A stretch of 55,721 bases of DNA from a virus. Taxonomy: Duplodnaviria; Caudoviricetes. Positions within the stretch are counted from its first letter, which is position 1. Every line of letters begins with the position of its first letter. The position numbers were made by a program, and so were the translations under genes. Where the stretch lies: positions 1 to 55,721 of IMG/VR virus record IMGVR_UViG_3300017730_000010; one strand, given 5' to 3'. Shown in pieces: positions 1 to 55,721 of this stretch. The notes under the pieces are model-generated. The model did not search any database. It saw only the letters and a program-made list of their open reading frames with translations, and was not told the origin of the DNA.

Positions 1-81
1 TGCACCAAGCACAACTCAATGACTTTGCTTGGGTAACTCTTCTTCACTCGTTAAGAGATGACCACAGAAAAGATTTAGACC

Positions 82-110
82 TTGACTAATCAACAAAACT
101 AAACTATATT
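82..110 (+). promoter_or_regulatory. sigma70-type promoter, probably leaderless (TTGACT-N17-TATATT, ATG 7 nt downstream)
   Basis: -35 at 82-87, -10 at 105-110, ATG at 118. Confidence 0.7.
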
Positions 111-117
111 ATATATT

Positions 118-387
118 ATGGAATTAACCACAGAACAAAGAATCGCAGTTATCGCTAAAGCAGTCGAAAACTCAAAATCTATAACGCCATCTCAATCGGT
201 AGAAGAATTTATCGCAGAGATTAAAACTGAAGATGTTCTTGTCGAGCATGGTTTGCTTGATACTCAGAAGAACGATTTAGAAGATGAATCACAATTTTTT
301 CTTACTCAGTCTGCTGAAGAGATTGACGAAGAAGATCAAGAGTTTGGTGTCTCGAAAGAGATGCGAGGCGTATACAAAAACAACTAA
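118..387 (+). CDS. hypothetical acidic protein (89 aa)
   Basis: ORF directly behind promoter; E/D-rich. Confidence 0.7.
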   Translation: MELTTEQRIAVIAKAVENSKSITPSQSVEEFIAEIKTEDVLVEHGLLDTQKNDLEDESQFFLTQSAEEIDEEDQEFGVSKEMRGVYKNN

Positions 388-403
388 ACCAAAAGGAATA
401 ATT

Positions 404-652
404 ATGCAATCAGAATTCTCATTCATTAAACAAGCTAACGCAGTAGAGGCTTACAAACCTTTGCAAGTAAATCGCCAAGGCGATAAGATGTGGTTCTCTT
501 ACAAGAACGCAGTTGGCACAATCGTCAACGCATACTATGATTATGCGACTCGTTCGTTTAAGTCAGTAGTTAAAGGCAGTCAGTACGGAGACGGAGTTGC
601 GATTCGCAATCTTGTTGCTCGTCCTGTTGTAGAATCCGTTTTGAAAGGATAA
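404..652 (+). CDS. hypothetical protein (82 aa, start re-called at MQSEFSF)
   Basis: AAAAGGAA RBS before ATG 404; avoids long overlap with upstream gene. Confidence 0.7.
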   Translation: MQSEFSFIKQANAVEAYKPLQVNRQGDKMWFSYKNAVGTIVNAYYDYATRSFKSVVKGSQYGDGVAIRNLVARPVVESVLKG

Positions 653-656
653 GAAA

Positions 657-722
657 ATGACTTGGGACATACTTTTACTTTCGCCTTGGCTATTCGTATT
701 TTACATGATGTTTACAAGCTAA
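657..722 (+). CDS. micro-ORF, hydrophobic peptide MTWDILLLSPWLFVFYMMFTS
   Basis: 4 nt after upstream stop, AAAGGA upstream, TAATG coupling to next ORF. Confidence 0.45.
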   Translation: MTWDILLLSPWLFVFYMMFTS

Positions 723-778
723 TGGAACTTATAATATTATTTATCATGGCTTATTGTTTTTATCGTATGGTTAATTAA
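722..778 (+). CDS. micro-ORF, hydrophobic peptide MELIILFIMAYCFYRMVN
   Basis: TAATG stop/start overlap with previous ORF. Confidence 0.4.
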   Translation: MELIILFIMAYCFYRMVN

Positions 779-799
779 AGTTGGTTGAGACCCCTGTCC

Positions 800-871
800 T
801 AAGTGACTGACTATCAAGCACTTGGGGCGGGCGGCGGCCAGCCACCTAAGTGACTGAGCCTTAACAACTTA
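800..871. repeat. paired-palindrome element, copy 1
   Basis: TAAGTGACTGACTATCAAGCACTTG + 22 bp GC spacer + TAAGTGACTGAGCCTTAACAACTTA. Confidence 0.9.
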
Positions 872-1112
872 CAGAACCATTAAGTTCGTTTATTAGCTCG
901 TCTAACCTTGGAAGGTCAAGTCCCGAATCGTTCCAAGCGACACCATCGGGTGTGCGGTATCCGATTGCAGAGTCTCCGCTAGTGTCTTTGATGTCGTCAA
1001 CAAATTGCTGATAATCTTGACAATCCCTTGCGAAGTGGTAAAGACCTTCGTCGTTTTGAATCCAAAGGGCGACGTTCCAGGTCTGACGATTTTTCCATCC
1101 GTTATAGCTCAT
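861..1112 (-). CDS. small conserved-type phage protein (YNGWxNxxTWNVALW family)
   Basis: N-terminal motif recalled from many small phage proteins; stop codon lies inside element 1. Confidence 0.8.
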   Translation of the reverse strand: MSYNGWKNRQTWNVALWIQNDEGLYHFARDCQDYQQFVDDIKDTSGDSAIGYRTPDGVAWNDSGLDLPRLDELINELNGSVSC

Positions 1113-1237
1113 AGGTTTTCGGTGTTGTGTCCTGCTCTCCTCATTGAGTGGAGGGCTTCTTGACGGGTCATATTGAATCGGGACATGAGATACATGAGTA
1201 AGTCATTCCCTGTGAGTTGTTGGTTTCTGTCTGTCAT
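1109..1237 (-). CDS. hypothetical protein (42 aa, MTDRNQQLTG...)
   Basis: TTGACA-N17-GATAAT promoter at 1244-1272; ATGA overlap with next gene. Confidence 0.65.
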   Translation of the reverse strand: MTDRNQQLTGNDLLMYLMSRFNMTRQEALHSMRRAGHNTENL

Positions 1238-1249
1238 GATATAATTATC

Positions 1250-1435
1250 TTATATTTTATCGTTTGTGTCAAGGATATTTCCAAGAAAATTTACTTGTTT
1301 TATATCGTAGCCTTTAGCTTCTGATTTTGCAATTCTTAAAGCTTTTGATTGACCTTTTACTTCATCCACTAATCTACCAAAAGAAAAGATTTGAAAAAAT
1401 TGTACAAAGTTTGGGTTGCGTCTTACTGAGATCAT
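1250..1435 (-). CDS. hypothetical protein, paralog of 6171-6362
   Basis: shared pattern NxNF..F.I..FG(R/K)L(V/I)D..K...AL.IA. Confidence 0.75.
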   Translation of the reverse strand: MISVRRNPNFVQFFQIFSFGRLVDEVKGQSKALRIAKSEAKGYDIKQVNFLGNILDTNDKI

Positions 1436-1436
1436 A

Positions 1437-1661
1437 TTAGTTCCATTTGAGGTTTTTGAGACTTGTGTGTTTCTTTAACCACCTACGAAGGTGGTGAAAT
1501 CCATTACTTGACCAATGATTTGAATATGGGGTGATATTTGGATCTTGCAAGACGACTTTATATCCTTTTGCCGTATTTACAATTTCCTTAATGTCATTGC
1601 ATTGGTGCATCTGTTTCATTATCTTTCTGTTGCCCTTGCCCGAGTGTCCTCCTTTAGCCAT
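1437..1661 (-). CDS. hypothetical basic protein (74 aa)
   Basis: AGGAGG RBS upstream; tight operon packing. Confidence 0.75.
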   Translation of the reverse strand: MAKGGHSGKGNRKIMKQMHQCNDIKEIVNTAKGYKVVLQDPNITPYSNHWSSNGFHHLRRWLKKHTSLKNLKWN

Positions 1662-1679
1662 TGTATTATCCTCCTTGAT

Positions 1680-1796
1680 TTAGTATGAAAGGGCTTTTCT
1701 ATGTTTAACCCTGCGTGAATATTTAGACTTATCTTTCATTGGACGAGCCTTGGTGAAAAGAATTGGGATTCTTACTTTAATCTTTTTTTGCTTCAT
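1680..1796 (-). CDS. small basic protein (38 aa, MKQKKIKVRIP...)
   Basis: promoter-like TCGCTA-N17-TAGTCT at 1803-1831, ATG 6 nt downstream. Confidence 0.55.
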   Translation of the reverse strand: MKQKKIKVRIPILFTKARPMKDKSKYSRRVKHRKALSY

Positions 1797-1956
1797 ATAT
1801 AAAGACTAAAGCACTTTTCAAACAATAGCGAGAAAAAAATTAACTAAATACAACTTTTAATTTTATCTAATAATAATTGATAAGAGATACTAATAAATAG
1901 GAACAAATACATAATACTATAAATACATTGACTTATAGTATATAAAAGCTTTATTA

Positions 1957-2027
1957 TAAGTTGTTGATTATCAAGCACTTATGGAATCGGCGGCCAGCCA
2001 CCTAAGTGTCTGACTATTAAAGACTTA
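1957..2027. repeat. paired-palindrome element, copy 2
   Basis: TAAGTTGTTGATTATCAAGCACTTA + TGGAATCGGCGGCCAGCCACC + TAAGTGTCTGACTATTAAAGACTTA. Confidence 0.95.
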
Positions 2028-2029
2028 TG

Positions 2030-2242
2030 TTAGAAGTCGTATTGAGCGTGGTAGCCCCAATCAATATCCTCGTTCTCAGAGAATTGCCGAAGAGCCTGGC
2101 GATCTGCTTCCTCCTCCATTCTGCGGCGGATGATTTGCTGAGACGCAATCTCGGCAAGGACGGATTCCCGTTCCTCGATTTCGAGGTCGGTCATTCCGAA
2201 GGCGTGAGCGGTGCGGGCGAGTGAATCATTTTCGTTTTCCAT
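2030..2242 (-). CDS. hypothetical acidic protein (70 aa)
   Basis: own promoter TTGACT-N17-TACATT (2249-2277); stop 2 bp from element 2. Confidence 0.75.
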   Translation of the reverse strand: MENENDSLARTAHAFGMTDLEIEERESVLAEIASQQIIRRRMEEEADRQALRQFSENEDIDWGYHAQYDF

Positions 2243-2304
2243 ATATACAATGTAGCAGTCTGAGGGCGTGGAGTCAAGGAATATTTTTGTTATTTTACAT
2301 TTTA

Positions 2305-2375
2305 TAAGTCGTTAACTATCAACTACTTACGACGCTGGCCGCCCGCGCCCTAAGTGCCTGAAGGGCAAGGACTTA
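2305..2375. repeat. paired-palindrome element, copy 3
   Basis: TAAGTCGTTAACTATCAACTACTTA + CGACGCTGGCCGCCCGCGCCC + TAAGTGCCTGAAGGGCAAGGACTTA. Confidence 0.95.
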
Positions 2376-2378
2376 CGA

Positions 2379-2528
2379 TTAGGCTTTGAACAAGCCGTAG
2401 CGACGACTGCCGTCGTTATTTGCAAGGCGACGACGCAAGAGCCTCTCGGCATCTTTTTTTCGCATCGCGATGGTTTCAACTTGCCAAACGGATCCCGCTT
2501 GGTTGAGAATGGATTTTAGTATGAACAT
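2379..2528 (-). CDS. hypothetical protein (49 aa, start re-called at MFILKS)
   Basis: AAAAGGAAA RBS; stop 3 bp from element 3. Confidence 0.65.
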   Translation of the reverse strand: MFILKSILNQAGSVWQVETIAMRKKDAERLLRRRLANNDGSRRYGLFKA

Positions 2529-2544
2529 AATTTTCCTTTTGTTA

Positions 2545-2727
2545 TTAGTTAAAAAATGGATGATGGCGAACATCACGAAGACGGATGCCGTGAACGATAT
2601 TAGTTCTGTACTTGCGAACATTTGCACAAGCTCCCCAAGTTGGGTGATTGATTGGATCATCCGTAAGTTGGTAGATTTTCTTGCAACGAGTGACGACGAC
2701 ATCGCCCTTTTTGAATTTGGTTTTCAT
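2545..2727 (-). CDS. hypothetical protein (60 aa, start re-called at MKTKFKKGDVV)
   Basis: AAAGGAAA RBS; FKKGDxV start typical of small SH3/KOW-like phage proteins. Confidence 0.65.
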   Translation of the reverse strand: MKTKFKKGDVVVTRCKKIYQLTDDPINHPTWGACANVRKYRTNIVHGIRLRDVRHHPFFN

Positions 2728-2731
2728 ATTG

Positions 2732-2965
2732 TTATTTCCTTTTTGTGAAAATTGGGTTATTGAGAAACTTGTCCATATCGGCAGATTTTTGTTTTGCCTC
2801 GGCAAGTTGAGATTCAACCTTTGCAAGCTCAGGAAGAGCGAGCATTTCGATTGCCATTTCAACATTGGCATGGGTTGCAGGAGTTGCGTCTTTACGCATC
2901 TTTGCAATGGCGTTATTGATTGACTCGATACGAGATTCGAGAGTGAATATTTCCATTTCTGTCAT
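2732..2965 (-). CDS. hypothetical helical protein (77 aa)
   Basis: promoter TTGCAA-N17-TACCTT (2972-3000), ATG 6 nt downstream. Confidence 0.75.
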   Translation of the reverse strand: MTEMEIFTLESRIESINNAIAKMRKDATPATHANVEMAIEMLALPELAKVESQLAEAKQKSADMDKFLNNPIFTKRK

Positions 2966-2990
2966 ATATATAAGGTAAACTAGTTTTGAG

Positions 2991-3134
2991 TTAATTGCAA
3001 ACTTTTTCTTTTAGTTTCTTTCCGTGGGCTTCGGCTTCTTTGTAAGTGTCAAAGCTCCCTGCGTAGTTGCCGTTCATGTATAAGACAAAATGCTCATTGC
3101 ACCAAGTCGAGAAGGTTTTGATTTCGATTTCCAT
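2991..3134 (-). CDS. hypothetical protein (47 aa, MEIEIKTFSTW...)
   Basis: ORF filling the gap, 3 nt after upstream stop. Confidence 0.6.
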   Translation of the reverse strand: MEIEIKTFSTWCNEHFVLYMNGNYAGSFDTYKEAEAHGKKLKEKVCN

Positions 3135-3137
3135 TTT

Positions 3138-3320
3138 TTAATTTCTGCTTGAAGTTAACTTATGTTGAGCTTGCCACTCGGCAAGCCAATCTTGATTCTG
3201 CTTTAGCAGATCACGAGAGATCTTGACAAGAACGGGGTCGCTCTCGTTTCTGATAACTTCCTTGTGACGGAAGATATCGGCTTGAACCTTTTGGAAGAGT
3301 AGGTGTCGATCATTAATCAT
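3138..3320 (-). CDS. hypothetical protein (60 aa)
   Basis: promoter TTGCAA-N17-TAGATT (3327-3355). Confidence 0.7.
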   Translation of the reverse strand: MINDRHLLFQKVQADIFRHKEVIRNESDPVLVKISRDLLKQNQDWLAEWQAQHKLTSSRN

Positions 3321-3410
3321 ATATACAATCTAAAGGTAAAACCTAGTAATTGCAAGAAAAATCTTCTGAAGTTATTCACAAAAAAACTTTAATGGAGTCG
3401 CATTTTTTCC

Positions 3411-3439
3411 TTGACACCCTTTGACTTTTATGTTATAAT
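3411..3439 (+). promoter_or_regulatory. consensus sigma70 promoter pointing into element 4
   Basis: TTGACA-N17-TATAAT with extended TGn. Confidence 0.75.
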
Positions 3440-3451
3440 GCGGACCTTTCG

Positions 3452-3522
3452 TAAGTTGTTGGTTACCAAGCACTTACGAGGGCGGGCGCCGATGCCCTAA
3501 GTGCCTGATTATCAGTGACTTA
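3452..3522. repeat. paired-palindrome element, copy 4
   Basis: TAAGTTGTTGGTTACCAAGCACTTA + CGAGGGCGGGCGCCGATGCCC + TAAGTGCCTGATTATCAGTGACTTA. Confidence 0.95.
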
Positions 3523-3536
3523 GGATGTCAAGCTTT

Positions 3537-3803
3537 TTATTTCCAAGGATCGAAAAAAGTTGGGTTCATGTCGGCAAGGACATCGCGATTTACTTCGCCC
3601 CAATTCTTGCCATCGTGCCAAGTCATAAAGACTTTTTTACCGCAACCCTTTAGGTAGTTGAGCCATTCGTTAGCTTTTCCCAACTTGTCAAACTTGTAGG
3701 CGTAATCGAATCCGCCAAAGTGAAAGTTGCCGTCCATGCCTAAAGCAAGCCATGGTTTGCGAGGAGATCGATTTATTCCGATTAATTTTATTTGATAATG
3801 CAT
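3537..3803 (-). CDS. hypothetical protein (88 aa)
   Basis: ORF, last gene of cassette; stop 14 bp from element 4. Confidence 0.7.
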   Translation of the reverse strand: MHYQIKLIGINRSPRKPWLALGMDGNFHFGGFDYAYKFDKLGKANEWLNYLKGCGKKVFMTWHDGKNWGEVNRDVLADMNPTFFDPWK

Positions 3804-3804
3804 G

Positions 3805-3858
3805 TTAGTTTTGTTGATAGAAAAAAAGAAGAGAAAGAATAATTATCAAAGGAATCAT
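3805..3858 (-). CDS. micro-ORF, hydrophobic peptide MIPLIIILSLLFFYQQN
   Basis: ATGA overlap with upstream gene, 1 nt before downstream ATG. Confidence 0.45.
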   Translation of the reverse strand: MIPLIIILSLLFFYQQN

Positions 3859-4004
3859 TTTTTAGATTCCTCTAATTTTTGGATTTCACTCCGCAAGTAT
3901 TGCACATGAGCGTCACGAATCGAGCGAAGTGATTCTTTGCGTGAACGATTGAGTTTGTCCTGCCACCAAGCAAGATCTTTTTCTAATTGTTTTTTTGTTT
4001 TCAT
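3855..4004 (-). CDS. hypothetical protein (49 aa, MKTKKQLEKDLAWW...)
   Basis: promoter TTGTAA-N17-TATCTT (4011-4039), ATG 6 nt downstream. Confidence 0.65.
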   Translation of the reverse strand: MKTKKQLEKDLAWWQDKLNRSRKESLRSIRDAHVQYLRSEIQKLEESKK

Positions 4005-4048
4005 ATTATAAAGATAAAGTATTTTTTAAGAAGTTACAAGGAAAAAGA

Positions 4049-4279
4049 TTACTTTTGAAATCTTTTTTCTTGGATGATTTCTTGCCAAGCTTTGCGAGCA
4101 ACTTGAACGGCATTGAGAGCGTCAAGGATTGCCATGCCTTGCGTGATCGAAGATTGCCAATCTTCCTTAGAGGATTCTCCTGCGAGAAATTTGAGATTTC
4201 CCTCTGCTTTAGAGAGAGCAAGACTTAGGTCTAAGTCTCGGTTGATGTCTTTTCTTAATTCTTCTAATGTTTGATTCAT
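4049..4279 (-). CDS. hypothetical helical protein (76 aa)
   Basis: promoter TTGCAA-N17-TACATT (4286-4314). Confidence 0.75.
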   Translation of the reverse strand: MNQTLEELRKDINRDLDLSLALSKAEGNLKFLAGESSKEDWQSSITQGMAILDALNAVQVARKAWQEIIQEKRFQK

Positions 4280-4331
4280 ATTATAAATGTAATCTATTTT
4301 TTGTTAAATTGCAAGGAGAAAACGAATTATC

Positions 4332-4520
4332 TTAAGCAACCCATTTGACAAATTCAAACTTGCGGGGCAAGCCAAACTTTGCAAGGTCACGATTGAGAGA
4401 CTTAATCGAATCGTGATGTTCGCATTTGAGAATTTGATTCTCTGCGATGATGTCGCCCGTCTTGCGGTCAACGATGTTAACTTTGGCGATGAAGCCGTTT
4501 ACTCTTTTATTCTTAATCAT
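4332..4520 (-). CDS. hypothetical protein (62 aa, start re-called at MIKNKRV)
   Basis: promoter TTGCAA-N17-TACCTT (4526-4554), ATG 5 nt downstream. Confidence 0.7.
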   Translation of the reverse strand: MIKNKRVNGFIAKVNIVDRKTGDIIAENQILKCEHHDSIKSLNRDLAKFGLPRKFEFVKWVA

Positions 4521-4608
4521 ACCTAAAGGTAACACATAAACAAGGGAATTGCAAGAAAAACTTTCTAAAGTTATTAACAAATTTTTTTGCCTTGTGAGTA
4601 AAAAACCC

Positions 4609-4637
4609 TTGACAAGCAGAGCTTTTTATGTTATAGA
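4609..4637 (+). promoter_or_regulatory. sigma70-type promoter pointing into element 5
   Basis: TTGACA-N17-TATAGA with extended TGn; similar to 3411-3439. Confidence 0.55.
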
Positions 4638-4648
4638 AGCCTTACTCG

Positions 4649-4719
4649 TAAGTCATTGTCTATCAAGCACTTACGAGAGCGGGCGCCGATCCCCTAAGTG
4701 CCTGACTATCAGTGACTTA
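4649..4719. repeat. paired-palindrome element, copy 5
   Basis: TAAGTCATTGTCTATCAAGCACTTA + CGAGAGCGGGCGCCGATCCCC + TAAGTGCCTGACTATCAGTGACTTA. Confidence 0.95.
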
Positions 4720-4824
4720 GGAGGGCCAAAACCACACTATAAGGCAAGGTATTAGCGTAGCTGAAAAGGGTATTAGGATTTGTATTAGGTCTAACATATT
4801 TTTATAGAGTTGTCAAGGATTTTT

Positions 4825-5088
4825 TTAGTAAAGATATTGCTCAGTTGAATCTTCCCATACATGGGTCAACTTAAAGTCGGTAGTTTTCCAAGGTGAAAAA
4901 TCTGCCTCGCCTATCAAGGCAATTCTTTCGGATATCTCTAGCTCTAAGGGATGCACCTCTGAAGAGCCTTGCATATTGTAGACCTCTACCTCTGAAGGGT
5001 CATCCTTCAGTACACGAGTGATTTGAGCCTTGAAGCTGAAGAAGTTTACCCTACGAGTAGGAACATTTTTATTTGATTGATTTAACAT
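4825..5088 (-). CDS. hypothetical protein (87 aa)
   Basis: promoter TTGACT-N17-TACATT (5095-5123). Confidence 0.7.
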   Translation of the reverse strand: MLNQSNKNVPTRRVNFFSFKAQITRVLKDDPSEVEVYNMQGSSEVHPLELEISERIALIGEADFSPWKTTDFKLTHVWEDSTEQYLY

Positions 5089-5143
5089 AAGTATAATGTA
5101 ATGGATTTTTTAGGAAAAGTCAAGAGAATTGCAAAGTTTTTTT

Positions 5144-5497
5144 TTACCAATTCCTTGGCATTTCGTTATTGGAAAGAAACCTTTCGGCTTCGTAGGGAGA
5201 GCAACGAAGATCATCGCAGATGTCTGCAAGTCTTTCTTCTCTTGCTTCGGCACGAGATTGACGATAGCGAGTGACCTTGCAAAAGCGAGGGTCTGCTTCG
5301 GCATCTGCCATTTCTTTTAGTTGATCGAAAAGATCCCAAGAAACAATTCCCTTCTTGCAAAAGTTATAAGCACATTGCTTACGAGAGACACCTTCGATCT
5401 CGAAGATGTGGCGAGCCTTGTTTTCGTTGTAAACGCTAAGGCTTGCGTTTATTACCTTGTCGGAGACTTTGTTGAATTTGATGTATATTAGTTCCAT
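5144..5497 (-). CDS. hypothetical protein (117 aa)
   Basis: promoter TTGCTT-N17-TACATT (5543-5571), with a leader. Confidence 0.7.
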   Translation of the reverse strand: MELIYIKFNKVSDKVINASLSVYNENKARHIFEIEGVSRKQCAYNFCKKGIVSWDLFDQLKEMADAEADPRFCKVTRYRQSRAEAREERLADICDDLRCSPYEAERFLSNNEMPRNW

Positions 5498-5572
5498 AAT
5501 TTTTTTATTTTAGTAGTTTATCTTTCTTAATCTTATATATACAATGTAACACAGATGAAGCGAAAAAGCAAA

Positions 5573-5647
5573 TTATTTCTTCACTTTTTTTTGTTTAGTT
5601 ATTACGAATTTACAAAGGATTTTTTCTCTTTCAGTTAAGTTAATCAT
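5573..5647 (-). CDS. micro-ORF or gene remnant (24 aa, MINLTEREKIL...)
   Basis: promoter TTGACT-N17-TACCTT (5653-5681), ATG 5 nt downstream. Confidence 0.4.
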   Translation of the reverse strand: MINLTEREKILCKFVITKQKKVKK

Positions 5648-5752
5648 ACCTAAAGGTATCACAGAAAAGCCGAAAAGTCAAGAAAAACTTTCGACTATCT
5701 TTTTGCACAATCCTATTGCATAGATTGGCATGGTATGTGTGCAGCTGTTTCG

Positions 5753-5823
5753 TAAGTTGTTGGCTATTAGGCACTTATGGAAACGGCGGCCCGCCACCTA
5801 AGTGGCTGACCATCAATGACTTA
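5753..5823. repeat. paired-palindrome element, copy 6
   Basis: TAAGTTGTTGGCTATTAGGCACTTA + TGGAAACGGCGGCCCGCCACC + TAAGTGGCTGACCATCAATGACTTA. Confidence 0.95.
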
Positions 5824-5874
5824 CGGGTTATGTTGTGCAGTAGTATAGGACAACACTTCCGACGATTATGACAA

Positions 5875-6183
5875 TCATACGACGAGAGGATTAGGCAACT
5901 TTGTGTTGCAAAAGTGCCAATCGAATGAGTCAATGATTTCCCCATTAAGGACAGGCTCAAAGTTGACTTGGTGAACACCTGCATTGGCAATGCCGTTGAC
6001 TCGTTCGCGTGTGGTTGGAGTATTCCAACCTGCAAGTGACCACTCGACCACGCCAAAGGCGTCTCGTTTGATTATGGCGTTACCATGAAGCCAAACGGTT
6101 TGCCCGTCTGTCTCGGTGTTGCCGACTTTTTTAGATGTGCCTTGTTCAAAGGCGAGTTTGATTTGTTCGGTTACTTTTCGCAT
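5875..6183 (-). CDS. small conserved-type phage protein (LHGNxI...GWxTxTT(R/K)xR family)
   Basis: motif pattern recalled from small early phage proteins. Confidence 0.8.
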   Translation of the reverse strand: MRKVTEQIKLAFEQGTSKKVGNTETDGQTVWLHGNAIIKRDAFGVVEWSLAGWNTPTTRERVNGIANAGVHQVNFEPVLNGEIIDSFDWHFCNTKLPNPLVV

Positions 6184-6362
6184 GGTATGATTTCCCCTTC
6201 TCTTACGATTAAAACTCTTTCACCTTGCAAAGATAATTCTTTCTTTTTTCTGCTTGCAATGTTCAAGGCTTGAGCCTCTGTCTTTGTGTTGTCGATTAAC
6301 TTTCCGAAAAGTCGAATGTCGAACCACTCGGAAAAATTTGCGTTTTTTATTATTGTTATCAT
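6171..6362 (-). CDS. hypothetical protein, paralog of 1250-1435
   Basis: promoter TTGCAT-N17-TACATT (6369-6397); sequence similarity. Confidence 0.75.
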   Translation of the reverse strand: MITIIKNANFSEWFDIRLFGKLIDNTKTEAQALNIASRKKKELSLQGERVLIVREGEIIPCEK

Positions 6363-6406
6363 GTTATAAATGTAAACCTTTTTTGTAATTAATGCAAGGT
6401 AAAAGA

Positions 6407-6622
6407 TTACTTTGTGAAGTAATCTTTTACTTGTTGAGAGGTTGCCTTGCTAAGGTCGGAAATGTAAACTTCCGATTCAAACAAGTGATCTTGCTTGTGA
6501 TGCTTAATGGTAGCAACCCGAAGACCGCCCTTGATGCGATCAAGTGAGACGAGTCTCACGGCTTTATTGTTTTGCGAGGAGTGGTAAATGCCTCCGACTT
6601 TTAATCCTTTAGTAATGTTCAT
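6407..6622 (-). CDS. hypothetical protein (71 aa, start re-called at MNITKGLKVG)
   Basis: promoter TTGCAA-N17-TACATT (6629-6657), ATG 6 nt downstream. Confidence 0.7.
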   Translation of the reverse strand: MNITKGLKVGGIYHSSQNNKAVRLVSLDRIKGGLRVATIKHHKQDHLFESEVYISDLSKATSQQVKDYFTK

Positions 6623-6698
6623 ATTATTAATGTAAGCTTTTTTTTGTCGAATTGCAAGGAAAAAGAGAAAAAAGATTCGATTATTTTGTTGCACAATC

Positions 6699-6757
6699 CC
6701 ACCCCCGTTTTTTGAATTTATTTTGGCGGGCGACGCCAGCATATCGGCGGGGGGTGG
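6699..6757. repeat. GC-rich nested inverted repeat at the early/late boundary
   Basis: CCACCCCCG ... CGGGGGGTGG enclosing hairpin TGGCG-GGCGA-CGCCA. Confidence 0.6.
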
Positions 6758-6853
6758 TTTTTCTCAAAATCTAATGCAGTAATTCACAGGTAAATAACGT
6801 TTTTTGAAAAAAAATCGGCGCATTTACAAAAAATAACTGTAATATATAGTAGA

Positions 6854-7579
6854 ATGCCTAGACGCAAAAAAGCCGACATTGACGACGCTCAGGAAATAGA
6901 GAAGGTAATGACATCTCTCAATAAGACTAAGGTAAAACTTAAGAAATTAGAATTTTCTGAGAAACAGCAAGAGCTGTTAAAGATAATGTTTGATAGAGGT
7001 ACTAAAATAGTATTCATAAGTGGACCCGCTGGAACCAGCAAAACTTTTATGGCTATATACGCCGCTATTCAATTATTTAATATGGATAATAACTATAATA
7101 TTAGTTATGTAAGAACAATTATAGAGAGCGCTGATCGAGGAATGGGTGCGCTCCCTGGGAACATAGATGAAAAATTTGATCCTTTCATGATGCCCTTAAA
7201 TGATAAAATGTTCGAATTAATGAGCGCTAGTGACGTGAAAGCCTTGGATCAACAAGGCGTAATATCGGCTATGCCAATAAATTACCTTAGAGGCGCCAGT
7301 CTCAACGACAAGGTTGTTATTGCCGATGAATCTCAAAACTTTAGCGTAAAAGAGTTAATTACCCTTATTACGAGAATAGGAGAAAATACTAAAATGTTTA
7401 TTTGCGGCGACTCTATGCAAAGCGACATTAATGGTAAAAGCGGGTTTAACAAGCTTAAGGAATTATTTAATGATGATGCTAGCGCTAAACAAGGGATATA
7501 CAACTTCGAGTTTGATCACAAAGATATTAAGAGGAGTGAAATATTAAAATATATTGTTAAAAAACTAGAAAGTATATAA
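6854..7579 (+). CDS. phoH: PhoH-family ATPase
   Basis: GPAGTSKT P-loop, GALPG, YLRGASL, IADESQN, ITRIGE, GDSMQSDI motifs. Confidence 0.95.
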   Translation: MPRRKKADIDDAQEIEKVMTSLNKTKVKLKKLEFSEKQQELLKIMFDRGTKIVFISGPAGTSKTFMAIYAAIQLFNMDNNYNISYVRTIIESADRGMGALPGNIDEKFDPFMMPLNDKMFELMSASDVKALDQQGVISAMPINYLRGASLNDKVVIADESQNFSVKELITLITRIGENTKMFICGDSMQSDINGKSGFNKLKELFNDDASAKQGIYNFEFDHKDIKRSEILKYIVKKLESI

Positions 7580-7580
7580 A

Positions 7581-7775
7581 ATGAAAGAGGGGGATGAAAT
7601 TTGTTTTTGGCACGACCATAAGGATAGGTGCGGCAAAATAATCAAGATGTTTACTCAAATAGGCTTCGAGGATCATGGTAAAGAGTTTGTTGTCATTTTA
7701 CTTGACGACTCCAGGGGTTTATTTAATGATTGCGTTATTAAAACTGAAAAAAATAAATTAAAAATAATTAATTGA
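7581..7775 (+). CDS. hypothetical protein (64 aa)
   Basis: ORF 1 nt after phoH stop. Confidence 0.6.
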   Translation: MKEGDEICFWHDHKDRCGKIIKMFTQIGFEDHGKEFVVILLDDSRGLFNDCVIKTEKNKLKIIN

Positions 7776-7808
7776 ATTAATTAATAATTATTATATAATA
7801 ATTAACAT

Positions 7809-8054
7809 ATGAAGCAATTAAAATATTTTACAGCCAGCTGGTGCGGGCCGTGTAGATTTTTCAAACCATATATTATTGAGTTAATTAGAGATGGAGAAAA
7901 CATAGAAATGATAGATATAGATGCCAACCCAGAACAAAGTCAAAAATATCAAATAATGTCAGTCCCAACGTTAATCTTTGAAGAGGATGGAGAAATTTTC
8001 GCTAAGAGAAATGGCGCTATGGACCCAAGCGAAATAAAAGCTCTACTAAAGTAA
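7809..8054 (+). CDS. thioredoxin
   Basis: FTASWCGPC active site, cis-Pro motif SVPT. Confidence 0.92.
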   Translation: MKQLKYFTASWCGPCRFFKPYIIELIRDGENIEMIDIDANPEQSQKYQIMSVPTLIFEEDGEIFAKRNGAMDPSEIKALLK

Positions 8055-8055
8055 G

Positions 8056-8289
8056 ATGGAAATTATAATATCTTCTTTGGTTGGTGCTGTGGGAGCTATA
8101 TTAGTTGCTTATATTAATACTAAAGTTAGAGAAAAAAGAAAAGACGCTCTAATGGAAGAAATTACAAAAAAATTACACATAGACAGTAAAAATGTGTATA
8201 TAATAAACACTAAAAAAAATGAAGTACATAATTTCAAATACGAATCTAAAGCTTCGACTCAGGAGCCTTTTGTGTTTTTTATAAAATAA
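8056..8289 (+). CDS. small protein with N-terminal transmembrane helix
   Basis: IIISSLVGAVGAILVAYI followed by basic residues. Confidence 0.6.
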   Translation: MEIIISSLVGAVGAILVAYINTKVREKRKDALMEEITKKLHIDSKNVYIINTKKNEVHNFKYESKASTQEPFVFFIK

Positions 8290-8579
8290 TGAGAATTAAA
8301 TATTGTAAATCATGCGGTCATAAAAACCAGTTCATAGGGCTGGAACCAAAGTTTTGTTCAAGTTGCGGGGCGAGTTTTCAAAAAGGAACTTCTCAAGTTA
8401 CAAAATCTAAAATTGCTAATAGACAAAAACTTAACGAGGATGAAACAGATGTTGATTTCGTTCCTAATATAGCCAGTCTACAATACAGCGTATCTCCATT
8501 TGAAAAGAAGACATTCAAAATGGAAGAAATGTTCGATCTTGAAGATGATGGCGGAAACTCCGAAAAGAAAAAGAGGTAG
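8289..8579 (+). CDS. zinc-ribbon protein
   Basis: CKSCG...FCSSCG. Confidence 0.75.
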   Translation: MRIKYCKSCGHKNQFIGLEPKFCSSCGASFQKGTSQVTKSKIANRQKLNEDETDVDFVPNIASLQYSVSPFEKKTFKMEEMFDLEDDGGNSEKKKR

Positions 8580-9279
8580 ACCAAAGAAGGTAAAATTTGA
8601 GGATAAATATGAAATTATTGACACTCAAATTGCAAAAAGGAAAGGTAAGTGGTTTCTTAAGGCTATATCCTGGATAAGCTGGGAAGATGTTGGGCAAATA
8701 ATAAGATCTCATATATATAATAAATGGCACCTGTGGGATCAAAAAAGACCGTTAGAACCTTGGTTAAATAGAATCATATCTAATCAGATAAAAAATATAT
8801 TAAGAAACCATTATGGTAATTTTATTAGACCTTGCGCTCAATGCCCTTTCAACGCCTCTGGATCTATTGACAACATAAATGATGCTAATTTCTGTAGTTG
8901 GACTAAAACTGGCAAGCAAGATAGTTCTTGTCCTTTATTCTTGAAATGGGAAAAGACTAAAAAAAGCTCCTTCCAAATAAACATGGCTTCAAGTATAGAT
9001 GCTAATGAAAATATAAACGTTGGACTCTGTAAACACTTTGACATTGACCATTCTAAAAATAAATTAAATAAATTAATGAAAGAAAATTTAACAGAAAAAC
9101 AATATCATATATATGAGATGCTATATATAAAAGATTTAGATATTACCGAGGCTGCTGAAAAATTGGGTTACAAAAGCAATGAGAAAGGCCGTAAGGCGGG
9201 GTACAAGCAAATAAAGAACTTTGAAAAATTATTTAAAGATACTGCTAAAAAATTAATATCCGAACACGACATAGTATGA
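8545..9279 (+). CDS. RNA polymerase sigma-like factor with N-terminal AT-hook and Cys4 insert
   Basis: region-2-like WDQKRPLEPWLNRIISNQIKN; region-4-like LTEKQYHIYEMLY...EAAEKLGY; start re-called. Confidence 0.65.
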   Translation: MMAETPKRKRGRPKKVKFEDKYEIIDTQIAKRKGKWFLKAISWISWEDVGQIIRSHIYNKWHLWDQKRPLEPWLNRIISNQIKNILRNHYGNFIRPCAQCPFNASGSIDNINDANFCSWTKTGKQDSSCPLFLKWEKTKKSSFQINMASSIDANENINVGLCKHFDIDHSKNKLNKLMKENLTEKQYHIYEMLYIKDLDITEAAEKLGYKSNEKGRKAGYKQIKNFEKLFKDTAKKLISEHDIV

Positions 9280-10325
9280 AACTAAATGACGAACAAAAAA
9301 CCTTGGTACAGGAAAACTATAAAGACTTTCCAGATTTAATAGAATTAACGAGAATGGTATTTGAAGATGATTCTTTAGATGGTCGAACGAAAGAAGGTCG
9401 CGCTGTTAGAAAGTTTCTTGTTGACAATTCACTTAATTATACTACGACAAAAAAAGAAAAAAGGGATGATATTGAGTTTTCTGAGGAACAAGAAGAATTT
9501 ATATTGCAATACGCTAAAGAAGGAATGTCTGCTTATGAAATTTCTAAAATATTATTTCCAGAAGTAAATGTAACAAATTTAAGTAAAGAAGTAATAGAAT
9601 TAGCTGAACATATAAAAAATATAGATCCAGCTTTATTATCTCCATCTGAAAACGCGCTTAATAATACTTACTTCCCTCCTAAGGCTGCATCAAGAGTAAT
9701 TAAAAAAATTAATGATTATTGCGCTAAAGAATTAGAAGAAAAAGAATTAAGTCGAGAAGAGATTGATAATATAGAAAGTACAATAAGATTTCTTGCTGCG
9801 CCTAGATTTGTTCAAGTTATGAACACTTATAGCGCTATGGATGACAGAGATTTATTTGAAGCTGAGTTTATTCGTTCGGTTTGGGATAAGCCTGACTTGA
9901 CGAGTGATGAACTTAATCTATATATTAACGTATGTATGGATTATATACATTTAAAAAATATTAGTAAAGCAATTGACAAATTAAATAGAATGTTTGAAGA
10001 TTGCGAAGATCAAAGAGATATGACTGTTAGGCTAGCGGAATTATTAAAAACTAAAAGTGAAGAATATAATCAATGTGAAAAACGTCAAGAGACTTTGATA
10101 GCTAGATTGAACGGTGATAGAAAAGAAAGAGTTAAAAATAGACATAAAGATAATGCTTCGATTATATCTTTGGTTCGAGTATTTCAAAACGAAACTGATA
10201 GAAAGCGTATGGTCGAGATGGCTGAAAAACAAAAATTATTAATAAAAGAAGAAGCTGACGGTCTAGAAAGAATGGACGTCTGGAAAGCTAGGGTTCTAGG
10301 AATTTCTAAAGATGAAGCAATATGA
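9276..10325 (+). CDS. conserved helical protein, possible terminase small subunit
   Basis: HTH-like GMSAYEISKIL plus coiled-coil C-terminus; upstream of terL; function inferred from position only. Confidence 0.35.
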   Translation: MKLNDEQKTLVQENYKDFPDLIELTRMVFEDDSLDGRTKEGRAVRKFLVDNSLNYTTTKKEKRDDIEFSEEQEEFILQYAKEGMSAYEISKILFPEVNVTNLSKEVIELAEHIKNIDPALLSPSENALNNTYFPPKAASRVIKKINDYCAKELEEKELSREEIDNIESTIRFLAAPRFVQVMNTYSAMDDRDLFEAEFIRSVWDKPDLTSDELNLYINVCMDYIHLKNISKAIDKLNRMFEDCEDQRDMTVRLAELLKTKSEEYNQCEKRQETLIARLNGDRKERVKNRHKDNASIISLVRVFQNETDRKRMVEMAEKQKLLIKEEADGLERMDVWKARVLGISKDEAI

Positions 10326-11011
10326 AACTAAAACACATCCATAAATCAGCTAGTAGTCTCGGACAAAGGTATTATACCATGTCTGCGGCGATAAACGTTT
10401 TCACGCAGTCCTACGGGCATAATATCGTACAAATTGGGTCCGAACCCAGGAACTCGGCGCACTCTAATTTTGATTTGTTTGATTTTTATGCTGATTTAGT
10501 AAAAGATTGTAATAAAGTTTCTTATAGTATATTTCATGAGTCTGATAACATAAGTCAACAAAAGAGAGAGCAACATTTAAACAGTATAATATATAATAAG
10601 TATAATGATGAATCTAATAGAATAAGAATAAGAAATATAAAAGATAGTAATATATATGAAAAGACAGATAATATAGATTTGTTAATATTAAATGATATAT
10701 ATTTTCCCATAGAAGAACTTACCACCAGGGTTTGCCCGAGCGCAGATTACTTATCTGGTAGAAACATACTGTATTCGATAACGGACGCTGAGATGAATCA
10801 TTCTTACGGTGAAATCATCAGTCCTTCAAAAGAAAGGTGTTTGTATGAGTACAAGCTATTCAAAAATAAACTTAGTAGATCCTCAGTCGTAATTCTAGAA
10901 GGAAACGATTATCCTGGCGGCGCACAAACTTCCCTTGTTAAAAAACAACTGGGAAGTGATGGATTTATCTGTTTATTAGACTTACAACAATCAGTGTGGA
11001 TAAAACGGTAA
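10322..11011 (+). CDS. class I SAM methyltransferase-like protein, apparently degenerate
   Basis: NIVQIGS, IDLLILND, VVILEGND..PGG mirror the Methyltransf_24 layout with altered key residues. Confidence 0.45.
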   Translation: MKLKHIHKSASSLGQRYYTMSAAINVFTQSYGHNIVQIGSEPRNSAHSNFDLFDFYADLVKDCNKVSYSIFHESDNISQQKREQHLNSIIYNKYNDESNRIRIRNIKDSNIYEKTDNIDLLILNDIYFPIEELTTRVCPSADYLSGRNILYSITDAEMNHSYGEIISPSKERCLYEYKLFKNKLSRSSVVILEGNDYPGGAQTSLVKKQLGSDGFICLLDLQQSVWIKR

Positions 11012-11937
11012 ATTTCAATTGTAAGATATGTGGTGCTGAGTTTGATTCTGAACGATCACTACATGCACATATTAAGGCTCATAAAATATTATTATCAGAA
11101 TATTATATTACATACTATCCTAGATATAATTTATATACAAATGAGTTAATTCCTTTTAAGAACAAAGATCAATATTTTTCTACTTATTTTTCTAATAGTA
11201 TTGAAATGGAAAAGTGGGCGGCGACAGCCGACGACGAACATGTACAACAAATATTACTTGATATATTAAATAAAAGAATAATTAGTAAGAATTTACAATA
11301 TGCGCCGAATCATTTAGAATTAATGCTACTTGAGCTTCCTACAATAGAGATGTATAAAACATATTTCGGTTCATATAATGAAGCCTGTCGCAGGCTTCAG
11401 GTTGAGCCGTTACTAAATAAAAGTATAAAAAGTAAATTTTTAAACTTCGATAAAAATTTAAAGGACATGCAGATTATGATAGACACTAGAGAGCAAACTC
11501 CCTTAAAATTCAAGAACAGTAAACCTCATAAATTAGATTTTGGTGATTATACAGCAGCAGGAGGATACTATAATAAAACATATGTGGATAGAAAAAGCGA
11601 AACGGACTTTAAATCAACAATGACTGTGGGGTATGATAGATTTAGAAAAGAATTGCAAAGAGCTAAAGAATTCGACTCATTCTTATACATTGTTACAGAA
11701 AGCTCTATTGATAAAATAATAAACAATAATAAGTATGGTCCGCATCGATCAAACTTAACATTTGTATGGCATCAGATGAGAATGTTATCACATGACTTCG
11801 CTAGGAACTGTCAATTTATATTTTCTGGAGGAAGGAACTGGTCGCAAGAGTTAATTCCAACATTACTTTATGCAGGTAGAGAAATGTGGCATTCCGATGT
11901 ACAATATTATATAGACAAAAGAATTTTAAAATTATGA
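10996..11937 (+). CDS. C2H2 zinc finger + ERCC4/XPF-type nuclease
   Basis: CKICG...HIKAH; IDTREQ, GDY, DRKS..D. Confidence 0.8.
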   Translation: MDKTVNFNCKICGAEFDSERSLHAHIKAHKILLSEYYITYYPRYNLYTNELIPFKNKDQYFSTYFSNSIEMEKWAATADDEHVQQILLDILNKRIISKNLQYAPNHLELMLLELPTIEMYKTYFGSYNEACRRLQVEPLLNKSIKSKFLNFDKNLKDMQIMIDTREQTPLKFKNSKPHKLDFGDYTAAGGYYNKTYVDRKSETDFKSTMTVGYDRFRKELQRAKEFDSFLYIVTESSIDKIINNNKYGPHRSNLTFVWHQMRMLSHDFARNCQFIFSGGRNWSQELIPTLLYAGREMWHSDVQYYIDKRILKL

Positions 11938-13802
11938 GCTGGGAACCAGGCAATCAAAAACGAAACCCTAAGGAATATGACATAAATAAACTGTTATTAG
12001 AAACAGAAGGGTTTATGGACGAAAGGGAAGCTAAAATTAAACTTTATGAATTTCTTAGAGAAAATATTACTTTTAGCACAAATCTCATAGCTGGAGTTGA
12101 CTTATTTCCATTTCAGCATATGGCTATTAAGGCAATGTTCGAAAGTGACTATTTCTTAGGCATATGGTCTCGTGGTATGTCAAAGTCTTGGACTACTGGT
12201 ATTTTTGCGTTCATGGATGCTATAATGAATCAGGGTGTTGAGATTGGTATATTGTCTAAGTCTTTTCGTCAGGCTAAAATGATTTTTAAAAAAATTGAAG
12301 ATATAGCTGCCAAGCCCGAAGCTAATTACCTAAGCCAATGCATAAGTAAAGTGACAAAAGCTAACGATGAATGGGTAATGCAAATAGGAGAAAGCTCAAT
12401 AAGAGCTTTGCCGCTAGGTGATGGATCTAAGCTTCGTGGTTTTAGATTTCATAGAATAATCATCGATGAAATGCTTCTTATGCCTGAAAGGATATATAAT
12501 GAGGTTATAGTGCCATTCTTGTCTGTTGTTCAGAATCCAAAAGAAAGAGAAGATTTATTTAATTTAGAAACTCAACTTATTGAAGAAGGCCAAATGAAAG
12601 AAGAAGATAGGTTTGTGTGGCCCAACAATAAACTTATAATGTTATCTTCTGCTAGTTACAAGTTTGAATATTTATATAAATTATACCAAAACTTTGAGGG
12701 ATTAATTAACCAAGGGGAGTCGGAAGGAAAAAACAAAGCTTGTAGGGCTATAATGCATTTTTCTTACGATTGCGCACCTAAACAACTTTTTGATGAAAAC
12801 CTTGTGGAACAAGCTAAGTCAACCATGAGTCAAAGTCAATACGACAGAGAGTTTGGGGCTATATTTACAGATGATAGCTCTGGTTACTTCAAGATATCAA
12901 AAATGAAAGAATGTACCGTAGAGGAAGGTGTTGAACCCTCAGTAGAAGTAAAAGGTGAAGATGGAGCAAAATATTTATTGGCATTTGACCCTAGTTGGGC
13001 CGAGAGTGAAAGTTCTGACGATTTTGCAATGCAGGTGTTTAAATTGAATGAAGAAACTAAGCAAGGAACTTTAGTTCATGTATACGCTATGGCAGGAGAA
13101 AGTTTAAAAAATCATATTAATTATTTTATTTATTTATTAGAAAATTTTAATATTGTATCTATTGTTGGGGATTATAATGGAGGAGTACAATTTTTAAACG
13201 CCGTAAAGGAAAGTTCTATATTTAAACATACCAAACTTAATATTAATATAATCCAAACTGAATTTGACGATATCGAAAATTACCACAAATCATTAAGAAT
13301 GGCTAAAGCTGAATTTTCTAAAGATGGTATACCTTGCTGCTTAAGAAAACCTACCTCTGGATGGATCAGAAGAGCAAACGAATTATTGCAGGCTAATTTA
13401 GATCATAAAAGAATATGGTTTGCGTCTAGAGCTATAGATGAAAGTTACCACAAGCAAAGAAAAAAGAAAATACCAATTAAAAACTTAAAATTCTTAAATT
13501 TTGCAGACGACGAAGAAAAACAAAATGATGCCGCTAGGATGATTGATTTAGTTGAGCATCAGCACGATATGATGGATTATACAAAAGGGCAATGTGCGTT
13601 AATAGAAGTAAAATCGTCTCCGCAGGGAACCCAAACTTTTGATCTACCTTTAAACTTAAAAAGAACTACTGGGCCAAGTAAAGCTAGAAAAGATTGTTAC
13701 TCTGCTTTAGTATTGGGTAATTGGATGATTAAGATACATAACGACGTTAATGATTATAAGGACGAAGTAGTTAATTCATTCGTACCAATGTTTATAAAGT
13801 GA
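11934..13802 (+). CDS. terL: terminase large subunit
   Basis: Walker A SRGMSKS, LRG, Walker B IIIDE, RNase H-like LAFDPS and RKDCYSA; start re-called at ATGA overlap. Confidence 0.92.
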   Translation: MSWEPGNQKRNPKEYDINKLLLETEGFMDEREAKIKLYEFLRENITFSTNLIAGVDLFPFQHMAIKAMFESDYFLGIWSRGMSKSWTTGIFAFMDAIMNQGVEIGILSKSFRQAKMIFKKIEDIAAKPEANYLSQCISKVTKANDEWVMQIGESSIRALPLGDGSKLRGFRFHRIIIDEMLLMPERIYNEVIVPFLSVVQNPKEREDLFNLETQLIEEGQMKEEDRFVWPNNKLIMLSSASYKFEYLYKLYQNFEGLINQGESEGKNKACRAIMHFSYDCAPKQLFDENLVEQAKSTMSQSQYDREFGAIFTDDSSGYFKISKMKECTVEEGVEPSVEVKGEDGAKYLLAFDPSWAESESSDDFAMQVFKLNEETKQGTLVHVYAMAGESLKNHINYFIYLLENFNIVSIVGDYNGGVQFLNAVKESSIFKHTKLNINIIQTEFDDIENYHKSLRMAKAEFSKDGIPCCLRKPTSGWIRRANELLQANLDHKRIWFASRAIDESYHKQRKKKIPIKNLKFLNFADDEEKQNDAARMIDLVEHQHDMMDYTKGQCALIEVKSSPQGTQTFDLPLNLKRTTGPSKARKDCYSALVLGNWMIKIHNDVNDYKDEVVNSFVPMFIK

Positions 13803-13845
13803 CTTTTAAAGTGACATTTTAACTTTTTCGTGTATCATATAAGTA

Positions 13846-15906
13846 ATGAGCAAGCCTAAAAGGAAATATACTAAAAAATCATCTTATTGGGAAAATCTTT
13901 CCAAGAGGACTCAAGTCAATCTAGGTTCCGATAGTGACTCTATAGAGCCTGTAATGTGTGGAGATAACTATTACGTTAGTAACTCAAGCGTAAAGGGTGT
14001 TAAGAACATAACTCAAGCTAATTCAGTCGCATCATCAGTTTCAGACGCATTAAGATCTGGAGGCACATCCAGTACAGGAACTAGGTTTAATAGAGCTGGC
14101 TCAGGCTCCAAGAAAGAAAAGTATAAAAACATTAGCGAGGGAATGCTTCCTTATGATGTGTCAGTAGAAGGTATTGACGTAAGGGAATCTATTGAATTAT
14201 GCCAAAAGGCTTATGCTAATATACCAATCTTCAGAAACGCTGTAGATGTAATGTCTGAGTTTTCTAATTCAGAAATATATCTAGAGGGTGGAAGCGAAAG
14301 CGCAAGAAACTTTATTGAAAAGTGGCTTGAGAAAATTAATTTATGGAAACTCAAAGATCAATACTTTAGAGAGTATTATAGATCGGGGAATATATTCTTA
14401 TATAGAATAGATGGTAAATTTAAAAAAGAAGATATATCTAAGTTTAACAAAATATACGGAAACTCAAAGTTTTTAGATCCTGGAAAAATTCCCTTAAAAT
14501 ATATTTTATTAAATCCATACGATATAGTATCCACTAAAAGTACATCTTTTGAGGGTGGTGTTTATAAAAAACTTTTATCCGAGTATGAATTGGAAAGATT
14601 GAGAACGCCAAAGACTCCTGAAGATGAAGAAATTTTTAACGCCTTGGACAAAAAAACTCAAAACTTAATTAAGCAGGGAGGGTTTGCCACAAGAGGGTTA
14701 TCTGTTAATCTGGATGAAGAAAGATTAATTTATTCATTTTATAAAAAACAAGATTATGAACCTTTTGCTATTCCTTTTGGTTATCCAGTATTAGACGATC
14801 TTAATTGGAAAATTGAACTTAAAAAGATTGACCAAGCTATTAGTAGAACAATTGAAAACGTAGTATTATTAATAACTATGGGCGCTGAACCCGACAAAGG
14901 TGGAATTAACCCACATAGCTTAAGCGCAATGCAATGTTTATTTCAAAACGAAAGTGTTGGAAGAGTATTGGTTAGTGATTATACAACAAAAGCAGATTTT
15001 ATTATACCTGATATAAATAAAATTTTAGGACCAAACAAATATGAAATTGTAAATCAAGATATTAGAGAAGGTTTGCAGAATATAATTGTTGGTAAAGAAA
15101 ATTATTCTAGCACTCAAATAAAAGCTCAAATATTTTTAGAAAGATTAAAAGAAGCTAGAAACGCATTTTTAAATGATTTCTTAATGCCCCAGGTAAAAAT
15201 TGTCTGTCAAGCATTAGGGTTTAGAAAATATCCGACAGTTAGATTTCAAGAAGTTGATATTAAGGATGAGATTCAATTCCAAAGAGTTGTTACGAGATTG
15301 TTAGAAATTGGTATTATATCCCCAGAGCAAGGTTTGTCAGCTATTAGAACTGGCTTATTTCCTCATCCAGATACAATGTCAGACGCTCAAAGAAAATACG
15401 CTGAAGACAGAGGGGAAGGAATGTATAACCCTTTAATCGGTGGTGTTCCTCCTATTGAGCCTGCTGGCGCAGAAGAAGAAAGAGATCTGAGAGAAGAACA
15501 ATCTAAGAATGTAGTTCCGCTTAAGCAAAACCAACAAACTCCAGAAAAAGCGCCCAGTCAACCAGGTCGCCCAACAGGAGCTACAGCAGAAGATTTATAC
15601 TCCAGGAAAGACTTGCAATCTATAATTTATAAAATAGAAAAACTAAGAGCTTCTGCTACAAAGGAGGTAAAAGATAAATTTTCCGTAAAAAGATTAAATA
15701 AAAATCAAACAAAGATTGTAGATAGTTTAGTTGAAGCTATTGTCACCTCCACAGAAAAAGACTCTTGGGAAAAAGAATTAAAAGCTTGTATAAAGGATAA
15801 TGAAAAAATGGCTAATTTAGAAACCTTAAAAGAAGTTTTAAATATTGGCGCAGATCATCAACTACCAGATTACCCTTCTGCGATATTATTTCATAGTAAA
15901 AAATAA
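13846..15906 (+). CDS. portal protein
   Basis: follows terL; portal-like AY..IPIFRNAVD..SEF and REYY.SGNIFLYR; size. Confidence 0.8.
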   Translation: MSKPKRKYTKKSSYWENLSKRTQVNLGSDSDSIEPVMCGDNYYVSNSSVKGVKNITQANSVASSVSDALRSGGTSSTGTRFNRAGSGSKKEKYKNISEGMLPYDVSVEGIDVRESIELCQKAYANIPIFRNAVDVMSEFSNSEIYLEGGSESARNFIEKWLEKINLWKLKDQYFREYYRSGNIFLYRIDGKFKKEDISKFNKIYGNSKFLDPGKIPLKYILLNPYDIVSTKSTSFEGGVYKKLLSEYELERLRTPKTPEDEEIFNALDKKTQNLIKQGGFATRGLSVNLDEERLIYSFYKKQDYEPFAIPFGYPVLDDLNWKIELKKIDQAISRTIENVVLLITMGAEPDKGGINPHSLSAMQCLFQNESVGRVLVSDYTTKADFIIPDINKILGPNKYEIVNQDIREGLQNIIVGKENYSSTQIKAQIFLERLKEARNAFLNDFLMPQVKIVCQALGFRKYPTVRFQEVDIKDEIQFQRVVTRLLEIGIISPEQGLSAIRTGLFPHPDTMSDAQRKYAEDRGEGMYNPLIGGVPPIEPAGAEEERDLREEQSKNVVPLKQNQQTPEKAPSQPGRPTGATAEDLYSRKDLQSIIYKIEKLRASATKEVKDKFSVKRLNKNQTKIVDSLVEAIVTSTEKDSWEKELKACIKDNEKMANLETLKEVLNIGADHQLPDYPSAILFHSKK

Positions 15907-15927
15907 TTTTTGTGTGTATACATTTGT

Positions 15928-16743
15928 ATGCGCAAATATATTATTGATTTATCAGATAAAATAAAATCTCATGAGCTTTTTTGCGATTGCGAAGAAGACG
16001 GAGTAGAAAACATTTCAAATGAGTCCTGGGCTGCAGAAAAAAACAAAGGAAAGAAATTAAACAAACCCTTTAGAACGTCGGGTGGCCCGAAGAAATTTTC
16101 GGTTTACGTTAAAAACGACAAAGGTAATGTCGTAAAGGTAAATTTCGGCGACCCTAACATGTCGATTAAACGAGATAGTCCAGCAAGAAGAAAATCTTTC
16201 AGAGCTAGACATAATTGCGATAATCCTGGGCCAAAAACAAAAGCTAGATATTGGTCTTGTAGACAGTGGAGAGCTGGCTCTAAAGTCGAGGGTTCTGATG
16301 TAGAATTTTCCGAACAAGAAATTGAAGATATTATATTGGATGAACTTGACGAGTCTGAAGCTAAAGGTAAGGGTTTATGGCACAACATTAGAGAAAAGAA
16401 AAAAAGAATGGGTAAAAATTACCGTCCAGCAAAACCAGGAAGTAAAGACTACCCAGATGAAAAATCTTTAAAGAAAGCTCAAAAACCCTCCAAAGAAAAA
16501 AAGGAATCAAAAGGAGAGTTAACCAAAGAACAAAAAAGTTTACCTCCAGCCTTACAAAAAAAGATTTTAGAAAAGAAGGGTAAATCCCCAAAAAAAGAAA
16601 ATAAAGATAAAAAAGAATCTAAGGCGGAATATCAACCGCACATGATGTATGATCTTAAAACTGGCAAGGGTTATATGGCTAAAAAAGAAGAAGATCACCT
16701 CAGAATGAAAAAGATGGGTTATTCTCACGAAAAGCCTAAATAA
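15928..16743 (+). CDS. basic multi-module protein, probably head-associated
   Basis: modules RRKSFRARHNC..KARYWSC, GLWHNI..., PHMMYD..TGKG recalled from phage proteins; lies between portal and protease. Confidence 0.65.
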   Translation: MRKYIIDLSDKIKSHELFCDCEEDGVENISNESWAAEKNKGKKLNKPFRTSGGPKKFSVYVKNDKGNVVKVNFGDPNMSIKRDSPARRKSFRARHNCDNPGPKTKARYWSCRQWRAGSKVEGSDVEFSEQEIEDIILDELDESEAKGKGLWHNIREKKKRMGKNYRPAKPGSKDYPDEKSLKKAQKPSKEKKESKGELTKEQKSLPPALQKKILEKKGKSPKKENKDKKESKAEYQPHMMYDLKTGKGYMAKKEEDHLRMKKMGYSHEKPK

Positions 16744-16768
16744 ATTATTAGTGTATATTATATAACAC

Positions 16769-18397
16769 ATGAAATTTAAATATAAAACTAAATTTTTGAA
16801 TGAAGTACAAGCTTCTGCAGAAAATGTAAAAGATGGAAAGTTTGTATCCCAAGCTTCATTGGAACAATTAAAGTCTTTAGTTCCAGAAGATATTGATTTC
16901 GAAAAAAATATTGATTTGATTGGTGTAGCTTTTAATGCAGCAGTAATTAATCAATTCAATAAAAATCATGATGGTATAGACACAAAAACTGCGCTAGCTA
17001 TTAAAGATTATTTTATTCACAAGCCCACTAATATAGAACATAATAAAAAGAAAATTGTAGGGCATATTGTATCATCTGGATTTTCTAGAATGTATAATGA
17101 TGAATTAATAAGTTCTGTCGGCGAAGAAATAAATCAACCTTTTAATTTGGCTCTTGGAGCTGTAGTTTATTCTGCAGCTAATAAAGAATTTGCCGAAATG
17201 GTTTTAAGATCAGTTGATCCAGAAGATGAAATGCATCAAGTGGTATCTGCGAGTTGGGAATTAGGATTTAATGAATATGTAATTGCAGCTGGAAGCAGAA
17301 GCTTGGATGAAGCGGAAATTATTTCAGACCCTAAGCATGTAGAAGAATTATCTCAGTATTTAAAAGCTTTCGACGGAGAAGGTAAATTAAATGACGGTAC
17401 TGAAGTATATAGATTGGTGGTTGGAGATGTCTATCCATTAGGCATAGGCTTTACTGCAAATCCTGCGGCTGACGTAAAAGGAATATACGTATTTGACGAT
17501 AAAAAAAAAGAAGAATCTGAGGACGATTCTTTGAACGCTGAAGAAAAAATACAAGTCAATAATAAAATTTATTTTTCGAAAAATGAAAAAAATATTTCAC
17601 AAAATGGAATTTTAACTGTAAATGAATCTATAAACAATATTTCTATTATGGAAAAACAAGAACTACTAGAAGACTTTAAAGCTATCCTTGAAGAAAAAAT
17701 GCCTGGTCATGATTTCTCTCAAGAGACTGTAGCTAATGTTGGTCGTGTTATTGGAGATGCTATCAAATCCAAAAACGAACAATATGAAAAAGAACTTCTT
17801 GCTCTTGAGGAAGAGCGTCAAAAATTCGCAGAAGCTGAAGAAGGTATTAAGGCTGATCTTGAAGATCTTAAGTCTAAGCTTGAAGCTGCTGAGGGTCAAG
17901 TCGCCACTCTGAGTGAGGAAATCGATTCTCGCAAAAGCGAAGACGCTTTTAACGCTCGCATGGAAGATGTTGATGCGACTTATGATCTTTCAGAAGAAGA
18001 TCGCAAGGTTTTAGCCTCCGAAGTTGAAGCTATTAATCTTGACGAAGCTTCCTTTGAGGAGTATAAGTCAAAACTTTCCGTTATGTGGGCTCATAAAAGT
18101 AAGGAATACTTAGCCGAACAAGAAAAAGCTTTTGAAGAAAAGCTTGAGGCTGAACTCCAAAAACGCTTGCAAGGCATGGAAACATCTGAAGCTTCTGACG
18201 CTTCCGACACTTCCGAAGAAACTGAGACTGAAGAATCCGAAGCTTCTGAAGAAGTTGAAGAGGTTCTCGAAAACGCTGAAACTGAAGAAGAAGAAGTTAT
18301 TGCTAATAATAACACAACTTCCGCAGTTGAAGAAGTTTCTTTAAGAGAAAAATTCGCAGAAGCTTTTGCGAAAGAAAATATTTCAATTAAATTCTAA
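16769..18397 (+). CDS. prohead protease fused to acidic coiled-coil scaffold
   Basis: NKNHD, NIEH (His), SASWE (Ser), GIGFTANPAA; long E-rich C-terminus; upstream of capsid genes. Confidence 0.8.
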   Translation: MKFKYKTKFLNEVQASAENVKDGKFVSQASLEQLKSLVPEDIDFEKNIDLIGVAFNAAVINQFNKNHDGIDTKTALAIKDYFIHKPTNIEHNKKKIVGHIVSSGFSRMYNDELISSVGEEINQPFNLALGAVVYSAANKEFAEMVLRSVDPEDEMHQVVSASWELGFNEYVIAAGSRSLDEAEIISDPKHVEELSQYLKAFDGEGKLNDGTEVYRLVVGDVYPLGIGFTANPAADVKGIYVFDDKKKEESEDDSLNAEEKIQVNNKIYFSKNEKNISQNGILTVNESINNISIMEKQELLEDFKAILEEKMPGHDFSQETVANVGRVIGDAIKSKNEQYEKELLALEEERQKFAEAEEGIKADLEDLKSKLEAAEGQVATLSEEIDSRKSEDAFNARMEDVDATYDLSEEDRKVLASEVEAINLDEASFEEYKSKLSVMWAHKSKEYLAEQEKAFEEKLEAELQKRLQGMETSEASDASDTSEETETEESEASEEVEEVLENAETEEEEVIANNNTTSAVEEVSLREKFAEAFAKENISIKF

Positions 18398-18411
18398 AAC
18401 TAAAAACTAAA

Positions 18412-19122
18412 ATGCATAAACTATTACCATTTAGACAGTATGATGAAAAGGATGTTATCAACCTTTTCAAGCTGGATCTTAGCGGAGCTACTTTAACATC
18501 GTTAAAGCCTGGCGACGAAACTGGATTCACTAAAAAGAACTGGAGTGGAACAGGTGTTGACGTAAAATCGTCCAACGACTGGTACGCTACTGACCCTGCT
18601 GGCTTGCATACCTCTAGTCACACTGCTCAATCGTACCTCGGTGCGATTGGAAGCGCTGACCAAGGTAATGCTTCCAAGTTCGGTAGCTTTTATCCCGAAG
18701 CTCCTATGGCTTTAGAAGCCTCAACTGCTTCAAGTGGATTCCTCGGAATTACACTTAGATCAACCCTCGCTTATGATGAGAATGACGAAAAACTCTCGAG
18801 CTACCCCGTAAAGAAAGACGAGCTTCAAGCTGTACTTCCTGGCGAGGCTGTTCCTGTTGTTACTCGTGGATTCTTCACCTTAACTGGTGACGCTGTTACA
18901 GGTGCTGCTGTTGGAAATATCTTAACGCTTGGCGCTAACGGTACATTCCTTACTCCTGCAAATGAAACTATTACAGTTGATACTTCAGGCCGTAGTGCAG
19001 CTACTGACGCAATTTCCGCATCTTCCAGCTTTGGTGTTGGTCGCGTACTTGCTGTTGGAGCCGCTGGCACAACTAAACCTGCTGCTATCTTTGTCCAACT
19101 TCTTGGATCCGCAGCTCAGTAA
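18412..19122 (+). CDS. capsid decoration/cement protein
   Basis: between scaffold and major capsid; small-residue beta-rich, AVPVVTRG motif. Confidence 0.65.
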   Translation: MHKLLPFRQYDEKDVINLFKLDLSGATLTSLKPGDETGFTKKNWSGTGVDVKSSNDWYATDPAGLHTSSHTAQSYLGAIGSADQGNASKFGSFYPEAPMALEASTASSGFLGITLRSTLAYDENDEKLSSYPVKKDELQAVLPGEAVPVVTRGFFTLTGDAVTGAAVGNILTLGANGTFLTPANETITVDTSGRSAATDAISASSSFGVGRVLAVGAAGTTKPAAIFVQLLGSAAQ

Positions 19123-19145
19123 CCATAGAAAGGTAAATTTATAAA

Positions 19146-20333
19146 ATGAATATTACACTAAAACGAACCGAAGAACAAGTCGAGCTTATTAAAGCTATGG
19201 CTTCGAAAAATCGTAATGTTGCCTATGAGGCTCAAGCAGCTGCTGCTGAGTTTGTTGGTCCCGTTCTTTCTGAAGTAATGAATAATGCTCCTACATTGAG
19301 CAATATGTTCACTTCCTTCCAGTTTAACGATGATGATAATCCCTCGATTCCGTTGGATTTGTATCACGACATTTCGGATGAGGATTACCTCGAAGTATAC
19401 AGTCAGTCAGTTCCTGGCGGATTGCCTTCGAACACAATCACACCTTTGCATAGCGAACTGAAATTTGCTACTTATCGCATGGAAACAGCTGTTGACTTTG
19501 ATCGTCGATATGCTGCTCGTTCCAGACTCGATGTAGTTAGCAAAACTTTTAGCCGCATTGCACAAGAGTTGCTTCAAAAGCAAGAATACACCTCTGCAAA
19601 TCTTTTGCTTGGCGTTCTTGCTAATGCCACAACTAACGGCGACGCTCATGTAGTTGCTTCTGCATCTGCTAATCAGTTCCTTATTGCTGACGTTAACACT
19701 CTTATCACTGCTGCTAAGAGGTTGAACACAGCTTGGAATGGTGGAACACCGATCACTGGAACTCGTGGAGTTTCTGATCTTCTTGTTTCTCCTGAGATTA
19801 TGGGCGAAGTTCGCGCAATGGCTTATAACCCCATTAATACTCGTGGTCTTAGTAGTACCCTTACTGGTACTGCTACAGCTGACGGAGATGCAGCTACGGA
19901 TGATACCGTATCTGTTAACAGTACAGGTGGAGGAGTTATTCCCGCGACTGAGCAAATGCGTAACGCATTGTATGCTAACGCTGGAGCTTCCGAGCTTTAT
20001 GGTATCGCTCTTACTGAGATCAATGAACTTGGTGTTGGTCAGCGCTTCAACGACGTATTTAAGTCGATGGTTGCTGGCGGAGGTAAAGCAGGTGATGTCG
20101 GACACAGTAGCGGAAACTTCGATACTTCTGGTGATGAAATCATCATTGGTCTTGATCGTGGACGCGAGTCGCTCATGAGAGCTATCGCTGTTGATTCTGA
20201 GACAGGAGCCGAGTTGAATCTTGTAGCCGACGACCAGTATACTGCTCGTCAAAGCAAGATCGGATACTTCGGATCCATCGAAGAAGGACGCATGGTCCTC
20301 GACAAGCGCGCTGTTACAGGAATTGTGGTATAA
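19146..20333 (+). CDS. major capsid protein
   Basis: size, position, strong codon bias, HK97-like C-terminus, followed by terminator. Confidence 0.85.
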   Translation: MNITLKRTEEQVELIKAMASKNRNVAYEAQAAAAEFVGPVLSEVMNNAPTLSNMFTSFQFNDDDNPSIPLDLYHDISDEDYLEVYSQSVPGGLPSNTITPLHSELKFATYRMETAVDFDRRYAARSRLDVVSKTFSRIAQELLQKQEYTSANLLLGVLANATTNGDAHVVASASANQFLIADVNTLITAAKRLNTAWNGGTPITGTRGVSDLLVSPEIMGEVRAMAYNPINTRGLSSTLTGTATADGDAATDDTVSVNSTGGGVIPATEQMRNALYANAGASELYGIALTEINELGVGQRFNDVFKSMVAGGGKAGDVGHSSGNFDTSGDEIIIGLDRGRESLMRAIAVDSETGAELNLVADDQYTARQSKIGYFGSIEEGRMVLDKRAVTGIVV

Positions 20334-20360
20334 GGTAACTTATCCATATATATTGAGTTT

Positions 20361-20390
20361 AAAAAAATCCACCTACGGGTGGATTTTTTT
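20361..20390 (+). terminator. intrinsic (likely bidirectional) terminator
   Basis: AAAAAAATCCACC-TACG-GGTGGATTTTTTT, cUACGg tetraloop. Confidence 0.9.
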
Positions 20391-20438
20391 ATTCCCAGAT
20401 TTAGTATATAAGTGTAAGATTTTAATAGTACATAAGTT

Positions 20439-20882
20439 ATGAAACCAAAGAAAAATTCAACGAAATCTGTTAAGGCTAAGCCTACTACAAGAAAAAGAAA
20501 AGCGGTTGCTAAAGCTCCCAGCAAAGAGAAAAAACTTTCATACATAGACGGTAAGACAGCTGAAGCTGTTGAAGATAAAGAAAGATTAAGGGATCTTGAA
20601 AAGTTGTTGAATCCATCTTCATTGCATAATCCATTTAAGGTTACTAATGCAGAAGACTTGGATAAAAAATTAGGCGATATGAGTTTGCCAGAACTACAGT
20701 CCTTATCTGTTGAGGTTGGAGTTTTTCCTTCTGGAAGCAAAGCTACGCTCAAAAATAAATTGAAAAAAGAATTTAAAAATAGATTTTTCCTCGGAAAAGG
20801 AAAAGTTCTTTCAACAACAAATCCCGTAGCAGATTACTCGTCTATGACAGAAGAGCAAAAACGCCTCTTCTCAACCGAGTGA
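20439..20882 (+). CDS. hypothetical basic protein
   Basis: ORF in head-neck module. Confidence 0.7.
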   Translation: MKPKKNSTKSVKAKPTTRKRKAVAKAPSKEKKLSYIDGKTAEAVEDKERLRDLEKLLNPSSLHNPFKVTNAEDLDKKLGDMSLPELQSLSVEVGVFPSGSKATLKNKLKKEFKNRFFLGKGKVLSTTNPVADYSSMTEEQKRLFSTE

Positions 20883-20885
20883 TAA

Positions 20886-21542
20886 ATGGGACAAATAGAT
20901 TCTATAGCTGAAAGTATATTTAACACTGAGTTCTATGAAGAAGTTGGGACTCCTGAATATATACAACAAAGGAAAGTACAAATATCAGCTTGGCTGGAAA
21001 CAAATATTGGTCAATTAAATATATTAATCAATGAAGGCTTTAGGGTTGACGAAAATAATGATGCGTGTCCAGTTCTTAAAAATGAAGAAATCGCAATTTT
21101 TATTCAGCTCTATTTAAAATATTATTACAAAAGGCAAAGCCAGTCAATACTAAAGAATCTAACTACCACTACAACTTCTGGAGGGGAATCCTCTTCGTCT
21201 ATGTCAGAGTGGACTCAATTAAGAGAAGGAGATTCTTCAATTACTAGAGTTGCACAAAACGCTTCTCCACAACAGAAAGTTCAAGTCGCTCAAACTTATA
21301 AAACATTTGCTGAAGAAGCTGATATAAAATTAAGCGAATTGGTTCATTCTTATAATATGTACAAGTCTTCGCCGAGACAAGTTGCTGGAAACGAAGCTTC
21401 TTCTGAGGATTGTACGCCAGAAGCCTCTGGGTGCGATACAGAAAGTGTTCAAACTGAATCGCAAGTACAACCTCAAGTTACGAGTCAAGAAGAAGGGCAG
21501 AGTCAAAGTCAAGATATCACATTCTTTTCCCAGGATGAATAA
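20886..21542 (+). CDS. putative head-tail adaptor
   Basis: synteny; helical with LREGDSSITR beta-hairpin. Confidence 0.5.
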   Translation: MGQIDSIAESIFNTEFYEEVGTPEYIQQRKVQISAWLETNIGQLNILINEGFRVDENNDACPVLKNEEIAIFIQLYLKYYYKRQSQSILKNLTTTTTSGGESSSSMSEWTQLREGDSSITRVAQNASPQQKVQVAQTYKTFAEEADIKLSELVHSYNMYKSSPRQVAGNEASSEDCTPEASGCDTESVQTESQVQPQVTSQEEGQSQSQDITFFSQDE

Positions 21543-21544
21543 TT

Positions 21545-21985
21545 ATGACCGACCTAATATCAAGCTCAGATAAGGAGGCTTATGAGTCTGTATTCAATGA
21601 TATACATGATACTTTTTCAAGGGAGATAACAATATTCAAAAAAGCTCAGAAAGTATTTATATCTACAGATAATACATATAACGCTCTCTACTCTAGAGTT
21701 AAGAACCAAAAGGGTGGAGATAAAGTAGTTGAAGAAATAAAAATTAAAGCTAGAATACTTTACTCTTCTAGCACTTCAAGAGAAAACTCAGAAAATGAAA
21801 TACTTGGAGTTGATGTTCCTGATGATCATATAAGAATAAAAGTTAATGAAGAAGGTTATAATTTTATTAGACAAGCATCTGACGTTGAAATAGATGGAGA
21901 ATTATTCGAAATAGTTTCAGACGCTTCTAAAGCTGGATTATTTTCTGTTAAATATTATAATATATTACTTAAAAGAAGGGGTTAA
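21545..21985 (+). CDS. putative head closure/stopper protein
   Basis: synteny; beta-rich, VEIDGELFEIV. Confidence 0.5.
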   Translation: MTDLISSSDKEAYESVFNDIHDTFSREITIFKKAQKVFISTDNTYNALYSRVKNQKGGDKVVEEIKIKARILYSSSTSRENSENEILGVDVPDDHIRIKVNEEGYNFIRQASDVEIDGELFEIVSDASKAGLFSVKYYNILLKRRG

Positions 21986-21987
21986 TA

Positions 21988-22584
21988 ATGAAGATTAGGA
22001 TTAATAACAACGCTCTTAAGAAAATAGAAAACTCTCAAGTAGCTCCTATCGTTCATGCTGAAGCTAGAAGAAGAATAGAAAAATCTTTAAGAGAGGCTCA
22101 GAGAGAAATGTTGCAACAATTTGAAAGTCATCCTGTAACTCAAGAAATTGACATGGGTCCAGATGGATACAATTCCAGTGGGACTCTTGGCGGGTACGGA
22201 AATTTATATTCGTTTATTGGGTTTGAAGAAGGTATGGACCCCATAGCTCCAATAAGAATGTTATTAAAAAAAGCTTTAAAAATTAAAAATTCTCCAAATA
22301 GTCATAAGTCTATGATAACAAATTTTATAATAGAACTTCCATCAAAAGAAGAAATTTTTTCAGCGACTCCAAACCCTTGGGCTTCAGGAAGAAGTTGGGC
22401 AGAAGGAATAGAAAAAGGTATATCTGGATTAGGTCAATATTTAAATACCCAATCTTTCTCTAGTAGATCTGGGGAAGGTATTCAGGCGGATAAAAAAATA
22501 AGAGGGGGAGGTTTTTCTAACACAAAATATTTAAGTCAAATACTAAATGACTTAAAAAGAAATATACTTAGTAAAGTAAAATGA
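21988..22584 (+). CDS. putative neck/tail completion protein
   Basis: synteny; WAEGIEKG resembles the YA..(V/I)E.G pattern of HK97 gp10-like proteins. Confidence 0.45.
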   Translation: MKIRINNNALKKIENSQVAPIVHAEARRRIEKSLREAQREMLQQFESHPVTQEIDMGPDGYNSSGTLGGYGNLYSFIGFEEGMDPIAPIRMLLKKALKIKNSPNSHKSMITNFIIELPSKEEIFSATPNPWASGRSWAEGIEKGISGLGQYLNTQSFSSRSGEGIQADKKIRGGGFSNTKYLSQILNDLKRNILSKVK

Positions 22585-23456
22585 AAATAGGATTTGATCA
22601 TGAATTGTTATCTAGTTTCTATCTCTGGTTTGATGATAGGTTGAATTATTTTGCAGAAGCTTATAAAGATCCTATTGAGCACACATTTCAACAAGTTGAC
22701 TCTATAGATATACCTTCAAACTATTTAGCTTATTATAGCCCTTATAGACAATTTGTATGGGCTTCTGATAAAGTATCTGTACCAAGTCAAGTAACTATAG
22801 ATGGAAATGTAGTGCAAGATCGAAACGGAATATATATAGATTATAATCAAGGAAGAGTGTTAGTTGATACAGGTGTATTTGGGAATAATAAAAATTTAGA
22901 TATTAAAGGTACTTTTGCATATAAAACAATTAATACTTATATAACAGACGAAACAGAAGAAGCTGTTATTGTAAATAGTGATTTTATTATATCTCCTCTT
23001 AACCAAACATATTTACAACAAAATGGAGGATTTAATGATAAAATATATACTATTCCCGCAGTATTTTTAACTTTAGCAAATTCTGAAAATCATCCTTTTG
23101 CTTTTGGAGGTTTAGATCGTACTGAATTAAATCTTCGAGCAGTTGTAGTTGCAGACTCAAATTATACGCTAGATGGCGTACTTTCTTTATTTAGAGATTC
23201 GGCTAGAACATGTTTTAGTTTAATTAATTTTGAAGATTTTCCATTTGGCGAGTTCTCACACATAAAGAATCCTCCGTACAAATATTCCGATTTAATTGCT
23301 TCTTCTAATAAAAAACCTTTTATTGAAAACGTTAGAGCTTCCAAATTAACAGACCGATCCAGAGAGAGAATTACCTCTTCAAAGGACTATAAAATAGGAT
23401 TTTTAGATTTTGAATTATCTAAGGTGAGAAATCCTAGAGAAAGTTTTTCTAGATAA
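22581..23456 (+). CDS. putative tail terminator
   Basis: immediately upstream of tail tube; PAVFL and FAFGG motifs. Confidence 0.45.
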   Translation: MKIGFDHELLSSFYLWFDDRLNYFAEAYKDPIEHTFQQVDSIDIPSNYLAYYSPYRQFVWASDKVSVPSQVTIDGNVVQDRNGIYIDYNQGRVLVDTGVFGNNKNLDIKGTFAYKTINTYITDETEEAVIVNSDFIISPLNQTYLQQNGGFNDKIYTIPAVFLTLANSENHPFAFGGLDRTELNLRAVVVADSNYTLDGVLSLFRDSARTCFSLINFEDFPFGEFSHIKNPPYKYSDLIASSNKKPFIENVRASKLTDRSRERITSSKDYKIGFLDFELSKVRNPRESFSR

Positions 23457-23522
23457 AATTTCACATTTAACAATTTTTACTGTAATATAAAATACAAATC
23501 AACCTTTTAATATATAAACATT

Positions 23523-24824
23523 ATGGCAACTGATAGAATTATTTACCAAAGTGAATCGCTATTCGTTAGTAAAATCGATGGAACTGGATCTGTTACTGTA
23601 GCTAACAGTACAGACAAAGACATCGATGTAGACGACATTAGCGAAATCAATCGTGTTCAGGACATGAGTTACAACATGGAAGTAACTCGTACTGATATCA
23701 ATGAGTTTGGTCAACTTGCTGCTCTTTCGAGAGAAGTAACTGAACCCCCCACAGTATCAATAGACTTTTCATACTACCTCACCAACGGTACACAAGAAGA
23801 AAATTTAGGATTCAAACTTAATAAGGGAGATGTTTTTCCTGAGACAAGTCCTACTTCTTTCACTTCTGATTTACTTACTGGAACAAGTGGTAAAGATGAA
23901 TTGAATTACTACATCGTTACTTCTCCAGAAGGTGAAGATGTTCATGGTCAAGGAGTCTCTCCTGATACTAATGGAATTAATCATACTGATCACGGATGCA
24001 TCGGTATCGGAAACGGATTCATTACAAGTTACGGAATTACCGCAGCTGTTGGTGAACTTGCTACTGCAAGTGTTTCTGTAGAAGCTTCTAACATTCTTTT
24101 TAAGAATGATTTGAGTAGTGGCATGAATAACCCTGCTATCGATATTGATTCCACAACTGGAGCAAAGATTGCTAGTAAGGTAAACTGGGCAAGCGTTCAA
24201 TCTTCTGACGGAGATCATAAGGATAATGGCGGTCAAGAACTTTTCGCTATTCGCCCTGGTGATATTACAGTTGACTTTGATGCAGCTGGATATATTGGTT
24301 CCACACAAGCTGGATCCCTTCAAACTGGTGGTGCTGTTCTTCCTGGTGCAGGAAACAGCGCTCCTACAACAAAGAGTGCTATTCACTTGCAAAACGTATC
24401 AATTGATCTACCTGTTGGTCGTAGTCCTCTTACAAGACTTGGAAATCACTATCCTTTCGCTCGTAAGGTTGACTTCCCAGTAAACATGACATTGTCCGCT
24501 TCCGCTCTTATGACGGATATTGATGATGGTTCTCTTGACGCACTTATTTGTGGTGGTGAAACTCCTCGTGATATCGCTATTACTCTTAATACTCGTTGCG
24601 GAAACACAACTGCAATGGTTTTTGTAATGCGTAATGCTATTCTTGATACTCAATCATTCTCCGCTTCGATTGGTGATAACAAAACCGTTGATCTTACATT
24701 CAGCAGCCAAATTGGTGGTGCTAATGATTCTGACAATGGAGTATTCTGTTTCGCTAAGCCATTCAACAGCGCAGCAGCTTATGGAGCTGGCACAGCTACT
24801 AATGCTATCACTCCTACTCCCTAA
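23523..24824 (+). CDS. major tail (tube) protein
   Basis: RVQDMSY...RTDINEFG, strong codon bias, own terminator, upstream of chaperones and tape measure. Confidence 0.75.
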   Translation: MATDRIIYQSESLFVSKIDGTGSVTVANSTDKDIDVDDISEINRVQDMSYNMEVTRTDINEFGQLAALSREVTEPPTVSIDFSYYLTNGTQEENLGFKLNKGDVFPETSPTSFTSDLLTGTSGKDELNYYIVTSPEGEDVHGQGVSPDTNGINHTDHGCIGIGNGFITSYGITAAVGELATASVSVEASNILFKNDLSSGMNNPAIDIDSTTGAKIASKVNWASVQSSDGDHKDNGGQELFAIRPGDITVDFDAAGYIGSTQAGSLQTGGAVLPGAGNSAPTTKSAIHLQNVSIDLPVGRSPLTRLGNHYPFARKVDFPVNMTLSASALMTDIDDGSLDALICGGETPRDIAITLNTRCGNTTAMVFVMRNAILDTQSFSASIGDNKTVDLTFSSQIGGANDSDNGVFCFAKPFNSAAAYGAGTATNAITPTP

Positions 24825-24844
24825 GAGTTAAAGGTAAACAACTT

Positions 24845-24877
24845 AAAAACCCCAGGTTTCACATCTGGGGTTTTTTT
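24845..24877 (+). terminator. intrinsic terminator
   Basis: AAAAACCCCAG-loop-CTGGGGTTTTTTT. Confidence 0.85.
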
Positions 24878-24909
24878 GTGTATTTACACATAAGGTAAAA
24901 GGTAAAATA

Positions 24910-25194
24910 ATGAAATCAGAAAGAGAATTACTTGAGTTTCAAGTTCTTCGCTCTATCACTAATCTATATAAGTCGTTTTTGACTTTAGTAGAAGATTTGA
25001 GCGAAGATCACAAAGAACAGTTTGAAAGACTGAAAGAGGCTCTCCCAGAGAGTGAAGATATAATAAGACAGGCTGAATACCTCGATGAAGGTCAGCTTAA
25101 TTATTTAAGAAAAAAAATACTTGATTCTGGCAACGATGTTAGAAGAGAACTTTTCGCATGTATGGAAAATTTTGAAATCAAGTTTAAAAAATAA
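24910..25194 (+). CDS. hypothetical helical protein
   Basis: ORF with AAGGTA RBS-like motif. Confidence 0.7.
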   Translation: MKSERELLEFQVLRSITNLYKSFLTLVEDLSEDHKEQFERLKEALPESEDIIRQAEYLDEGQLNYLRKKILDSGNDVRRELFACMENFEIKFKK

Positions 25195-25240
25195 ATTTAT
25201 TTATTATAATATATAATATAAACCAAGGTATAAGGTAACT

Positions 25241-26122
25241 ATGAAAATTGACGAGAAAAAAATATTGTATTCTTTCGAGGTAAATGTCGAGAAAGAAGTT
25301 GAAGAAACAGTCGAGAAAAAGAAAAAACGCAAGAATAAAGAGACTGGTAAAATGGATGTTATTACAACTAAAGAAACAACTATGGTAAAAAAAGATGTTC
25401 CTTTTAATATTGTAATCAAGAAACCTACTAGAACACAACTTGAGGACGGAGACATGTTTTATAGCTTAGAGTTGAATAAGTTTATTAAAATGGGTCTTTT
25501 AACTAAAGCTATGCTTGCTAAGCAGTATGGAACTCAGGGTGGAGTTTGGACAGAGAAAGAACAAAAGCTTTACGCTGAATTGATATACAAAATGCATCAG
25601 AAGCAATTGGAGATCCAGCAGTTCTCTATTCTTGGCGAAAATGGAAAGCTATCTGATAGACAGAAGTTGAAACTTGATATTGCTATGAGAGAAATGGCTG
25701 AATTGAAAAAAGAATTAACTGAATACGAAATGGTTCAAAATTCCTTGTTTGATCACACCGCAGATATTAAGGCTAGAAACAGAACTATTATGTGGTATAT
25801 TCTGCATCTAACTCATTTTGCCGAAGGTGAAGATGAAGATGCAATATTAGAAGAGATGTTTGAAGGTGATGATTTTGAAGACAGGTTCTCTCTATACGAA
25901 GATAAAGAAGAGGGTGGAGATGAAGTATATGAAAGAGCTATTGACAAAATTTCTTCTATAGTGACTATTTGGTACATCAGCGGAAATCAAGAAAAAGAAA
26001 GTCTAGAAGAGTTTATGGAACAAATGAAAAAAGACTCTGAAGATTTAGAAAACGATCTTGAGGAAGATTTAGAGGAAGATTTAGAGGAAGAGTCTGAAGA
26101 GGCTGAAACTCAAAATGCCTGA
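25241..26122 (+). CDS. putative tail assembly chaperone
   Basis: between tail tube and tape measure; acidic and helical. Confidence 0.5.
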   Translation: MKIDEKKILYSFEVNVEKEVEETVEKKKKRKNKETGKMDVITTKETTMVKKDVPFNIVIKKPTRTQLEDGDMFYSLELNKFIKMGLLTKAMLAKQYGTQGGVWTEKEQKLYAELIYKMHQKQLEIQQFSILGENGKLSDRQKLKLDIAMREMAELKKELTEYEMVQNSLFDHTADIKARNRTIMWYILHLTHFAEGEDEDAILEEMFEGDDFEDRFSLYEDKEEGGDEVYERAIDKISSIVTIWYISGNQEKESLEEFMEQMKKDSEDLENDLEEDLEEDLEEESEEAETQNA

Positions 26123-27125
26123 TGATCTGCCAGATAAAAAACTTCTAGAAAAAATATTTAGAGACATAAGGCTAGGTTTCTCTTCTTTTATCTATGAGGG
26201 AAAGACTTGTTTTGTTAAACACGCTTCTCACCATCAAACAGATATCCTTAACCAGTCTTACGAAGAATACTATAATAAGGCAACCTCAAAAGGGGTAATG
26301 ACCGAAAAAGAACTTCTTGAAACTTTAGAGAAACAAGAAGTGTGGAGTTCACAAGATGAAAACCTTTTCGAGAAGAAAGAAATTGAGATGGAAAATCTCA
26401 AAAAAACTTCTGCAAATTTAATTGTAAAAGCTCAAAGAAATTCTTTTGAAAAAAGAATAAAAGATCTTGAAGAAACTTTATTAAAGCACAGAAATAAAAG
26501 AAACTCTTTAGTTAAGAATACTGCTGAAGAATACGCCTCCAAGAGGGCTAATGAAATTTTTATGTTTAATTCTTTATTTAAAGATAGAGAATTTAAAGAA
26601 ATGTTTTTTTCTGAAGAAGAGTTTGATCATTTAAATAAAATTGAACTCAGCGAAGTTTATATTGAATATAATAAATCAATAGAAATATTTAGTCAAGAAA
26701 ATATAAGACAGCTGTCAATAGAATCTTTTTTTACAAGTTTATTTAATTTATTTGATAAAGATGTTTCTAATTTTTATGGCAAGAAAGTATTTGATTTAAG
26801 TTATTACCAAATCAATCTATTAAACTATGGAAAGTTATTTCTTAAAATATTTGAAAATAAAGAGATCCCAAAGGGAATACAAAGAGACGCTGGAAAAATA
26901 TTAGAATATTTAGAAGAGTCGGAGACAAAGAAAAAGGCCGCTAAAACCGCAAGTGAAAAAGCTCAATCTGCAGCTGGGTTTTCCTATAAGGGCGCGACTA
27001 GAGAAGATCTTGAAGAAGCGGGAATCAATACAAAAGGTGCTATGGACATACATGACTTGGCCAAGGAAGAAGGCAAAGATGGCGAATTAGATATGGAAGA
27101 TTTAATGAAAATCCATAAAAAATAG
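26115..27125 (+). CDS. putative tail assembly chaperone 2
   Basis: immediately upstream of tape measure. Confidence 0.45.
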   Translation: MPDDLPDKKLLEKIFRDIRLGFSSFIYEGKTCFVKHASHHQTDILNQSYEEYYNKATSKGVMTEKELLETLEKQEVWSSQDENLFEKKEIEMENLKKTSANLIVKAQRNSFEKRIKDLEETLLKHRNKRNSLVKNTAEEYASKRANEIFMFNSLFKDREFKEMFFSEEEFDHLNKIELSEVYIEYNKSIEIFSQENIRQLSIESFFTSLFNLFDKDVSNFYGKKVFDLSYYQINLLNYGKLFLKIFENKEIPKGIQRDAGKILEYLEESETKKKAAKTASEKAQSAAGFSYKGATREDLEEAGINTKGAMDIHDLAKEEGKDGELDMEDLMKIHKK

Positions 27126-27158
27126 TGTAACTAAAATTACACAGGTAAAAGGAAAATT

Positions 27159-30100
27159 ATGAACCCCATTGTAAACATACCAACAGGTGCGAGTGGCTAT
27201 AGGCAAAGTATAGTCTCTCAAGCTCAGGCTGCTCAAAGAACTGTTAATAATATGCAGATGAGTCCAAGGTTGAACCCAAATGGATTTGTACAACCTTTAG
27301 GTAAAATTACTAATGCAGCCAGTGAGTTTCAAAAGTCAATGGATGCTTCTGCCGCTCGTGTATTTGCGTTTGGAGCAGCCGTAGGAGTTATTAATGGAAT
27401 TAGTGACGCTTTTAAAACTTTAGTGACATCAGCTGTAGAAGTAGAAAAGTCTCTTAAAGATATTCAAGTTGTTATGGAAGCTACTGATTCTGCAATGCAA
27501 AAATTTGGAGATGGTTTATTTGACGTAGCTAGAAATACGGCAACTAGTTTTGATTTGGTTGCAGCTTCAGCAACAGAGTTGGCCAGGCAAGGCTTAAGTG
27601 CGGAAGAAACTTTAGCAAGAGTTAACTCAGCACTTATTCTTAGCAGGCTATCTGGGTTAGACACAGTAAAGTCAACAGAAACTTTAACAGCAGCAATCAA
27701 CTCTTTTAATAAAGAGGGTATAACGCATGAACAAATAGTTAATAGAATGGCTAATGTAGATGCAGCTTTTGCTGTCTCATCTGCAGACTTAGCTGAAGCC
27801 ATATCAAGAGCGGGCGCTGTCGCTCAATCTTCTGGAGTTTCGTTTAATCAATTGTCAGCTATTGTAACAGCGGTTCAACAAAGAACTGCTCGTGGGGGAT
27901 CTGTTATTGGTAATGGATTTAAAAGTATATTTACAAGAATTAAGAGGAGTGGAGTGAGAGAAGCTCTTGAAGAAATAGGCGTCACAACCAAAGAAATGGA
28001 TGGAAGTTTTAGATCTTCCATAGATATTATAAAAGATTACGCAAAAGTTTATCAAACATTAACAGATACTCAAAAAGCTTATACATCAGAACAAATAGCT
28101 GGAGTCTTCCAAATACAAAATTTACAAGCTTTAATACAAGATTTGAATAGTGGGTATTCAGTATTTAATAAAGCTTTATCAGTTGCTAACAATACAACAG
28201 ATCAAGCGACACAAAGAAATAAAGCGTTGAACGAAACCTTAGATGCAATATTTAAATCAACAACTTTAAGCGTAAAAGAGCTCTCAGCATCACTTGGGTC
28301 TTTAGCTTTTGAGGATAGCTTTAAAAGTATATTAAAATTTGTAGGTAATTTAGCTGATAGCTTAAATGGATTATTCGATGAAGAAACTGGTAGCAGTTTA
28401 GCTAAAAATTTAGTTAAAGGTATAGGAGCTTGGATAACTGGGCCTGGCGCAGTCTTACTAGGAGCAGCGTTTTTCAAAATTTTCTCACTAGTTGGGAAGT
28501 TTGCTAAAGACGCTTTCAAAGATCTTTTAGGTATAAATATGGAAGCAAAACGCCAGCAGTCATTGCAGGCTGCTATAGGTTCTATATTGATGAAAAACGA
28601 ATCTATATATAAACAAATATTAGCAGCTAGTGGAAACTCCGCTAGGCAAGAACAAATTATTTTAAATATAGTAAAACAAGAAACTGCAGAAAGAGTTAAA
28701 CAAGAAGCTTTAATAAAAAGAATAGCTTCATCTAGCGCATTAGTGGGGGTTGGAGCTGGAGATACTGGTTTTGTGCCGATGGGAAAGAGAGCTTCCAGAA
28801 AACGAGGTAAGCAAACTTTAGGTTTAGCAGGGGGATATTTACCTTCAATAAATAAAGAACACCATTCAATATCAAAGGGAGTTGGAGGAGCCAGAAGAGG
28901 TGATAGACCAGTTGTTCTTAAAAATCATTCTATGGGGGGTGGAAAAAAACAGACTGTTGTAGCTCATACTGGAGAGTGGAGGGTTCCTAATTTTGGTGGT
29001 AGCGGGGGAGACGCTATATTTAATAGATCTATGGTTAAAAAATTTGGGCTGCCAAGTGGCGCAAAAAAGATAACTGCGGCAGATGGTTTAATACCTAATT
29101 TTGCTAAAGGAACTCAAAAAGTAACAGCCACGGCAGCGCAATTAGGGTGGAAGGAAGTTGTTGGTAGAGGTAGGCCAAATGAAATAGGAAAAAGATCTGA
29201 TAGGATAGATTCGTTTACGGGAAGAATTAAACTTGAAAGATTAAATAAAACGAGTAGTCAAATAGGTACAATGGCTAATCAGACTTTATCTGGAAAGGGG
29301 TCTGTAAAATCTAGATCACTACCATTTTTTATACCAAAGGGTGACAAATATATATTAAACCCGCAGTATAAAGACGCTAACGACGCAATTAAACAAAAAT
29401 TAACAAATCAATTTGGAAAAAAAGCATTGGCGAGCGGAACAGGTTTGAATTTAAAAAATCAAATCCAAACACTTTCTGCGGGCTTTGATAAAAGAAAATC
29501 TGCAATAAAATTTAAAAGTTTAAATACTTTATTAAAAGGTTTACATGGAGAAAAACTAGCTATATCTCATTTAAAGAATAAAGGGGTAAAAGCAGAGGCA
29601 ATTGAAAGTAGTGGATTTTTCGACTTAAAAACATCTAGGAGAAAATTCGAAGTTAAGTCTGGCAAAAAAATAAACAACTTTGAAATATTGAAGAAAGCTG
29701 CAAGCGAATTTCTTATGTCAAGCGGAGGAGATAAAGAATCTGGATATCCGTTTAAAAATAAAATAGCTGAAAGGATAGACGTATCAAGGAAAGCTGGATT
29801 AGGAAGATTTATAAACTTAGTTTTACCAAAAGGGTCTCCATCAGAAAATGTATTTGATAAAAAAGGACAGCCTGTAATACAGGCTCCAAGATCAGCAGCT
29901 TCTGGATTTATTCCTAATTTTGCCAGAAGATTTACAGATGTTAAGTCTTGGGGCGGAGCTAGGTCCAAAAAACTTAAAGACACTGGCTCGTATTTAGAAT
30001 ATGAAGGTGATCATATATCTCACATAGCGTCACAGAAGAAGGGTGACGCTAATTTATTATTTGATAAGTTCATGAAACAAAAAGGTACTGTTACCAGTGG

Positions 30101-33100
30101 AGGTTTAACTCAAAATAGAAGTTTTAAAGAAAATTCTAAATCTAACTTTGAGGATTTAATGTACGCTTTCCCTCAGTTGCAATATAGATTAAAAAAAGGA
30201 TTACAGACCACAGGAAGATATGTTGGGGCAGATGGAGACACTTTTAGATTTCAATCTCTCATAGGTTTAAAAGAGCAAATTAATAAAAAATATCGAAGAG
30301 GAGAATTCAGAGATATGTTAGGGAATAAAAGCGGCCCTCCAGGAATGGGTTCGATGGATATTCAAGATTTAGTTACATCTAGAGTTTCAGGCGCTGGAGA
30401 TAATATATATAAAAATTACGCAGAAGGTCTTGTCCCAAACTTTGCCGCAGGAGTACTGACATCAAAAGGGTTTTTTACTCCTCAAAAAATTAGAAGACTG
30501 AGAGACGGAGAGTTCTCAAAAACAGAGAGTGGTGATCGAATTTATTTAAGTCAATTTAGTAAGCAGGATCAAGATAAAATTACTGGATTTGATGCGCAAT
30601 TTTCTAATAAAAATGTAGCTAAGGCTGCAGCCGCAAGTAAAGCAAAGAAAGGGGCTATGCCTACTATAGACGCATCTAGGCAAGCTACAATGCTTGTTGC
30701 GACGAATAATTTAAGAAAAAAAGTAGACTCAACTTATAAACATAAGGGAACTGATTTTAGGTTAAAATATAGGGTGGAAGGTTTAAAGCCATCTAGGTTA
30801 AAAGGTTCAGAGGCTAAGCTTAGAGAAAGAATGCAAACTTCAATGTTGAGAGAATCAAGTTCTTTCGCAAAACAATTGTCTGGGGCGGGATCATTTGGTG
30901 CTAATACCCCAAGCGTTACACAACTTTCAAATGCTGGAGCTCCAGGGGCTGCGGCGGGAACAGTGTTTGAAAGCGCACTCAAAGCAGTAGGTAAAAATAA
31001 ATTATTTACAAAAAACAATGCTGGTTTTGATATTGGTGGTTATCCTGATGGAAGCTTGCAAAATTTATTTGGTTATTACACTCCATTTGCTGACGCAAAG
31101 ATAGGGTTAACTCCAGACACCAAAAGAGATTTTCATGGTAAGCTAATGGGACTGCCTACTAGTGGGGCAGCAATAAACGCTGCAAACAAAAAGAAACAGG
31201 GTCAGATGGCTATGACTACTAGAGCTAAATATGGAGCTCCTAGTTTTGCTAGCGGTTTCATACCTAATCTAGCTAAGTTTAAACCAAAAGACTTTGGCTT
31301 GAGTGACGACAGAGCTAATCAACTACAAAGTTATGTTGACAAAAGAAAAAGTGAGGGTCGTCCATTTAAATTTGAGAATTTGCTAGGCGGAAGTAAAATT
31401 AAAGCTCAAGGTAGAATAAACCTTGTTACAAAAGAGTTGGGCAAAGACAAAAAAATAACTGCTACTCGATTAAAGAAAGAAGAAATTCAAAAATCAAAAG
31501 ATTTTGCCACAAAGAGGGCTCAAGCTGGAATAAACACCCTTAGGTCTGTGAGTGGCGCAGGTGGCGCGTTTGCCGTAACTAAAGCAAACGCAAATTCGAC
31601 GGCAATCACTGGTTTAGAAGCGCGCGTTTCAAGACTAGAATCCTTACAAGCAAGAAGCAATGTTAATAATTTTGCTGGAGGTTTCGTGCCTAACTTTGCT
31701 GCTCCCGAACTCCCCTTTAACTCAGACACAATAATTAGAAAAGCTGTAACTCAAAATGTAGGAGGGATAAATAGCGACGGATTCACGATGGCTAAAGATG
31801 GAACTTTAATGTTTAATGATAGAGATTTTAATCCTGGTAATAAAAAACATCTTAATTCATTGATGAATAATAAAAAATTTAAATCTCATATTCATGATCA
31901 AATAAATAATGAATTAAGATCTATTCAAAAATACAATACTGGATTAGCTGGCATGGGTAGATCTTTTGCAGAAAAAACTGGGCTCGCTATAATTAATCCT
32001 AATTTAGCTGTTGATCAAAGTAAAATAGTACAAAGAGATTACTTGAGAGATATGGCTAATAATGTAGAGGGAGCTTCCGTTCAAACAACTAGATTTAAAA
32101 CTGGAGCAGGAGACGCTATAAAGAAAGACATTCATTATGGTGGAATGTATAAGCATGATCCGAGAGACAGGTCAAGGGTAATTTTTAACCCATCGGCTTT
32201 AGATCAATTATTTACCAAGAAAAATTATGGACAATCAAATATAGATGTGCCAACATTTATAGAAGTTGAAAGAAGAAGGAGGCAAGCTGCATCTCAGGGT
32301 GGCAAAAACAAAAGAATGAGTTTATCGCCAAAAAGAACTATGCAAACAGCTACCGACCTTATAACAGGAGGATTTAATTTCGGAGGCAGACTTATAACGG
32401 GAGGAATAAATGCGTTGGGGAATATAAAAAAAGCGGGTCGTGATAGAATAGGCAAAAGAGTTCAGTATGTAAGAGATTTGAAACAACGATTTAATCTTTC
32501 TGAAATGACCGAGGGTGGAAGAAAAAGATTTTCAGCAATTAAAGAATCTGCTAGGAGTAAAGCAAGAAATTTAGGTGGCACTTTAAAAGGTGGGCTTGAG
32601 AAATTAAAACCATCATTGGGTGGCGTTACGTCTAATCCATATGAAACAGCTTACGAAAATGAAGAAAGATTAGCTCGAGAAAACCCAGTAGCGCAAGCTG
32701 AAGAAGCTTTTCTTGAAAAAGAAAACGAAAGGTTTAATAAAAGAAATAATTTTGCAAGAAGATTTAAGATTGGAAAATATAAATTTAAGAAACGCTTAAG
32801 GGGAAGAATGACCAAGGTTTCTGATAGGTTGAATAGTTTCGGCACTGGAGCTTCTGATTTTATAGACAGAAAAAAAACTAAAGTTAGTGGCATGCTTAAA
32901 GGTTTTGGCCCTGGAGTAACTGGGCTTATAGACAAAGGGGGAACTCTATTTAGTAATATGCTAAAGGGTTTGGGGTCTGGAACTTCTGGACTAGTAAACA
33001 AAGGTAAAGATAAAATTTCGTCAATAATAGATGCTGCTGGATCCCAGGTAAACGAAAAAAGATTCAACCCTTCAGATTTAACTAAAAAAAGCGTAAGTGC

Positions 33101-36100
33101 TTTATGGAAAAGAATTACAGGTGGAATAAAACTAGGTTTTATAAATCCAGACACCTTAAAAATACTTAGTGCATTTAGAGGTTTAGGTTCACCTGAAATT
33201 TCTGCACTTAAGATTAAAGAGGGTATAACAAAAAAAGGTCAGATAATTAGAAGAAACGCTTCTGAAAAATGGAAATTTCTACAAGAAAATATAGGTAAAG
33301 CTTTGGGCGTTGGTGGAGAAAAACTAAATCAAGCTCTTAAGGCTGGAAAATTAAGAACCCAAAACTTTTTTACCGCAGCTGGTGAATTTAAACCTAATTT
33401 GGGCGGAGAAAAAATTAAAGAACTAGCTAAAGCTTTAGGCGTCAGAGTTCAGGATTTAAGAAAAAAAATAAAAGACGCCAGAGATTCAAGAAGGCAGTCT
33501 GCACAGAAAAAAGATCCATTCTTAAAACCAGGAGCGATAACAGAAAGATATAATAAAACAAGAACCGCGATAGGAGATTTATTTAATAGAGGGGTAGCCT
33601 TGAAAAATAGAGCTGTTGAAGGAGGAATTAATTTAGGAAAGAGGGGGTTAGAAAAAGCAAGCAATTTAAGTAAGATGGGGTTAGCGGGGGTACAGAGCGG
33701 CGGAAGAGCTGGAGTGAAATTTGCCAAAGGTAGAGGTGGAATTGCTGTGGGTGGGGCTACAGCCATTGCTGGATTAGGTTACGCACTGTCTGGGATGTTT
33801 GAGTCGGACGGAAGCTCTTCTCAAAAAAGAAGCAATGCTGAGTTAAAACAATTAACTAAATACGATTTTCAAAACGCAAAACAAAAATCATTAACAAAAA
33901 ATGGCTCCGTTGTCACTTATAGTGTTGGACCTAATGGAACAATATTAAAAGTCTCTACCGATAAAAGTGGTAAGGTTAAAACTGAGAAATTAACACAAAA
34001 AAACCCTGAGTTCCATACTGCTGCAAAATCAATGGGAGTCACAACCGATAAAGGGGGCTTGCTTGACAACACTGAAAGAAGAAATGGTAGAATTTTTGTT
34101 AATGGCTCAGAGATGAGTAATGCTGAATTTAATCAATTAAGAAAAGAAGAGCTTTATGGCCCAGATTTTGAAGTTATGGGTATAGGAGCTGGAGGTTTAG
34201 GGATTGGAGCTGGATTAGGATTGGTTGGAGCTTTAGCTCTAGTGGCTAATAAACAGCATAAAGAAAGAGTTTCTAAAGAAATTGATGCAATAGAAAAATC
34301 TACCATGACTGATGAGCAAAAAAGCTTAAAGAAAAGAATTGCTTTGTTAGATCCAGTTGATAGAAATTCTTTTGAAAAATATAAAAATAATTTAAAATTA
34401 GAATTAACAGAAAAAAGAAAACAACTGAACGTGGCTAAGTCAGACCCAAATGTTAAAAATGCTCTAAACTTTCAAAAATCTGGGGCAGCTGGGCCAAGCT
34501 TACCTATTCCAGATGACGTTAAAAATTTAATAGATGATATAGCTCTTTTAGATGATAGTTCTAAAAATCCTGAAAAGAGTTTTCTTGCAGATGATGGCGG
34601 CGCTAAAATAGAGCGAAGGTCTAGGGCAGAAGCAGTATTAAAAAAGAGAAAAGAAAAAAGAATTAATAGAGGTAATCCTTCTGCGCTAAGACGTTTTGGA
34701 AGAAGAATGCCGCTTATAGGATCTAGGTTTTCTGACGGTTTCATTCCCAACTTTAATAGATTAGCTGTTGCAGCTCAACAAAGAAGAACTCAACAATCAT
34801 ATTTAAGTAAAAAAGACATTAAAATTCTTGAAAGTAAAAGAGATGATATTCTTTCGATGGGTGTTAATATAGGAACTAGGCCAATAACTTCAACAAACAT
34901 GCCCTTTGGTAAAAGACTCAGCGGCGCAGAACTTGATCAGTTATCTGCAAATTTGAGATCAATGAATATAGATAAAGGTTTAATTGGTAGAGTTATTAAT
35001 AGCCATAAGATGACACCATCTGAAATTAATCGCGCAAAGTTACAAGACTTTATATATAAAAATAAACAAGCTAGAGATGTAGGGGGGAAGCTAGCTAATG
35101 TTAAAGCCTACAAACCAATGAATGAAGAAAGGTATGATCCATTTAGAACTTCTAGGCAAAATAAAACTGCTTCTGGTGGACTTATTCCTAATTTTGCTCC
35201 AAGATGGAGGCGTCAGAAAAAATTAAATAAACCGAGAAAACCAGGAGAAGGAAAAATTTTAAAAGATAAAGAGAAAGAAATGCAACTTCTTGCAGACAGT
35301 TATGCGAGGGGTGAAATAAGCACTCGAAAAATGAGAGAGCTTAAAGAGAAAATTGATCCTTTTGGAGTATTAGACGATGTAATACAAGGGCTTTTCTCTG
35401 ACGGATATATTCCAAATTTTTCAAACCCATTAACTGACGCTATAGCTAGAGAATCGTCTGCATTAAGTGATAGGGGGGTTTCCCTAGGTGCAATAAGGGT
35501 TGAACAGTCAAACTCTCTTAAGAACTCAAGGAACCCATCTGGGCTTGCTGTAACAAATACCTTTGATGAACCAGCTGGAGTTCAACAAGGAATAAATCGA
35601 TCTAGATCTATGGGTATAAACCCAAAGTCTCACGGGGCGGCAACAGGCTTTGTTCCTAGTTTTGCTGCAGGTATAGGTGCCAACTTGTTAAAGACTTTGA
35701 TGAACGTAAGAAACATGAAAGGGATTAAACAAACACTTGATGTTCTGGGAAAACCAGTCAAGGGGGTTAGAGATCTTGAAATGGGTCCATTGAAAAAAGG
35801 CTTTTTTAACTCAGAACAAATGAACGCGGGTATGATGGCAAGTTTTCCATTAATGATGTTAACGGAACAAATGAGAGCTTCTCAGGCCGAAGGCGGTGGA
35901 AATGTGTATACGGACATTGGGACAGAGGCTATGATGGGAGCTTCTTTTGGAGCTATGGGTGGAGTTAAGGGTGCTGCAATTGGAGCTATTGGTGGGGGCA
36001 TATATGGAGCTACAAAAGGGTTTTCTGGGGAAAGAGAGACTGCAAAAGCTTTTGCGGACGCCTTAAAAAGACAACTTGACGTAGTTGGAAAAGCTGCTGG

Positions 36101-39100
36101 AAATATTACGGGTTTACAAAAATATGCAGAAGCCTTGAGCGAATTAAATCAAGCTACAGAAGAGCAGGATATAGGAGCAATGGTAGAAGCTCAAGAAGAT
36201 TTGAGCAATGCTATGATTTCTGTTAAAGATGTTCATTTGCATAGCACAATGATGGATATAACTAATTCAACAGCTTCTTTCACAGAAAAAATAAGACTTT
36301 TAAAGAGAGAAATGGAAGATCAAATAAAAGTTAAAGACGTAGGCGAAGCAGCTGCTGAAATGACTGGTGATGCACAAACACAACTAAAAAAAGATGAAGA
36401 CTATATAAATACGGTAGAAGGAATTAGTGGTGCGGACCAAGATAAAATGCAGGCTCAAATGGCGAAAATGCTTAATTTTACGATTCCAAAATTTGATCGA
36501 GAAGGCGAAATATCAAAAGTGGCTAAAGAAAAAAACGTGTCAGAAAAAGAAGTTAGAGAAGATTTTGATTTAATGTCTGGAATAACTAAGAAAGAAATGA
36601 CTGAAAGAAGAGATTTTCTAGTTGGATTCAGCGATGTTCTTACACAAGCAATGCAAAAGGAACTGCCATCAATTATGAATTCTACAGATTATGACACAAT
36701 AACTGTAGAAAAATTTGCAAAAGAAAACCTTGGCGGCGAAGATAATATAGGAAATCTGGCTGACCAAAGAATGCTTAATGTTTTTTCCTCGATGTTTAAT
36801 GCGACTGGGGATTCCAACCTGGAAGCAAAAGGAATTCAAGAAGCTATGGAGAATTACCTTGAAAAAGAAGGTGTGCTTACAAGGAATAGTAATGGAGAAA
36901 TTGACCGATCTAGAGCAGGAGTTGGATCTTTAATGGACGGGCTAGCTGCATTCAACTTGGATTCAAGTGATGGGCCAGTAACAGGCGAAAACGCTGAGGA
37001 TGGGATTGTACAAGGAAAAGAAGTGCAAAGATTAGTAGCGGTCTCAAGGGCACTTACCTCTGAAGTTGATTCTATTAATAGTTCATTGAAGAGTTTTGAT
37101 GGTTTAACTGAATCAGGCAATAAATTAATTGAAGCTAATAAAAGCGCAGAACAACAAGTGGTAGATCTTTTAAAATCTACGAGAAATTTAGAACTAAAAT
37201 TCAAAACGTTTGCGGAAGATGTAAAATTTCAATTTGATATGGCGTCAACTGAATTAAAAAGTCAACAACAAAACCTTCTTCAGTCAAATTCTTTATTACA
37301 GCAAATAGGTGGAATATCAGTTCCAGAATCGCAAAGAAGAGATTCGCTTATAAATCAGCAAGCAATTAAGACGCAGTCAAGATTAACTGGAGCAAGTCAA
37401 ATATTTGACCTTATAGAGGGAATGTTTGATGCTGGTTCCATAAATAGACTTGGCATAGAGGATATTGAAAAATCAAATGATACTGGAGATAAAAAAGATA
37501 ACTCTGGATTTAAAAAGAGGGCTGCTGACAAGCTTCAAAGAGAAGATGATATGGTTGCAGCTCATATAACAAGAGGGCTAGCAGGTATGGCGGGGTCAAT
37601 GGTTAAGGGTGACACAACTTTAAACCAAGGTATGAAGCAACTGGAAGCCGCAATGAAAGGTACTATGGCGGAAACCTATCAGTCTAAACAATTTTTATCT
37701 AGATCTCAATCTATATTAAAAAGAAATCAAAGTCTTCAAGAACAACAATTAAAAGAATTAAGGAGGCAAACTGACCTTGCAAAAGTTCAAACCGCAGCTG
37801 CAAAGGTTGAGGCTATTGGGGGAAGAATAATTAGCCCACAAGAAGTTGCGCAGTTTGGGGATGGAGTTACTAAGGGAGCTGGCAAAAAAATTGAATTAGG
37901 GCTTAGTGATCCTAATTCCACACCTCTTGATGCGCAAAGGTTAAGCAGCTCAAGAGCGCAACAACTAGGCGCTCAAATACAGGCTGAAGATTTTATATCT
38001 AATCTTACAGGGGTAGACTTATCAACATTAACTGGAAGAAGCGAGTTAGATAATAAAGAATTAAGAACGCTAATTAATTTAAGTAATTTAGACGACCCAA
38101 TGCCTGGCGTAAACCGAGAGGATCAACAAAAATTAGTAGATGAAATAGCTAAACAAGCAAAAGCGAATTTTGATATATTAAGAAAATTTGAGGCAGAACA
38201 AAAAGAAAAATTTGAAGGTGGCAATGAAGACGCTTTATATGATTTATTAAGTGAAGAGCAAAGAATATCTGCAAATACTTTACGCATGGCTGAAACCCTA
38301 GACGAAATAATTAAAAATGGAATTGCTGTACAATTCGACCCCGAAGCTTTAAAGTCATTAATGGACCCCTCTGATAATGAAAATGATGTTTTAAATAGCG
38401 AAGATAACAAAAAAATACAAAAACTTCAAAAGAAAAAACAAAAGCTCGAAGAACAAAAAGCTACTGAACAGAGTAACTTGGAAGAAAATCAATCCGAGGC
38501 AGAAAAATATCAGAAAAAAGGGAAAGCCATGTATGATCAAGTCGCCTCTGGCGGTATGGATCAACCAACAACAGTCCAAAATAAGGCTGTTATGTTGGGA
38601 GCTGAAAGATATAAAGATAAGCAGGAGAAGGGGGAATTAGGTAAAGATTTTAATATGGGAGATTTTAAACGTGTGGTATTAGGCGCCTTAAATGATCTTA
38701 GTCCATCAACTCCAAAAGCAAATGATCAATTTGTAAACGCTAACTTAGGTTCTGCAGACAGTGCAATGGGGAGCTTGGGCTTGTTTGGTCAGGGTAATAT
38801 TTACACACAAAGGCAGAGAGCTCAGGACGAACCTGGTGAAGGTGAATCCATCCAACTGGATGATGAAATGTTAAAAGAATTCGCTAAACAAAGTAAGGGT
38901 ATGCAACTTGAGGCAACTGCCACAGGAATAAATACTGCTGATAGAACGACAAAAAGTTCGTTAGAACAGGTTGAAAAAGCTGAAGGTAAATTAAAAACAA
39001 TTCAAGAAAATTTAAATGCTATAGACAAAAAATTAAAAGAGCTTGGTGTCGGTACATCTGACGCATCAAGCGCAAGTGAAACAACTCAACAAGATTTTGA

Positions 39101-40556
39101 AAAATTGCTTACAAGCTCCCGAGAGGTTTCTATTCTGGATTCCGATAAACAAGCGACAACACCAGCTGCGAAAACACCAGCTGCGACAACACCAGCTGCG
39201 ACAACACCAGCTGCAACAAAAAATGATGCAGGCGCTGCTCCTCCGCGGGCTCTCGATTTCAATACCCCTATTCAAAGGTTTCTTCAAGATCCTAATGTAT
39301 GGAGTGGTGCCGCAGACGCGTTTATAAGAAAGTTGATGACGAGTGGGAAGCTTGAGCAGTTCAAAAAGGAGAGAAGCTCTGATCCAGAAACACAAGAAAA
39401 ACACTTTAAGGAATTAATGTCAAATTTAGTTGGTCATTATAAGCTAGAAAATGAGCTTGCAAACCGAATAATTAATGAGCTTAAAGCAAGGAATTCGCCG
39501 AAGCCGAGAAAAGCCACTCCAATAGCTTTTAATCCTTCCTCGCAGGGATTTAGCGACGCTAATAATAGCATTGATCGGGCTGGTAATCAATTAAGCATCG
39601 AAGCAAAAAAATTAGAAAACACTACGAGCCCAGGTCAATGGACAAGAAACTCTCCCTCGGCTGCTGAAATAATTAGCAGCTCTGGTGGTAATTTAAATGC
39701 GGCGAGCAAGCGTATACATCAGGCGACTGAAGGCTTTATATCTTCGTCGATGGATGTGACTTCGAGTTTGGGTGGTAGGTCTGCGCTTGATGATGCCGCG
39801 AAATCATACGGCGTAGGGGGAGGTACAAGTCGTCACGAATTTAGAGGCGGGTATGGCGCAATGAGGGGGATTGCAGATATGCAGAAAGATTACAACGGAG
39901 GGGGAGGTACAAGTAGTCACGAATTTAGAGGCCGTAGGTCTGCGCTTGAAGATGCCGCGAATTCATACGGCGGAGGGGGAGGTACAAGTAGTCACGAATT
40001 TAGAGGCGGGTATGGCGCAATGAGGGGGATTGCAGATATGCAGAAAGATTACAACGGAGGGGGAGGTAATAGTAACCCTTTTGCAAAGCCTAATTGGGCA
40101 AATACCCCTAATCAAAACATTCCAAATCAAAACGCTCCAAATCCTTTTCCAAGGCCCATACCTAAAGATGCGCCACCACAAGGAGGTATAGAGGGTGGTG
40201 TATCTGAATTAGTTCCAGTGGCCAAAGAAATTGTTTCAGCAATAAAAGATCAAGGAGAATTGTTACCAGCAGAAGCTTTTCAAAATTTTTCGTCAACGAT
40301 ACAATCAATAGGTGAATTGTCTGAGACTATAACAACAATACCAACATTAATTTCGGAATCTGTTGGAGAGTTGATTATGACACATGCTATAACTGGAAAT
40401 ATGACATTTGAATTTAATAATGAACTTATAGAAGGTATGCTAACTCCAGTAGTTAAAAAAGCTATAATGCAAGAGTTGGCTAGACCTATGGTTCTCGACT
40501 TTTTAGCTAGGGGGCTTAGTGGATATATAAAAGATATTGGTGGCGGCACAAATTAA
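27159..40556 (+). CDS. giant tail tape measure protein (4465 aa) with internal motif-delimited modules
   Basis: N-terminal TP901-type tape measure core (ELARQGL, A.SSADLAEA.SRAG, GSVIGNGFKSIFTR); position. Confidence 0.9.
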   Translation: MNPIVNIPTGASGYRQSIVSQAQAAQRTVNNMQMSPRLNPNGFVQPLGKITNAASEFQKSMDASAARVFAFGAAVGVINGISDAFKTLVTSAVEVEKSLKDIQVVMEATDSAMQKFGDGLFDVARNTATSFDLVAASATELARQGLSAEETLARVNSALILSRLSGLDTVKSTETLTAAINSFNKEGITHEQIVNRMANVDAAFAVSSADLAEAISRAGAVAQSSGVSFNQLSAIVTAVQQRTARGGSVIGNGFKSIFTRIKRSGVREALEEIGVTTKEMDGSFRSSIDIIKDYAKVYQTLTDTQKAYTSEQIAGVFQIQNLQALIQDLNSGYSVFNKALSVANNTTDQATQRNKALNETLDAIFKSTTLSVKELSASLGSLAFEDSFKSILKFVGNLADSLNGLFDEETGSSLAKNLVKGIGAWITGPGAVLLGAAFFKIFSLVGKFAKDAFKDLLGINMEAKRQQSLQAAIGSILMKNESIYKQILAASGNSARQEQIILNIVKQETAERVKQEALIKRIASSSALVGVGAGDTGFVPMGKRASRKRGKQTLGLAGGYLPSINKEHHSISKGVGGARRGDRPVVLKNHSMGGGKKQTVVAHTGEWRVPNFGGSGGDAIFNRSMVKKFGLPSGAKKITAADGLIPNFAKGTQKVTATAAQLGWKEVVGRGRPNEIGKRSDRIDSFTGRIKLERLNKTSSQIGTMANQTLSGKGSVKSRSLPFFIPKGDKYILNPQYKDANDAIKQKLTNQFGKKALASGTGLNLKNQIQTLSAGFDKRKSAIKFKSLNTLLKGLHGEKLAISHLKNKGVKAEAIESSGFFDLKTSRRKFEVKSGKKINNFEILKKAASEFLMSSGGDKESGYPFKNKIAERIDVSRKAGLGRFINLVLPKGSPSENVFDKKGQPVIQAPRSAASGFIPNFARRFTDVKSWGGARSKKLKDTGSYLEYEGDHISHIASQKKGDANLLFDKFMKQKGTVTSGGLTQNRSFKENSKSNFEDLMYAFPQLQYRLKKGLQTTGRYVGADGDTFRFQSLIGLKEQINKKYRRGEFRDMLGNKSGPPGMGSMDIQDLVTSRVSGAGDNIYKNYAEGLVPNFAAGVLTSKGFFTPQKIRRLRDGEFSKTESGDRIYLSQFSKQDQDKITGFDAQFSNKNVAKAAAASKAKKGAMPTIDASRQATMLVATNNLRKKVDSTYKHKGTDFRLKYRVEGLKPSRLKGSEAKLRERMQTSMLRESSSFAKQLSGAGSFGANTPSVTQLSNAGAPGAAAGTVFESALKAVGKNKLFTKNNAGFDIGGYPDGSLQNLFGYYTPFADAKIGLTPDTKRDFHGKLMGLPTSGAAINAANKKKQGQMAMTTRAKYGAPSFASGFIPNLAKFKPKDFGLSDDRANQLQSYVDKRKSEGRPFKFENLLGGSKIKAQGRINLVTKELGKDKKITATRLKKEEIQKSKDFATKRAQAGINTLRSVSGAGGAFAVTKANANSTAITGLEARVSRLESLQARSNVNNFAGGFVPNFAAPELPFNSDTIIRKAVTQNVGGINSDGFTMAKDGTLMFNDRDFNPGNKKHLNSLMNNKKFKSHIHDQINNELRSIQKYNTGLAGMGRSFAEKTGLAIINPNLAVDQSKIVQRDYLRDMANNVEGASVQTTRFKTGAGDAIKKDIHYGGMYKHDPRDRSRVIFNPSALDQLFTKKNYGQSNIDVPTFIEVERRRRQAASQGGKNKRMSLSPKRTMQTATDLITGGFNFGGRLITGGINALGNIKKAGRDRIGKRVQYVRDLKQRFNLSEMTEGGRKRFSAIKESARSKARNLGGTLKGGLEKLKPSLGGVTSNPYETAYENEERLARENPVAQAEEAFLEKENERFNKRNNFARRFKIGKYKFKKRLRGRMTKVSDRLNSFGTGASDFIDRKKTKVSGMLKGFGPGVTGLIDKGGTLFSNMLKGLGSGTSGLVNKGKDKISSIIDAAGSQVNEKRFNPSDLTKKSVSALWKRITGGIKLGFINPDTLKILSAFRGLGSPEISALKIKEGITKKGQIIRRNASEKWKFLQENIGKALGVGGEKLNQALKAGKLRTQNFFTAAGEFKPNLGGEKIKELAKALGVRVQDLRKKIKDARDSRRQSAQKKDPFLKPGAITERYNKTRTAIGDLFNRGVALKNRAVEGGINLGKRGLEKASNLSKMGLAGVQSGGRAGVKFAKGRGGIAVGGATAIAGLGYALSGMFESDGSSSQKRSNAELKQLTKYDFQNAKQKSLTKNGSVVTYSVGPNGTILKVSTDKSGKVKTEKLTQKNPEFHTAAKSMGVTTDKGGLLDNTERRNGRIFVNGSEMSNAEFNQLRKEELYGPDFEVMGIGAGGLGIGAGLGLVGALALVANKQHKERVSKEIDAIEKSTMTDEQKSLKKRIALLDPVDRNSFEKYKNNLKLELTEKRKQLNVAKSDPNVKNALNFQKSGAAGPSLPIPDDVKNLIDDIALLDDSSKNPEKSFLADDGGAKIERRSRAEAVLKKRKEKRINRGNPSALRRFGRRMPLIGSRFSDGFIPNFNRLAVAAQQRRTQQSYLSKKDIKILESKRDDILSMGVNIGTRPITSTNMPFGKRLSGAELDQLSANLRSMNIDKGLIGRVINSHKMTPSEINRAKLQDFIYKNKQARDVGGKLANVKAYKPMNEERYDPFRTSRQNKTASGGLIPNFAPRWRRQKKLNKPRKPGEGKILKDKEKEMQLLADSYARGEISTRKMRELKEKIDPFGVLDDVIQGLFSDGYIPNFSNPLTDAIARESSALSDRGVSLGAIRVEQSNSLKNSRNPSGLAVTNTFDEPAGVQQGINRSRSMGINPKSHGAATGFVPSFAAGIGANLLKTLMNVRNMKGIKQTLDVLGKPVKGVRDLEMGPLKKGFFNSEQMNAGMMASFPLMMLTEQMRASQAEGGGNVYTDIGTEAMMGASFGAMGGVKGAAIGAIGGGIYGATKGFSGERETAKAFADALKRQLDVVGKAAGNITGLQKYAEALSELNQATEEQDIGAMVEAQEDLSNAMISVKDVHLHSTMMDITNSTASFTEKIRLLKREMEDQIKVKDVGEAAAEMTGDAQTQLKKDEDYINTVEGISGADQDKMQAQMAKMLNFTIPKFDREGEISKVAKEKNVSEKEVREDFDLMSGITKKEMTERRDFLVGFSDVLTQAMQKELPSIMNSTDYDTITVEKFAKENLGGEDNIGNLADQRMLNVFSSMFNATGDSNLEAKGIQEAMENYLEKEGVLTRNSNGEIDRSRAGVGSLMDGLAAFNLDSSDGPVTGENAEDGIVQGKEVQRLVAVSRALTSEVDSINSSLKSFDGLTESGNKLIEANKSAEQQVVDLLKSTRNLELKFKTFAEDVKFQFDMASTELKSQQQNLLQSNSLLQQIGGISVPESQRRDSLINQQAIKTQSRLTGASQIFDLIEGMFDAGSINRLGIEDIEKSNDTGDKKDNSGFKKRAADKLQREDDMVAAHITRGLAGMAGSMVKGDTTLNQGMKQLEAAMKGTMAETYQSKQFLSRSQSILKRNQSLQEQQLKELRRQTDLAKVQTAAAKVEAIGGRIISPQEVAQFGDGVTKGAGKKIELGLSDPNSTPLDAQRLSSSRAQQLGAQIQAEDFISNLTGVDLSTLTGRSELDNKELRTLINLSNLDDPMPGVNREDQQKLVDEIAKQAKANFDILRKFEAEQKEKFEGGNEDALYDLLSEEQRISANTLRMAETLDEIIKNGIAVQFDPEALKSLMDPSDNENDVLNSEDNKKIQKLQKKKQKLEEQKATEQSNLEENQSEAEKYQKKGKAMYDQVASGGMDQPTTVQNKAVMLGAERYKDKQEKGELGKDFNMGDFKRVVLGALNDLSPSTPKANDQFVNANLGSADSAMGSLGLFGQGNIYTQRQRAQDEPGEGESIQLDDEMLKEFAKQSKGMQLEATATGINTADRTTKSSLEQVEKAEGKLKTIQENLNAIDKKLKELGVGTSDASSASETTQQDFEKLLTSSREVSILDSDKQATTPAAKTPAATTPAATTPAATKNDAGAAPPRALDFNTPIQRFLQDPNVWSGAADAFIRKLMTSGKLEQFKKERSSDPETQEKHFKELMSNLVGHYKLENELANRIINELKARNSPKPRKATPIAFNPSSQGFSDANNSIDRAGNQLSIEAKKLENTTSPGQWTRNSPSAAEIISSSGGNLNAASKRIHQATEGFISSSMDVTSSLGGRSALDDAAKSYGVGGGTSRHEFRGGYGAMRGIADMQKDYNGGGGTSSHEFRGRRSALEDAANSYGGGGGTSSHEFRGGYGAMRGIADMQKDYNGGGGNSNPFAKPNWANTPNQNIPNQNAPNPFPRPIPKDAPPQGGIEGGVSELVPVAKEIVSAIKDQGELLPAEAFQNFSSTIQSIGELSETITTIPTLISESVGELIMTHAITGNMTFEFNNELIEGMLTPVVKKAIMQELARPMVLDFLARGLSGYIKDIGGGTN
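39153..39219 (+). repeat. 15-bp tandem repeat x4 (ATTPA)
   Basis: GCGACAACACCAGCT units. Confidence 0.9.
39775..40068 (+). repeat. 159-bp tandem duplication with internal sub-repeat
   Basis: copies start at 39775 and 39934; GGGGGAGGTACAAGTmGTCACGAATTTAGAGGC occurs 3 times. Confidence 0.9.
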
Positions 40557-40583
40557 TATGAATTATAATAATACTATTATACA

Positions 40584-43500
40584 ATGGATTTAATTTTTAG
40601 TAATGTTGAAACTCTTGGCATATCACAAGAGGTAGAAAAATTTGATAGTGATTTTAACTTTAGTAGGATCAAGACTATTAACGTATCGGGATTATTTTTA
40701 GATTTACAAAATACAGAGGGAGTAAAAAATATAACTGAAGCTTCTGAGTTATTTATAAAATCAACAAAAACAAATCTAGGTGCGGTATTAATAAATGGAG
40801 TTAATTATGGGGACGGTTTTGTTTCTACTTTTGATTTAGAGGGAGAACAAATAAGAACAGCCAATTACTCTGCTGAAATCATAATAAGAGAAAGCGAAAG
40901 CTTATCTGATATAGCCTTAAGGCAAAATGAAGGGGCAGATTATAATCTCTCAACAAATACGAGCGGAATAGTAGATGAGGATTTAAAATTTTTAACATCT
41001 TTTTCTGAAAGTTTTGATTTTTCTGTTAGTGAAGAAAACAATTTCTCTCTTTCTCATGATGTAGCATGCTCGTTCGGTTATAGAGAATCAATAATAACAA
41101 ACAATAATACAGATTGGACTGGATCAATATCTGGAGGAAGATCAACTAATTTAGGAAATAGAGGTAAGGGGTCTATAAGAATAAATGGCGGGCTTGAAGC
41201 TTATTTGTCAGCGGGTCAATTACAATCTGGAGTAACATATATTGTAGAGTTTGAATATCTTGGGCAATATATAAATAAAAACTCATGGACTGATGTAAGT
41301 TTGTACGCTTTAACAAATGTAAATAATAAAAATAATAATATAGCTGTTAAAACTATAAATTCAAGAGGTATTCATAAATTAGAGTTTACTCCAGATGTTA
41401 CTGGGGAAGTCTTCCTTCTTTTAGAAACCCTAACAAACGCAGCTTCTTTCGACAACGTTAGATTATACAAAAAAAATGAAATGCCTCTGGAGAAATCAAA
41501 AGCTCTTTCTGAGTTATTATTTAACATATCCCCTTATTACGCAGTATTAGAATCTAATGTTCAAAATAAACAAACTGATATTAATTTATTTGATAATTTT
41601 ACAATTAATCAATCTTTTGATGACATTAATTTAGAGTTTTCGGCTTCAAAAAATATAGATTATGCTAGCGTAAAAGTTAGTGGTCAGAAGAAATATTCAG
41701 TCCAAACGAGAACTTCTAAATCTTTTCAGGAAAGCGGTATAGTTAGCATAACTGAAAATATAGAAATAAAAGCTTTAAAAAATAAAACGGAATCAGCATT
41801 AAGAGAATATATAAACTCTGAAAAAAGTTTAGTTAAAAATAGAATTGAGCAAAGTTTTTCAAATTATGAAAGCTTTATAGATTACGATTGCCCAATACCA
41901 ACTAACACTAAATCGCCAGTCAGTTTTTCCGAGTTTTCTACAAGCCCTATTACTCAAGGTGAAAATATAGATTTAAATTCTGGCACAGCTAGCTTAACTA
42001 TAGTTTATAGCAATGATCCAACTTTTAACGCAAATTATTTTAATGAAAATAGCACCTCAATAAGTGAATCAGAGGGTAATAATTTAATAACGATATCTGG
42101 AACAGTTGTAGGTATAGGGGATAGTGCGGAACAAAGATTTAATAATGCTAGATCTTTCCCAATGTCTTTTACGTCGGAAATAAATAAAGCTAAACAAAAT
42201 AACTCTTTAACTGGAACTTTTAATCTGTACTCAAGGTCAATTCAATCGAATAAAAAAGAAGGATCAATACAGTATAACTGGCAATATTCTGATTCAGATT
42301 CTTTAGAAAAAGAGTCTCAGGGTTTAGTAAAATCATACGACATTCAAGTATCTACAAAAGAAAGCGGGCTACTTTATAACGAATTTTCTTTAGGTTGTTC
42401 TACAATAGCTCAAGTTTTTAGAGACTTAAGAACTCCAGAAGAGTTGAAAGTAGAGATATCAATGGAAGGATTTTTTAATGCCACTGTAAAACAATTATAT
42501 GACGAAGCTAAAGTAATATTATTAAATAAAAATTTATTATTTGGAGAAGATTCAAGACAGGCTAAGAATTGGTCTGGCTGGGATAGTGTAGATGAATTTT
42601 TAACTTCTGAGAGCTTTTCTTTTTCCGAGGAAAATAAAACTTTAGATTATAATAGAACTTCAATTAAAATAACCTGCCCGCCAACATTAACGCCTGGTTT
42701 GCCATCAGAATACGGATATAATGAGTATAGCTTAATTACACCCACTCCAGATCCAACTCCTACGCCTATATACTTTGATATAAGTGCAATACCTGCAACA
42801 TTAACTTTTAGTGAAGAAAGTGTGCCAACAATCACCCCTTACGTAGATTATGTTTTTACGCCAATTCCAATTACTGATATATCAACAGATAATCCATTGG
42901 GCACACCGACTCCAGTACAAAATCCTACGCCAACGCCAACAGCGACAGTAACTTCTACACCACTTCAAATATTAAGAAGGATAACTAAACGGGTTCCAGA
43001 AGATTGGAATGACACAATAGCAAATCTACTTCCTGGAGCTGATTTTGTTTTTGGCAATAAATGCGTAGATGATGGAAAGTTAACAGGCGCAATAGACTTT
43101 GCGGAAAGAAATTGTGGAGGTAATATAGAGGCTGTGCCATATGGTCCACATGTAAATAATTTGTCAAGCAGTTATTTAAGTAGTGTTCAGGTGGTTGGGT
43201 GCAATAGCTCTATAAATTCAACTTATAGGTATTTTGATATGACGTTTGAAGCTCCAGAAAGTTTTACCTTGCCAAACCCAAGCCAAGGGTTTTCGTTTCA
43301 AAACAAACAGGTAATTAGACAAGATTTAAATAAAGAGTACATTTATTCAATAGAAGTTGAGAGTGGGTGTCCTATATATAAAAACGCTCCGTTTGAAGAA
43401 GATTTATATGCATGTACTGGAAATTTAAGTGGCTACACGAAAGTTTCTCTACCTATGTTTTATGGAAGTATTTACGATGAGTTTTTCTTGGGTAATGCTC

Positions 43501-44123
43501 CTTATGCACAAGAATCCGAAACGCTAAGAAACGCTTGGTCAACTTTGAGTTCAGACGGTAAATATACGCCAAATCAAAATGTTGAATTAATCGCTTATCA
43601 ACTGCCAAACGGAACCTATAAATATATTCAGTCTGATGAGCTAGATAAGCCATTGATACTTTCAACTGAATTTAACGATTTTCACCCAAATTTTTCAAGG
43701 TCTAATAAAATAGTGACAACAGGAAACTTATTATATAAAAACTGCTCTAATGAAACTTATCAGCCCCATTATGAGGTTCATGAATTTGATGTTCCTTCAG
43801 ATTTTAATTTACCAATAAACTCGCAAAACATTTTTGGTCAAGCTGAATATTATAGACGTGCGCCTGGCACTTCAGGGTTAGGTGGTTACGAATTTTATGG
43901 GCTTGAAAATTGTTCGGGGGATATAGAACATACTGGTTATTCAACTACTTGGAACTTTATGAATGAATTATTTTCAATTACTTATAGAACAGACTATGAA
44001 TATAATACTTTAATAGATGGGTGTAATATAACAACAAATCTTCCACAAATAAATAAAATTTTCTCAAAACAAATGCCACAAAGCTTATTGCATGCAGAGG
44101 CAAAAAGAGATCATTTAGAATAA
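40584..44123 (+). CDS. large tail/tip structural protein with Pro/Thr linker
   Basis: follows tape measure; beta-rich; carbohydrate-binding-like insert ending FDNVRLY; TPTP linker about 42670-42960. Confidence 0.6.
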   Translation: MDLIFSNVETLGISQEVEKFDSDFNFSRIKTINVSGLFLDLQNTEGVKNITEASELFIKSTKTNLGAVLINGVNYGDGFVSTFDLEGEQIRTANYSAEIIIRESESLSDIALRQNEGADYNLSTNTSGIVDEDLKFLTSFSESFDFSVSEENNFSLSHDVACSFGYRESIITNNNTDWTGSISGGRSTNLGNRGKGSIRINGGLEAYLSAGQLQSGVTYIVEFEYLGQYINKNSWTDVSLYALTNVNNKNNNIAVKTINSRGIHKLEFTPDVTGEVFLLLETLTNAASFDNVRLYKKNEMPLEKSKALSELLFNISPYYAVLESNVQNKQTDINLFDNFTINQSFDDINLEFSASKNIDYASVKVSGQKKYSVQTRTSKSFQESGIVSITENIEIKALKNKTESALREYINSEKSLVKNRIEQSFSNYESFIDYDCPIPTNTKSPVSFSEFSTSPITQGENIDLNSGTASLTIVYSNDPTFNANYFNENSTSISESEGNNLITISGTVVGIGDSAEQRFNNARSFPMSFTSEINKAKQNNSLTGTFNLYSRSIQSNKKEGSIQYNWQYSDSDSLEKESQGLVKSYDIQVSTKESGLLYNEFSLGCSTIAQVFRDLRTPEELKVEISMEGFFNATVKQLYDEAKVILLNKNLLFGEDSRQAKNWSGWDSVDEFLTSESFSFSEENKTLDYNRTSIKITCPPTLTPGLPSEYGYNEYSLITPTPDPTPTPIYFDISAIPATLTFSEESVPTITPYVDYVFTPIPITDISTDNPLGTPTPVQNPTPTPTATVTSTPLQILRRITKRVPEDWNDTIANLLPGADFVFGNKCVDDGKLTGAIDFAERNCGGNIEAVPYGPHVNNLSSSYLSSVQVVGCNSSINSTYRYFDMTFEAPESFTLPNPSQGFSFQNKQVIRQDLNKEYIYSIEVESGCPIYKNAPFEEDLYACTGNLSGYTKVSLPMFYGSIYDEFFLGNAPYAQESETLRNAWSTLSSDGKYTPNQNVELIAYQLPNGTYKYIQSDELDKPLILSTEFNDFHPNFSRSNKIVTTGNLLYKNCSNETYQPHYEVHEFDVPSDFNLPINSQNIFGQAEYYRRAPGTSGLGGYEFYGLENCSGDIEHTGYSTTWNFMNELFSITYRTDYEYNTLIDGCNITTNLPQINKIFSKQMPQSLLHAEAKRDHLE

Positions 44124-44132
44124 AAAGACAAA

Positions 44133-45743
44133 ATGAGCGTAGAAATAAAATATAATAATCAAAATGTTTTCGGCAACTTAAATTTACCAGCGCCTCAATT
44201 CTCAAGGTCCGCTAGTGAAATTATATATGGAAAGAAAAGAGGTGTAAAAGAAAGTATATCTTTAGATGGGCAAATTTATATAGAAAATCCACCCACTGAT
44301 TGTGACTACTTTACTCTCTTAACCTCGAAAAGAGATCAGTTGTTAAATATATTTTCTGAAAATTATAAAACTTTATCCATAGAAGAAAATGGTGTAAATA
44401 TTTTGAGAAAAGATTTTTGCGAAATAATAAATATAGATTTCCCAACATCTTCAAATATAAAAATTATAGAATATTCTATACAAATAGAATGTATAGATGA
44501 AGAGTTTCATAACGAATTCTTTGGGGTTGTTGAGCCAAAAAATTCAACAAGTTTTGCTTTATCGGAGGTTGGTCATTATTCTATAACTAGAAGTATATCG
44601 GCAAAAGGAATTAAAACATCTGGATCTACATCTGCGATTCAAAATGCTATAGATTTTGTAGAAAATAATTCAGGAAAAGAATCTGTAGATTTATCGATAA
44701 TTGAAAGTGGTTTAAAATTATATTTAAAATCTAAAACAGAAAATGTAAATAGAATAAAAAATTCTTTTGAAGTAACAGAAGAGTACATAGCTGATAAAAA
44801 TGATAAAAATTTAGATCATGGAATTTTAATCTACACAATAAACTCAAATATAAATGCGGGCCAAGTGCATGAAGTCGATATTGGTGGAAGTTTAGACTTT
44901 GGTATAGATGAAGACTTCAATAAAGCTAGAGATAGGATTAAAGAAATTGACTTTTATTCTATAGCTCAAAAATCTGGAATACAAAATTTAGTTACAAAAC
45001 CAATATCATCTAACATAAATGAAAATGAAAAAACGGGAAAAATAGAATTTTCATTTGTTTACAATAATGACACTACTTTTGATAGCTGTGGAATATCAAA
45101 AGAATATAATTTTTCATTATCAGAAGTTGGAAATAAAATAACAATTTCTGTATCTGGATTAATAAATGCTAGGGGTCCAGTTGGTAAAAGATGGGGTCTA
45201 ATAAAAGATAAATTTTACTCAGAAGAAATAAATAATATATACCAAAAAGCCCAAGATAATGTAAACTTATATTTTAATGGAGTTACATTAAATGAAAATT
45301 ATGAATCTAAAAGTATAATAGAAAAGGAACGAGTAGGGCAAATAAGTTTTGAGTTTGCTTTTTCAAATAAAAATAAAATTGAAAATTTTAAAAGTTTTAA
45401 TTATAATATAAGTATGGAAATGTCTGTCCCAAATGTATCTATAGATATGAATTTTGGCGGAAAACAAGATCACTACACTGTATCAAGGGGAGGGTTTACA
45501 AAAACGGTTTTATCAGTATCAGCAAGCGGAGAATATTTAAATACAACCACAAAAGAACAAGCAAAAGTTTTAATGAAAAATAAAGTAAATCAAGTTTTAA
45601 GTCAGATTGAAGTTGATTTTGGATTAAATTCTGGGATAACTTTAGATGAAAACTCAAGCTTTGCTAAAAATAAAAATTTAATAACGCTTAATAAGAATGT
45701 AGAATTTTTTGACGAAGCTACGTTAATGGGGAAACAAACATGA
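44133..45743 (+). CDS. tail structural protein
   Basis: repeated beta-rich domains resembling the N-half of the previous gene. Confidence 0.55.
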   Translation: MSVEIKYNNQNVFGNLNLPAPQFSRSASEIIYGKKRGVKESISLDGQIYIENPPTDCDYFTLLTSKRDQLLNIFSENYKTLSIEENGVNILRKDFCEIINIDFPTSSNIKIIEYSIQIECIDEEFHNEFFGVVEPKNSTSFALSEVGHYSITRSISAKGIKTSGSTSAIQNAIDFVENNSGKESVDLSIIESGLKLYLKSKTENVNRIKNSFEVTEEYIADKNDKNLDHGILIYTINSNINAGQVHEVDIGGSLDFGIDEDFNKARDRIKEIDFYSIAQKSGIQNLVTKPISSNINENEKTGKIEFSFVYNNDTTFDSCGISKEYNFSLSEVGNKITISVSGLINARGPVGKRWGLIKDKFYSEEINNIYQKAQDNVNLYFNGVTLNENYESKSIIEKERVGQISFEFAFSNKNKIENFKSFNYNISMEMSVPNVSIDMNFGGKQDHYTVSRGGFTKTVLSVSASGEYLNTTTKEQAKVLMKNKVNQVLSQIEVDFGLNSGITLDENSSFAKNKNLITLNKNVEFFDEATLMGKQT

Positions 45744-48208
45744 GTAGCTGCGTAACAAAACATATAGATGAATTTTGTGATAAATTTTTGTCACTAAATG
45801 TTAGCTTTGGTCCTGAGAGTGAATTTGTTGTAGAAGCAGAAACTTTAGGTAATGGGACTATACCAATAGAATCTGAAGTTTTTCAAAAATATTTACCAGG
45901 CACAGCAAAATTCCAATTACTTGAAGAAACTTTTAAAAAATCTTCTGGAGGGTTATCTACAAACTCTAAATTTTACGACCCTGTAGCTAAGTCTTTTAAG
46001 ACAGACACAATTGCTGCAGGTTTTGGGGGAGATTTTAATCTTGGAATGGAATACTTTACAGTTCAGGGCATACCAACACATTATGGATCTCCTAGAAATC
46101 TTACGGTATCACGATACAACTATATGAGAAATATTTGGCCATTACTTGATAGAAAAAAAAATGGATCACTTTATTACATAGGCGTAGACGGTCTTGTTAG
46201 ACAAATGAACTCAAATGATCCTCAACAAAATCAACATGTCCCTGGATATCCAAATCCGTATACTGAATTTGGAGAATGGTATTATACGTTTGGTTCAGTG
46301 ACCCTGAAATTTGGAATAGAAACTTATGATTTTAAAACTGGTGGAAATTTACCCTCAGGAGCTATAGCATATCCTCAAGGCTTTTTTTCTGATTCGGGAA
46401 CTATACAATCAGTAACAAACTCAATGCTATCTGGGTCTGGAGCTATAGCAATTGGCTCTTCATTATTTGGAGGTTATAAGATAATAGAAGCTGGCACAGA
46501 TCTTGGAAAAGTAGGAATTTTAAATGAAGTTGGTATATCTGTACCAGACGAAGCAGAGTCTTCATCAATAACAAAAAGTTATGGAGACTCTTATTCTTCT
46601 GGCGCTCAAGTTGTATCAAGGACGACTGGAAGAGTTCCAGATACAACTGCGGAAGAAATGGGTGAAATAAATGGTGGATTTGAAGAAGTTGGGTATACTA
46701 CACAACAATATCAAGATTCTGATGAAAGACCTGGGAGTTATTATAATTTAAGCGCTTTAAACGTTTTTGGGAGACCAACAGACGGTACAGTAAGTAGTGA
46801 TAGAGACACTTATATCTGGGCAAAAATAAGAGATTTAGGCGTAGTCAGGGAATATGGATTAGCACTGTTAATTCAAACAGGAGGCACTTCCGTTTCAAGT
46901 ACAGAATTTATTGAAAAGACATATGGGCCTGAATGGTTGAAAGATAGTAGGAGTATTTATTATAATGCAGAAGCAGCGATGAATTCGGGGGACGCGCTAG
47001 ATACAGTAAGAAACACGTTGTTACCTCAAGCAAGCGAATCTGTAAATGAAACTCTTTTTTATTCAAAAATTACAAATTATAATCGGTTTTGGAAGGCGGC
47101 GGATCCTGGCGCAAGTCTTTATTGGAGTACTAGTGGGGATTTAAATAGAGACCCTAATGATCCACATATTGACGAATTAGTTGGATTTCAAAATTTTGGA
47201 TCAGCAAATAATCCTACTGGAGAAAAATTCTGGAGGTCACCAAGTGGTGGAAATATTAACCTTGTGGAATTTGATACGCCAATTGAAAATACAGGTTTTT
47301 CAGACATTAAGTTGGCAGAAAATAATGAAATCTTTACTATAGGAGATCTTGTGGGAGAACCTGGAGAAAAACCTCAAACAAGTGGTATAATATTGGTTGA
47401 CTTCGGGCCAATAGTAGAGCCAAGCTTTAGTGGAATGGATGAAGATTTTACTAGGTATGAATCTATAATAGACTTTACTAAATCAAATTTTGATCAAAAT
47501 GAAACAATGTTTGGAGGATTAGCTTCTATTGATACAGTAAATCTTGAAGCGTTAGTTAAAAATTTAATAAATAAATATGGAGAAATATACGATTCTATGT
47601 TAGATCAAAACCCAAGTGATCCTAGTTCTATATACAATTCGGGACCAAACAGTTACGACGTACCTAGAACCGCACTTAGAAGAATAAATAACGAAAACAA
47701 TGGAAAAAAAGGGTATTGGGGTAGTACATTTATAAATAGATCAGGACCAAGGTTATTCGGATGTAGATCGAACCGAGCGAGACATAATAGAAACGATTCT
47801 TTTTCGACGGTTGAGTTTAATATTAATATTTCTCCTGATGGAAGAAATAAATCTATTGGAGGTGGTGATGAAGGGATTGCATTTGATACAGTTAATAGAA
47901 CTTGCGCAAATCAAGTTGACGTAGAATACGTAGAAAAAATAAACTTTACTTTAATAAATCAACTATATGATTTTGAAGCAAACCCTTTTCATTTAAGATT
48001 TTTAGAAGGAGCTTCGATAACCGTGAATAATGGAAAATTAAAAGCTAGCTATACATTTTCACAAAAGCCATATATACCTAATTTTGCAAAAGCAGCTGAA
48101 GGATCAGCTTCAGCAAGAAGATTTATTGGAAACAGGAGTTATTATTCAAACTTACCAGCGTATAGCCTTGGTACACAAAAAGGAGTGCTTCCTGGCTTCA
48201 GATATTAA
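45740..48208 (+). CDS. putative tail tip/baseplate protein
   Basis: position and composition. Confidence 0.45.
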   Translation: MSSCVTKHIDEFCDKFLSLNVSFGPESEFVVEAETLGNGTIPIESEVFQKYLPGTAKFQLLEETFKKSSGGLSTNSKFYDPVAKSFKTDTIAAGFGGDFNLGMEYFTVQGIPTHYGSPRNLTVSRYNYMRNIWPLLDRKKNGSLYYIGVDGLVRQMNSNDPQQNQHVPGYPNPYTEFGEWYYTFGSVTLKFGIETYDFKTGGNLPSGAIAYPQGFFSDSGTIQSVTNSMLSGSGAIAIGSSLFGGYKIIEAGTDLGKVGILNEVGISVPDEAESSSITKSYGDSYSSGAQVVSRTTGRVPDTTAEEMGEINGGFEEVGYTTQQYQDSDERPGSYYNLSALNVFGRPTDGTVSSDRDTYIWAKIRDLGVVREYGLALLIQTGGTSVSSTEFIEKTYGPEWLKDSRSIYYNAEAAMNSGDALDTVRNTLLPQASESVNETLFYSKITNYNRFWKAADPGASLYWSTSGDLNRDPNDPHIDELVGFQNFGSANNPTGEKFWRSPSGGNINLVEFDTPIENTGFSDIKLAENNEIFTIGDLVGEPGEKPQTSGIILVDFGPIVEPSFSGMDEDFTRYESIIDFTKSNFDQNETMFGGLASIDTVNLEALVKNLINKYGEIYDSMLDQNPSDPSSIYNSGPNSYDVPRTALRRINNENNGKKGYWGSTFINRSGPRLFGCRSNRARHNRNDSFSTVEFNINISPDGRNKSIGGGDEGIAFDTVNRTCANQVDVEYVEKINFTLINQLYDFEANPFHLRFLEGASITVNNGKLKASYTFSQKPYIPNFAKAAEGSASARRFIGNRSYYSNLPAYSLGTQKGVLPGFRY

Positions 48209-48211
48209 AAT

Positions 48212-48481
48212 ATGAGATCTAGTGGAAAAGGAGCAGGTTATAATAGTATTATATCAACACAAGATGGAAAGATATCTTTATGGATTAATTCTGAAGGAAT
48301 TACAGCAGAAGGAGTTGATAAAGAAGTTGTGTTTGATATTAATCAAAAAAAAGTTTATGGAATGACTCCAGCAAATGGAGACACATTAACAATAGCACTA
48401 AGAGAAGTTGATTATTGCGACACTGAGGGTAATCAATATAAAATGTTAGTTTTATGCTCAGAGCCATATACGTCAAGTTAA
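48212..48481 (+). CDS. small tail-associated protein
   Basis: LREVDYC...KMLVLCSEPY; position. Confidence 0.5.
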   Translation: MRSSGKGAGYNSIISTQDGKISLWINSEGITAEGVDKEVVFDINQKKVYGMTPANGDTLTIALREVDYCDTEGNQYKMLVLCSEPYTSS

Positions 48482-48492
48482 TAATAATTATT

Positions 48493-50082
48493 ATGGGTAT
48501 TGGACTATGCTGCTGCTCTGACAATCGAGGGGGTAATAAAATATACAAGTATGAAGGCTCTTCCTATCTTAGTAATGCTTCATTGTTTAATCAATTTCCA
48601 GGAAATCAATTAAACCCACTTTTTTCCAACAAATCTTCAACAAATTTTTACGGAGGTTCTACGGGGTCTTTTTCAGAAGATAGTTCTTCAGTGAATTTTA
48701 GATATGGTTACAAAATAAAAATAGGAGGAAATTATCTGGGGCTTGCAGCTGGAGATGCTGGGTTAAAAGTGTATAGAATAAAAAAAGATGGAACGTTAGA
48801 ATACAGTAACCAGTTTAATTTAGTTACAGGAAGGAGCTCTGAAATGTCAGCTGATATTTCAACTTCAATTGGCTTTGGTAATATTGTAACGCCATGTTTT
48901 TTTGGCGATTCGCTTGGATCTAGGTATGGTTACGAGCAAAATTCTTTTAGTGGAGTTTATGGATTAAGCTATGGTTCTTTAGGTGACGGTAGTGTCGGTT
49001 TCTTTGCTGCGTGTGGAATTAGTGGAGTAAAGTTTGTAAGTTTAGAGGATAATAGAATTGTAAATTTAATAGATCAGTCTTCATTTTTAATAAGGGAGGT
49101 TTGTAGTGCTGGAAATTATTTAGCAGTTGGATATGCATCTTATAATAGGCCAAATACAAATTTTTCAACTTTCGATCAGTTAGATTTTTTACCAGAATTT
49201 GGGGGAGCAGGAGCTCCATATATATCTCAGCCATCTGGAGCTGGTAAATGTCAGTTTTATAGTAAAAATGAAAACGGAGGAGTTGATTATGTTGGTGAAA
49301 TTAATTGTGGATCAGTAAACGAAATAAGTAATTATGAACAATATATATATGTAGCCCATGAGTCTGGATTAGATAGGGTTAGTATTGAAGGGCAAGGGGT
49401 TACGTCAGAGCAATTAATATCTGGAAGAAGTGTATTTGCTGTAGATGTTATTAAAGATTATTGGGCAGCTTCAGTAGAGAATGGATATTATATAAACGGC
49501 CAATTTACAAGTATGTCTTTTGAAAAAAACTTGTGTGAAGACATCCCTTCAGGCACTGGACAAGTAAGGGCAAAAATAAATGATAAAAATATATTTGCGA
49601 ATGAATATGTAGACGTAAACCAAACAAGTTTTAATTTACAATCAGAGCCATTTTCAGTAGGTTTTAGTGGAACTAGTAATGATTTAATAATAGGAGCTTT
49701 ACCCACTTCTATAGATATGACATCTTCTTTTGATATAATTGGTTCGTGGCAAGGGGGATTAGTTATCAATAATGAAAATATTTTCGATATTATATCTAAC
49801 AACTGCTCAAACTGGAGGAAATCTGAATCAACATCATTAAGAAATGGCTATGGAAATTTTCAATATACTCTTTCAGCAATAGATATAGCATCAAAAGGTG
49901 ATTATACATACGTTTTAGATTGCCCTCAATACATAGCTAATAGTATGGGGCCTGGATGGTTTACGCCGCTGGCACCTCAAGAAGAAAAACCTAGAGAAGC
50001 TCCAATTGAGTTATATTTAAATTCAGAAAATGGAGTACATGAAGCTGCCGCTGGAATTTTAATATTAAAACATCAAGATTAA
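48493..50082 (+). CDS. putative beta-propeller (LVIVD-like) receptor-binding protein
   Basis: repeats YLGLAAGDAGLKVY, FFAACGISGVKFV, YIYVAHESGL; start re-called at MGIGLCCC. Confidence 0.5.
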   Translation: MGIGLCCCSDNRGGNKIYKYEGSSYLSNASLFNQFPGNQLNPLFSNKSSTNFYGGSTGSFSEDSSSVNFRYGYKIKIGGNYLGLAAGDAGLKVYRIKKDGTLEYSNQFNLVTGRSSEMSADISTSIGFGNIVTPCFFGDSLGSRYGYEQNSFSGVYGLSYGSLGDGSVGFFAACGISGVKFVSLEDNRIVNLIDQSSFLIREVCSAGNYLAVGYASYNRPNTNFSTFDQLDFLPEFGGAGAPYISQPSGAGKCQFYSKNENGGVDYVGEINCGSVNEISNYEQYIYVAHESGLDRVSIEGQGVTSEQLISGRSVFAVDVIKDYWAASVENGYYINGQFTSMSFEKNLCEDIPSGTGQVRAKINDKNIFANEYVDVNQTSFNLQSEPFSVGFSGTSNDLIIGALPTSIDMTSSFDIIGSWQGGLVINNENIFDIISNNCSNWRKSESTSLRNGYGNFQYTLSAIDIASKGDYTYVLDCPQYIANSMGPGWFTPLAPQEEKPREAPIELYLNSENGVHEAAAGILILKHQD

Positions 50083-50120
50083 ATGTTGAAAAAATAAAGT
50101 TAATAGATAATATATTATAT

Positions 50121-50369
50121 ATGGAAAAAGACTTAAATATAATTTTAAATAATTTTTTAGATTCTAATCAACCATTAATAGATTCAGAATTTAAAGAGCA
50201 TATAGAAGCTGTAAGAATAGAGTATTTACAGGAGATAGGCAAGCCAGGATGTACTCCATGTATAGTAAACGCAGCTAAAAGAAAGTTTTCTGAAAGAGTA
50301 AAAAAAATATTCGAAGAAAAACAACAAAAAAATATCGACCCTTTTGAAGATACATCTCCAAGCCCATGA
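50121..50369 (+). CDS. hypothetical protein with GCTPC motif
   Basis: ORF behind promoter-like TTGAAA-N16-TAATAT. Confidence 0.65.
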   Translation: MEKDLNIILNNFLDSNQPLIDSEFKEHIEAVRIEYLQEIGKPGCTPCIVNAAKRKFSERVKKIFEEKQQKNIDPFEDTSPSP

Positions 50370-50725
50370 TTGATTTCACTAAACAGTTTTTAGAATTTTA
50401 TATATGGGGCTTCTTGGCGTCAATGAATTGGATATTCGTTTGGCAAACGACAACGTTAAAAGTTAAATTTTTAAAGGTGTGGCTTTTTATCAGAAGGAAA
50501 AAGAAAAAAGTTTTTACCCCAACTGACTTCGAAGAATATGTATACGAAAATTGGGGTCTGTTTGGAGAATTATTATGCTGTCCTATATGTTTCAGTCATT
50601 GGACTGGAGCTATATTTTATTCTTTGTTGTGCTATTTTTTTAATGCTCCTTTGTGGGCTATACCAATAGCATTTTTTACATATCCTGTTTTAATATACTT
50701 TCTTATCAAGAAGTATATCAACTAA
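50366..50725 (+). CDS. membrane protein, DUF1360-like
   Basis: GELLCCPICFSHW motif, hydrophobic helices. Confidence 0.6.
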   Translation: MIDFTKQFLEFYIWGFLASMNWIFVWQTTTLKVKFLKVWLFIRRKKKKVFTPTDFEEYVYENWGLFGELLCCPICFSHWTGAIFYSLLCYFFNAPLWAIPIAFFTYPVLIYFLIKKYIN

Positions 50726-51584
50726 ATTCTTCTTTCATTATCTTGAGAAGTATTCTAGCCTCTTTAGAAGGTATATCTTTATAAGCTTCCCAAGATTCAA
50801 CTTCTGAACAGATATAAACTTTAGCTTCTTTGAGTTGTTTTAAATAGTCTTTGAAGCAATCAAAGTTGTAACAGTTTATAAGTTCTTTAGCGTTTTTCTC
50901 TAAAGATGATTGAATGTCAAAAGATGGGCTAGAGGAAGTTTGCTGATTTAAGGCGATAGGCTTACCATCAGATGTATCCATTTCATCTGATCCAACTATG
51001 TGTACATTCAGAAAGTTTCTGACAGCTCTGACGAACGCTCTGTTACAAGCGATAGTTTCTAAAAACTTCACAGCAAAACTGCTACAATTATTTATTGTTG
51101 CATTAGCCATGTCTTCATAAATTATAGCCTTACCTCCTGTTTCATAGTTTGGTATAAAAACAATACTGCACCTAACTGCAACATGGTCGTGTTCGCATTT
51201 CACAGTTTCATACGAGACTGAGTCAAACCCTCTTAGTCTAGCAAGCTCTTTAATTCCAGACAATTTAATTAATAGTTGATGATCTCTCAATCCATCAATT
51301 ACTTTTGGTACGGGTTTGTTAAATCTTTCAAAAAAAGCTTTATTAGGAAATAAGTGTTCTTCCTTTACCATAGCTCGCCAATTAATTGAACCACCTTCAT
51401 CGAAGGTATATTGAACATTTGTTAATAATCCGTTTTCATCCCTCTTAAATAGGGATGGTCCATAATTATTATCTATTAATATATCTTCACTCATATTTCC
51501 TCCTTCATTTGATGATTTAACTGTCGTAGAATTTTCGCAAGTAGTTTCTGAAGAAACGTTTTTTTTTGGTCTTCCTCTAGGCAT
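50718..51584 (-). CDS. Rad52/Sak-like ssDNA annealing protein with N-terminal AT-hook
   Basis: ETIACNRAFVRAVRNFLNV...SDEM resembles the Rad52-fold helix; promoter TTGACT-N17-TAATAT 6 nt upstream. Confidence 0.55.
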   Translation of the reverse strand: MPRGRPKKNVSSETTCENSTTVKSSNEGGNMSEDILIDNNYGPSLFKRDENGLLTNVQYTFDEGGSINWRAMVKEEHLFPNKAFFERFNKPVPKVIDGLRDHQLLIKLSGIKELARLRGFDSVSYETVKCEHDHVAVRCSIVFIPNYETGGKAIIYEDMANATINNCSSFAVKFLETIACNRAFVRAVRNFLNVHIVGSDEMDTSDGKPIALNQQTSSSPSFDIQSSLEKNAKELINCYNFDCFKDYLKQLKEAKVYICSEVESWEAYKDIPSKEARILLKIMKEEFS

Positions 51585-51615
51585 GACTATATATTACTAT
51601 AAAAATTTAGATAAG

Positions 51616-52149
51616 TCAAGCTTTTTTAACGTTTTCTATCTGCTTTTTAATTCTAAAGTTAATTATTCTTGTTATTATATTTTTAACAAGCTCTTTCACT
51701 ACTTCAACTTCACCTGGTTCTAGGGGTATTTTAAATGTATCAGAACCATTTCTGGTAATAGAGATTCCAAATGCAGGAACGGTTTGTTTCTTTTCTTCAA
51801 ATTTTTTAGTTTGAGGGTTTAGTGAACTAACTTTAATTTGTTTATCCCAGGGGGAGAATTTTATAGTAGTTTTATTATCTTCAAAGTTATGGAATGTATT
51901 GTATTCATACCTATTTGTTAAGGCATTGATAATTGATCCACACTCAAATTCATTAAATTTTATAGAAAGATTCTTAGATGGATCATTAGAATTACCAGAA
52001 AAGCTTCCTGTTTTACTATCTGCGTTCCAACTAAACTGCTTGATCGCATTAACGAAAAGGCAAGGTTCACCATCTTTTTGAACGCCGTATCTAAAGCTGA
52101 AGGCGCATCCAGCATTTTTTGAGTTTGGTTTATATATTGATGTGCTCAT
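51616..52149 (-). CDS. hypothetical protein, possibly ssDNA-binding (PC4/Whirly-like repeat)
   Basis: two beta-beta-beta-alpha-like halves; in replication module; function speculative. Confidence 0.4.
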   Translation of the reverse strand: MSTSIYKPNSKNAGCAFSFRYGVQKDGEPCLFVNAIKQFSWNADSKTGSFSGNSNDPSKNLSIKFNEFECGSIINALTNRYEYNTFHNFEDNKTTIKFSPWDKQIKVSSLNPQTKKFEEKKQTVPAFGISITRNGSDTFKIPLEPGEVEVVKELVKNIITRIINFRIKKQIENVKKA

Positions 52150-52151
52150 AA

Positions 52152-52541
52152 TTAATCGTAGTCTATTTTAATGTTTTTGCTTTCAAATCCTTTTTCTCTT
52201 AGTTCGGTCATGTGTCTCGCACCCTTTCTTTCTTTTGCATAATTATCATAGTACGTTTTTTTAACTGGGTCTACACCTCCATTCATTGAGGCTCTTTTTT
52301 GAGAAAGTTCTTTTGAGTAGTCTTGCATATCTCCATATGTACCTTTCATATTCCCTGTTTTTTCTATAAAAGCTGTATTAGAGAAAGGGTCAATGTTTGA
52401 TTCGCAGTTTAATTGCGGATTAGTCCATTCCCTTTTCCATTCCACACCGTCTTCGTCAAAGTATACATGCTCTTCGTTCATTGTTTGGACAACTTCTTTA
52501 TATTCTTCTTTTTTTGGATGTTTGTAGATATAAATTGGCAT
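52152..52541 (-). CDS. FmdB-like protein lacking Cys ligands
   Basis: MPIYxY N-terminus; start re-called. Confidence 0.5.
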   Translation of the reverse strand: MPIYIYKHPKKEEYKEVVQTMNEEHVYFDEDGVEWKREWTNPQLNCESNIDPFSNTAFIEKTGNMKGTYGDMQDYSKELSQKRASMNGGVDPVKKTYYDNYAKERKGARHMTELREKGFESKNIKIDYD

Positions 52542-52603
52542 TATTTTATACATATATAATAACCAAATACCTTAAAAAATCAAGAAAAAGTGTATATAAA
52601 GTT

Positions 52604-53812
52604 ATGATGTTTTCATTTATATTGACATTGTGTTCTGCACTAGCTATATCTATAGTTGGTGCATATTTCAGCATAATTGGACTTTCGACAATATTCGTTG
52701 GTTCTAATTTATCTGTCATAATAATGGGTTCATTTCTTGAAATTGGAAAAGTAGTAACAGTACTATGGCTCCATAAGAATTGGAAAAAGAGTGGGATAAT
52801 GCTTAAAACATATTTTATTTTTGCAATAGTAGTTTTAATGGGTATAACAAGTTTAGGTATATTTGGTTTTTTAAGTAAATCACATTTAGAGCACCAAGCT
52901 AAAGCTAATACTGATATAATGTTGATTGAAACAGCTGATAAAAAAATAGAAAAAGAAAACGCATTTATTCTTCAATACGAAAAACAAATTAAAAATTTAG
53001 AATCTAGTATGGAATCGGGATCAAAGGTTTCTACTGTAGAACTCGATAGAGAAGAGTCTAGATTAAAATCGTTAAGGGAAGAATTTAATGAAAATATATC
53101 TTTAGATTTAAAAAGGATAGAGCAAAGTAAAGATAGATTAAAAGTATTAGATAGTGAATTAAATACTCTTAAAGATTCCCCTGGAGGTTTATTTTCGAAT
53201 AAAAAGAAAAAAATTGAGGAATTAATTAATTCTCAAAAAGAAGAAAGAGAAGAAGTTAAATCTAATATAGCTATGTATAACTCTTATATAGAATCATTTA
53301 GGGAAGATTTTGAACAAAAATCTAATTCAATAAATAAAAATATAGATTCACTTAGGGGTTTAAATTCAAATCAAAAAGGTGAAACTTTTAAGAATATTCA
53401 ATCATTAAATGATAGAATAAAACAGTCTATGGAATCTATAGAAGAAGCTCAAATAGAAAAAGCTCAAAGAGGTAAAAACATAAGAGAAATGGAAGCTGAG
53501 ATAGGACCACTTAAATATGTAGCTGAGGCAGTTAAGGATTTTGGTGGTAATGAAATTAGTACGGATACAGCTGTAAGAATGTTAATAATGATAATTATGG
53601 TCGTATTCGATCCTTTAGCTTTGCTTTTAGTAGTAGCCGCTCAAATAACTTTCTTTAGTACAAGAACTAAAGTAAAAAAGGTTGTTACGAAAACTAAGAG
53701 TGAAAGCTTACCTGAAGCGCCTAAAGAGAAAAAAACTATTAAAGATAAAATTAAAAAAGTTTTTTTACCAACCCCGCAAAAAGATTTTAAGGTCTTAATG
53801 GACGACGATTAA
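52604..53812 (+). CDS. membrane protein with long coiled coil
   Basis: three N-terminal TM helices (AYFSIIGL, LEIGK, ITSLGIFGFLSK), C-terminal VFDPLA TM; start re-called. Confidence 0.75.
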   Translation: MMFSFILTLCSALAISIVGAYFSIIGLSTIFVGSNLSVIIMGSFLEIGKVVTVLWLHKNWKKSGIMLKTYFIFAIVVLMGITSLGIFGFLSKSHLEHQAKANTDIMLIETADKKIEKENAFILQYEKQIKNLESSMESGSKVSTVELDREESRLKSLREEFNENISLDLKRIEQSKDRLKVLDSELNTLKDSPGGLFSNKKKKIEELINSQKEEREEVKSNIAMYNSYIESFREDFEQKSNSINKNIDSLRGLNSNQKGETFKNIQSLNDRIKQSMESIEEAQIEKAQRGKNIREMEAEIGPLKYVAEAVKDFGGNEISTDTAVRMLIMIIMVVFDPLALLLVVAAQITFFSTRTKVKKVVTKTKSESLPEAPKEKKTIKDKIKKVFLPTPQKDFKVLMDDD

Positions 53813-54282
53813 AATTCAAAATCGGGGTCAAATTCTGAATAGGAGTCGTCTGAAGTTTCTTTGGGCGACTCTTCTTCTTTTACAGTTTCTTCCTCAACTT
53901 CTTTTTTCTTTGGTCTACCTCTTTTGGGTTTAGATTCAGATTCTTGATCTACTTTGGGGCCAAATTGAACTTTACCACAGTAACCATCTACATTTACTGT
54001 TACGCTATTGCAGGAAATTTCTTCTCCATTGCTGAGAGTTTTCTTATACTGCTTAGGCATAACTTGAGCGTTTGAGATTAAGACTTGAGCTCCTTTCTTG
54101 AGCAACATACACTTTTCGCCTTCTTTACCCCAAACGTCTACATAAAAGAATAATGCATTTTCGTTATGAGGATTATTAACGGCGATTCTGAATTTACAGA
54201 CTTTTGTTTTACCAGCGTCTTTAAGTTCTGGATCTGCAACTAGATTTCCGATGCAGTGGAATTGATTTAAATAAAAAGCCAT
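53809..54282 (-). CDS. ssb: single-stranded DNA-binding protein
   Basis: IGNLVADPEL, FRIAVN, FFYVDVWGK, acidic tail ending in F. Confidence 0.9.
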   Translation of the reverse strand: MAFYLNQFHCIGNLVADPELKDAGKTKVCKFRIAVNNPHNENALFFYVDVWGKEGEKCMLLKKGAQVLISNAQVMPKQYKKTLSNGEEISCNSVTVNVDGYCGKVQFGPKVDQESESKPKRGRPKKKEVEEETVKEEESPKETSDDSYSEFDPDFEF

Positions 54283-54285
54283 AAT

Positions 54286-54861
54286 TTATTTTTCCTTTCT
54301 AATTTTTTTTAAGTATTTATCGTGAACATTAATGCATCCTTGGACGCTTAAATTTATATCTTCCTGGCAACAGACGTCTTTCCAAGGCATAACATTGTTA
54401 TTTTTACCCTCTAAATATCTAAATGCAAAAATTTTATAAACCCTTTGATCTTTTTCTTTTTTTAGCATTTCAATTATTTCTTGTATCATCTCTGTGTTTA
54501 TTGACTCTGTTTTGTCTGGGCAATTTTTTAAAAATTCTTCTGGATAGTTAGATTCTTTTTTCTTTTTTTCTTTATTGTAATCATTTATACATATCCACGT
54601 TACTCTGTTACCTAGGTATGTGCTGAATTTTGCGTTCTTTGTTTCGTCGAAGTCCATAATAGCTTGGTAAATATAATACTCTTTATCTCTGAAGAAGTCA
54701 AGTCTTTTTTCTTTAAATTTTTTAGATATATACCTTGAAGCCATTTTAAAAAAAATACCTGAATGCCTAGAGCATATTTCGCAGAAATTTTCAGCAATGT
54801 TTATTTCAGATTGTATTTCTTTTATTAATTGATTATCAGTTTTGTTTTTCGAGTCTTGCAT
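54286..54861 (-). CDS. sigma70-family RNA polymerase sigma factor
   Basis: YQAIMDFDETKNAKFSTYL region 2; IFAFRY...PW region 4-like. Confidence 0.8.
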   Translation of the reverse strand: MQDSKNKTDNQLIKEIQSEINIAENFCEICSRHSGIFFKMASRYISKKFKEKRLDFFRDKEYYIYQAIMDFDETKNAKFSTYLGNRVTWICINDYNKEKKKKESNYPEEFLKNCPDKTESINTEMIQEIIEMLKKEKDQRVYKIFAFRYLEGKNNNVMPWKDVCCQEDINLSVQGCINVHDKYLKKIRKEK

Positions 54862-55393
54862 TTATAAATGATCTTACTTGGGTTTCGCCATTTTTAATAT
54901 CTTGGTTATCAAAATTATCCCAAACGACAATATAGTCAGCATTCTTTTTTAGAAAAGGGAGGTTGTTTCTTTCGTCTTCGTTTGCTGGGTTGTTTCCTAA
55001 TCTTTGAATAAAAATATTAATAGAGTCTTTAAAATTTTCTTTTATCCATTCCTGCTCATTGGGGTATCTTACATCGGTAATAATTGATATTATATTTGAT
55101 TCTTGTTCTTTTTCAACTTTGTTTGATATTTTTTTTATCCAAAAATTTTTATCAATAGACCTAGCTAATGTTCCGTATGATACCATCAATGGTCTTACAG
55201 TTTCTTTCTCTTTATCAGAGTAAGAATCTACATCGATATTAAATTTCTCTAGCAGTAGTGGTCTTATATCTTTTTTAAGTTCATCGGCAAAAGCTGACCT
55301 CTCAATATTTGCACTCTCGCTTAAAATTTCTTTAAATAAAAGATAGAAAGAATCTTTTCCTGATCTTGCGGCTCCTGATATTCCTATTAACAT
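54836..55393 (-). CDS. deoxynucleoside monophosphate kinase
   Basis: IGISGAARSGKD, FADELK, IITDVRYPNE. Confidence 0.88.
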   Translation of the reverse strand: MLIGISGAARSGKDSFYLLFKEILSESANIERSAFADELKKDIRPLLLEKFNIDVDSYSDKEKETVRPLMVSYGTLARSIDKNFWIKKISNKVEKEQESNIISIITDVRYPNEQEWIKENFKDSINIFIQRLGNNPANEDERNNLPFLKKNADYIVVWDNFDNQDIKNGETQVRSFINARLEKQN

Positions 55394-55692
55394 TATGCGT
55401 CTGGTATTATTTTTTTAAATTTTTTAGCTAAAGAATGCTCTCCAATATCAGATAAAACCATAGATGTTGAAAAAACTTTAGAGTGGTCTTCTGAAAAGTT
55501 TATACAATAATTTGTCGTATCTACGACAATTATAGCAGGTGAGAGCTTAAGACTCTTTCCATATTCTTTAAATAATTCTGATAAAGCTTTTGAGACCGCC
55601 TTATCGAATGAGGTTGATATCACACAAGCTTCCCAATCGGCAGAGGTTACAAAATACGTATTTGATATATCGTCTTCTTTAATTCTTAACAT
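55393..55692 (-). CDS. hypothetical protein (99 aa)
   Basis: TAATG coupling to kinase; TGaTATAAT upstream. Confidence 0.7.
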   Translation of the reverse strand: MLRIKEDDISNTYFVTSADWEACVISTSFDKAVSKALSELFKEYGKSLKLSPAIIVVDTTNYCINFSEDHSKVFSTSMVLSDIGEHSLAKKFKKIIPDA

Positions 55693-55721
55693 AATACGTT
55701 GGATTATATCATATATTTTAA

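Follow-up and report, generated by a model that had tools for sequence, protein, structure and literature searches.

Six copies of a composite, dyad-symmetric element lie in a 55,721-base stretch of DNA from an uncultured marine phage (the window, by which we mean the whole stretch analyzed). The elements are located between early gene cassettes, after stop codons or terminators and upstream of σ70-type promoters. Judged from their letters, they have about an even chance of being architectural sites in double-stranded DNA, each for two dimers of an IHF-type protein of the host, and they may best be read as a phage analogue of the BIME/RIB elements. Because they look like paired IHF sites with a GC-rich spacer, they resemble bacterial intergenic repeats more than a recombination site.

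Architecture of the elements in the window and in related viruses

Copy 1 (800..871) consists of two 25-bp palindromic units, 800-824 and 847-871, on either side of a 22-bp GC-rich spacer (825-846). The other copies have 21-bp spacers: copy 2 (1957..2027; units 1957-1981 and 2003-2027), copy 3 (2305..2375; 2305-2329 and 2351-2375), copy 4 (3452..3522; 3452-3476 and 3498-3522), copy 5 (4649..4719; 4649-4673 and 4695-4719) and copy 6 (5753..5823; 5753-5777 and 5799-5823). No strand is assigned to any of them. The six positions in a preliminary description of this DNA agreed with direct reading and with a repeat finder (families D1 and D3), and its two palindromes per copy, its spacer lengths and its spacer subfamilies (copies 1, 2 and 6; copies 4 and 5), which are apparent in the spacer sequences, also stood. 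The proposed co-orientation was supported by covariance model R1, which favored the + strand in all four copies having both strand scores listed (copy 5, 80.3 versus 68.2 bits; copy 4, 79.6 versus 71.0; the other two, 74.4 versus 64.9 and 70.4 versus 65.1); among the matches listed, copies 1 and 6 had the + strand only (64.1 and 74.7 bits). Inner half-sites were TAAGTG and outer ones TAAGTY, as described, except at the left end of copy 1; the first unit of this copy (800-824) terminates in ACTTG. The pattern TAAGT-N15-ACTTR had 12 exact matches in the whole window, two per element and none elsewhere. When up to one mismatch was allowed, 34 strand-matches were obtained, versus 12.2 ± 4.4 after shuffling, and none of 100 shuffles reached 34. 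Outside the six elements, the window contained nothing resembling paired 25-bp palindromes.

Each of the 32 related viral records that could be searched showed the same design, at 2–13 copies and with spacers of 9–25 bp. The relatives' spacers were 19–25 bp, most commonly 23 bp, and 55 further elements had spacers of 9–18 bp (17 bp in 33 of the 55). Consequently, the strict 25+21+25 geometry with a 7-bp center does not hold as a general rule: the 7+7+7 division around GGCGGCC, GGCCGCC or GGGCGCC applies, by reading, to copies 2–6 and not to the relatives, in which the central letters differed by lineage and the center was not conserved. Within the units, T9 and A17 were invariant, and G4, T5, A21 and C22 were well conserved in good copies. 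A partner unit was found for 293 of 312 good units, and near-identical units also occurred in arrays of 2–4, which marks the unit as reusable. The center-to-center distance of two units ranged from 34 to 50 bp, so that their helical phase is not fixed. The phage is not T4-like, and its TerL shows no more than 27% identity to the TerL of any isolate.

The preliminary description had inferred a recombination site with a 7-bp overlap from this anatomy. A site-specific recombination site of the att, dif or attC type, at which cassettes would be exchanged by crossover within the spacer, would suit several features. Each of the small ORFan cassettes has a palindromic element at its end, in many cases overlapping the stop codon, which is reminiscent of attC in integron cassettes. 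Some homology blocks between relatives have a limit that coincides exactly with an element edge: one block in common with one relative ends at 2027 (copy 2), and blocks in common with two relatives start at 2305 (copy 3). Furthermore, IHF sites are accessory parts of λ att sites, and, as stated in PMC8942017, λ integration was the process in which IHF was discovered as a host factor. However, Phage_integrase, Resolvase and Y1_Tnp were each found in 0 of the 32 related records, which include one rated 100% complete, while the integrase and resolvase controls scored; no co-occurring tyrosine or serine recombinase was thus found in these records. Mosaic joints were likewise seen at plain gene ends, and each of the 147 close comparisons showed the element present between two conserved flanks. 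Together with the variable length and lineage-specific letters of the spacer, these data do not support the recombination-site reading, which we consider very improbable.

The flanking sequences also bear on whether the elements are selfish MITE or REPIN-like miniature mobile elements that spread within and between phage genomes. Terminal inverted repeats that start and end in TA, many copies per genome, lineage-specific subfamilies and occurrence in clades of differing gene content would be expected of such an element, for which RAYT-mobilized REP doublets are a known precedent according to PMC2817692. Nevertheless, 156 flank-pair comparisons revealed 0 empty sites (147 with one element, 9 with larger inserts), no Y1 transposase was found in the 32 records, and the similarity between copies in the same genome is only ~70% once the conserved letters are set aside. 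A search of 185,579 species genomes likewise did not find the double-unit form with a GC-rich spacer; all seven matches were of other kinds, with non-GC-rich (AT-rich to mixed) spacers. Mobility of the elements is therefore highly unlikely.

Match to the IHF consensus and candidate binding proteins

Each 25-mer corresponds to the IHF consensus WATCARNNNNTTR on both strands with one central base in common, giving the unit formula YAA-NNNN-YTGATWATCAR-NNNN-TTR. Known IHF sites are asymmetric, and we know of no described site in which two inverted copies of the consensus share one base. The consensus, as given in PMC8942017, is that of E. coli, which is counted against the IHF reading. WATCAR is placed between two kinks 9 bp apart, and TTR in the flank, by bioRxiv 10.1101/382655. 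In a set of 58 distinct elements (232 half-sites), retrieved with a search pattern that left positions 6–20 free, the six free WATCAR positions were exact in 77 half-sites and had one mismatch in 82, compared with 0.4 exact half-sites in shuffled unit interiors; since the match was recognized after about a dozen other motifs had been considered, its significance is somewhat below these raw numbers. A17 was present in 232/232 half-sites and R18 in 230/232, and 46 of the 58 elements contained at least one exact consensus site. Similar results were obtained for the short-spacer lineage (51/140 half-sites exact, 66/140 with one mismatch). The 179 degenerate copies contained 330 departures from the twelve "fixed" letters: 205 fell at the four N positions of the consensus, 51 kept Y1/R25 and 74 broke the consensus.

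In the window, 23 matches to WATCARNNNNTTR were observed, versus 11.5 ± 3.25 after shuffling (0/100 shuffles reached 23), and eight of these lay inside the six elements: 812-824 (+) in copy 1, 1957-1969 (−) and 1969-1981 (+) in copy 2, 2317-2329 (+) in copy 3, 3498-3510 (−) and 3510-3522 (+) in copy 4, and 4661-4673 (+) and 4707-4719 (+) in copy 5. Copy 6 had no exact match; each of its + half-sites, by reading, differed from the consensus by a single letter, C16>T in the left-hand unit and W13>C in the right-hand one. Across the family loci, the elements make up 6,792 of 519,271 bases, yet they contain 109 of 438 exact consensus matches. Since PF00216 scored over its cut-off in 0 of the 32 related records and these phages thus carry no HU/IHF homolog, the likely binder is the IHF-type protein of the host. 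A host factor would also fit the retention of the element core across two gene-content clades (TerL 41–42% identical) that have no protein cluster in common in the sampled regions.

The invariant letters and independent variation would equally be expected if the elements were operators for a phage-encoded regulator other than IHF. A conserved phage dimer or tetramer on the four half-sites would then shut off, activate or roadblock early transcription, for which the mycobacteriophage L5 stoperators and the φ29 p4 sites are models. G4, T5, A21 and C22 are conserved where the E. coli consensus has N, beyond what IHF requires, an observation that counts against the IHF reading. The inner half-site letters (L20/R6) and the spacer cores are lineage-specific, as if tracking a co-evolving protein; they co-vary between genomes (z 6.7 overall) and not within them (104 versus 108.8). 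In addition, in a 205-kb genome all elements lie within a single 9-kb region, adjoining a conserved phage gene with DNA-binding domains (σ70 family; 8500-9279 in the window), which was present in 10 of 10 records tested. However, this protein is an ordinary σ70-family factor with more than 1,400 homolog clusters and is not of a repressor type, and no candidate phage binder was identified. Moreover, clades with nothing detectable in common among their sampled early-region proteins retain the same core, and the precise agreement with the IHF consensus, down to the positions that tolerate change, would have to be coincidental. We therefore regard a phage-encoded regulator as unlikely. The preliminary description had offered a regulator or partition site as its second choice; a regulatory site came closest, whereas a partition site is unlikely, because there are 6–13 copies, each located after the end of a gene and before the promoter that follows.

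Genomic position and possible action of the elements

Copy 1 lies between converging genes (+ ORFs ending at 652 and 778; − gene 861..1112, the stop codon of which is inside the right unit). The other copies follow the stop codons of − genes: copy 2 by 3 nt (2030..2242), copy 3 by 4 nt (2379..2702), copy 4 by 15 nt (3537..3803), copy 5 by 106 nt (4825..5088) and copy 6 by 52 nt (5875..6183). Family-wide, 115 of 160 elements were located within 60 nt after a stop codon (median 6 nt), which 42 of the 115 overlapped; 14 of the 160 lay between converging genes and one inside a long ORF. For 24 of 173 elements, a canonical terminator (GC stem and T-run) reading toward the element was found within 100 nt, and at least 10 of the 24 ended 16–24 nt before it; in L012, the order was terminator, unit array and −35. 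As these terminators are separate, often ~20 nt upstream, the element is not itself the terminator.

Downstream, a leaderless-type promoter-like site directed away from the element was found at up to 300 nt for 108 of 165 elements. In the window, the site at 2249..2277 (−), a σ70-like consensus match with an ATG ~6 nt after the −10, has its −35 27 nt from copy 3, and a scan detected others at 1272-1244, 4307-4280, 5123-5095, 6376-6349 and 6650-6623. The distance from element to −35 was <30 nt in 46 of 116 cases in the family; in the window, the distances to the next −35 were, by reading, 27, 73, 85, 94 and ~130 bp, with no common phase. This lack of a fixed phase, in −35 distances as in unit spacing, is counted against the IHF reading. 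So is the polarity of the elements relative to genes, which leave-one-out prediction recovered correctly for 31 of 37 elements and which 7 of 9 elements fit in the complete genome.

The position after stop codons would also suit elements that act as RNA, in cis (3′-end stabilizer, processing site, back-up or bidirectional terminator) or as an ~85-nt two-hairpin antisense small RNA. Predicted folds were more stable than shuffles on the + strand in 5 of 6 copies (z −3.75 to −4.7), RNAalifold selected two hairpins, and this model slightly exceeded column shuffles (75.3% paired versus 73.6 ± 0.6, 0/500), whereas a long-hairpin model did no better than shuffles. Just outside the units, flank-to-spacer complementarity was 558 versus 492 ± 13 in within-genome shuffles (1,352 pair positions); this complementarity, such as hairpin or cruciform formation would give, is counted against the IHF reading. 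G·T/G·U-type mispairs, which also count against the IHF reading, favored the strand antisense to genes (55:17; 29:15 dereplicated), and contigs from RNA libraries extend into copies 2 and 3. A perfect σ70 promoter match (TTGACA-17-TATAAT, 3411..3439, +; 12/12 letters) reads into copy 4, a weaker homolog precedes copy 5, and TTGACT-18-TATTAT (1928-1957) lies before copy 2. However, promoters reading into the element are not general in the family (mean best score 6.75 versus 6.77 on the other side), so that an antisense RNA would have no general promoter, and in several lineages the preceding terminator should let little sense transcription reach the element.

Inside the units, the variable "stem" positions showed no covariation: complementarity at 8-18, 10-16 and 6-20 equaled the product of column frequencies (z −0.5 to 1.8), and within-genome shuffles concurred that there is no selection for pairing. 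The 6-20 pair was formed in only 112 of 338 units, consistent with the earlier remark that positions 6-7 vary uncompensated, and changes in TAAGT/ACTTA were compensated in only 32 of 209 cases. This independence argues against RNA stems. No U-tract follows the element, no Rfam family matches it, and its overall dyad symmetry would serve no purpose in a one-strand RNA. As a whole, action as RNA is quite unlikely. The independent "paired" positions, invariant T9/A17 and IHF consensus on both strands instead bear out the part of the preliminary description that proposed a dyad-symmetric, protein-read double-stranded DNA site.

Returning to paired IHF-type sites, we propose that each 25-bp unit would be bound by one dimer of the host IHF-type protein, most simply two dimers per element, and that each dimer would sharply bend its AT-rich unit on either side of the stiff, often palindromic GC-rich spacer. 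The doubly bent complex may insulate adjacent cassettes against supercoil spread or read-through. Alternatively, the element may aid the downstream early promoter, as could be compared with IHF bound upstream of the Mu early promoter, where PMC8501957 describes it as counteracting H-NS. The repeats might also supply homologous joints for cassette exchange.

Comparison with known systems

As in IHF sites, both strands of each unit carry a 13-bp consensus with a fixed 4-bp gap, and change tolerance follows its N, R and Y positions; the AT-rich 25-bp unit fits the >25-bp footprint given in bioRxiv 10.1101/382655, and the intergenic location upstream of early promoters is like that at Mu Pe in PMC8501957. 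Unlike described IHF sites, each unit is a symmetrized double consensus with its central base in common, units are obligately paired around a GC-rich spacer, and four "N" positions are conserved. The inverted arms around a central spacer are shared with the core sites of tyrosine recombinases (λ att, dif, loxP) and with attC, which likewise directly follows a cassette ORF. In contrast to these sites, the spacer here is of variable length and unconserved, no recombinase was found, and the arms are palindromes matching the consensus of a bending protein.

The PeSLs (promoter-early stem-loops) of T4-like phages combine a terminator stem-loop with an early promoter and are described in PMC4122927 as conserved composite regulatory repeats between small variable genes of a hyperplastic region, for which modular shuffling was proposed. 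The phage elements are similar in setting, in the homology blocks ending at their edges and in being followed by a σ70-type promoter. They differ in that their conserved part is neither terminator nor promoter, both of which are separate neighbors.

BIME-1/RIB (RIP) elements of enterobacteria consist of inverted REP palindromes, two in number, that enclose an IHF site; according to PMC2817692, BIME-1 binds IHF and sits at 3′ ends of transcription units. The phage elements have the inverted architecture, with IHF-type units flanking the GC-rich part, and they occur in phage genomes rather than chromosomes, at 2–13 copies confined to one early region; neither a RAYT nor evidence of mobility was found. 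The two kinds of element have in common that they are repeated, composite and intergenic, show dyad symmetry, are located at the 3′ ends of transcription units and are built from IHF-type sites plus GC-rich palindromic DNA, and the impeded supercoil diffusion reported for BIME in PMC6907758 is the kind of insulator role that the phage elements may have.

Elements of the window and their relatives in other viral records

In this 55.7-kb viral record (completeness rating, 41%), a block of small genes, mostly without known families, occupies the minus strand at 861–6742; beyond it, on the plus strand, come PhoH, thioredoxin, a sigma-70-family gene, TerL, head genes and a 4,465-aa tape-measure gene. 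All six elements are located within the small-gene block, at 800, 1957, 2305, 3452, 4649 and 5753, and each consists of a 25-bp palindrome, a GC-rich spacer of 21 bp (22 bp in copy 1) and a second 25-bp palindrome. The preliminary description of the six elements proved accurate. Exact matches to TAAGT-N15-ACTTR in the window number 12, and they are these 12 palindromes. Two small genes on the minus strand (1250–1435 and 6171–6362) are paralogs encoding 61 and 63 aa; this family of 55–72-aa proteins was present in 15 of 37 sampled contigs, and a representative had no Pfam match. The tape-measure gene is a single ORF (27159–40556, plus strand), whose only Pfam match is PhageMin_Tail at residues 124–315, and its exceptional length implies a very long tail. 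A 16-nt inverted repeat (4600–4615 and 4810–4825; 94% complementary) brackets copy 5 and the neighboring promoters at about ±100 nt. In one study, two runs yielded contigs that break off at 4809/4810, one with a loose end, so that a related strain may have a mosaic joint here.

Scanning IMG/VR for the exact pattern gave 48 loci with 64 distinct elements, 58 of which had a GC-rich spacer, and a covariance model built from these 58 matched all 32 searchable records, with 4–26 strand-matches each, corresponding to 2–13 elements. Relaxing the pattern over 575 kb of loci yielded 160–179 distinct elements, and a second scan added 55 with spacers of 9–18 bp (17 bp in 33 of the 55); the element is compact, at 59–75 bp. 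In a record rated complete (205,857 bp), all nine elements were located within 25.2–34.4 kb, among small genes. The records fall into at least two clades, which share TerL (41–42% identity) and the sigma gene (40–47% identity), and no protein cluster was common to the sampled early regions. The sigma-70-family (ECF-like) gene, located at 8500–9279 on the plus strand of the window, shows weak region 2 and region 4 matches and an AT-hook, adjoins the element region in 10 of 10 records checked, and has more than 1,400 homolog clusters in metagenomes. Near-identical DNA was present in runs of several studies other than the possible sources, with the labels marine, seawater, aquatic or viral metagenome; on these two grounds we regard the family as very abundant. 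The search for a related isolate gave no DNA match, a TerL identity of at most 27%, and no match for the portal and a putative capsid ORF. In the main texts of the literature, element strings were met only in unrelated primers, and queries for phage intergenic palindromes returned nothing relevant; it is because of these main-text searches alone that we call the element family undescribed.

Two variant arrangements were observed among the loci. In one clade (L008, L033, L047, L051, L005 and L024), a complete element is followed after approximately 85 nt by a degenerate, inverted second element, which lies 6–16 nt upstream of the next −35; the interval holds two direct repeats (gatcttag...caaaa), for example at 8370–8620 of L008. 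The G-rich core (GGGAGG) is on the sense strand in most gene-oriented cases. Four other viral loci (L044, at 4303–4847, L081, L094 and L074) carry arrays of different TAAGT...ACTTA palindromes (inner sequence, for example, CCTTGCTACATAAGG) with AT-rich spacers and no WATCAR match, and these may be sites of a different protein that shares the outer pentamers.

Correspondence of the unit to the IHF consensus

The unit consensus is YAA-gtnn-YTGATWATCAR-nnac-TTR. When read from the center outwards on either strand, it is WATCAR-N4-TTR, which is the IHF consensus (PMC8942017; bioRxiv 10.1101/382655), in its E. coli form; that of the phage's host may differ. IHF sites are described in bioRxiv 10.1101/382655 as having WATCAR between two kinks 9 bp apart, TTR in the flank and a footprint of more than 25 bp. 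We infer that the 11-bp core of the unit could hold the 9-bp inter-kink segment in either orientation. Described IHF sites are asymmetric, with the consensus in one half and often an A-tract in the other, whereas both halves of the element unit carry the consensus, inverted around the central W13, and the unit is thus a symmetrized form.

For the 58 elements, unit positions 6–20 were left unconstrained by the search, and six unforced positions were scored per half-site. Exact agreement was found in 77 of 232 half-sites and one mismatch in a further 82, compared with 0.4 exact for shuffled interiors. Exact half-sites numbered 51 of 140 in the short-spacer lineage and 8 of 24 in the window; the whole window holds 23 exact consensus matches, 8 of them in the six elements, and the count of 23 was higher than in all 100 shuffles. 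Position 18 was a purine in 230 of 232 half-sites, and T9 and A17 were invariant in 116 of 116 units, although the search did not demand them. Since TTR was imposed by the search pattern, it was checked in relaxed copies, where among 210 departures over 160 elements none fell at T24 and seven at T23. In 179 degenerate elements with 330 departures, 205 were at the four N positions, 51 kept Y1/R25 and 74 broke the consensus. The IHF consensus, with tolerance expected at its N, R and W positions and not at the specified ones, therefore predicts which letters of the units may change. The match was recognized after a comparison of the motif with about a dozen other binding sites, and its raw significance has to be discounted somewhat for that reason.

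No phage HU/IHF-family protein exceeded the Pfam cut-off in any of the 32 records, and the control matched in 10 genomes. A host IHF-type binder would explain why the letters of the element are kept across clades in which the early proteins are no longer recognizably related. A phage sigma factor as the reader of the elements was rejected, because no −35/−10 arrangement could be fitted by reading and because the late region contains no elements. As to the host itself, WhiB, considered as a hint of an actinobacterium, was found in none of five records, and L5_gp82 and GP88 family matches were insufficient to name one.

Placement among genes and promoters, and the case for RNA

Position was counted for 160 elements far enough from the locus ends. 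A total of 115 had an ORF directed toward them whose stop codon was no more than 60 nt away (median, 6 nt), and in 42 of these the stop was inside the element, often as the element's own TAA. Fourteen elements lay between converging genes and one of the 160 was inside a long ORF; the next co-oriented gene starts a median of 105 nt beyond the element. A promoter-like arrangement, TTGNNN-16..18-TANNNT-4..9-ATG, was found within 300 nt reading away from 108 of 165 elements, against a background density of 0.48 per kb per strand, and the distance from element to −35 was below 30 nt in 46 of 116 cases. Helical phasing to the −35 (Rayleigh p approximately 5e-6) owes most of its signal to related copies and is not seen in the window, and we therefore take it as a hint only. 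In the window, sigma-70-like sites (TTGACA or TTGCAA, 17 nt, TAnnnT) precede small early genes on the minus strand at 1244–1272, 2249–2277, 3318–3366, 4280–4307, 5095–5123, 6349–6376 and 6623–6650, with the ATG about 6 nt after the −10; the same site constitutes a separate repeat family of the window. Judging from this arrangement, the small early mRNAs would be leaderless or near-leaderless, without a Shine–Dalgarno sequence, and the leaderless-type pattern is common in relatives as well. A conserved block (reverse complement, TTGGCA-N17-TTTCG) abuts some elements on the promoter side, at 5700–5740 in the window and also in L022, L042, L045, L007, L009 and L026. This block was rejected as a promoter by reading only, since its spacing suits neither sigma-70 nor sigma-54.

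Action as an intrinsic terminator was rejected as the main role: to judge by reading, neither the units nor the spacer are followed by a T-run, and a terminator scan of the window found none at any element. Canonical terminators (GC stem plus T-run) within 100 nt read toward 24 of 173 elements, and at least 10 of them end 16–24 nt before the element. The order in the contig locus L012 is a gene, a CCCCCC-GAAA-GGGGGG-T7 terminator, 18 nt, and an array of two to four near-identical units with GC spacers of 15–17 bp; the −35 of the next promoter follows 5–16 nt on. The presence of separate canonical terminators indicates that the element is not the terminator, and their placement ahead of it means that little sense transcript should reach the element in those lineages.

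Several results favor an RNA 3′-end element: predicted folds of the plus strand are stable, RNAalifold draws two hairpins, and this two-hairpin model scored slightly above column shuffles. The preliminary description had named covariation as the sign of RNA stems, and none was detected at the variable stem positions: complementarity of the pairs 8–18, 10–16 and 6–20 equaled the independent-column expectation, both overall and within genomes, and changes in the outer pentamers were compensated in only 32 of 209 cases. A single long hairpin was no better than shuffles, and its L20–R6 covariation was seen between genomes only. The spacer as an independent hairpin was likewise rejected, as spacers of 19–25 nt fold like shuffles (−6.70 versus −6.06 kcal/mol); many 15–17-nt spacers are visibly palindromic, which the overall dyad symmetry explains as well. 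No known RNA family was recognized. Rfam gave 0 matches at the gathering score in the window, with four sub-threshold, chance-level matches, none at an element, and ARAGORN found 0 tRNA genes there. An antisense small RNA with its own promoter was rejected because such a promoter is present at copy 4 alone, with weaker ones at copies 5 and 2; over 58 elements, the best promoter scores were no different on one side than on the other. Hairpin promoters of the N4 type, used by a virion RNA polymerase, were likewise rejected; the 4,465-aa ORF is a tape-measure protein (PF10145). A T7-like RNA polymerase profile had no match in five records, but its positive control had none either, which makes this result uninformative.

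Three observations remain in favor of some strand-specific or hairpin role and are unexplained by the reading of the element as a double-stranded site for IHF-type dimers. Flank-to-spacer complementarity exceeded within-genome shuffles (558 versus 492 ± 13), elements were polarized relative to gene direction in 31 of 37 cases, and G·T-type mispairs were biased to the antisense strand (29:15 after dereplication). RNA libraries contributed 14 low-depth contigs from four runs, mostly of one read length and over gene bodies, a few of which extend into copies 2 and 3. Since the libraries may contain DNA, these contigs speak neither for nor against transcription, RNA ends or a strand, and gaps in their coverage carry no meaning. 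In an oligo-dT RNA library (run X18), two contigs of 151 nt end at 1974 and 2321, inside the left units of copies 2 and 3. These ends, at unit positions 18 (copy 2) and 17 (copy 3), flank the invariant A17; the contigs are of read length and may derive from DNA, and the ends could be a coincidence or a hint of an RNA end.

Recombination, proposed role and likeness to known systems

The core site of a tyrosine or serine recombinase has a fixed 6–8-bp overlap between its arms, together with a cognate recombinase. The element differs on both counts: its spacer varies from 9 to 25 bp in a lineage-specific manner, and PF00589, PF00239 and Y1_Tnp were each found in 0 of 32 records, with positive controls for the integrase and resolvase profiles. 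Of the initial interpretation, the dyad-symmetric DNA site of a predicted protein binder is retained, and the recombination site is not. MITEs and REPINs are recognized by presence/absence polymorphism with target-site duplication and by near-identical copies. The elements do not appear to be recently mobile in this sense, as there were 0 empty sites among 156 flank-pair comparisons and the copies in the window are 70–90% alike; a RAYT was also rejected on the Y1_Tnp result. Seven matches in host genomes were rejected as relatives, since their spacers are not GC-rich (AT-rich to mixed) and they are without TGA/TCA; three of the seven represent a single repeat of Planctomycetota, which has terminal inverted repeats of its own. 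Non-GC-rich spacers and terminal inverted repeats of about 20 bp (...TACTCGGACAG) were observed in the Planctomycetota MAG contigs L053, L055 and L059 and in L054 and L058. The bacterial double-unit matches look like a separate, MITE-like repeat family, and the species-genome scan found no double-unit form with a GC-rich spacer.

Binding by two IHF-type dimers would bend the element sharply at both flanks of its stiff, GC-rich spacer, between the end of a cassette and the next promoter. Such bends, so placed, suggest that the element insulates its neighbors architecturally, helps the promoter, or does both. In phage Mu, IHF bound ahead of the early promoter is reported to counteract H-NS repression (PMC8501957). 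Homology blocks shared by the window and its relatives have an end at 2027 and a start at 2305, both at element edges, so that the repeats may also be joints for cassette exchange, as has been proposed for PeSLs. Tentatively, and aware that it may well prove wrong, we postulate an "inverse BIME" at every early cassette of an abundant, uncultured family of large aquatic phages, in which two symmetrized IHF sites clamp a GC-rich palindrome and two host IHF dimers would impose a double U-turn. As a host-factor-dependent insulator, this would make the cassettes topologically and transcriptionally autonomous, shield AT-rich early DNA from host silencing and provide joints for exchange; the binder could otherwise be a phage protein, so far unrecognized, whose specificity resembles that of IHF. 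Should host IHF indeed be the binder, the elements would mark the host of this very abundant uncultured phage family as one that possesses IHF. They would also show that architectural or insulator elements like BIMEs can be assembled by phages out of host-factor sites, and would offer a concrete mechanism for the modularity of variable early regions; an element of this length would be easy to synthesize and might be used as a strong double-bend or insulator module. Should IHF prove not to bind, they would still be a cis element found throughout the family and so far undescribed, and the search for the binder would be worthwhile.

In BIME-1 (RIB) elements, two inverted REP palindromes flank one IHF site; they are chromosomal, present in hundreds of copies and associated with RAYT transposases. 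BIME-1 is reported to bind IHF between its two REPs, at the 3′ ends of transcription units (PMC2817692), and a BIME has been reported to block supercoil diffusion (PMC6907758). The element resembles BIME-1 in its location after stop codons, but the order is inverted, with IHF-type units flanking a GC-rich spacer, and it is phage-borne, low in copy number and not accompanied by Y1_Tnp. PeSLs, repeats proposed as joints for cassette exchange (PMC4122927), occur in the hyperplastic regions of T4-like phages and consist of a conserved terminator stem-loop joined to an early promoter. The element is similar to PeSLs in that it is repeated between small variable genes, ahead of a promoter and with the joints of homology blocks at the repeats; its conserved module, in contrast, is not a terminator or a promoter, and the phage does not belong to the T4-like group. 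As far as sequence comparison allows, the element would be best filed with IHF sites and BIME/RIB-like composite repeats, as a variant of both.

Follow-up and report, generated by a model that had tools for sequence, protein, structure and literature searches.

Promoter-early stem-loop (PeSL) cassettes have been described from T4-type phages (PMC2839356, PMC4122927). Reporter assays demonstrated terminator and promoter activity of the PeSL (PMC2839356), and mini-circles have also been demonstrated for these cassettes. Integron cassettes are promoterless and expressed from a common promoter, whereas the phage cassettes considered in the present study carry their own. The RNase III sites of phage T7 lie inside one long transcript and are not followed by promoters. 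An earlier note on the DNA analysed here, a 55,721-nt stretch from an uncultured marine phage (hereafter the window), had named PeSL cassettes as the closest precedent with a differing element structure; they are indeed the best match in behaviour, and the structure of the element does differ. From sequence comparison we read the locus as a PeSL-like array of element-bounded units that would recombine at shared linkers, and assign this reading a probability of roughly 55%.

A repeat search combined with a half-site pattern search identified six elements of 71-72 nt each within positions 800-5823, two of which (E5 and E6) were missing from the four previously listed. Each consists of two 25-nt palindromic half-sites, TAAGT-N3-TG-N5-CA-N3-ACTTA, with a GC-rich centre between them. 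Allowing up to one mismatch, 12 half-sites were found in the window compared with 0.04 expected by chance, a count reached in none of 100 shuffles, and the pattern search found none outside the six elements across the 55,721 bases. Polarity, determined by position-weight orientation, places E2 (1957-2027), E3 (2305-2375), E4 (3452-3522), E5 (4649-4719) and E6 (5753-5823) on the minus strand, with E4 and E5 90% identical over 77 nt. The direct orientation claimed previously thus holds for these five, but E1 (800-871) is of opposite, weakly defined plus-strand polarity.

The elements are closely associated with gene ends. E1 is located between convergent genes and contains the stop codon of gene 861-1112, while the stops of genes 2030-2242, 2379-2702 and 3537-3803 lie 2, 3 and 14 nt from E2, E3 and E4, respectively, in agreement with the distances reported before. 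The corresponding distances are 105 nt for E5 (gene 4825-5088) and 51 nt for E6 (gene 5875-6183). Across relatives, element polarity tracks the direction of the neighbouring genes, including the plus-strand operons of L008, L013 and L014. Of 85 elements examined, 40 have a sense ORF stop no more than 20 nt from the entry edge, and 17 have an antisense ORF stop equally close to the exit edge. A promoter-ATG composite follows each window element within about 25-130 nt, and in 24 of 101 exit flanks an AT-rich stretch and the next promoter with its -35 box come immediately after the element.

Each interval holds one to five tiny minus-strand genes, as proposed in the earlier note (5, 1, 4, 4 and 2-3 ORFs from E1-E2 to E5-E6, with three more from E6 to 6657). 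Interval E1-E2 (861-1796) contains ORFs 861-1112 (DUF7249), 1109-1237, 1250-1435, 1437-1661 and 1680-1796, and E2-E3 (2028-2304, 277 bp) a single 70-aa ORF (2030-2242), confirming a minimal one-gene unit. ORFs 2379-2702, 2732-2965, 2991-3134 and 3138-3320 occupy E3-E4 (2379-3320), followed by 3537-3803, 3855-4004, 4049-4279 and 4332-4520 in E4-E5 (3537-4520) and by 4825-5088 and 5144-5497 in E5-E6 (4825-5497). A conserved minus-strand trio at 5875-6622, consisting of 5875-6183 (Kyano_Gp96-like), 6171-6362 and 6407-6622, adjoins phoH. Most of the 19 cargo ORFs scanned against protein families had no match, and the matches that passed were to function-unknown families only (DUF7249, Kyano_Gp96 and a few PHROGs). 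The host-takeover or anti-defence role suggested for the cargo in the earlier note is a putative one.

The composite TTGnnn-16..18-TAnnnT-5..7-ATG occurs ten times on the minus strand of 800-6700, compared with 0.10 expected, with none on the plus strand of the same region and four in the other 49 kb. It starts the intervals below E6 (5645-5681, where the ORF behind it is only ~24 codons long), E5 (4518-4554, gene 4332-4520), E4 (3318-3355, gene 3138-3320) and E3 (2240-2277, one-gene unit 2030-2242). Further minus-strand copies found by the motif search precede genes 6171-6362 (6360-6397), 4825-5088 (5086-5123), 4049-4279 (4277-4314), 3855-4004 (4002-4039) and 2732-2965 (2963-3000), as well as gene 6407-6622 (6620-6657), where TTGCAA-17-TACATT-6-ATG has a leaderless-looking geometry. 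Because the -10 box is only 5-7 nt upstream of the ATG, leaderless mRNAs are likely. The previous suggestion that every interval begins with its own promoter was only partly borne out, the interval below E2 having a weaker match read by eye, and a promoter for every gene would be an overstatement since the composite is present in approximately half of ~20 genes.

Related IMG/VR contigs contain 100 distinct element copies, which in three longer records are limited to a hypervariable stretch of 7-10 kb next to phoH (25176-32721 of 205,857 in G001). Identical gene order among relatives would have spoken against shuffling; instead, gene content and order differ, while the plus-strand late genes downstream of phoH remain collinear. 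For example, the neighbours of the one-gene unit 2030-2242 are not the same in the window, L001 and L003, and homology blocks 1215-2027 and 2305-2544 shared with L006 end at the edges of E2 and E3, positions 2028-2304 being missing from that relative. On balance, small expression units of early genes appear to form a hyperplastic array in this region.

The gene shuffling at elements proposed in the earlier note is supported by homology blocks, which end at element edges far above expectation. Pairwise comparisons of related genomes, in which the counts do not represent independent events, gave 847 block ends; 102 of these (12.0%) were inside an element or no more than 15 nt away from one, compared with 5.6 ± 0.8% predicted by a uniform null. 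The bin from 0 to +20 at the far edge held 58 block ends versus about 11 per bin elsewhere (26 non-redundant relatives), and 66 of 78 such ends, at 46 distinct positions in 19 loci, were without collinear resumption within 400 nt. Exit-edge breaks were seen in 25 elements and entry-edge breaks likewise in 25; either side can be the conserved one. Promoter-ATG sites were equally enriched in block ends from -60 to +20. Identity declines through the element as the break is approached, consistent with crossovers that occur inside it rather than at a single fixed point. Contigs from seawater metagenomes provide alternative joints at gene starts (1229>5081, 2243>2698, 2724>2967) and at elements (3477>5115, 4722>6455, 6136>3447, 5716>1957); joints that go back (6136>3447, 5110>4505 and 4111>2962, at 85% likeness) could equally reflect mini-circles or reordered relatives.

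Sharp breakpoints at element edges are also what would be expected of a phage 'integron', in which the TAAGT-N15-ACTTA palindromes, folded or as duplex DNA, would be recognised by a recombinase that removes or inserts cassettes. The core does not vary among 100 copies, in contrast to ordinary stem-loops, units of a gene plus its 3' element resemble an ORF plus attC, and G-U pairs in the outer helix favour the antisense strand (166 versus 82), which would suit single-strand folding of one strand. However, neither the tyrosine recombinase Phage_integrase (PF00589), the serine recombinase Resolvase nor the Y1_Tnp transposase (PF01797) had a match in the window, which represents ~41% of a genome, or in G001-G003, of which G001 may contain cellular DNA. 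The ten promoter-ATG composites show that cassettes have promoters of their own, breakpoints are just as frequent at promoters, identity falls off inside the element toward the break, and element-free 'empty sites' were found in 0 of 355 collinear flank pairs. We consider dedicated sequence-specific recombination at the elements very unlikely, and the description 'integron-like' given previously is not upheld; the missing recombinase match, the cassettes' own promoters and the promoter breakpoints together indicate an array behaving like PeSL cassettes and not like an integron. The 0/355 empty sites and the missing Y1 transposase (window and G001-G003) likewise count against autonomous MITE- or REPIN-type mobile repeats inserting into intergenic DNA, as does the restriction of the elements to a single region, tied to gene ends. 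Despite the doublet of inverted palindromes in their anatomy, and a dispersed 150-nt palindromic repeat sharing their TAAGT..ACTTA skeleton in one Planctomycetota assembly, the mobile-repeat reading is largely refuted and appears extremely improbable.

Folding energies of the elements range from -19.6 to -39.9 kcal/mol, with z-scores of -2.8 or lower in 8 of 12 strand folds and between -1.2 and -2.2 in the remaining four. The stems of related copies show invariant letters without covariation, except for a single pair (columns 28 and 70; CG 34, GC 31). The sense strand shows no enrichment of G-U pairs, and this, together with the antisense bias of the outer helix, points to DNA or the opposite strand being recognised more than to a sense RNA hairpin. 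The element was rejected as a canonical intrinsic terminator, the hairpin being present but the T-run not directly after it: a U-tract directly after the element is absent in most copies, no window element was listed by a terminator scan, and the T-runs in 24 of 101 exit flanks start at least 8 nt away as part of the next promoter's upstream region. Canonical GC-hairpin-plus-T-run terminators stand ~20-30 nt from an element in L013 (570-598), L014, L150 and L129, so that the element is not simply the terminator. It may act as a transcript-end hairpin or terminator, as a protein site or as an antisense-RNA start.

As a protein site, each element would be a double-stranded DNA operator or roadblock with two sites for a dimeric protein, spaced 46-48 bp apart, the bound protein regulating or blocking early transcription and recombination being a by-product. 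The invariant bases sit in four inverted copies of TAAGTnnnTG per element, positions 6-7 and 19-20, mostly unpaired, are free to vary, and the lack of a strand-specific wobble signal in the sense RNA, the canonical terminators alongside some copies and the restriction to the early region are consistent with such an operator. Nevertheless, no candidate binding protein was found: conserved early proteins had no DNA-binding family match, a fold search returned non-significant SH3/Tudor/KOW-like matches only (E about 0.05), and ParB was looked for and not found. Stop-codon coupling and polarity with transcription suit a role at the transcript level better, and the covarying pair also counts against an operator, which we judge unlikely.

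Several copies have promoter-like sites facing into them, on the strand opposite the genes. A consensus sigma-70-type promoter (3411-3439, plus strand; 12/12 with TG before the -10) is aimed at E4, a paralogous site (4609-4637, plus strand; TTGACA-17-TATAGA) at E5, and a 10/12 promoter site directly adjoins E2. Into E6 runs 'box b' (5725-5742, plus strand), a degenerate -24/-12-type motif ending 12 nt before the element. Sigma-54 promoters have GG at -24 and GC at -12 with fixed spacing, and the GC of box b is not in register with this consensus. Exact -24/-12 consensus sites numbered 37 in 1.57 Mb of related loci and 0 in the backwards control, and came mostly from L081, L083 and L084, distant relatives in which they enter a one-hairpin element from both sides. 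Such inward-facing promoters would launch a short RNA opposite the early genes. The element would form the 5' part of this RNA, whose target would be the 3' end of the upstream operon; lambda OOP RNA is a comparable case. Consistent with this, 15 of 101 elements have the -24/-12-type motif pointing into their exit edge, at a distance of 12 nt in 13 cases, compared with three for the entry edge and none with the motif pointing outward, and the wobble balance is better on the antisense strand. Against it, TGGCAY is lacking from the exit flank in 85 of 101 elements, with no in-register conserved promoter motif there, the sigma-70 version is limited to E4 and E5 of the window, and a terminator for such an RNA is not evident. 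An antisense RNA headed by the element therefore seems a distinctly doubtful explanation.

The breakpoint pattern at elements and promoters fits a PeSL-like array in which recombination at shared linkers would need no dedicated recombinase. In most units a host-type promoter comes first, its -10 box lying 5-7 nt upstream of the ATG, and groups of units are closed by the polar 71-nt double palindrome directly past the last stop codon. Position, polarity and folding energy suggest that the element acts as a transcription-unit boundary, a strong hairpin or cruciform ending or insulating the sense transcript, and it may also be a site recognised by a protein. Crossovers between co-infecting relatives, or between copies within one genome, would fall inside elements and promoters because only these sequences are common to otherwise unrelated units, and whole units could be moved, deleted or replaced with their regulation intact, which is the PeSL principle. 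Among relatives of this uncultured marine phage, tiny early genes have been exchanged, lost and rearranged at palindromes and gene promoters. The invariant TAAGT-N15-ACTTA, strict polarity, early-region confinement and fixed-register inward promoters raise the rather improbable prospect that the double palindrome is more than a passive hairpin, namely the recognition site of a dedicated putative protein system. If so, it would be an active module with two functions, the silencing or insulation of early operons (through a roadblock or an antisense RNA headed by the element) and the targeting of recombination, and would represent a phage-borne cassette system without a classical integrase.

Among known systems, integrons (IntI, attC) resemble this locus in having small cassettes arranged in arrays, in which an imperfect palindromic site comes after each ORF and cassette content varies among relatives. 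They differ in that no integrase was found here and exchange occurs also at promoters, and the TAAGT/ACTTA core differs by eye from the attC core. REP, BIME and REPIN sequences similarly place pairs of inverted palindromes just past stop codons at operon ends, and both they and the phage elements could stabilise or end transcripts; those repeats are bacterial, whereas the present elements are phage-borne and confined to one region, with no RAYT-type transposase and no sign of independent insertion. The T7 RNase III hairpins are likewise conserved structured elements of ~60-70 nt between early genes, long and imperfect with internal loops, but each unit here has its own promoter and no sense-strand RNA signal was found. 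PeSL cassettes, as the cited reports describe them, share function-unknown small genes in a hyperplastic early region, a host-type promoter per unit with stem-loops between transcriptionally self-contained units, and conserved regulatory linkers that are breakpoints of insertion, deletion and replacement between relatives; the present locus likewise combines a stem-loop and sigma-70-like promoter composite, a hyperplastic region and breakpoints at the motifs. Terminator and promoter activity and mini-circles have been demonstrated for PeSLs, whereas for the phage array they are putative. Here the stem-loop part takes the form of a polar 71-nt double palindrome, invariant in its letters and GC-rich at its centre, which closes groups of 1-5 genes instead of preceding every gene and adjoins the upstream stop codon. 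The distance from promoter to ATG is 5-7 nt, without a Shine-Dalgarno leader, and some copies of the element have a promoter aimed into them; the invariant sequence and these promoters are unusual. The described PeSL hosts are T4-type myoviruses, whereas this phage is not T4-like: PHROG and Pfam scans of its large ORFs gave no T4 core matches but a terminase of the PF03237 type, PhoH and a giant protein of 4465 aa that carries a tape-measure domain. The likeness to PeSL is one of mechanism, not of lineage.

Six elements of 71-72 nt, E1 (800-871), E2 (1957-2027), E3 (2305-2375), E4 (3452-3522), E5 (4649-4719) and E6 (5753-5823), lie among the small minus-strand early genes of the window. Each comprises two 25-nt near-palindromes (half-sites) of the form TAAGT-N3-TG-N5-CA-N3-ACTTA on either side of a GC-rich, likewise palindromic spacer of 21-22 nt. 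Half-site 2 approximates the reverse complement of half-site 1, which makes the element as a whole a palindrome built from palindromes. The window holds 12 half-sites with at most one mismatch against 0.04 expected, and a pattern search of the rest of the window found none outside the six elements. Comparison of the ORF list with the sequence bore out the arrangement described in the earlier note, namely one to five genes per interval, a 277-bp interval with a single gene between E2 and E3, and a last stop codon located inside E1 and 2, 3 and 14 bp from E2, E3 and E4. Both strands of each element fold strongly (-19.6 to -39.9 kcal/mol), with z-scores of -2.8 or below in eight of the 12 strand folds and of -1.2 to -2.2 in the other four. 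An Rfam scan of the element region returned a single chance-level match (COG2908, E 0.8), and ARAGORN detected no tRNA there.

The window, a single IMG/VR virus record of 55,721 bases, is estimated by CheckV to be ~41% complete and thus represents part of a larger phage genome. Its coding content includes a PhoH-like protein (6854-7579), a PF03237-type large terminase (11886-13802), an SSB, a dNMP kinase and, on the plus strand, a 4465-aa single ORF (27159-40556) whose sole Pfam match is an N-terminal tape-measure domain (residues 124-315). The plus-strand protein at 8500-9279, kept beside phoH in 79 of 80 PhoH-anchored loci, matches sigma-70 region 2 and an HTH domain weakly, and a small terminase subunit equally weakly. 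A blastn search of the GenBank phage collection with positions 1-8000 gave no match. Terminase relatives were plentiful, 1926 of 8000 scored candidates passing an E-value of 0.001, and the best 120 of these are all 69-94% identical. At least 17 seawater or marine metagenome and virome runs contain at least half of the words sampled from positions 600-7000, and the lineage is common in such data.

Related IMG/VR contigs were retrieved by anchoring on PhoH and the element pattern which, after dropping copies less than 60 nt from a locus end, provided 101 distinct element-plus-flank sequences with 100 distinct cores. In three longer related records (G001-G003) the half-sites are confined to 7-10 kb beside phoH, spanning 25176-32721 of 205,857 bases in G001, with one stray match outside this cluster in G002. 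G001 is rated 100% complete, and at 99500-104500 (locus L163) a gene for a ClpA/B-like protein of 821 aa adjoins a Tat-signal DUF1501-like gene, so this record may include cellular or host DNA, or the large phage has cellular-type genes.

Weight-matrix orientation of the elements converged with a median gap of ~16 bits between the two orientations, indicating that the element is polar despite its symmetry. CC or CG usually stands before the entry side, and letters resembling CGAAAG come after the exit side. Polarity tracks the direction of the flanking genes, including in three relatives with small genes on the other strand (L008, L013 and L014). Of 85 elements with 600-nt flanks (16 were left out), 40 have a sense ORF (≥50 codons) that ends no more than 20 nt from the entry edge, the stop codon being the TAA of the first TAAGT in 13 of these. 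An antisense ORF ends equally close to the exit edge in 17 of the 85, representing convergent-gene cases such as E1; as the orientation matrix took in 15 nt of flank, these positions are not wholly independent of it. Exit flanks in another clade (L124, L127, L139, L141, L144 and L145) carry a different conserved extension with repeated GATCTT and AAAAGATC words.

Gene content and order change at the elements between relatives, as the earlier note had proposed could be checked. The ORF-family map indicates that plus-strand genes downstream of phoH are strictly collinear across relatives and that the small-gene region varies in content, order and even orientation. Compared with the closest relative (L006, ~80% identity), one homology block (1215-2027) stops at the E2 edge and another (2305-2544) starts at the E3 edge; the unit between E2 and E3 is missing from that relative, in which other blocks are reordered. 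In L001 and L003 this one-gene unit is found next to different genes, and its homology there extends from E2 to the ATG of the gene. Block ends were counted for blocks of at least 150 nt in 26 of the 41 loci with two or more elements, those kept after removal of near-duplicates, excluding ends less than 40 nt from region borders. A total of 102 of 847 distinct block ends (12.0%) fall inside an element or no more than 15 nt from one, versus 5.6 ± 0.8% under a uniform null (maximum 8.9% in 1000 draws). All block-end counts given here derive from pairwise comparisons between related genomes and do not represent independent events. The ends peak sharply at the far edge of the element, with 58 in the 0 to +20 bin against ~11 per 20-nt bin elsewhere. 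Collinearity does not resume within 400 nt for 66 of 78 far-edge ends, compared with 68% of other block ends, and these non-resuming ends fall on 46 different positions spread over 19 loci. Conservation lies on the side of the upstream gene in 25 elements and on that of the downstream promoter in 25. Among breaks at the exit edge, variable positions show an identity of 0.72 in the near hairpin, which drops to 0.61 in the far hairpin (background 0.44 and 0.53), suggesting crossovers within the element; entry-edge breaks are less clear (0.58 and 0.60).

Breakpoints also occur away from the elements, with block ends equally enriched from -60 to +20 of promoter-ATG sites (~36-46 per bin, against 1-8 inside genes). 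Contigs from two seawater DNA runs with 85% likeness to the window, and hence relatives in the sample rather than variants of one strain, have alternative joints at gene starts (1229>5081, 2243>2698 and 2724>2967, the last taking out exactly gene 2732-2965) as well as at or in elements (3477>5115, 4722>6455, 6136>3447 and 5716>1957).

The promoter-ATG sites follow the composite TTGnnn-16..18-TAnnnT-5..7-ATG, which occurs ten times on the gene strand of positions 800-6700 (0.10 expected), never on the opposite strand of that region, and only four times in the other 49 kb. The ten sites span 2240-6657 on the minus strand, head the units below E6, E5, E4 and E3 as well as several internal genes, and are carried by about half of the ~20 early genes. 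With a -10 box only 5-7 nt from the ATG, this geometry implies that the early mRNAs would be leaderless. Two minus-strand genes in different intervals, 1250-1435 and 6171-6362, encode paralogues (32% identical) of one small early protein family, present in one or two copies in relatives. In the control region from which the early genes and phoH diverge, there is a long GC-clamped inverted repeat, CCACCCCCG ... CGGGGGGTGG, followed by a T-run (6690-6770), and a TTGCACAATCC box is found at both 6689-6699 and 5703-5713.

The earlier note read this array as integron-like, a reading that is not supported, as defining parts are missing. Profiles for Phage_integrase, Resolvase and Y1_Tnp had no match in the window (~41% of the genome) or in the three longer records, and the cassettes possess their own promoters, unlike those of an integron. 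The core letters of the element also appear to differ from those of attC. That an unknown recombinase acts at the elements is improbable. Independent, MITE-like mobility of the element appears unlikely from the alignments, as there are no empty sites and the gap is never below element size in 355 cases with collinear flanks. Family searches and fold searches of conserved early proteins yielded no candidate element binder. ParB was absent, and a PF00158 match in G001, considered as an enhancer-binding protein, proved to be the ClpA/B-like protein. Structural models of 6407-6622 (pLDDT 81) and 6171-6362 (pLDDT 88) matched nothing in the PDB at E ≤ 0.001; the top-ranking folds for the former were SH3/Tudor/KOW-like barrels (E ~0.05).

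Look-alikes from a pattern scan of bacterial genome contigs were rejected as a clue to the host, as the matches follow from how the pattern was constructed. One Planctomycetota assembly (L096, L097, L099, L102, L104, L107, L113 and L120) contains a dispersed palindrome of ~150 nt, often at contig ends, with the same TAAGT..ACTTA double skeleton in a different build. Single look-alikes occur in assemblies labelled Pirellulales, Entotheonella, Nitrospinota and Jettenia, the skeleton being imposed by the pattern.

Some elements are also faced by promoters opposite to the genes. A perfect sigma-70-type promoter with an extended -10 (3411-3439, plus strand) fires into E4, a paralogous site (4609-4637, plus strand) faces into E5, and a 10-of-12 site abuts E2. 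The E4 and E5 sites belong to a duplicated unit of ~190 nt (3339-3525 and 4538-4722, 76-90% identity) made up of the element, the promoter facing into it and the leading promoter of the following interval, indicating that element and promoters move together. This consensus arrangement is peculiar to the window and is not a general feature: in a scan of 101 elements, matches of at least 10/12 were found only at E4 and at one copy in L130, the TATAGA of E5 lying outside the scan rule. A degenerate -24/-12-type motif beside E6 (box b) was likewise rejected as a general phage promoter, occurring in the window once, at E6, plus one chance-level match. Across the whole set, TGGCAY-N5-NTG faces into the exit edge in 15 of 101 elements, into the entry edge in three and outward in none, and ends exactly 12 nt from the exit edge in 13 of the 15. 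The exit flanks of the other 85 elements lack TGGCAY and no conserved in-register promoter was found in them. Since the sigma-70 version is also peculiar to the window, an antisense RNA headed by the element is not the general explanation and is at most a minority possibility.

Three more distant relatives (L081, L083 and L084), with PhoH ~55% identical to that of the window, have a one-hairpin version of the element within GC-rich arms. Sequences matching the sigma-54 consensus exactly lie on either side of this version, and the box-b form stands ahead of the small genes of these relatives. Exact matches to this -24/-12 consensus number 37 in 1.57 Mb of loci, against none in a backwards control and an estimated expectation of ~0.75. 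Use of sigma-54-type promoters by a phage would be unusual. Within the small-gene region such sites occur at 340-850 of L081, 670-1500 of L084 and 48-1303 of L045; some form facing pairs with a single TAAGT-N15-ACTTA hairpin between them, and those in L045 are directly followed by long C-run/G-run hairpins.

We propose that the element would act as a transcription-unit boundary, comparable to the stem-loop half of the PeSL (promoter-early stem-loop) cassettes of T4-type phages. This reading fits its location immediately after stop codons, its polarity with transcription, its strong folding and the next promoter 25-130 nt beyond. A plain terminator is argued against by the lack of a U-tract after the element, since T-runs in 24 of 101 exit flanks are the AT-rich upstream part of the next promoter, and by canonical GC-hairpin-plus-T-run terminators 20-30 nt from some elements. 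The stems are invariant, without covariation, and half-site positions 6-7 and 19-20 are mostly unpaired locally. Two explicit structures scored on 100 copies each gave 75.5% paired cells with weak covariation and are not separable, under a shuffle control that over-calls among related sequences; the sole clear covarying pair, columns 28/70 (CG 34, GC 31), pairs hairpin 1, on its right arm, with the left arm of hairpin 2. Sense-strand G-U pairs are not enriched, and the outer helix favours the antisense strand (166 versus 82). The invariant stems, unpaired positions and antisense bias together suggest a putative protein that reads specific letters, or a function on the other strand. RNA contigs from runs X18 and X19 cover only gene-internal pieces and none spans an element, although missing cover is not evidence.

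A keyword search of the literature, without supplements, did not find the element or the phage group. In the portions of the PeSL studies drawn on here, the cassettes are self-contained early units separated by conserved regulatory linkers at which relatives differ (PMC2839356; PMC4122927), and the stem-loops were shown to terminate transcription (PMC2839356). As in that system, small genes of unknown function travel here as ready-to-express units between conserved linkers, with good statistical support, which defines concrete unit boundaries for cloning and testing a cargo that may include host-takeover or counter-defence genes. The array in the window matches PeSL cassettes in behaviour. By lineage it does not belong with them, and the build of its linker is different. 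The findings carry the PeSL principle from T4-type phages to a group unrelated to these, whose linker is very different. New here are the sequence-invariant polar double palindrome, the leaderless-looking promoters and the inward-facing promoters. The invariant linker and inward-facing promoters, including those of -24/-12 type in relatives, hint at a regulatory layer beyond that described for PeSLs in those portions.
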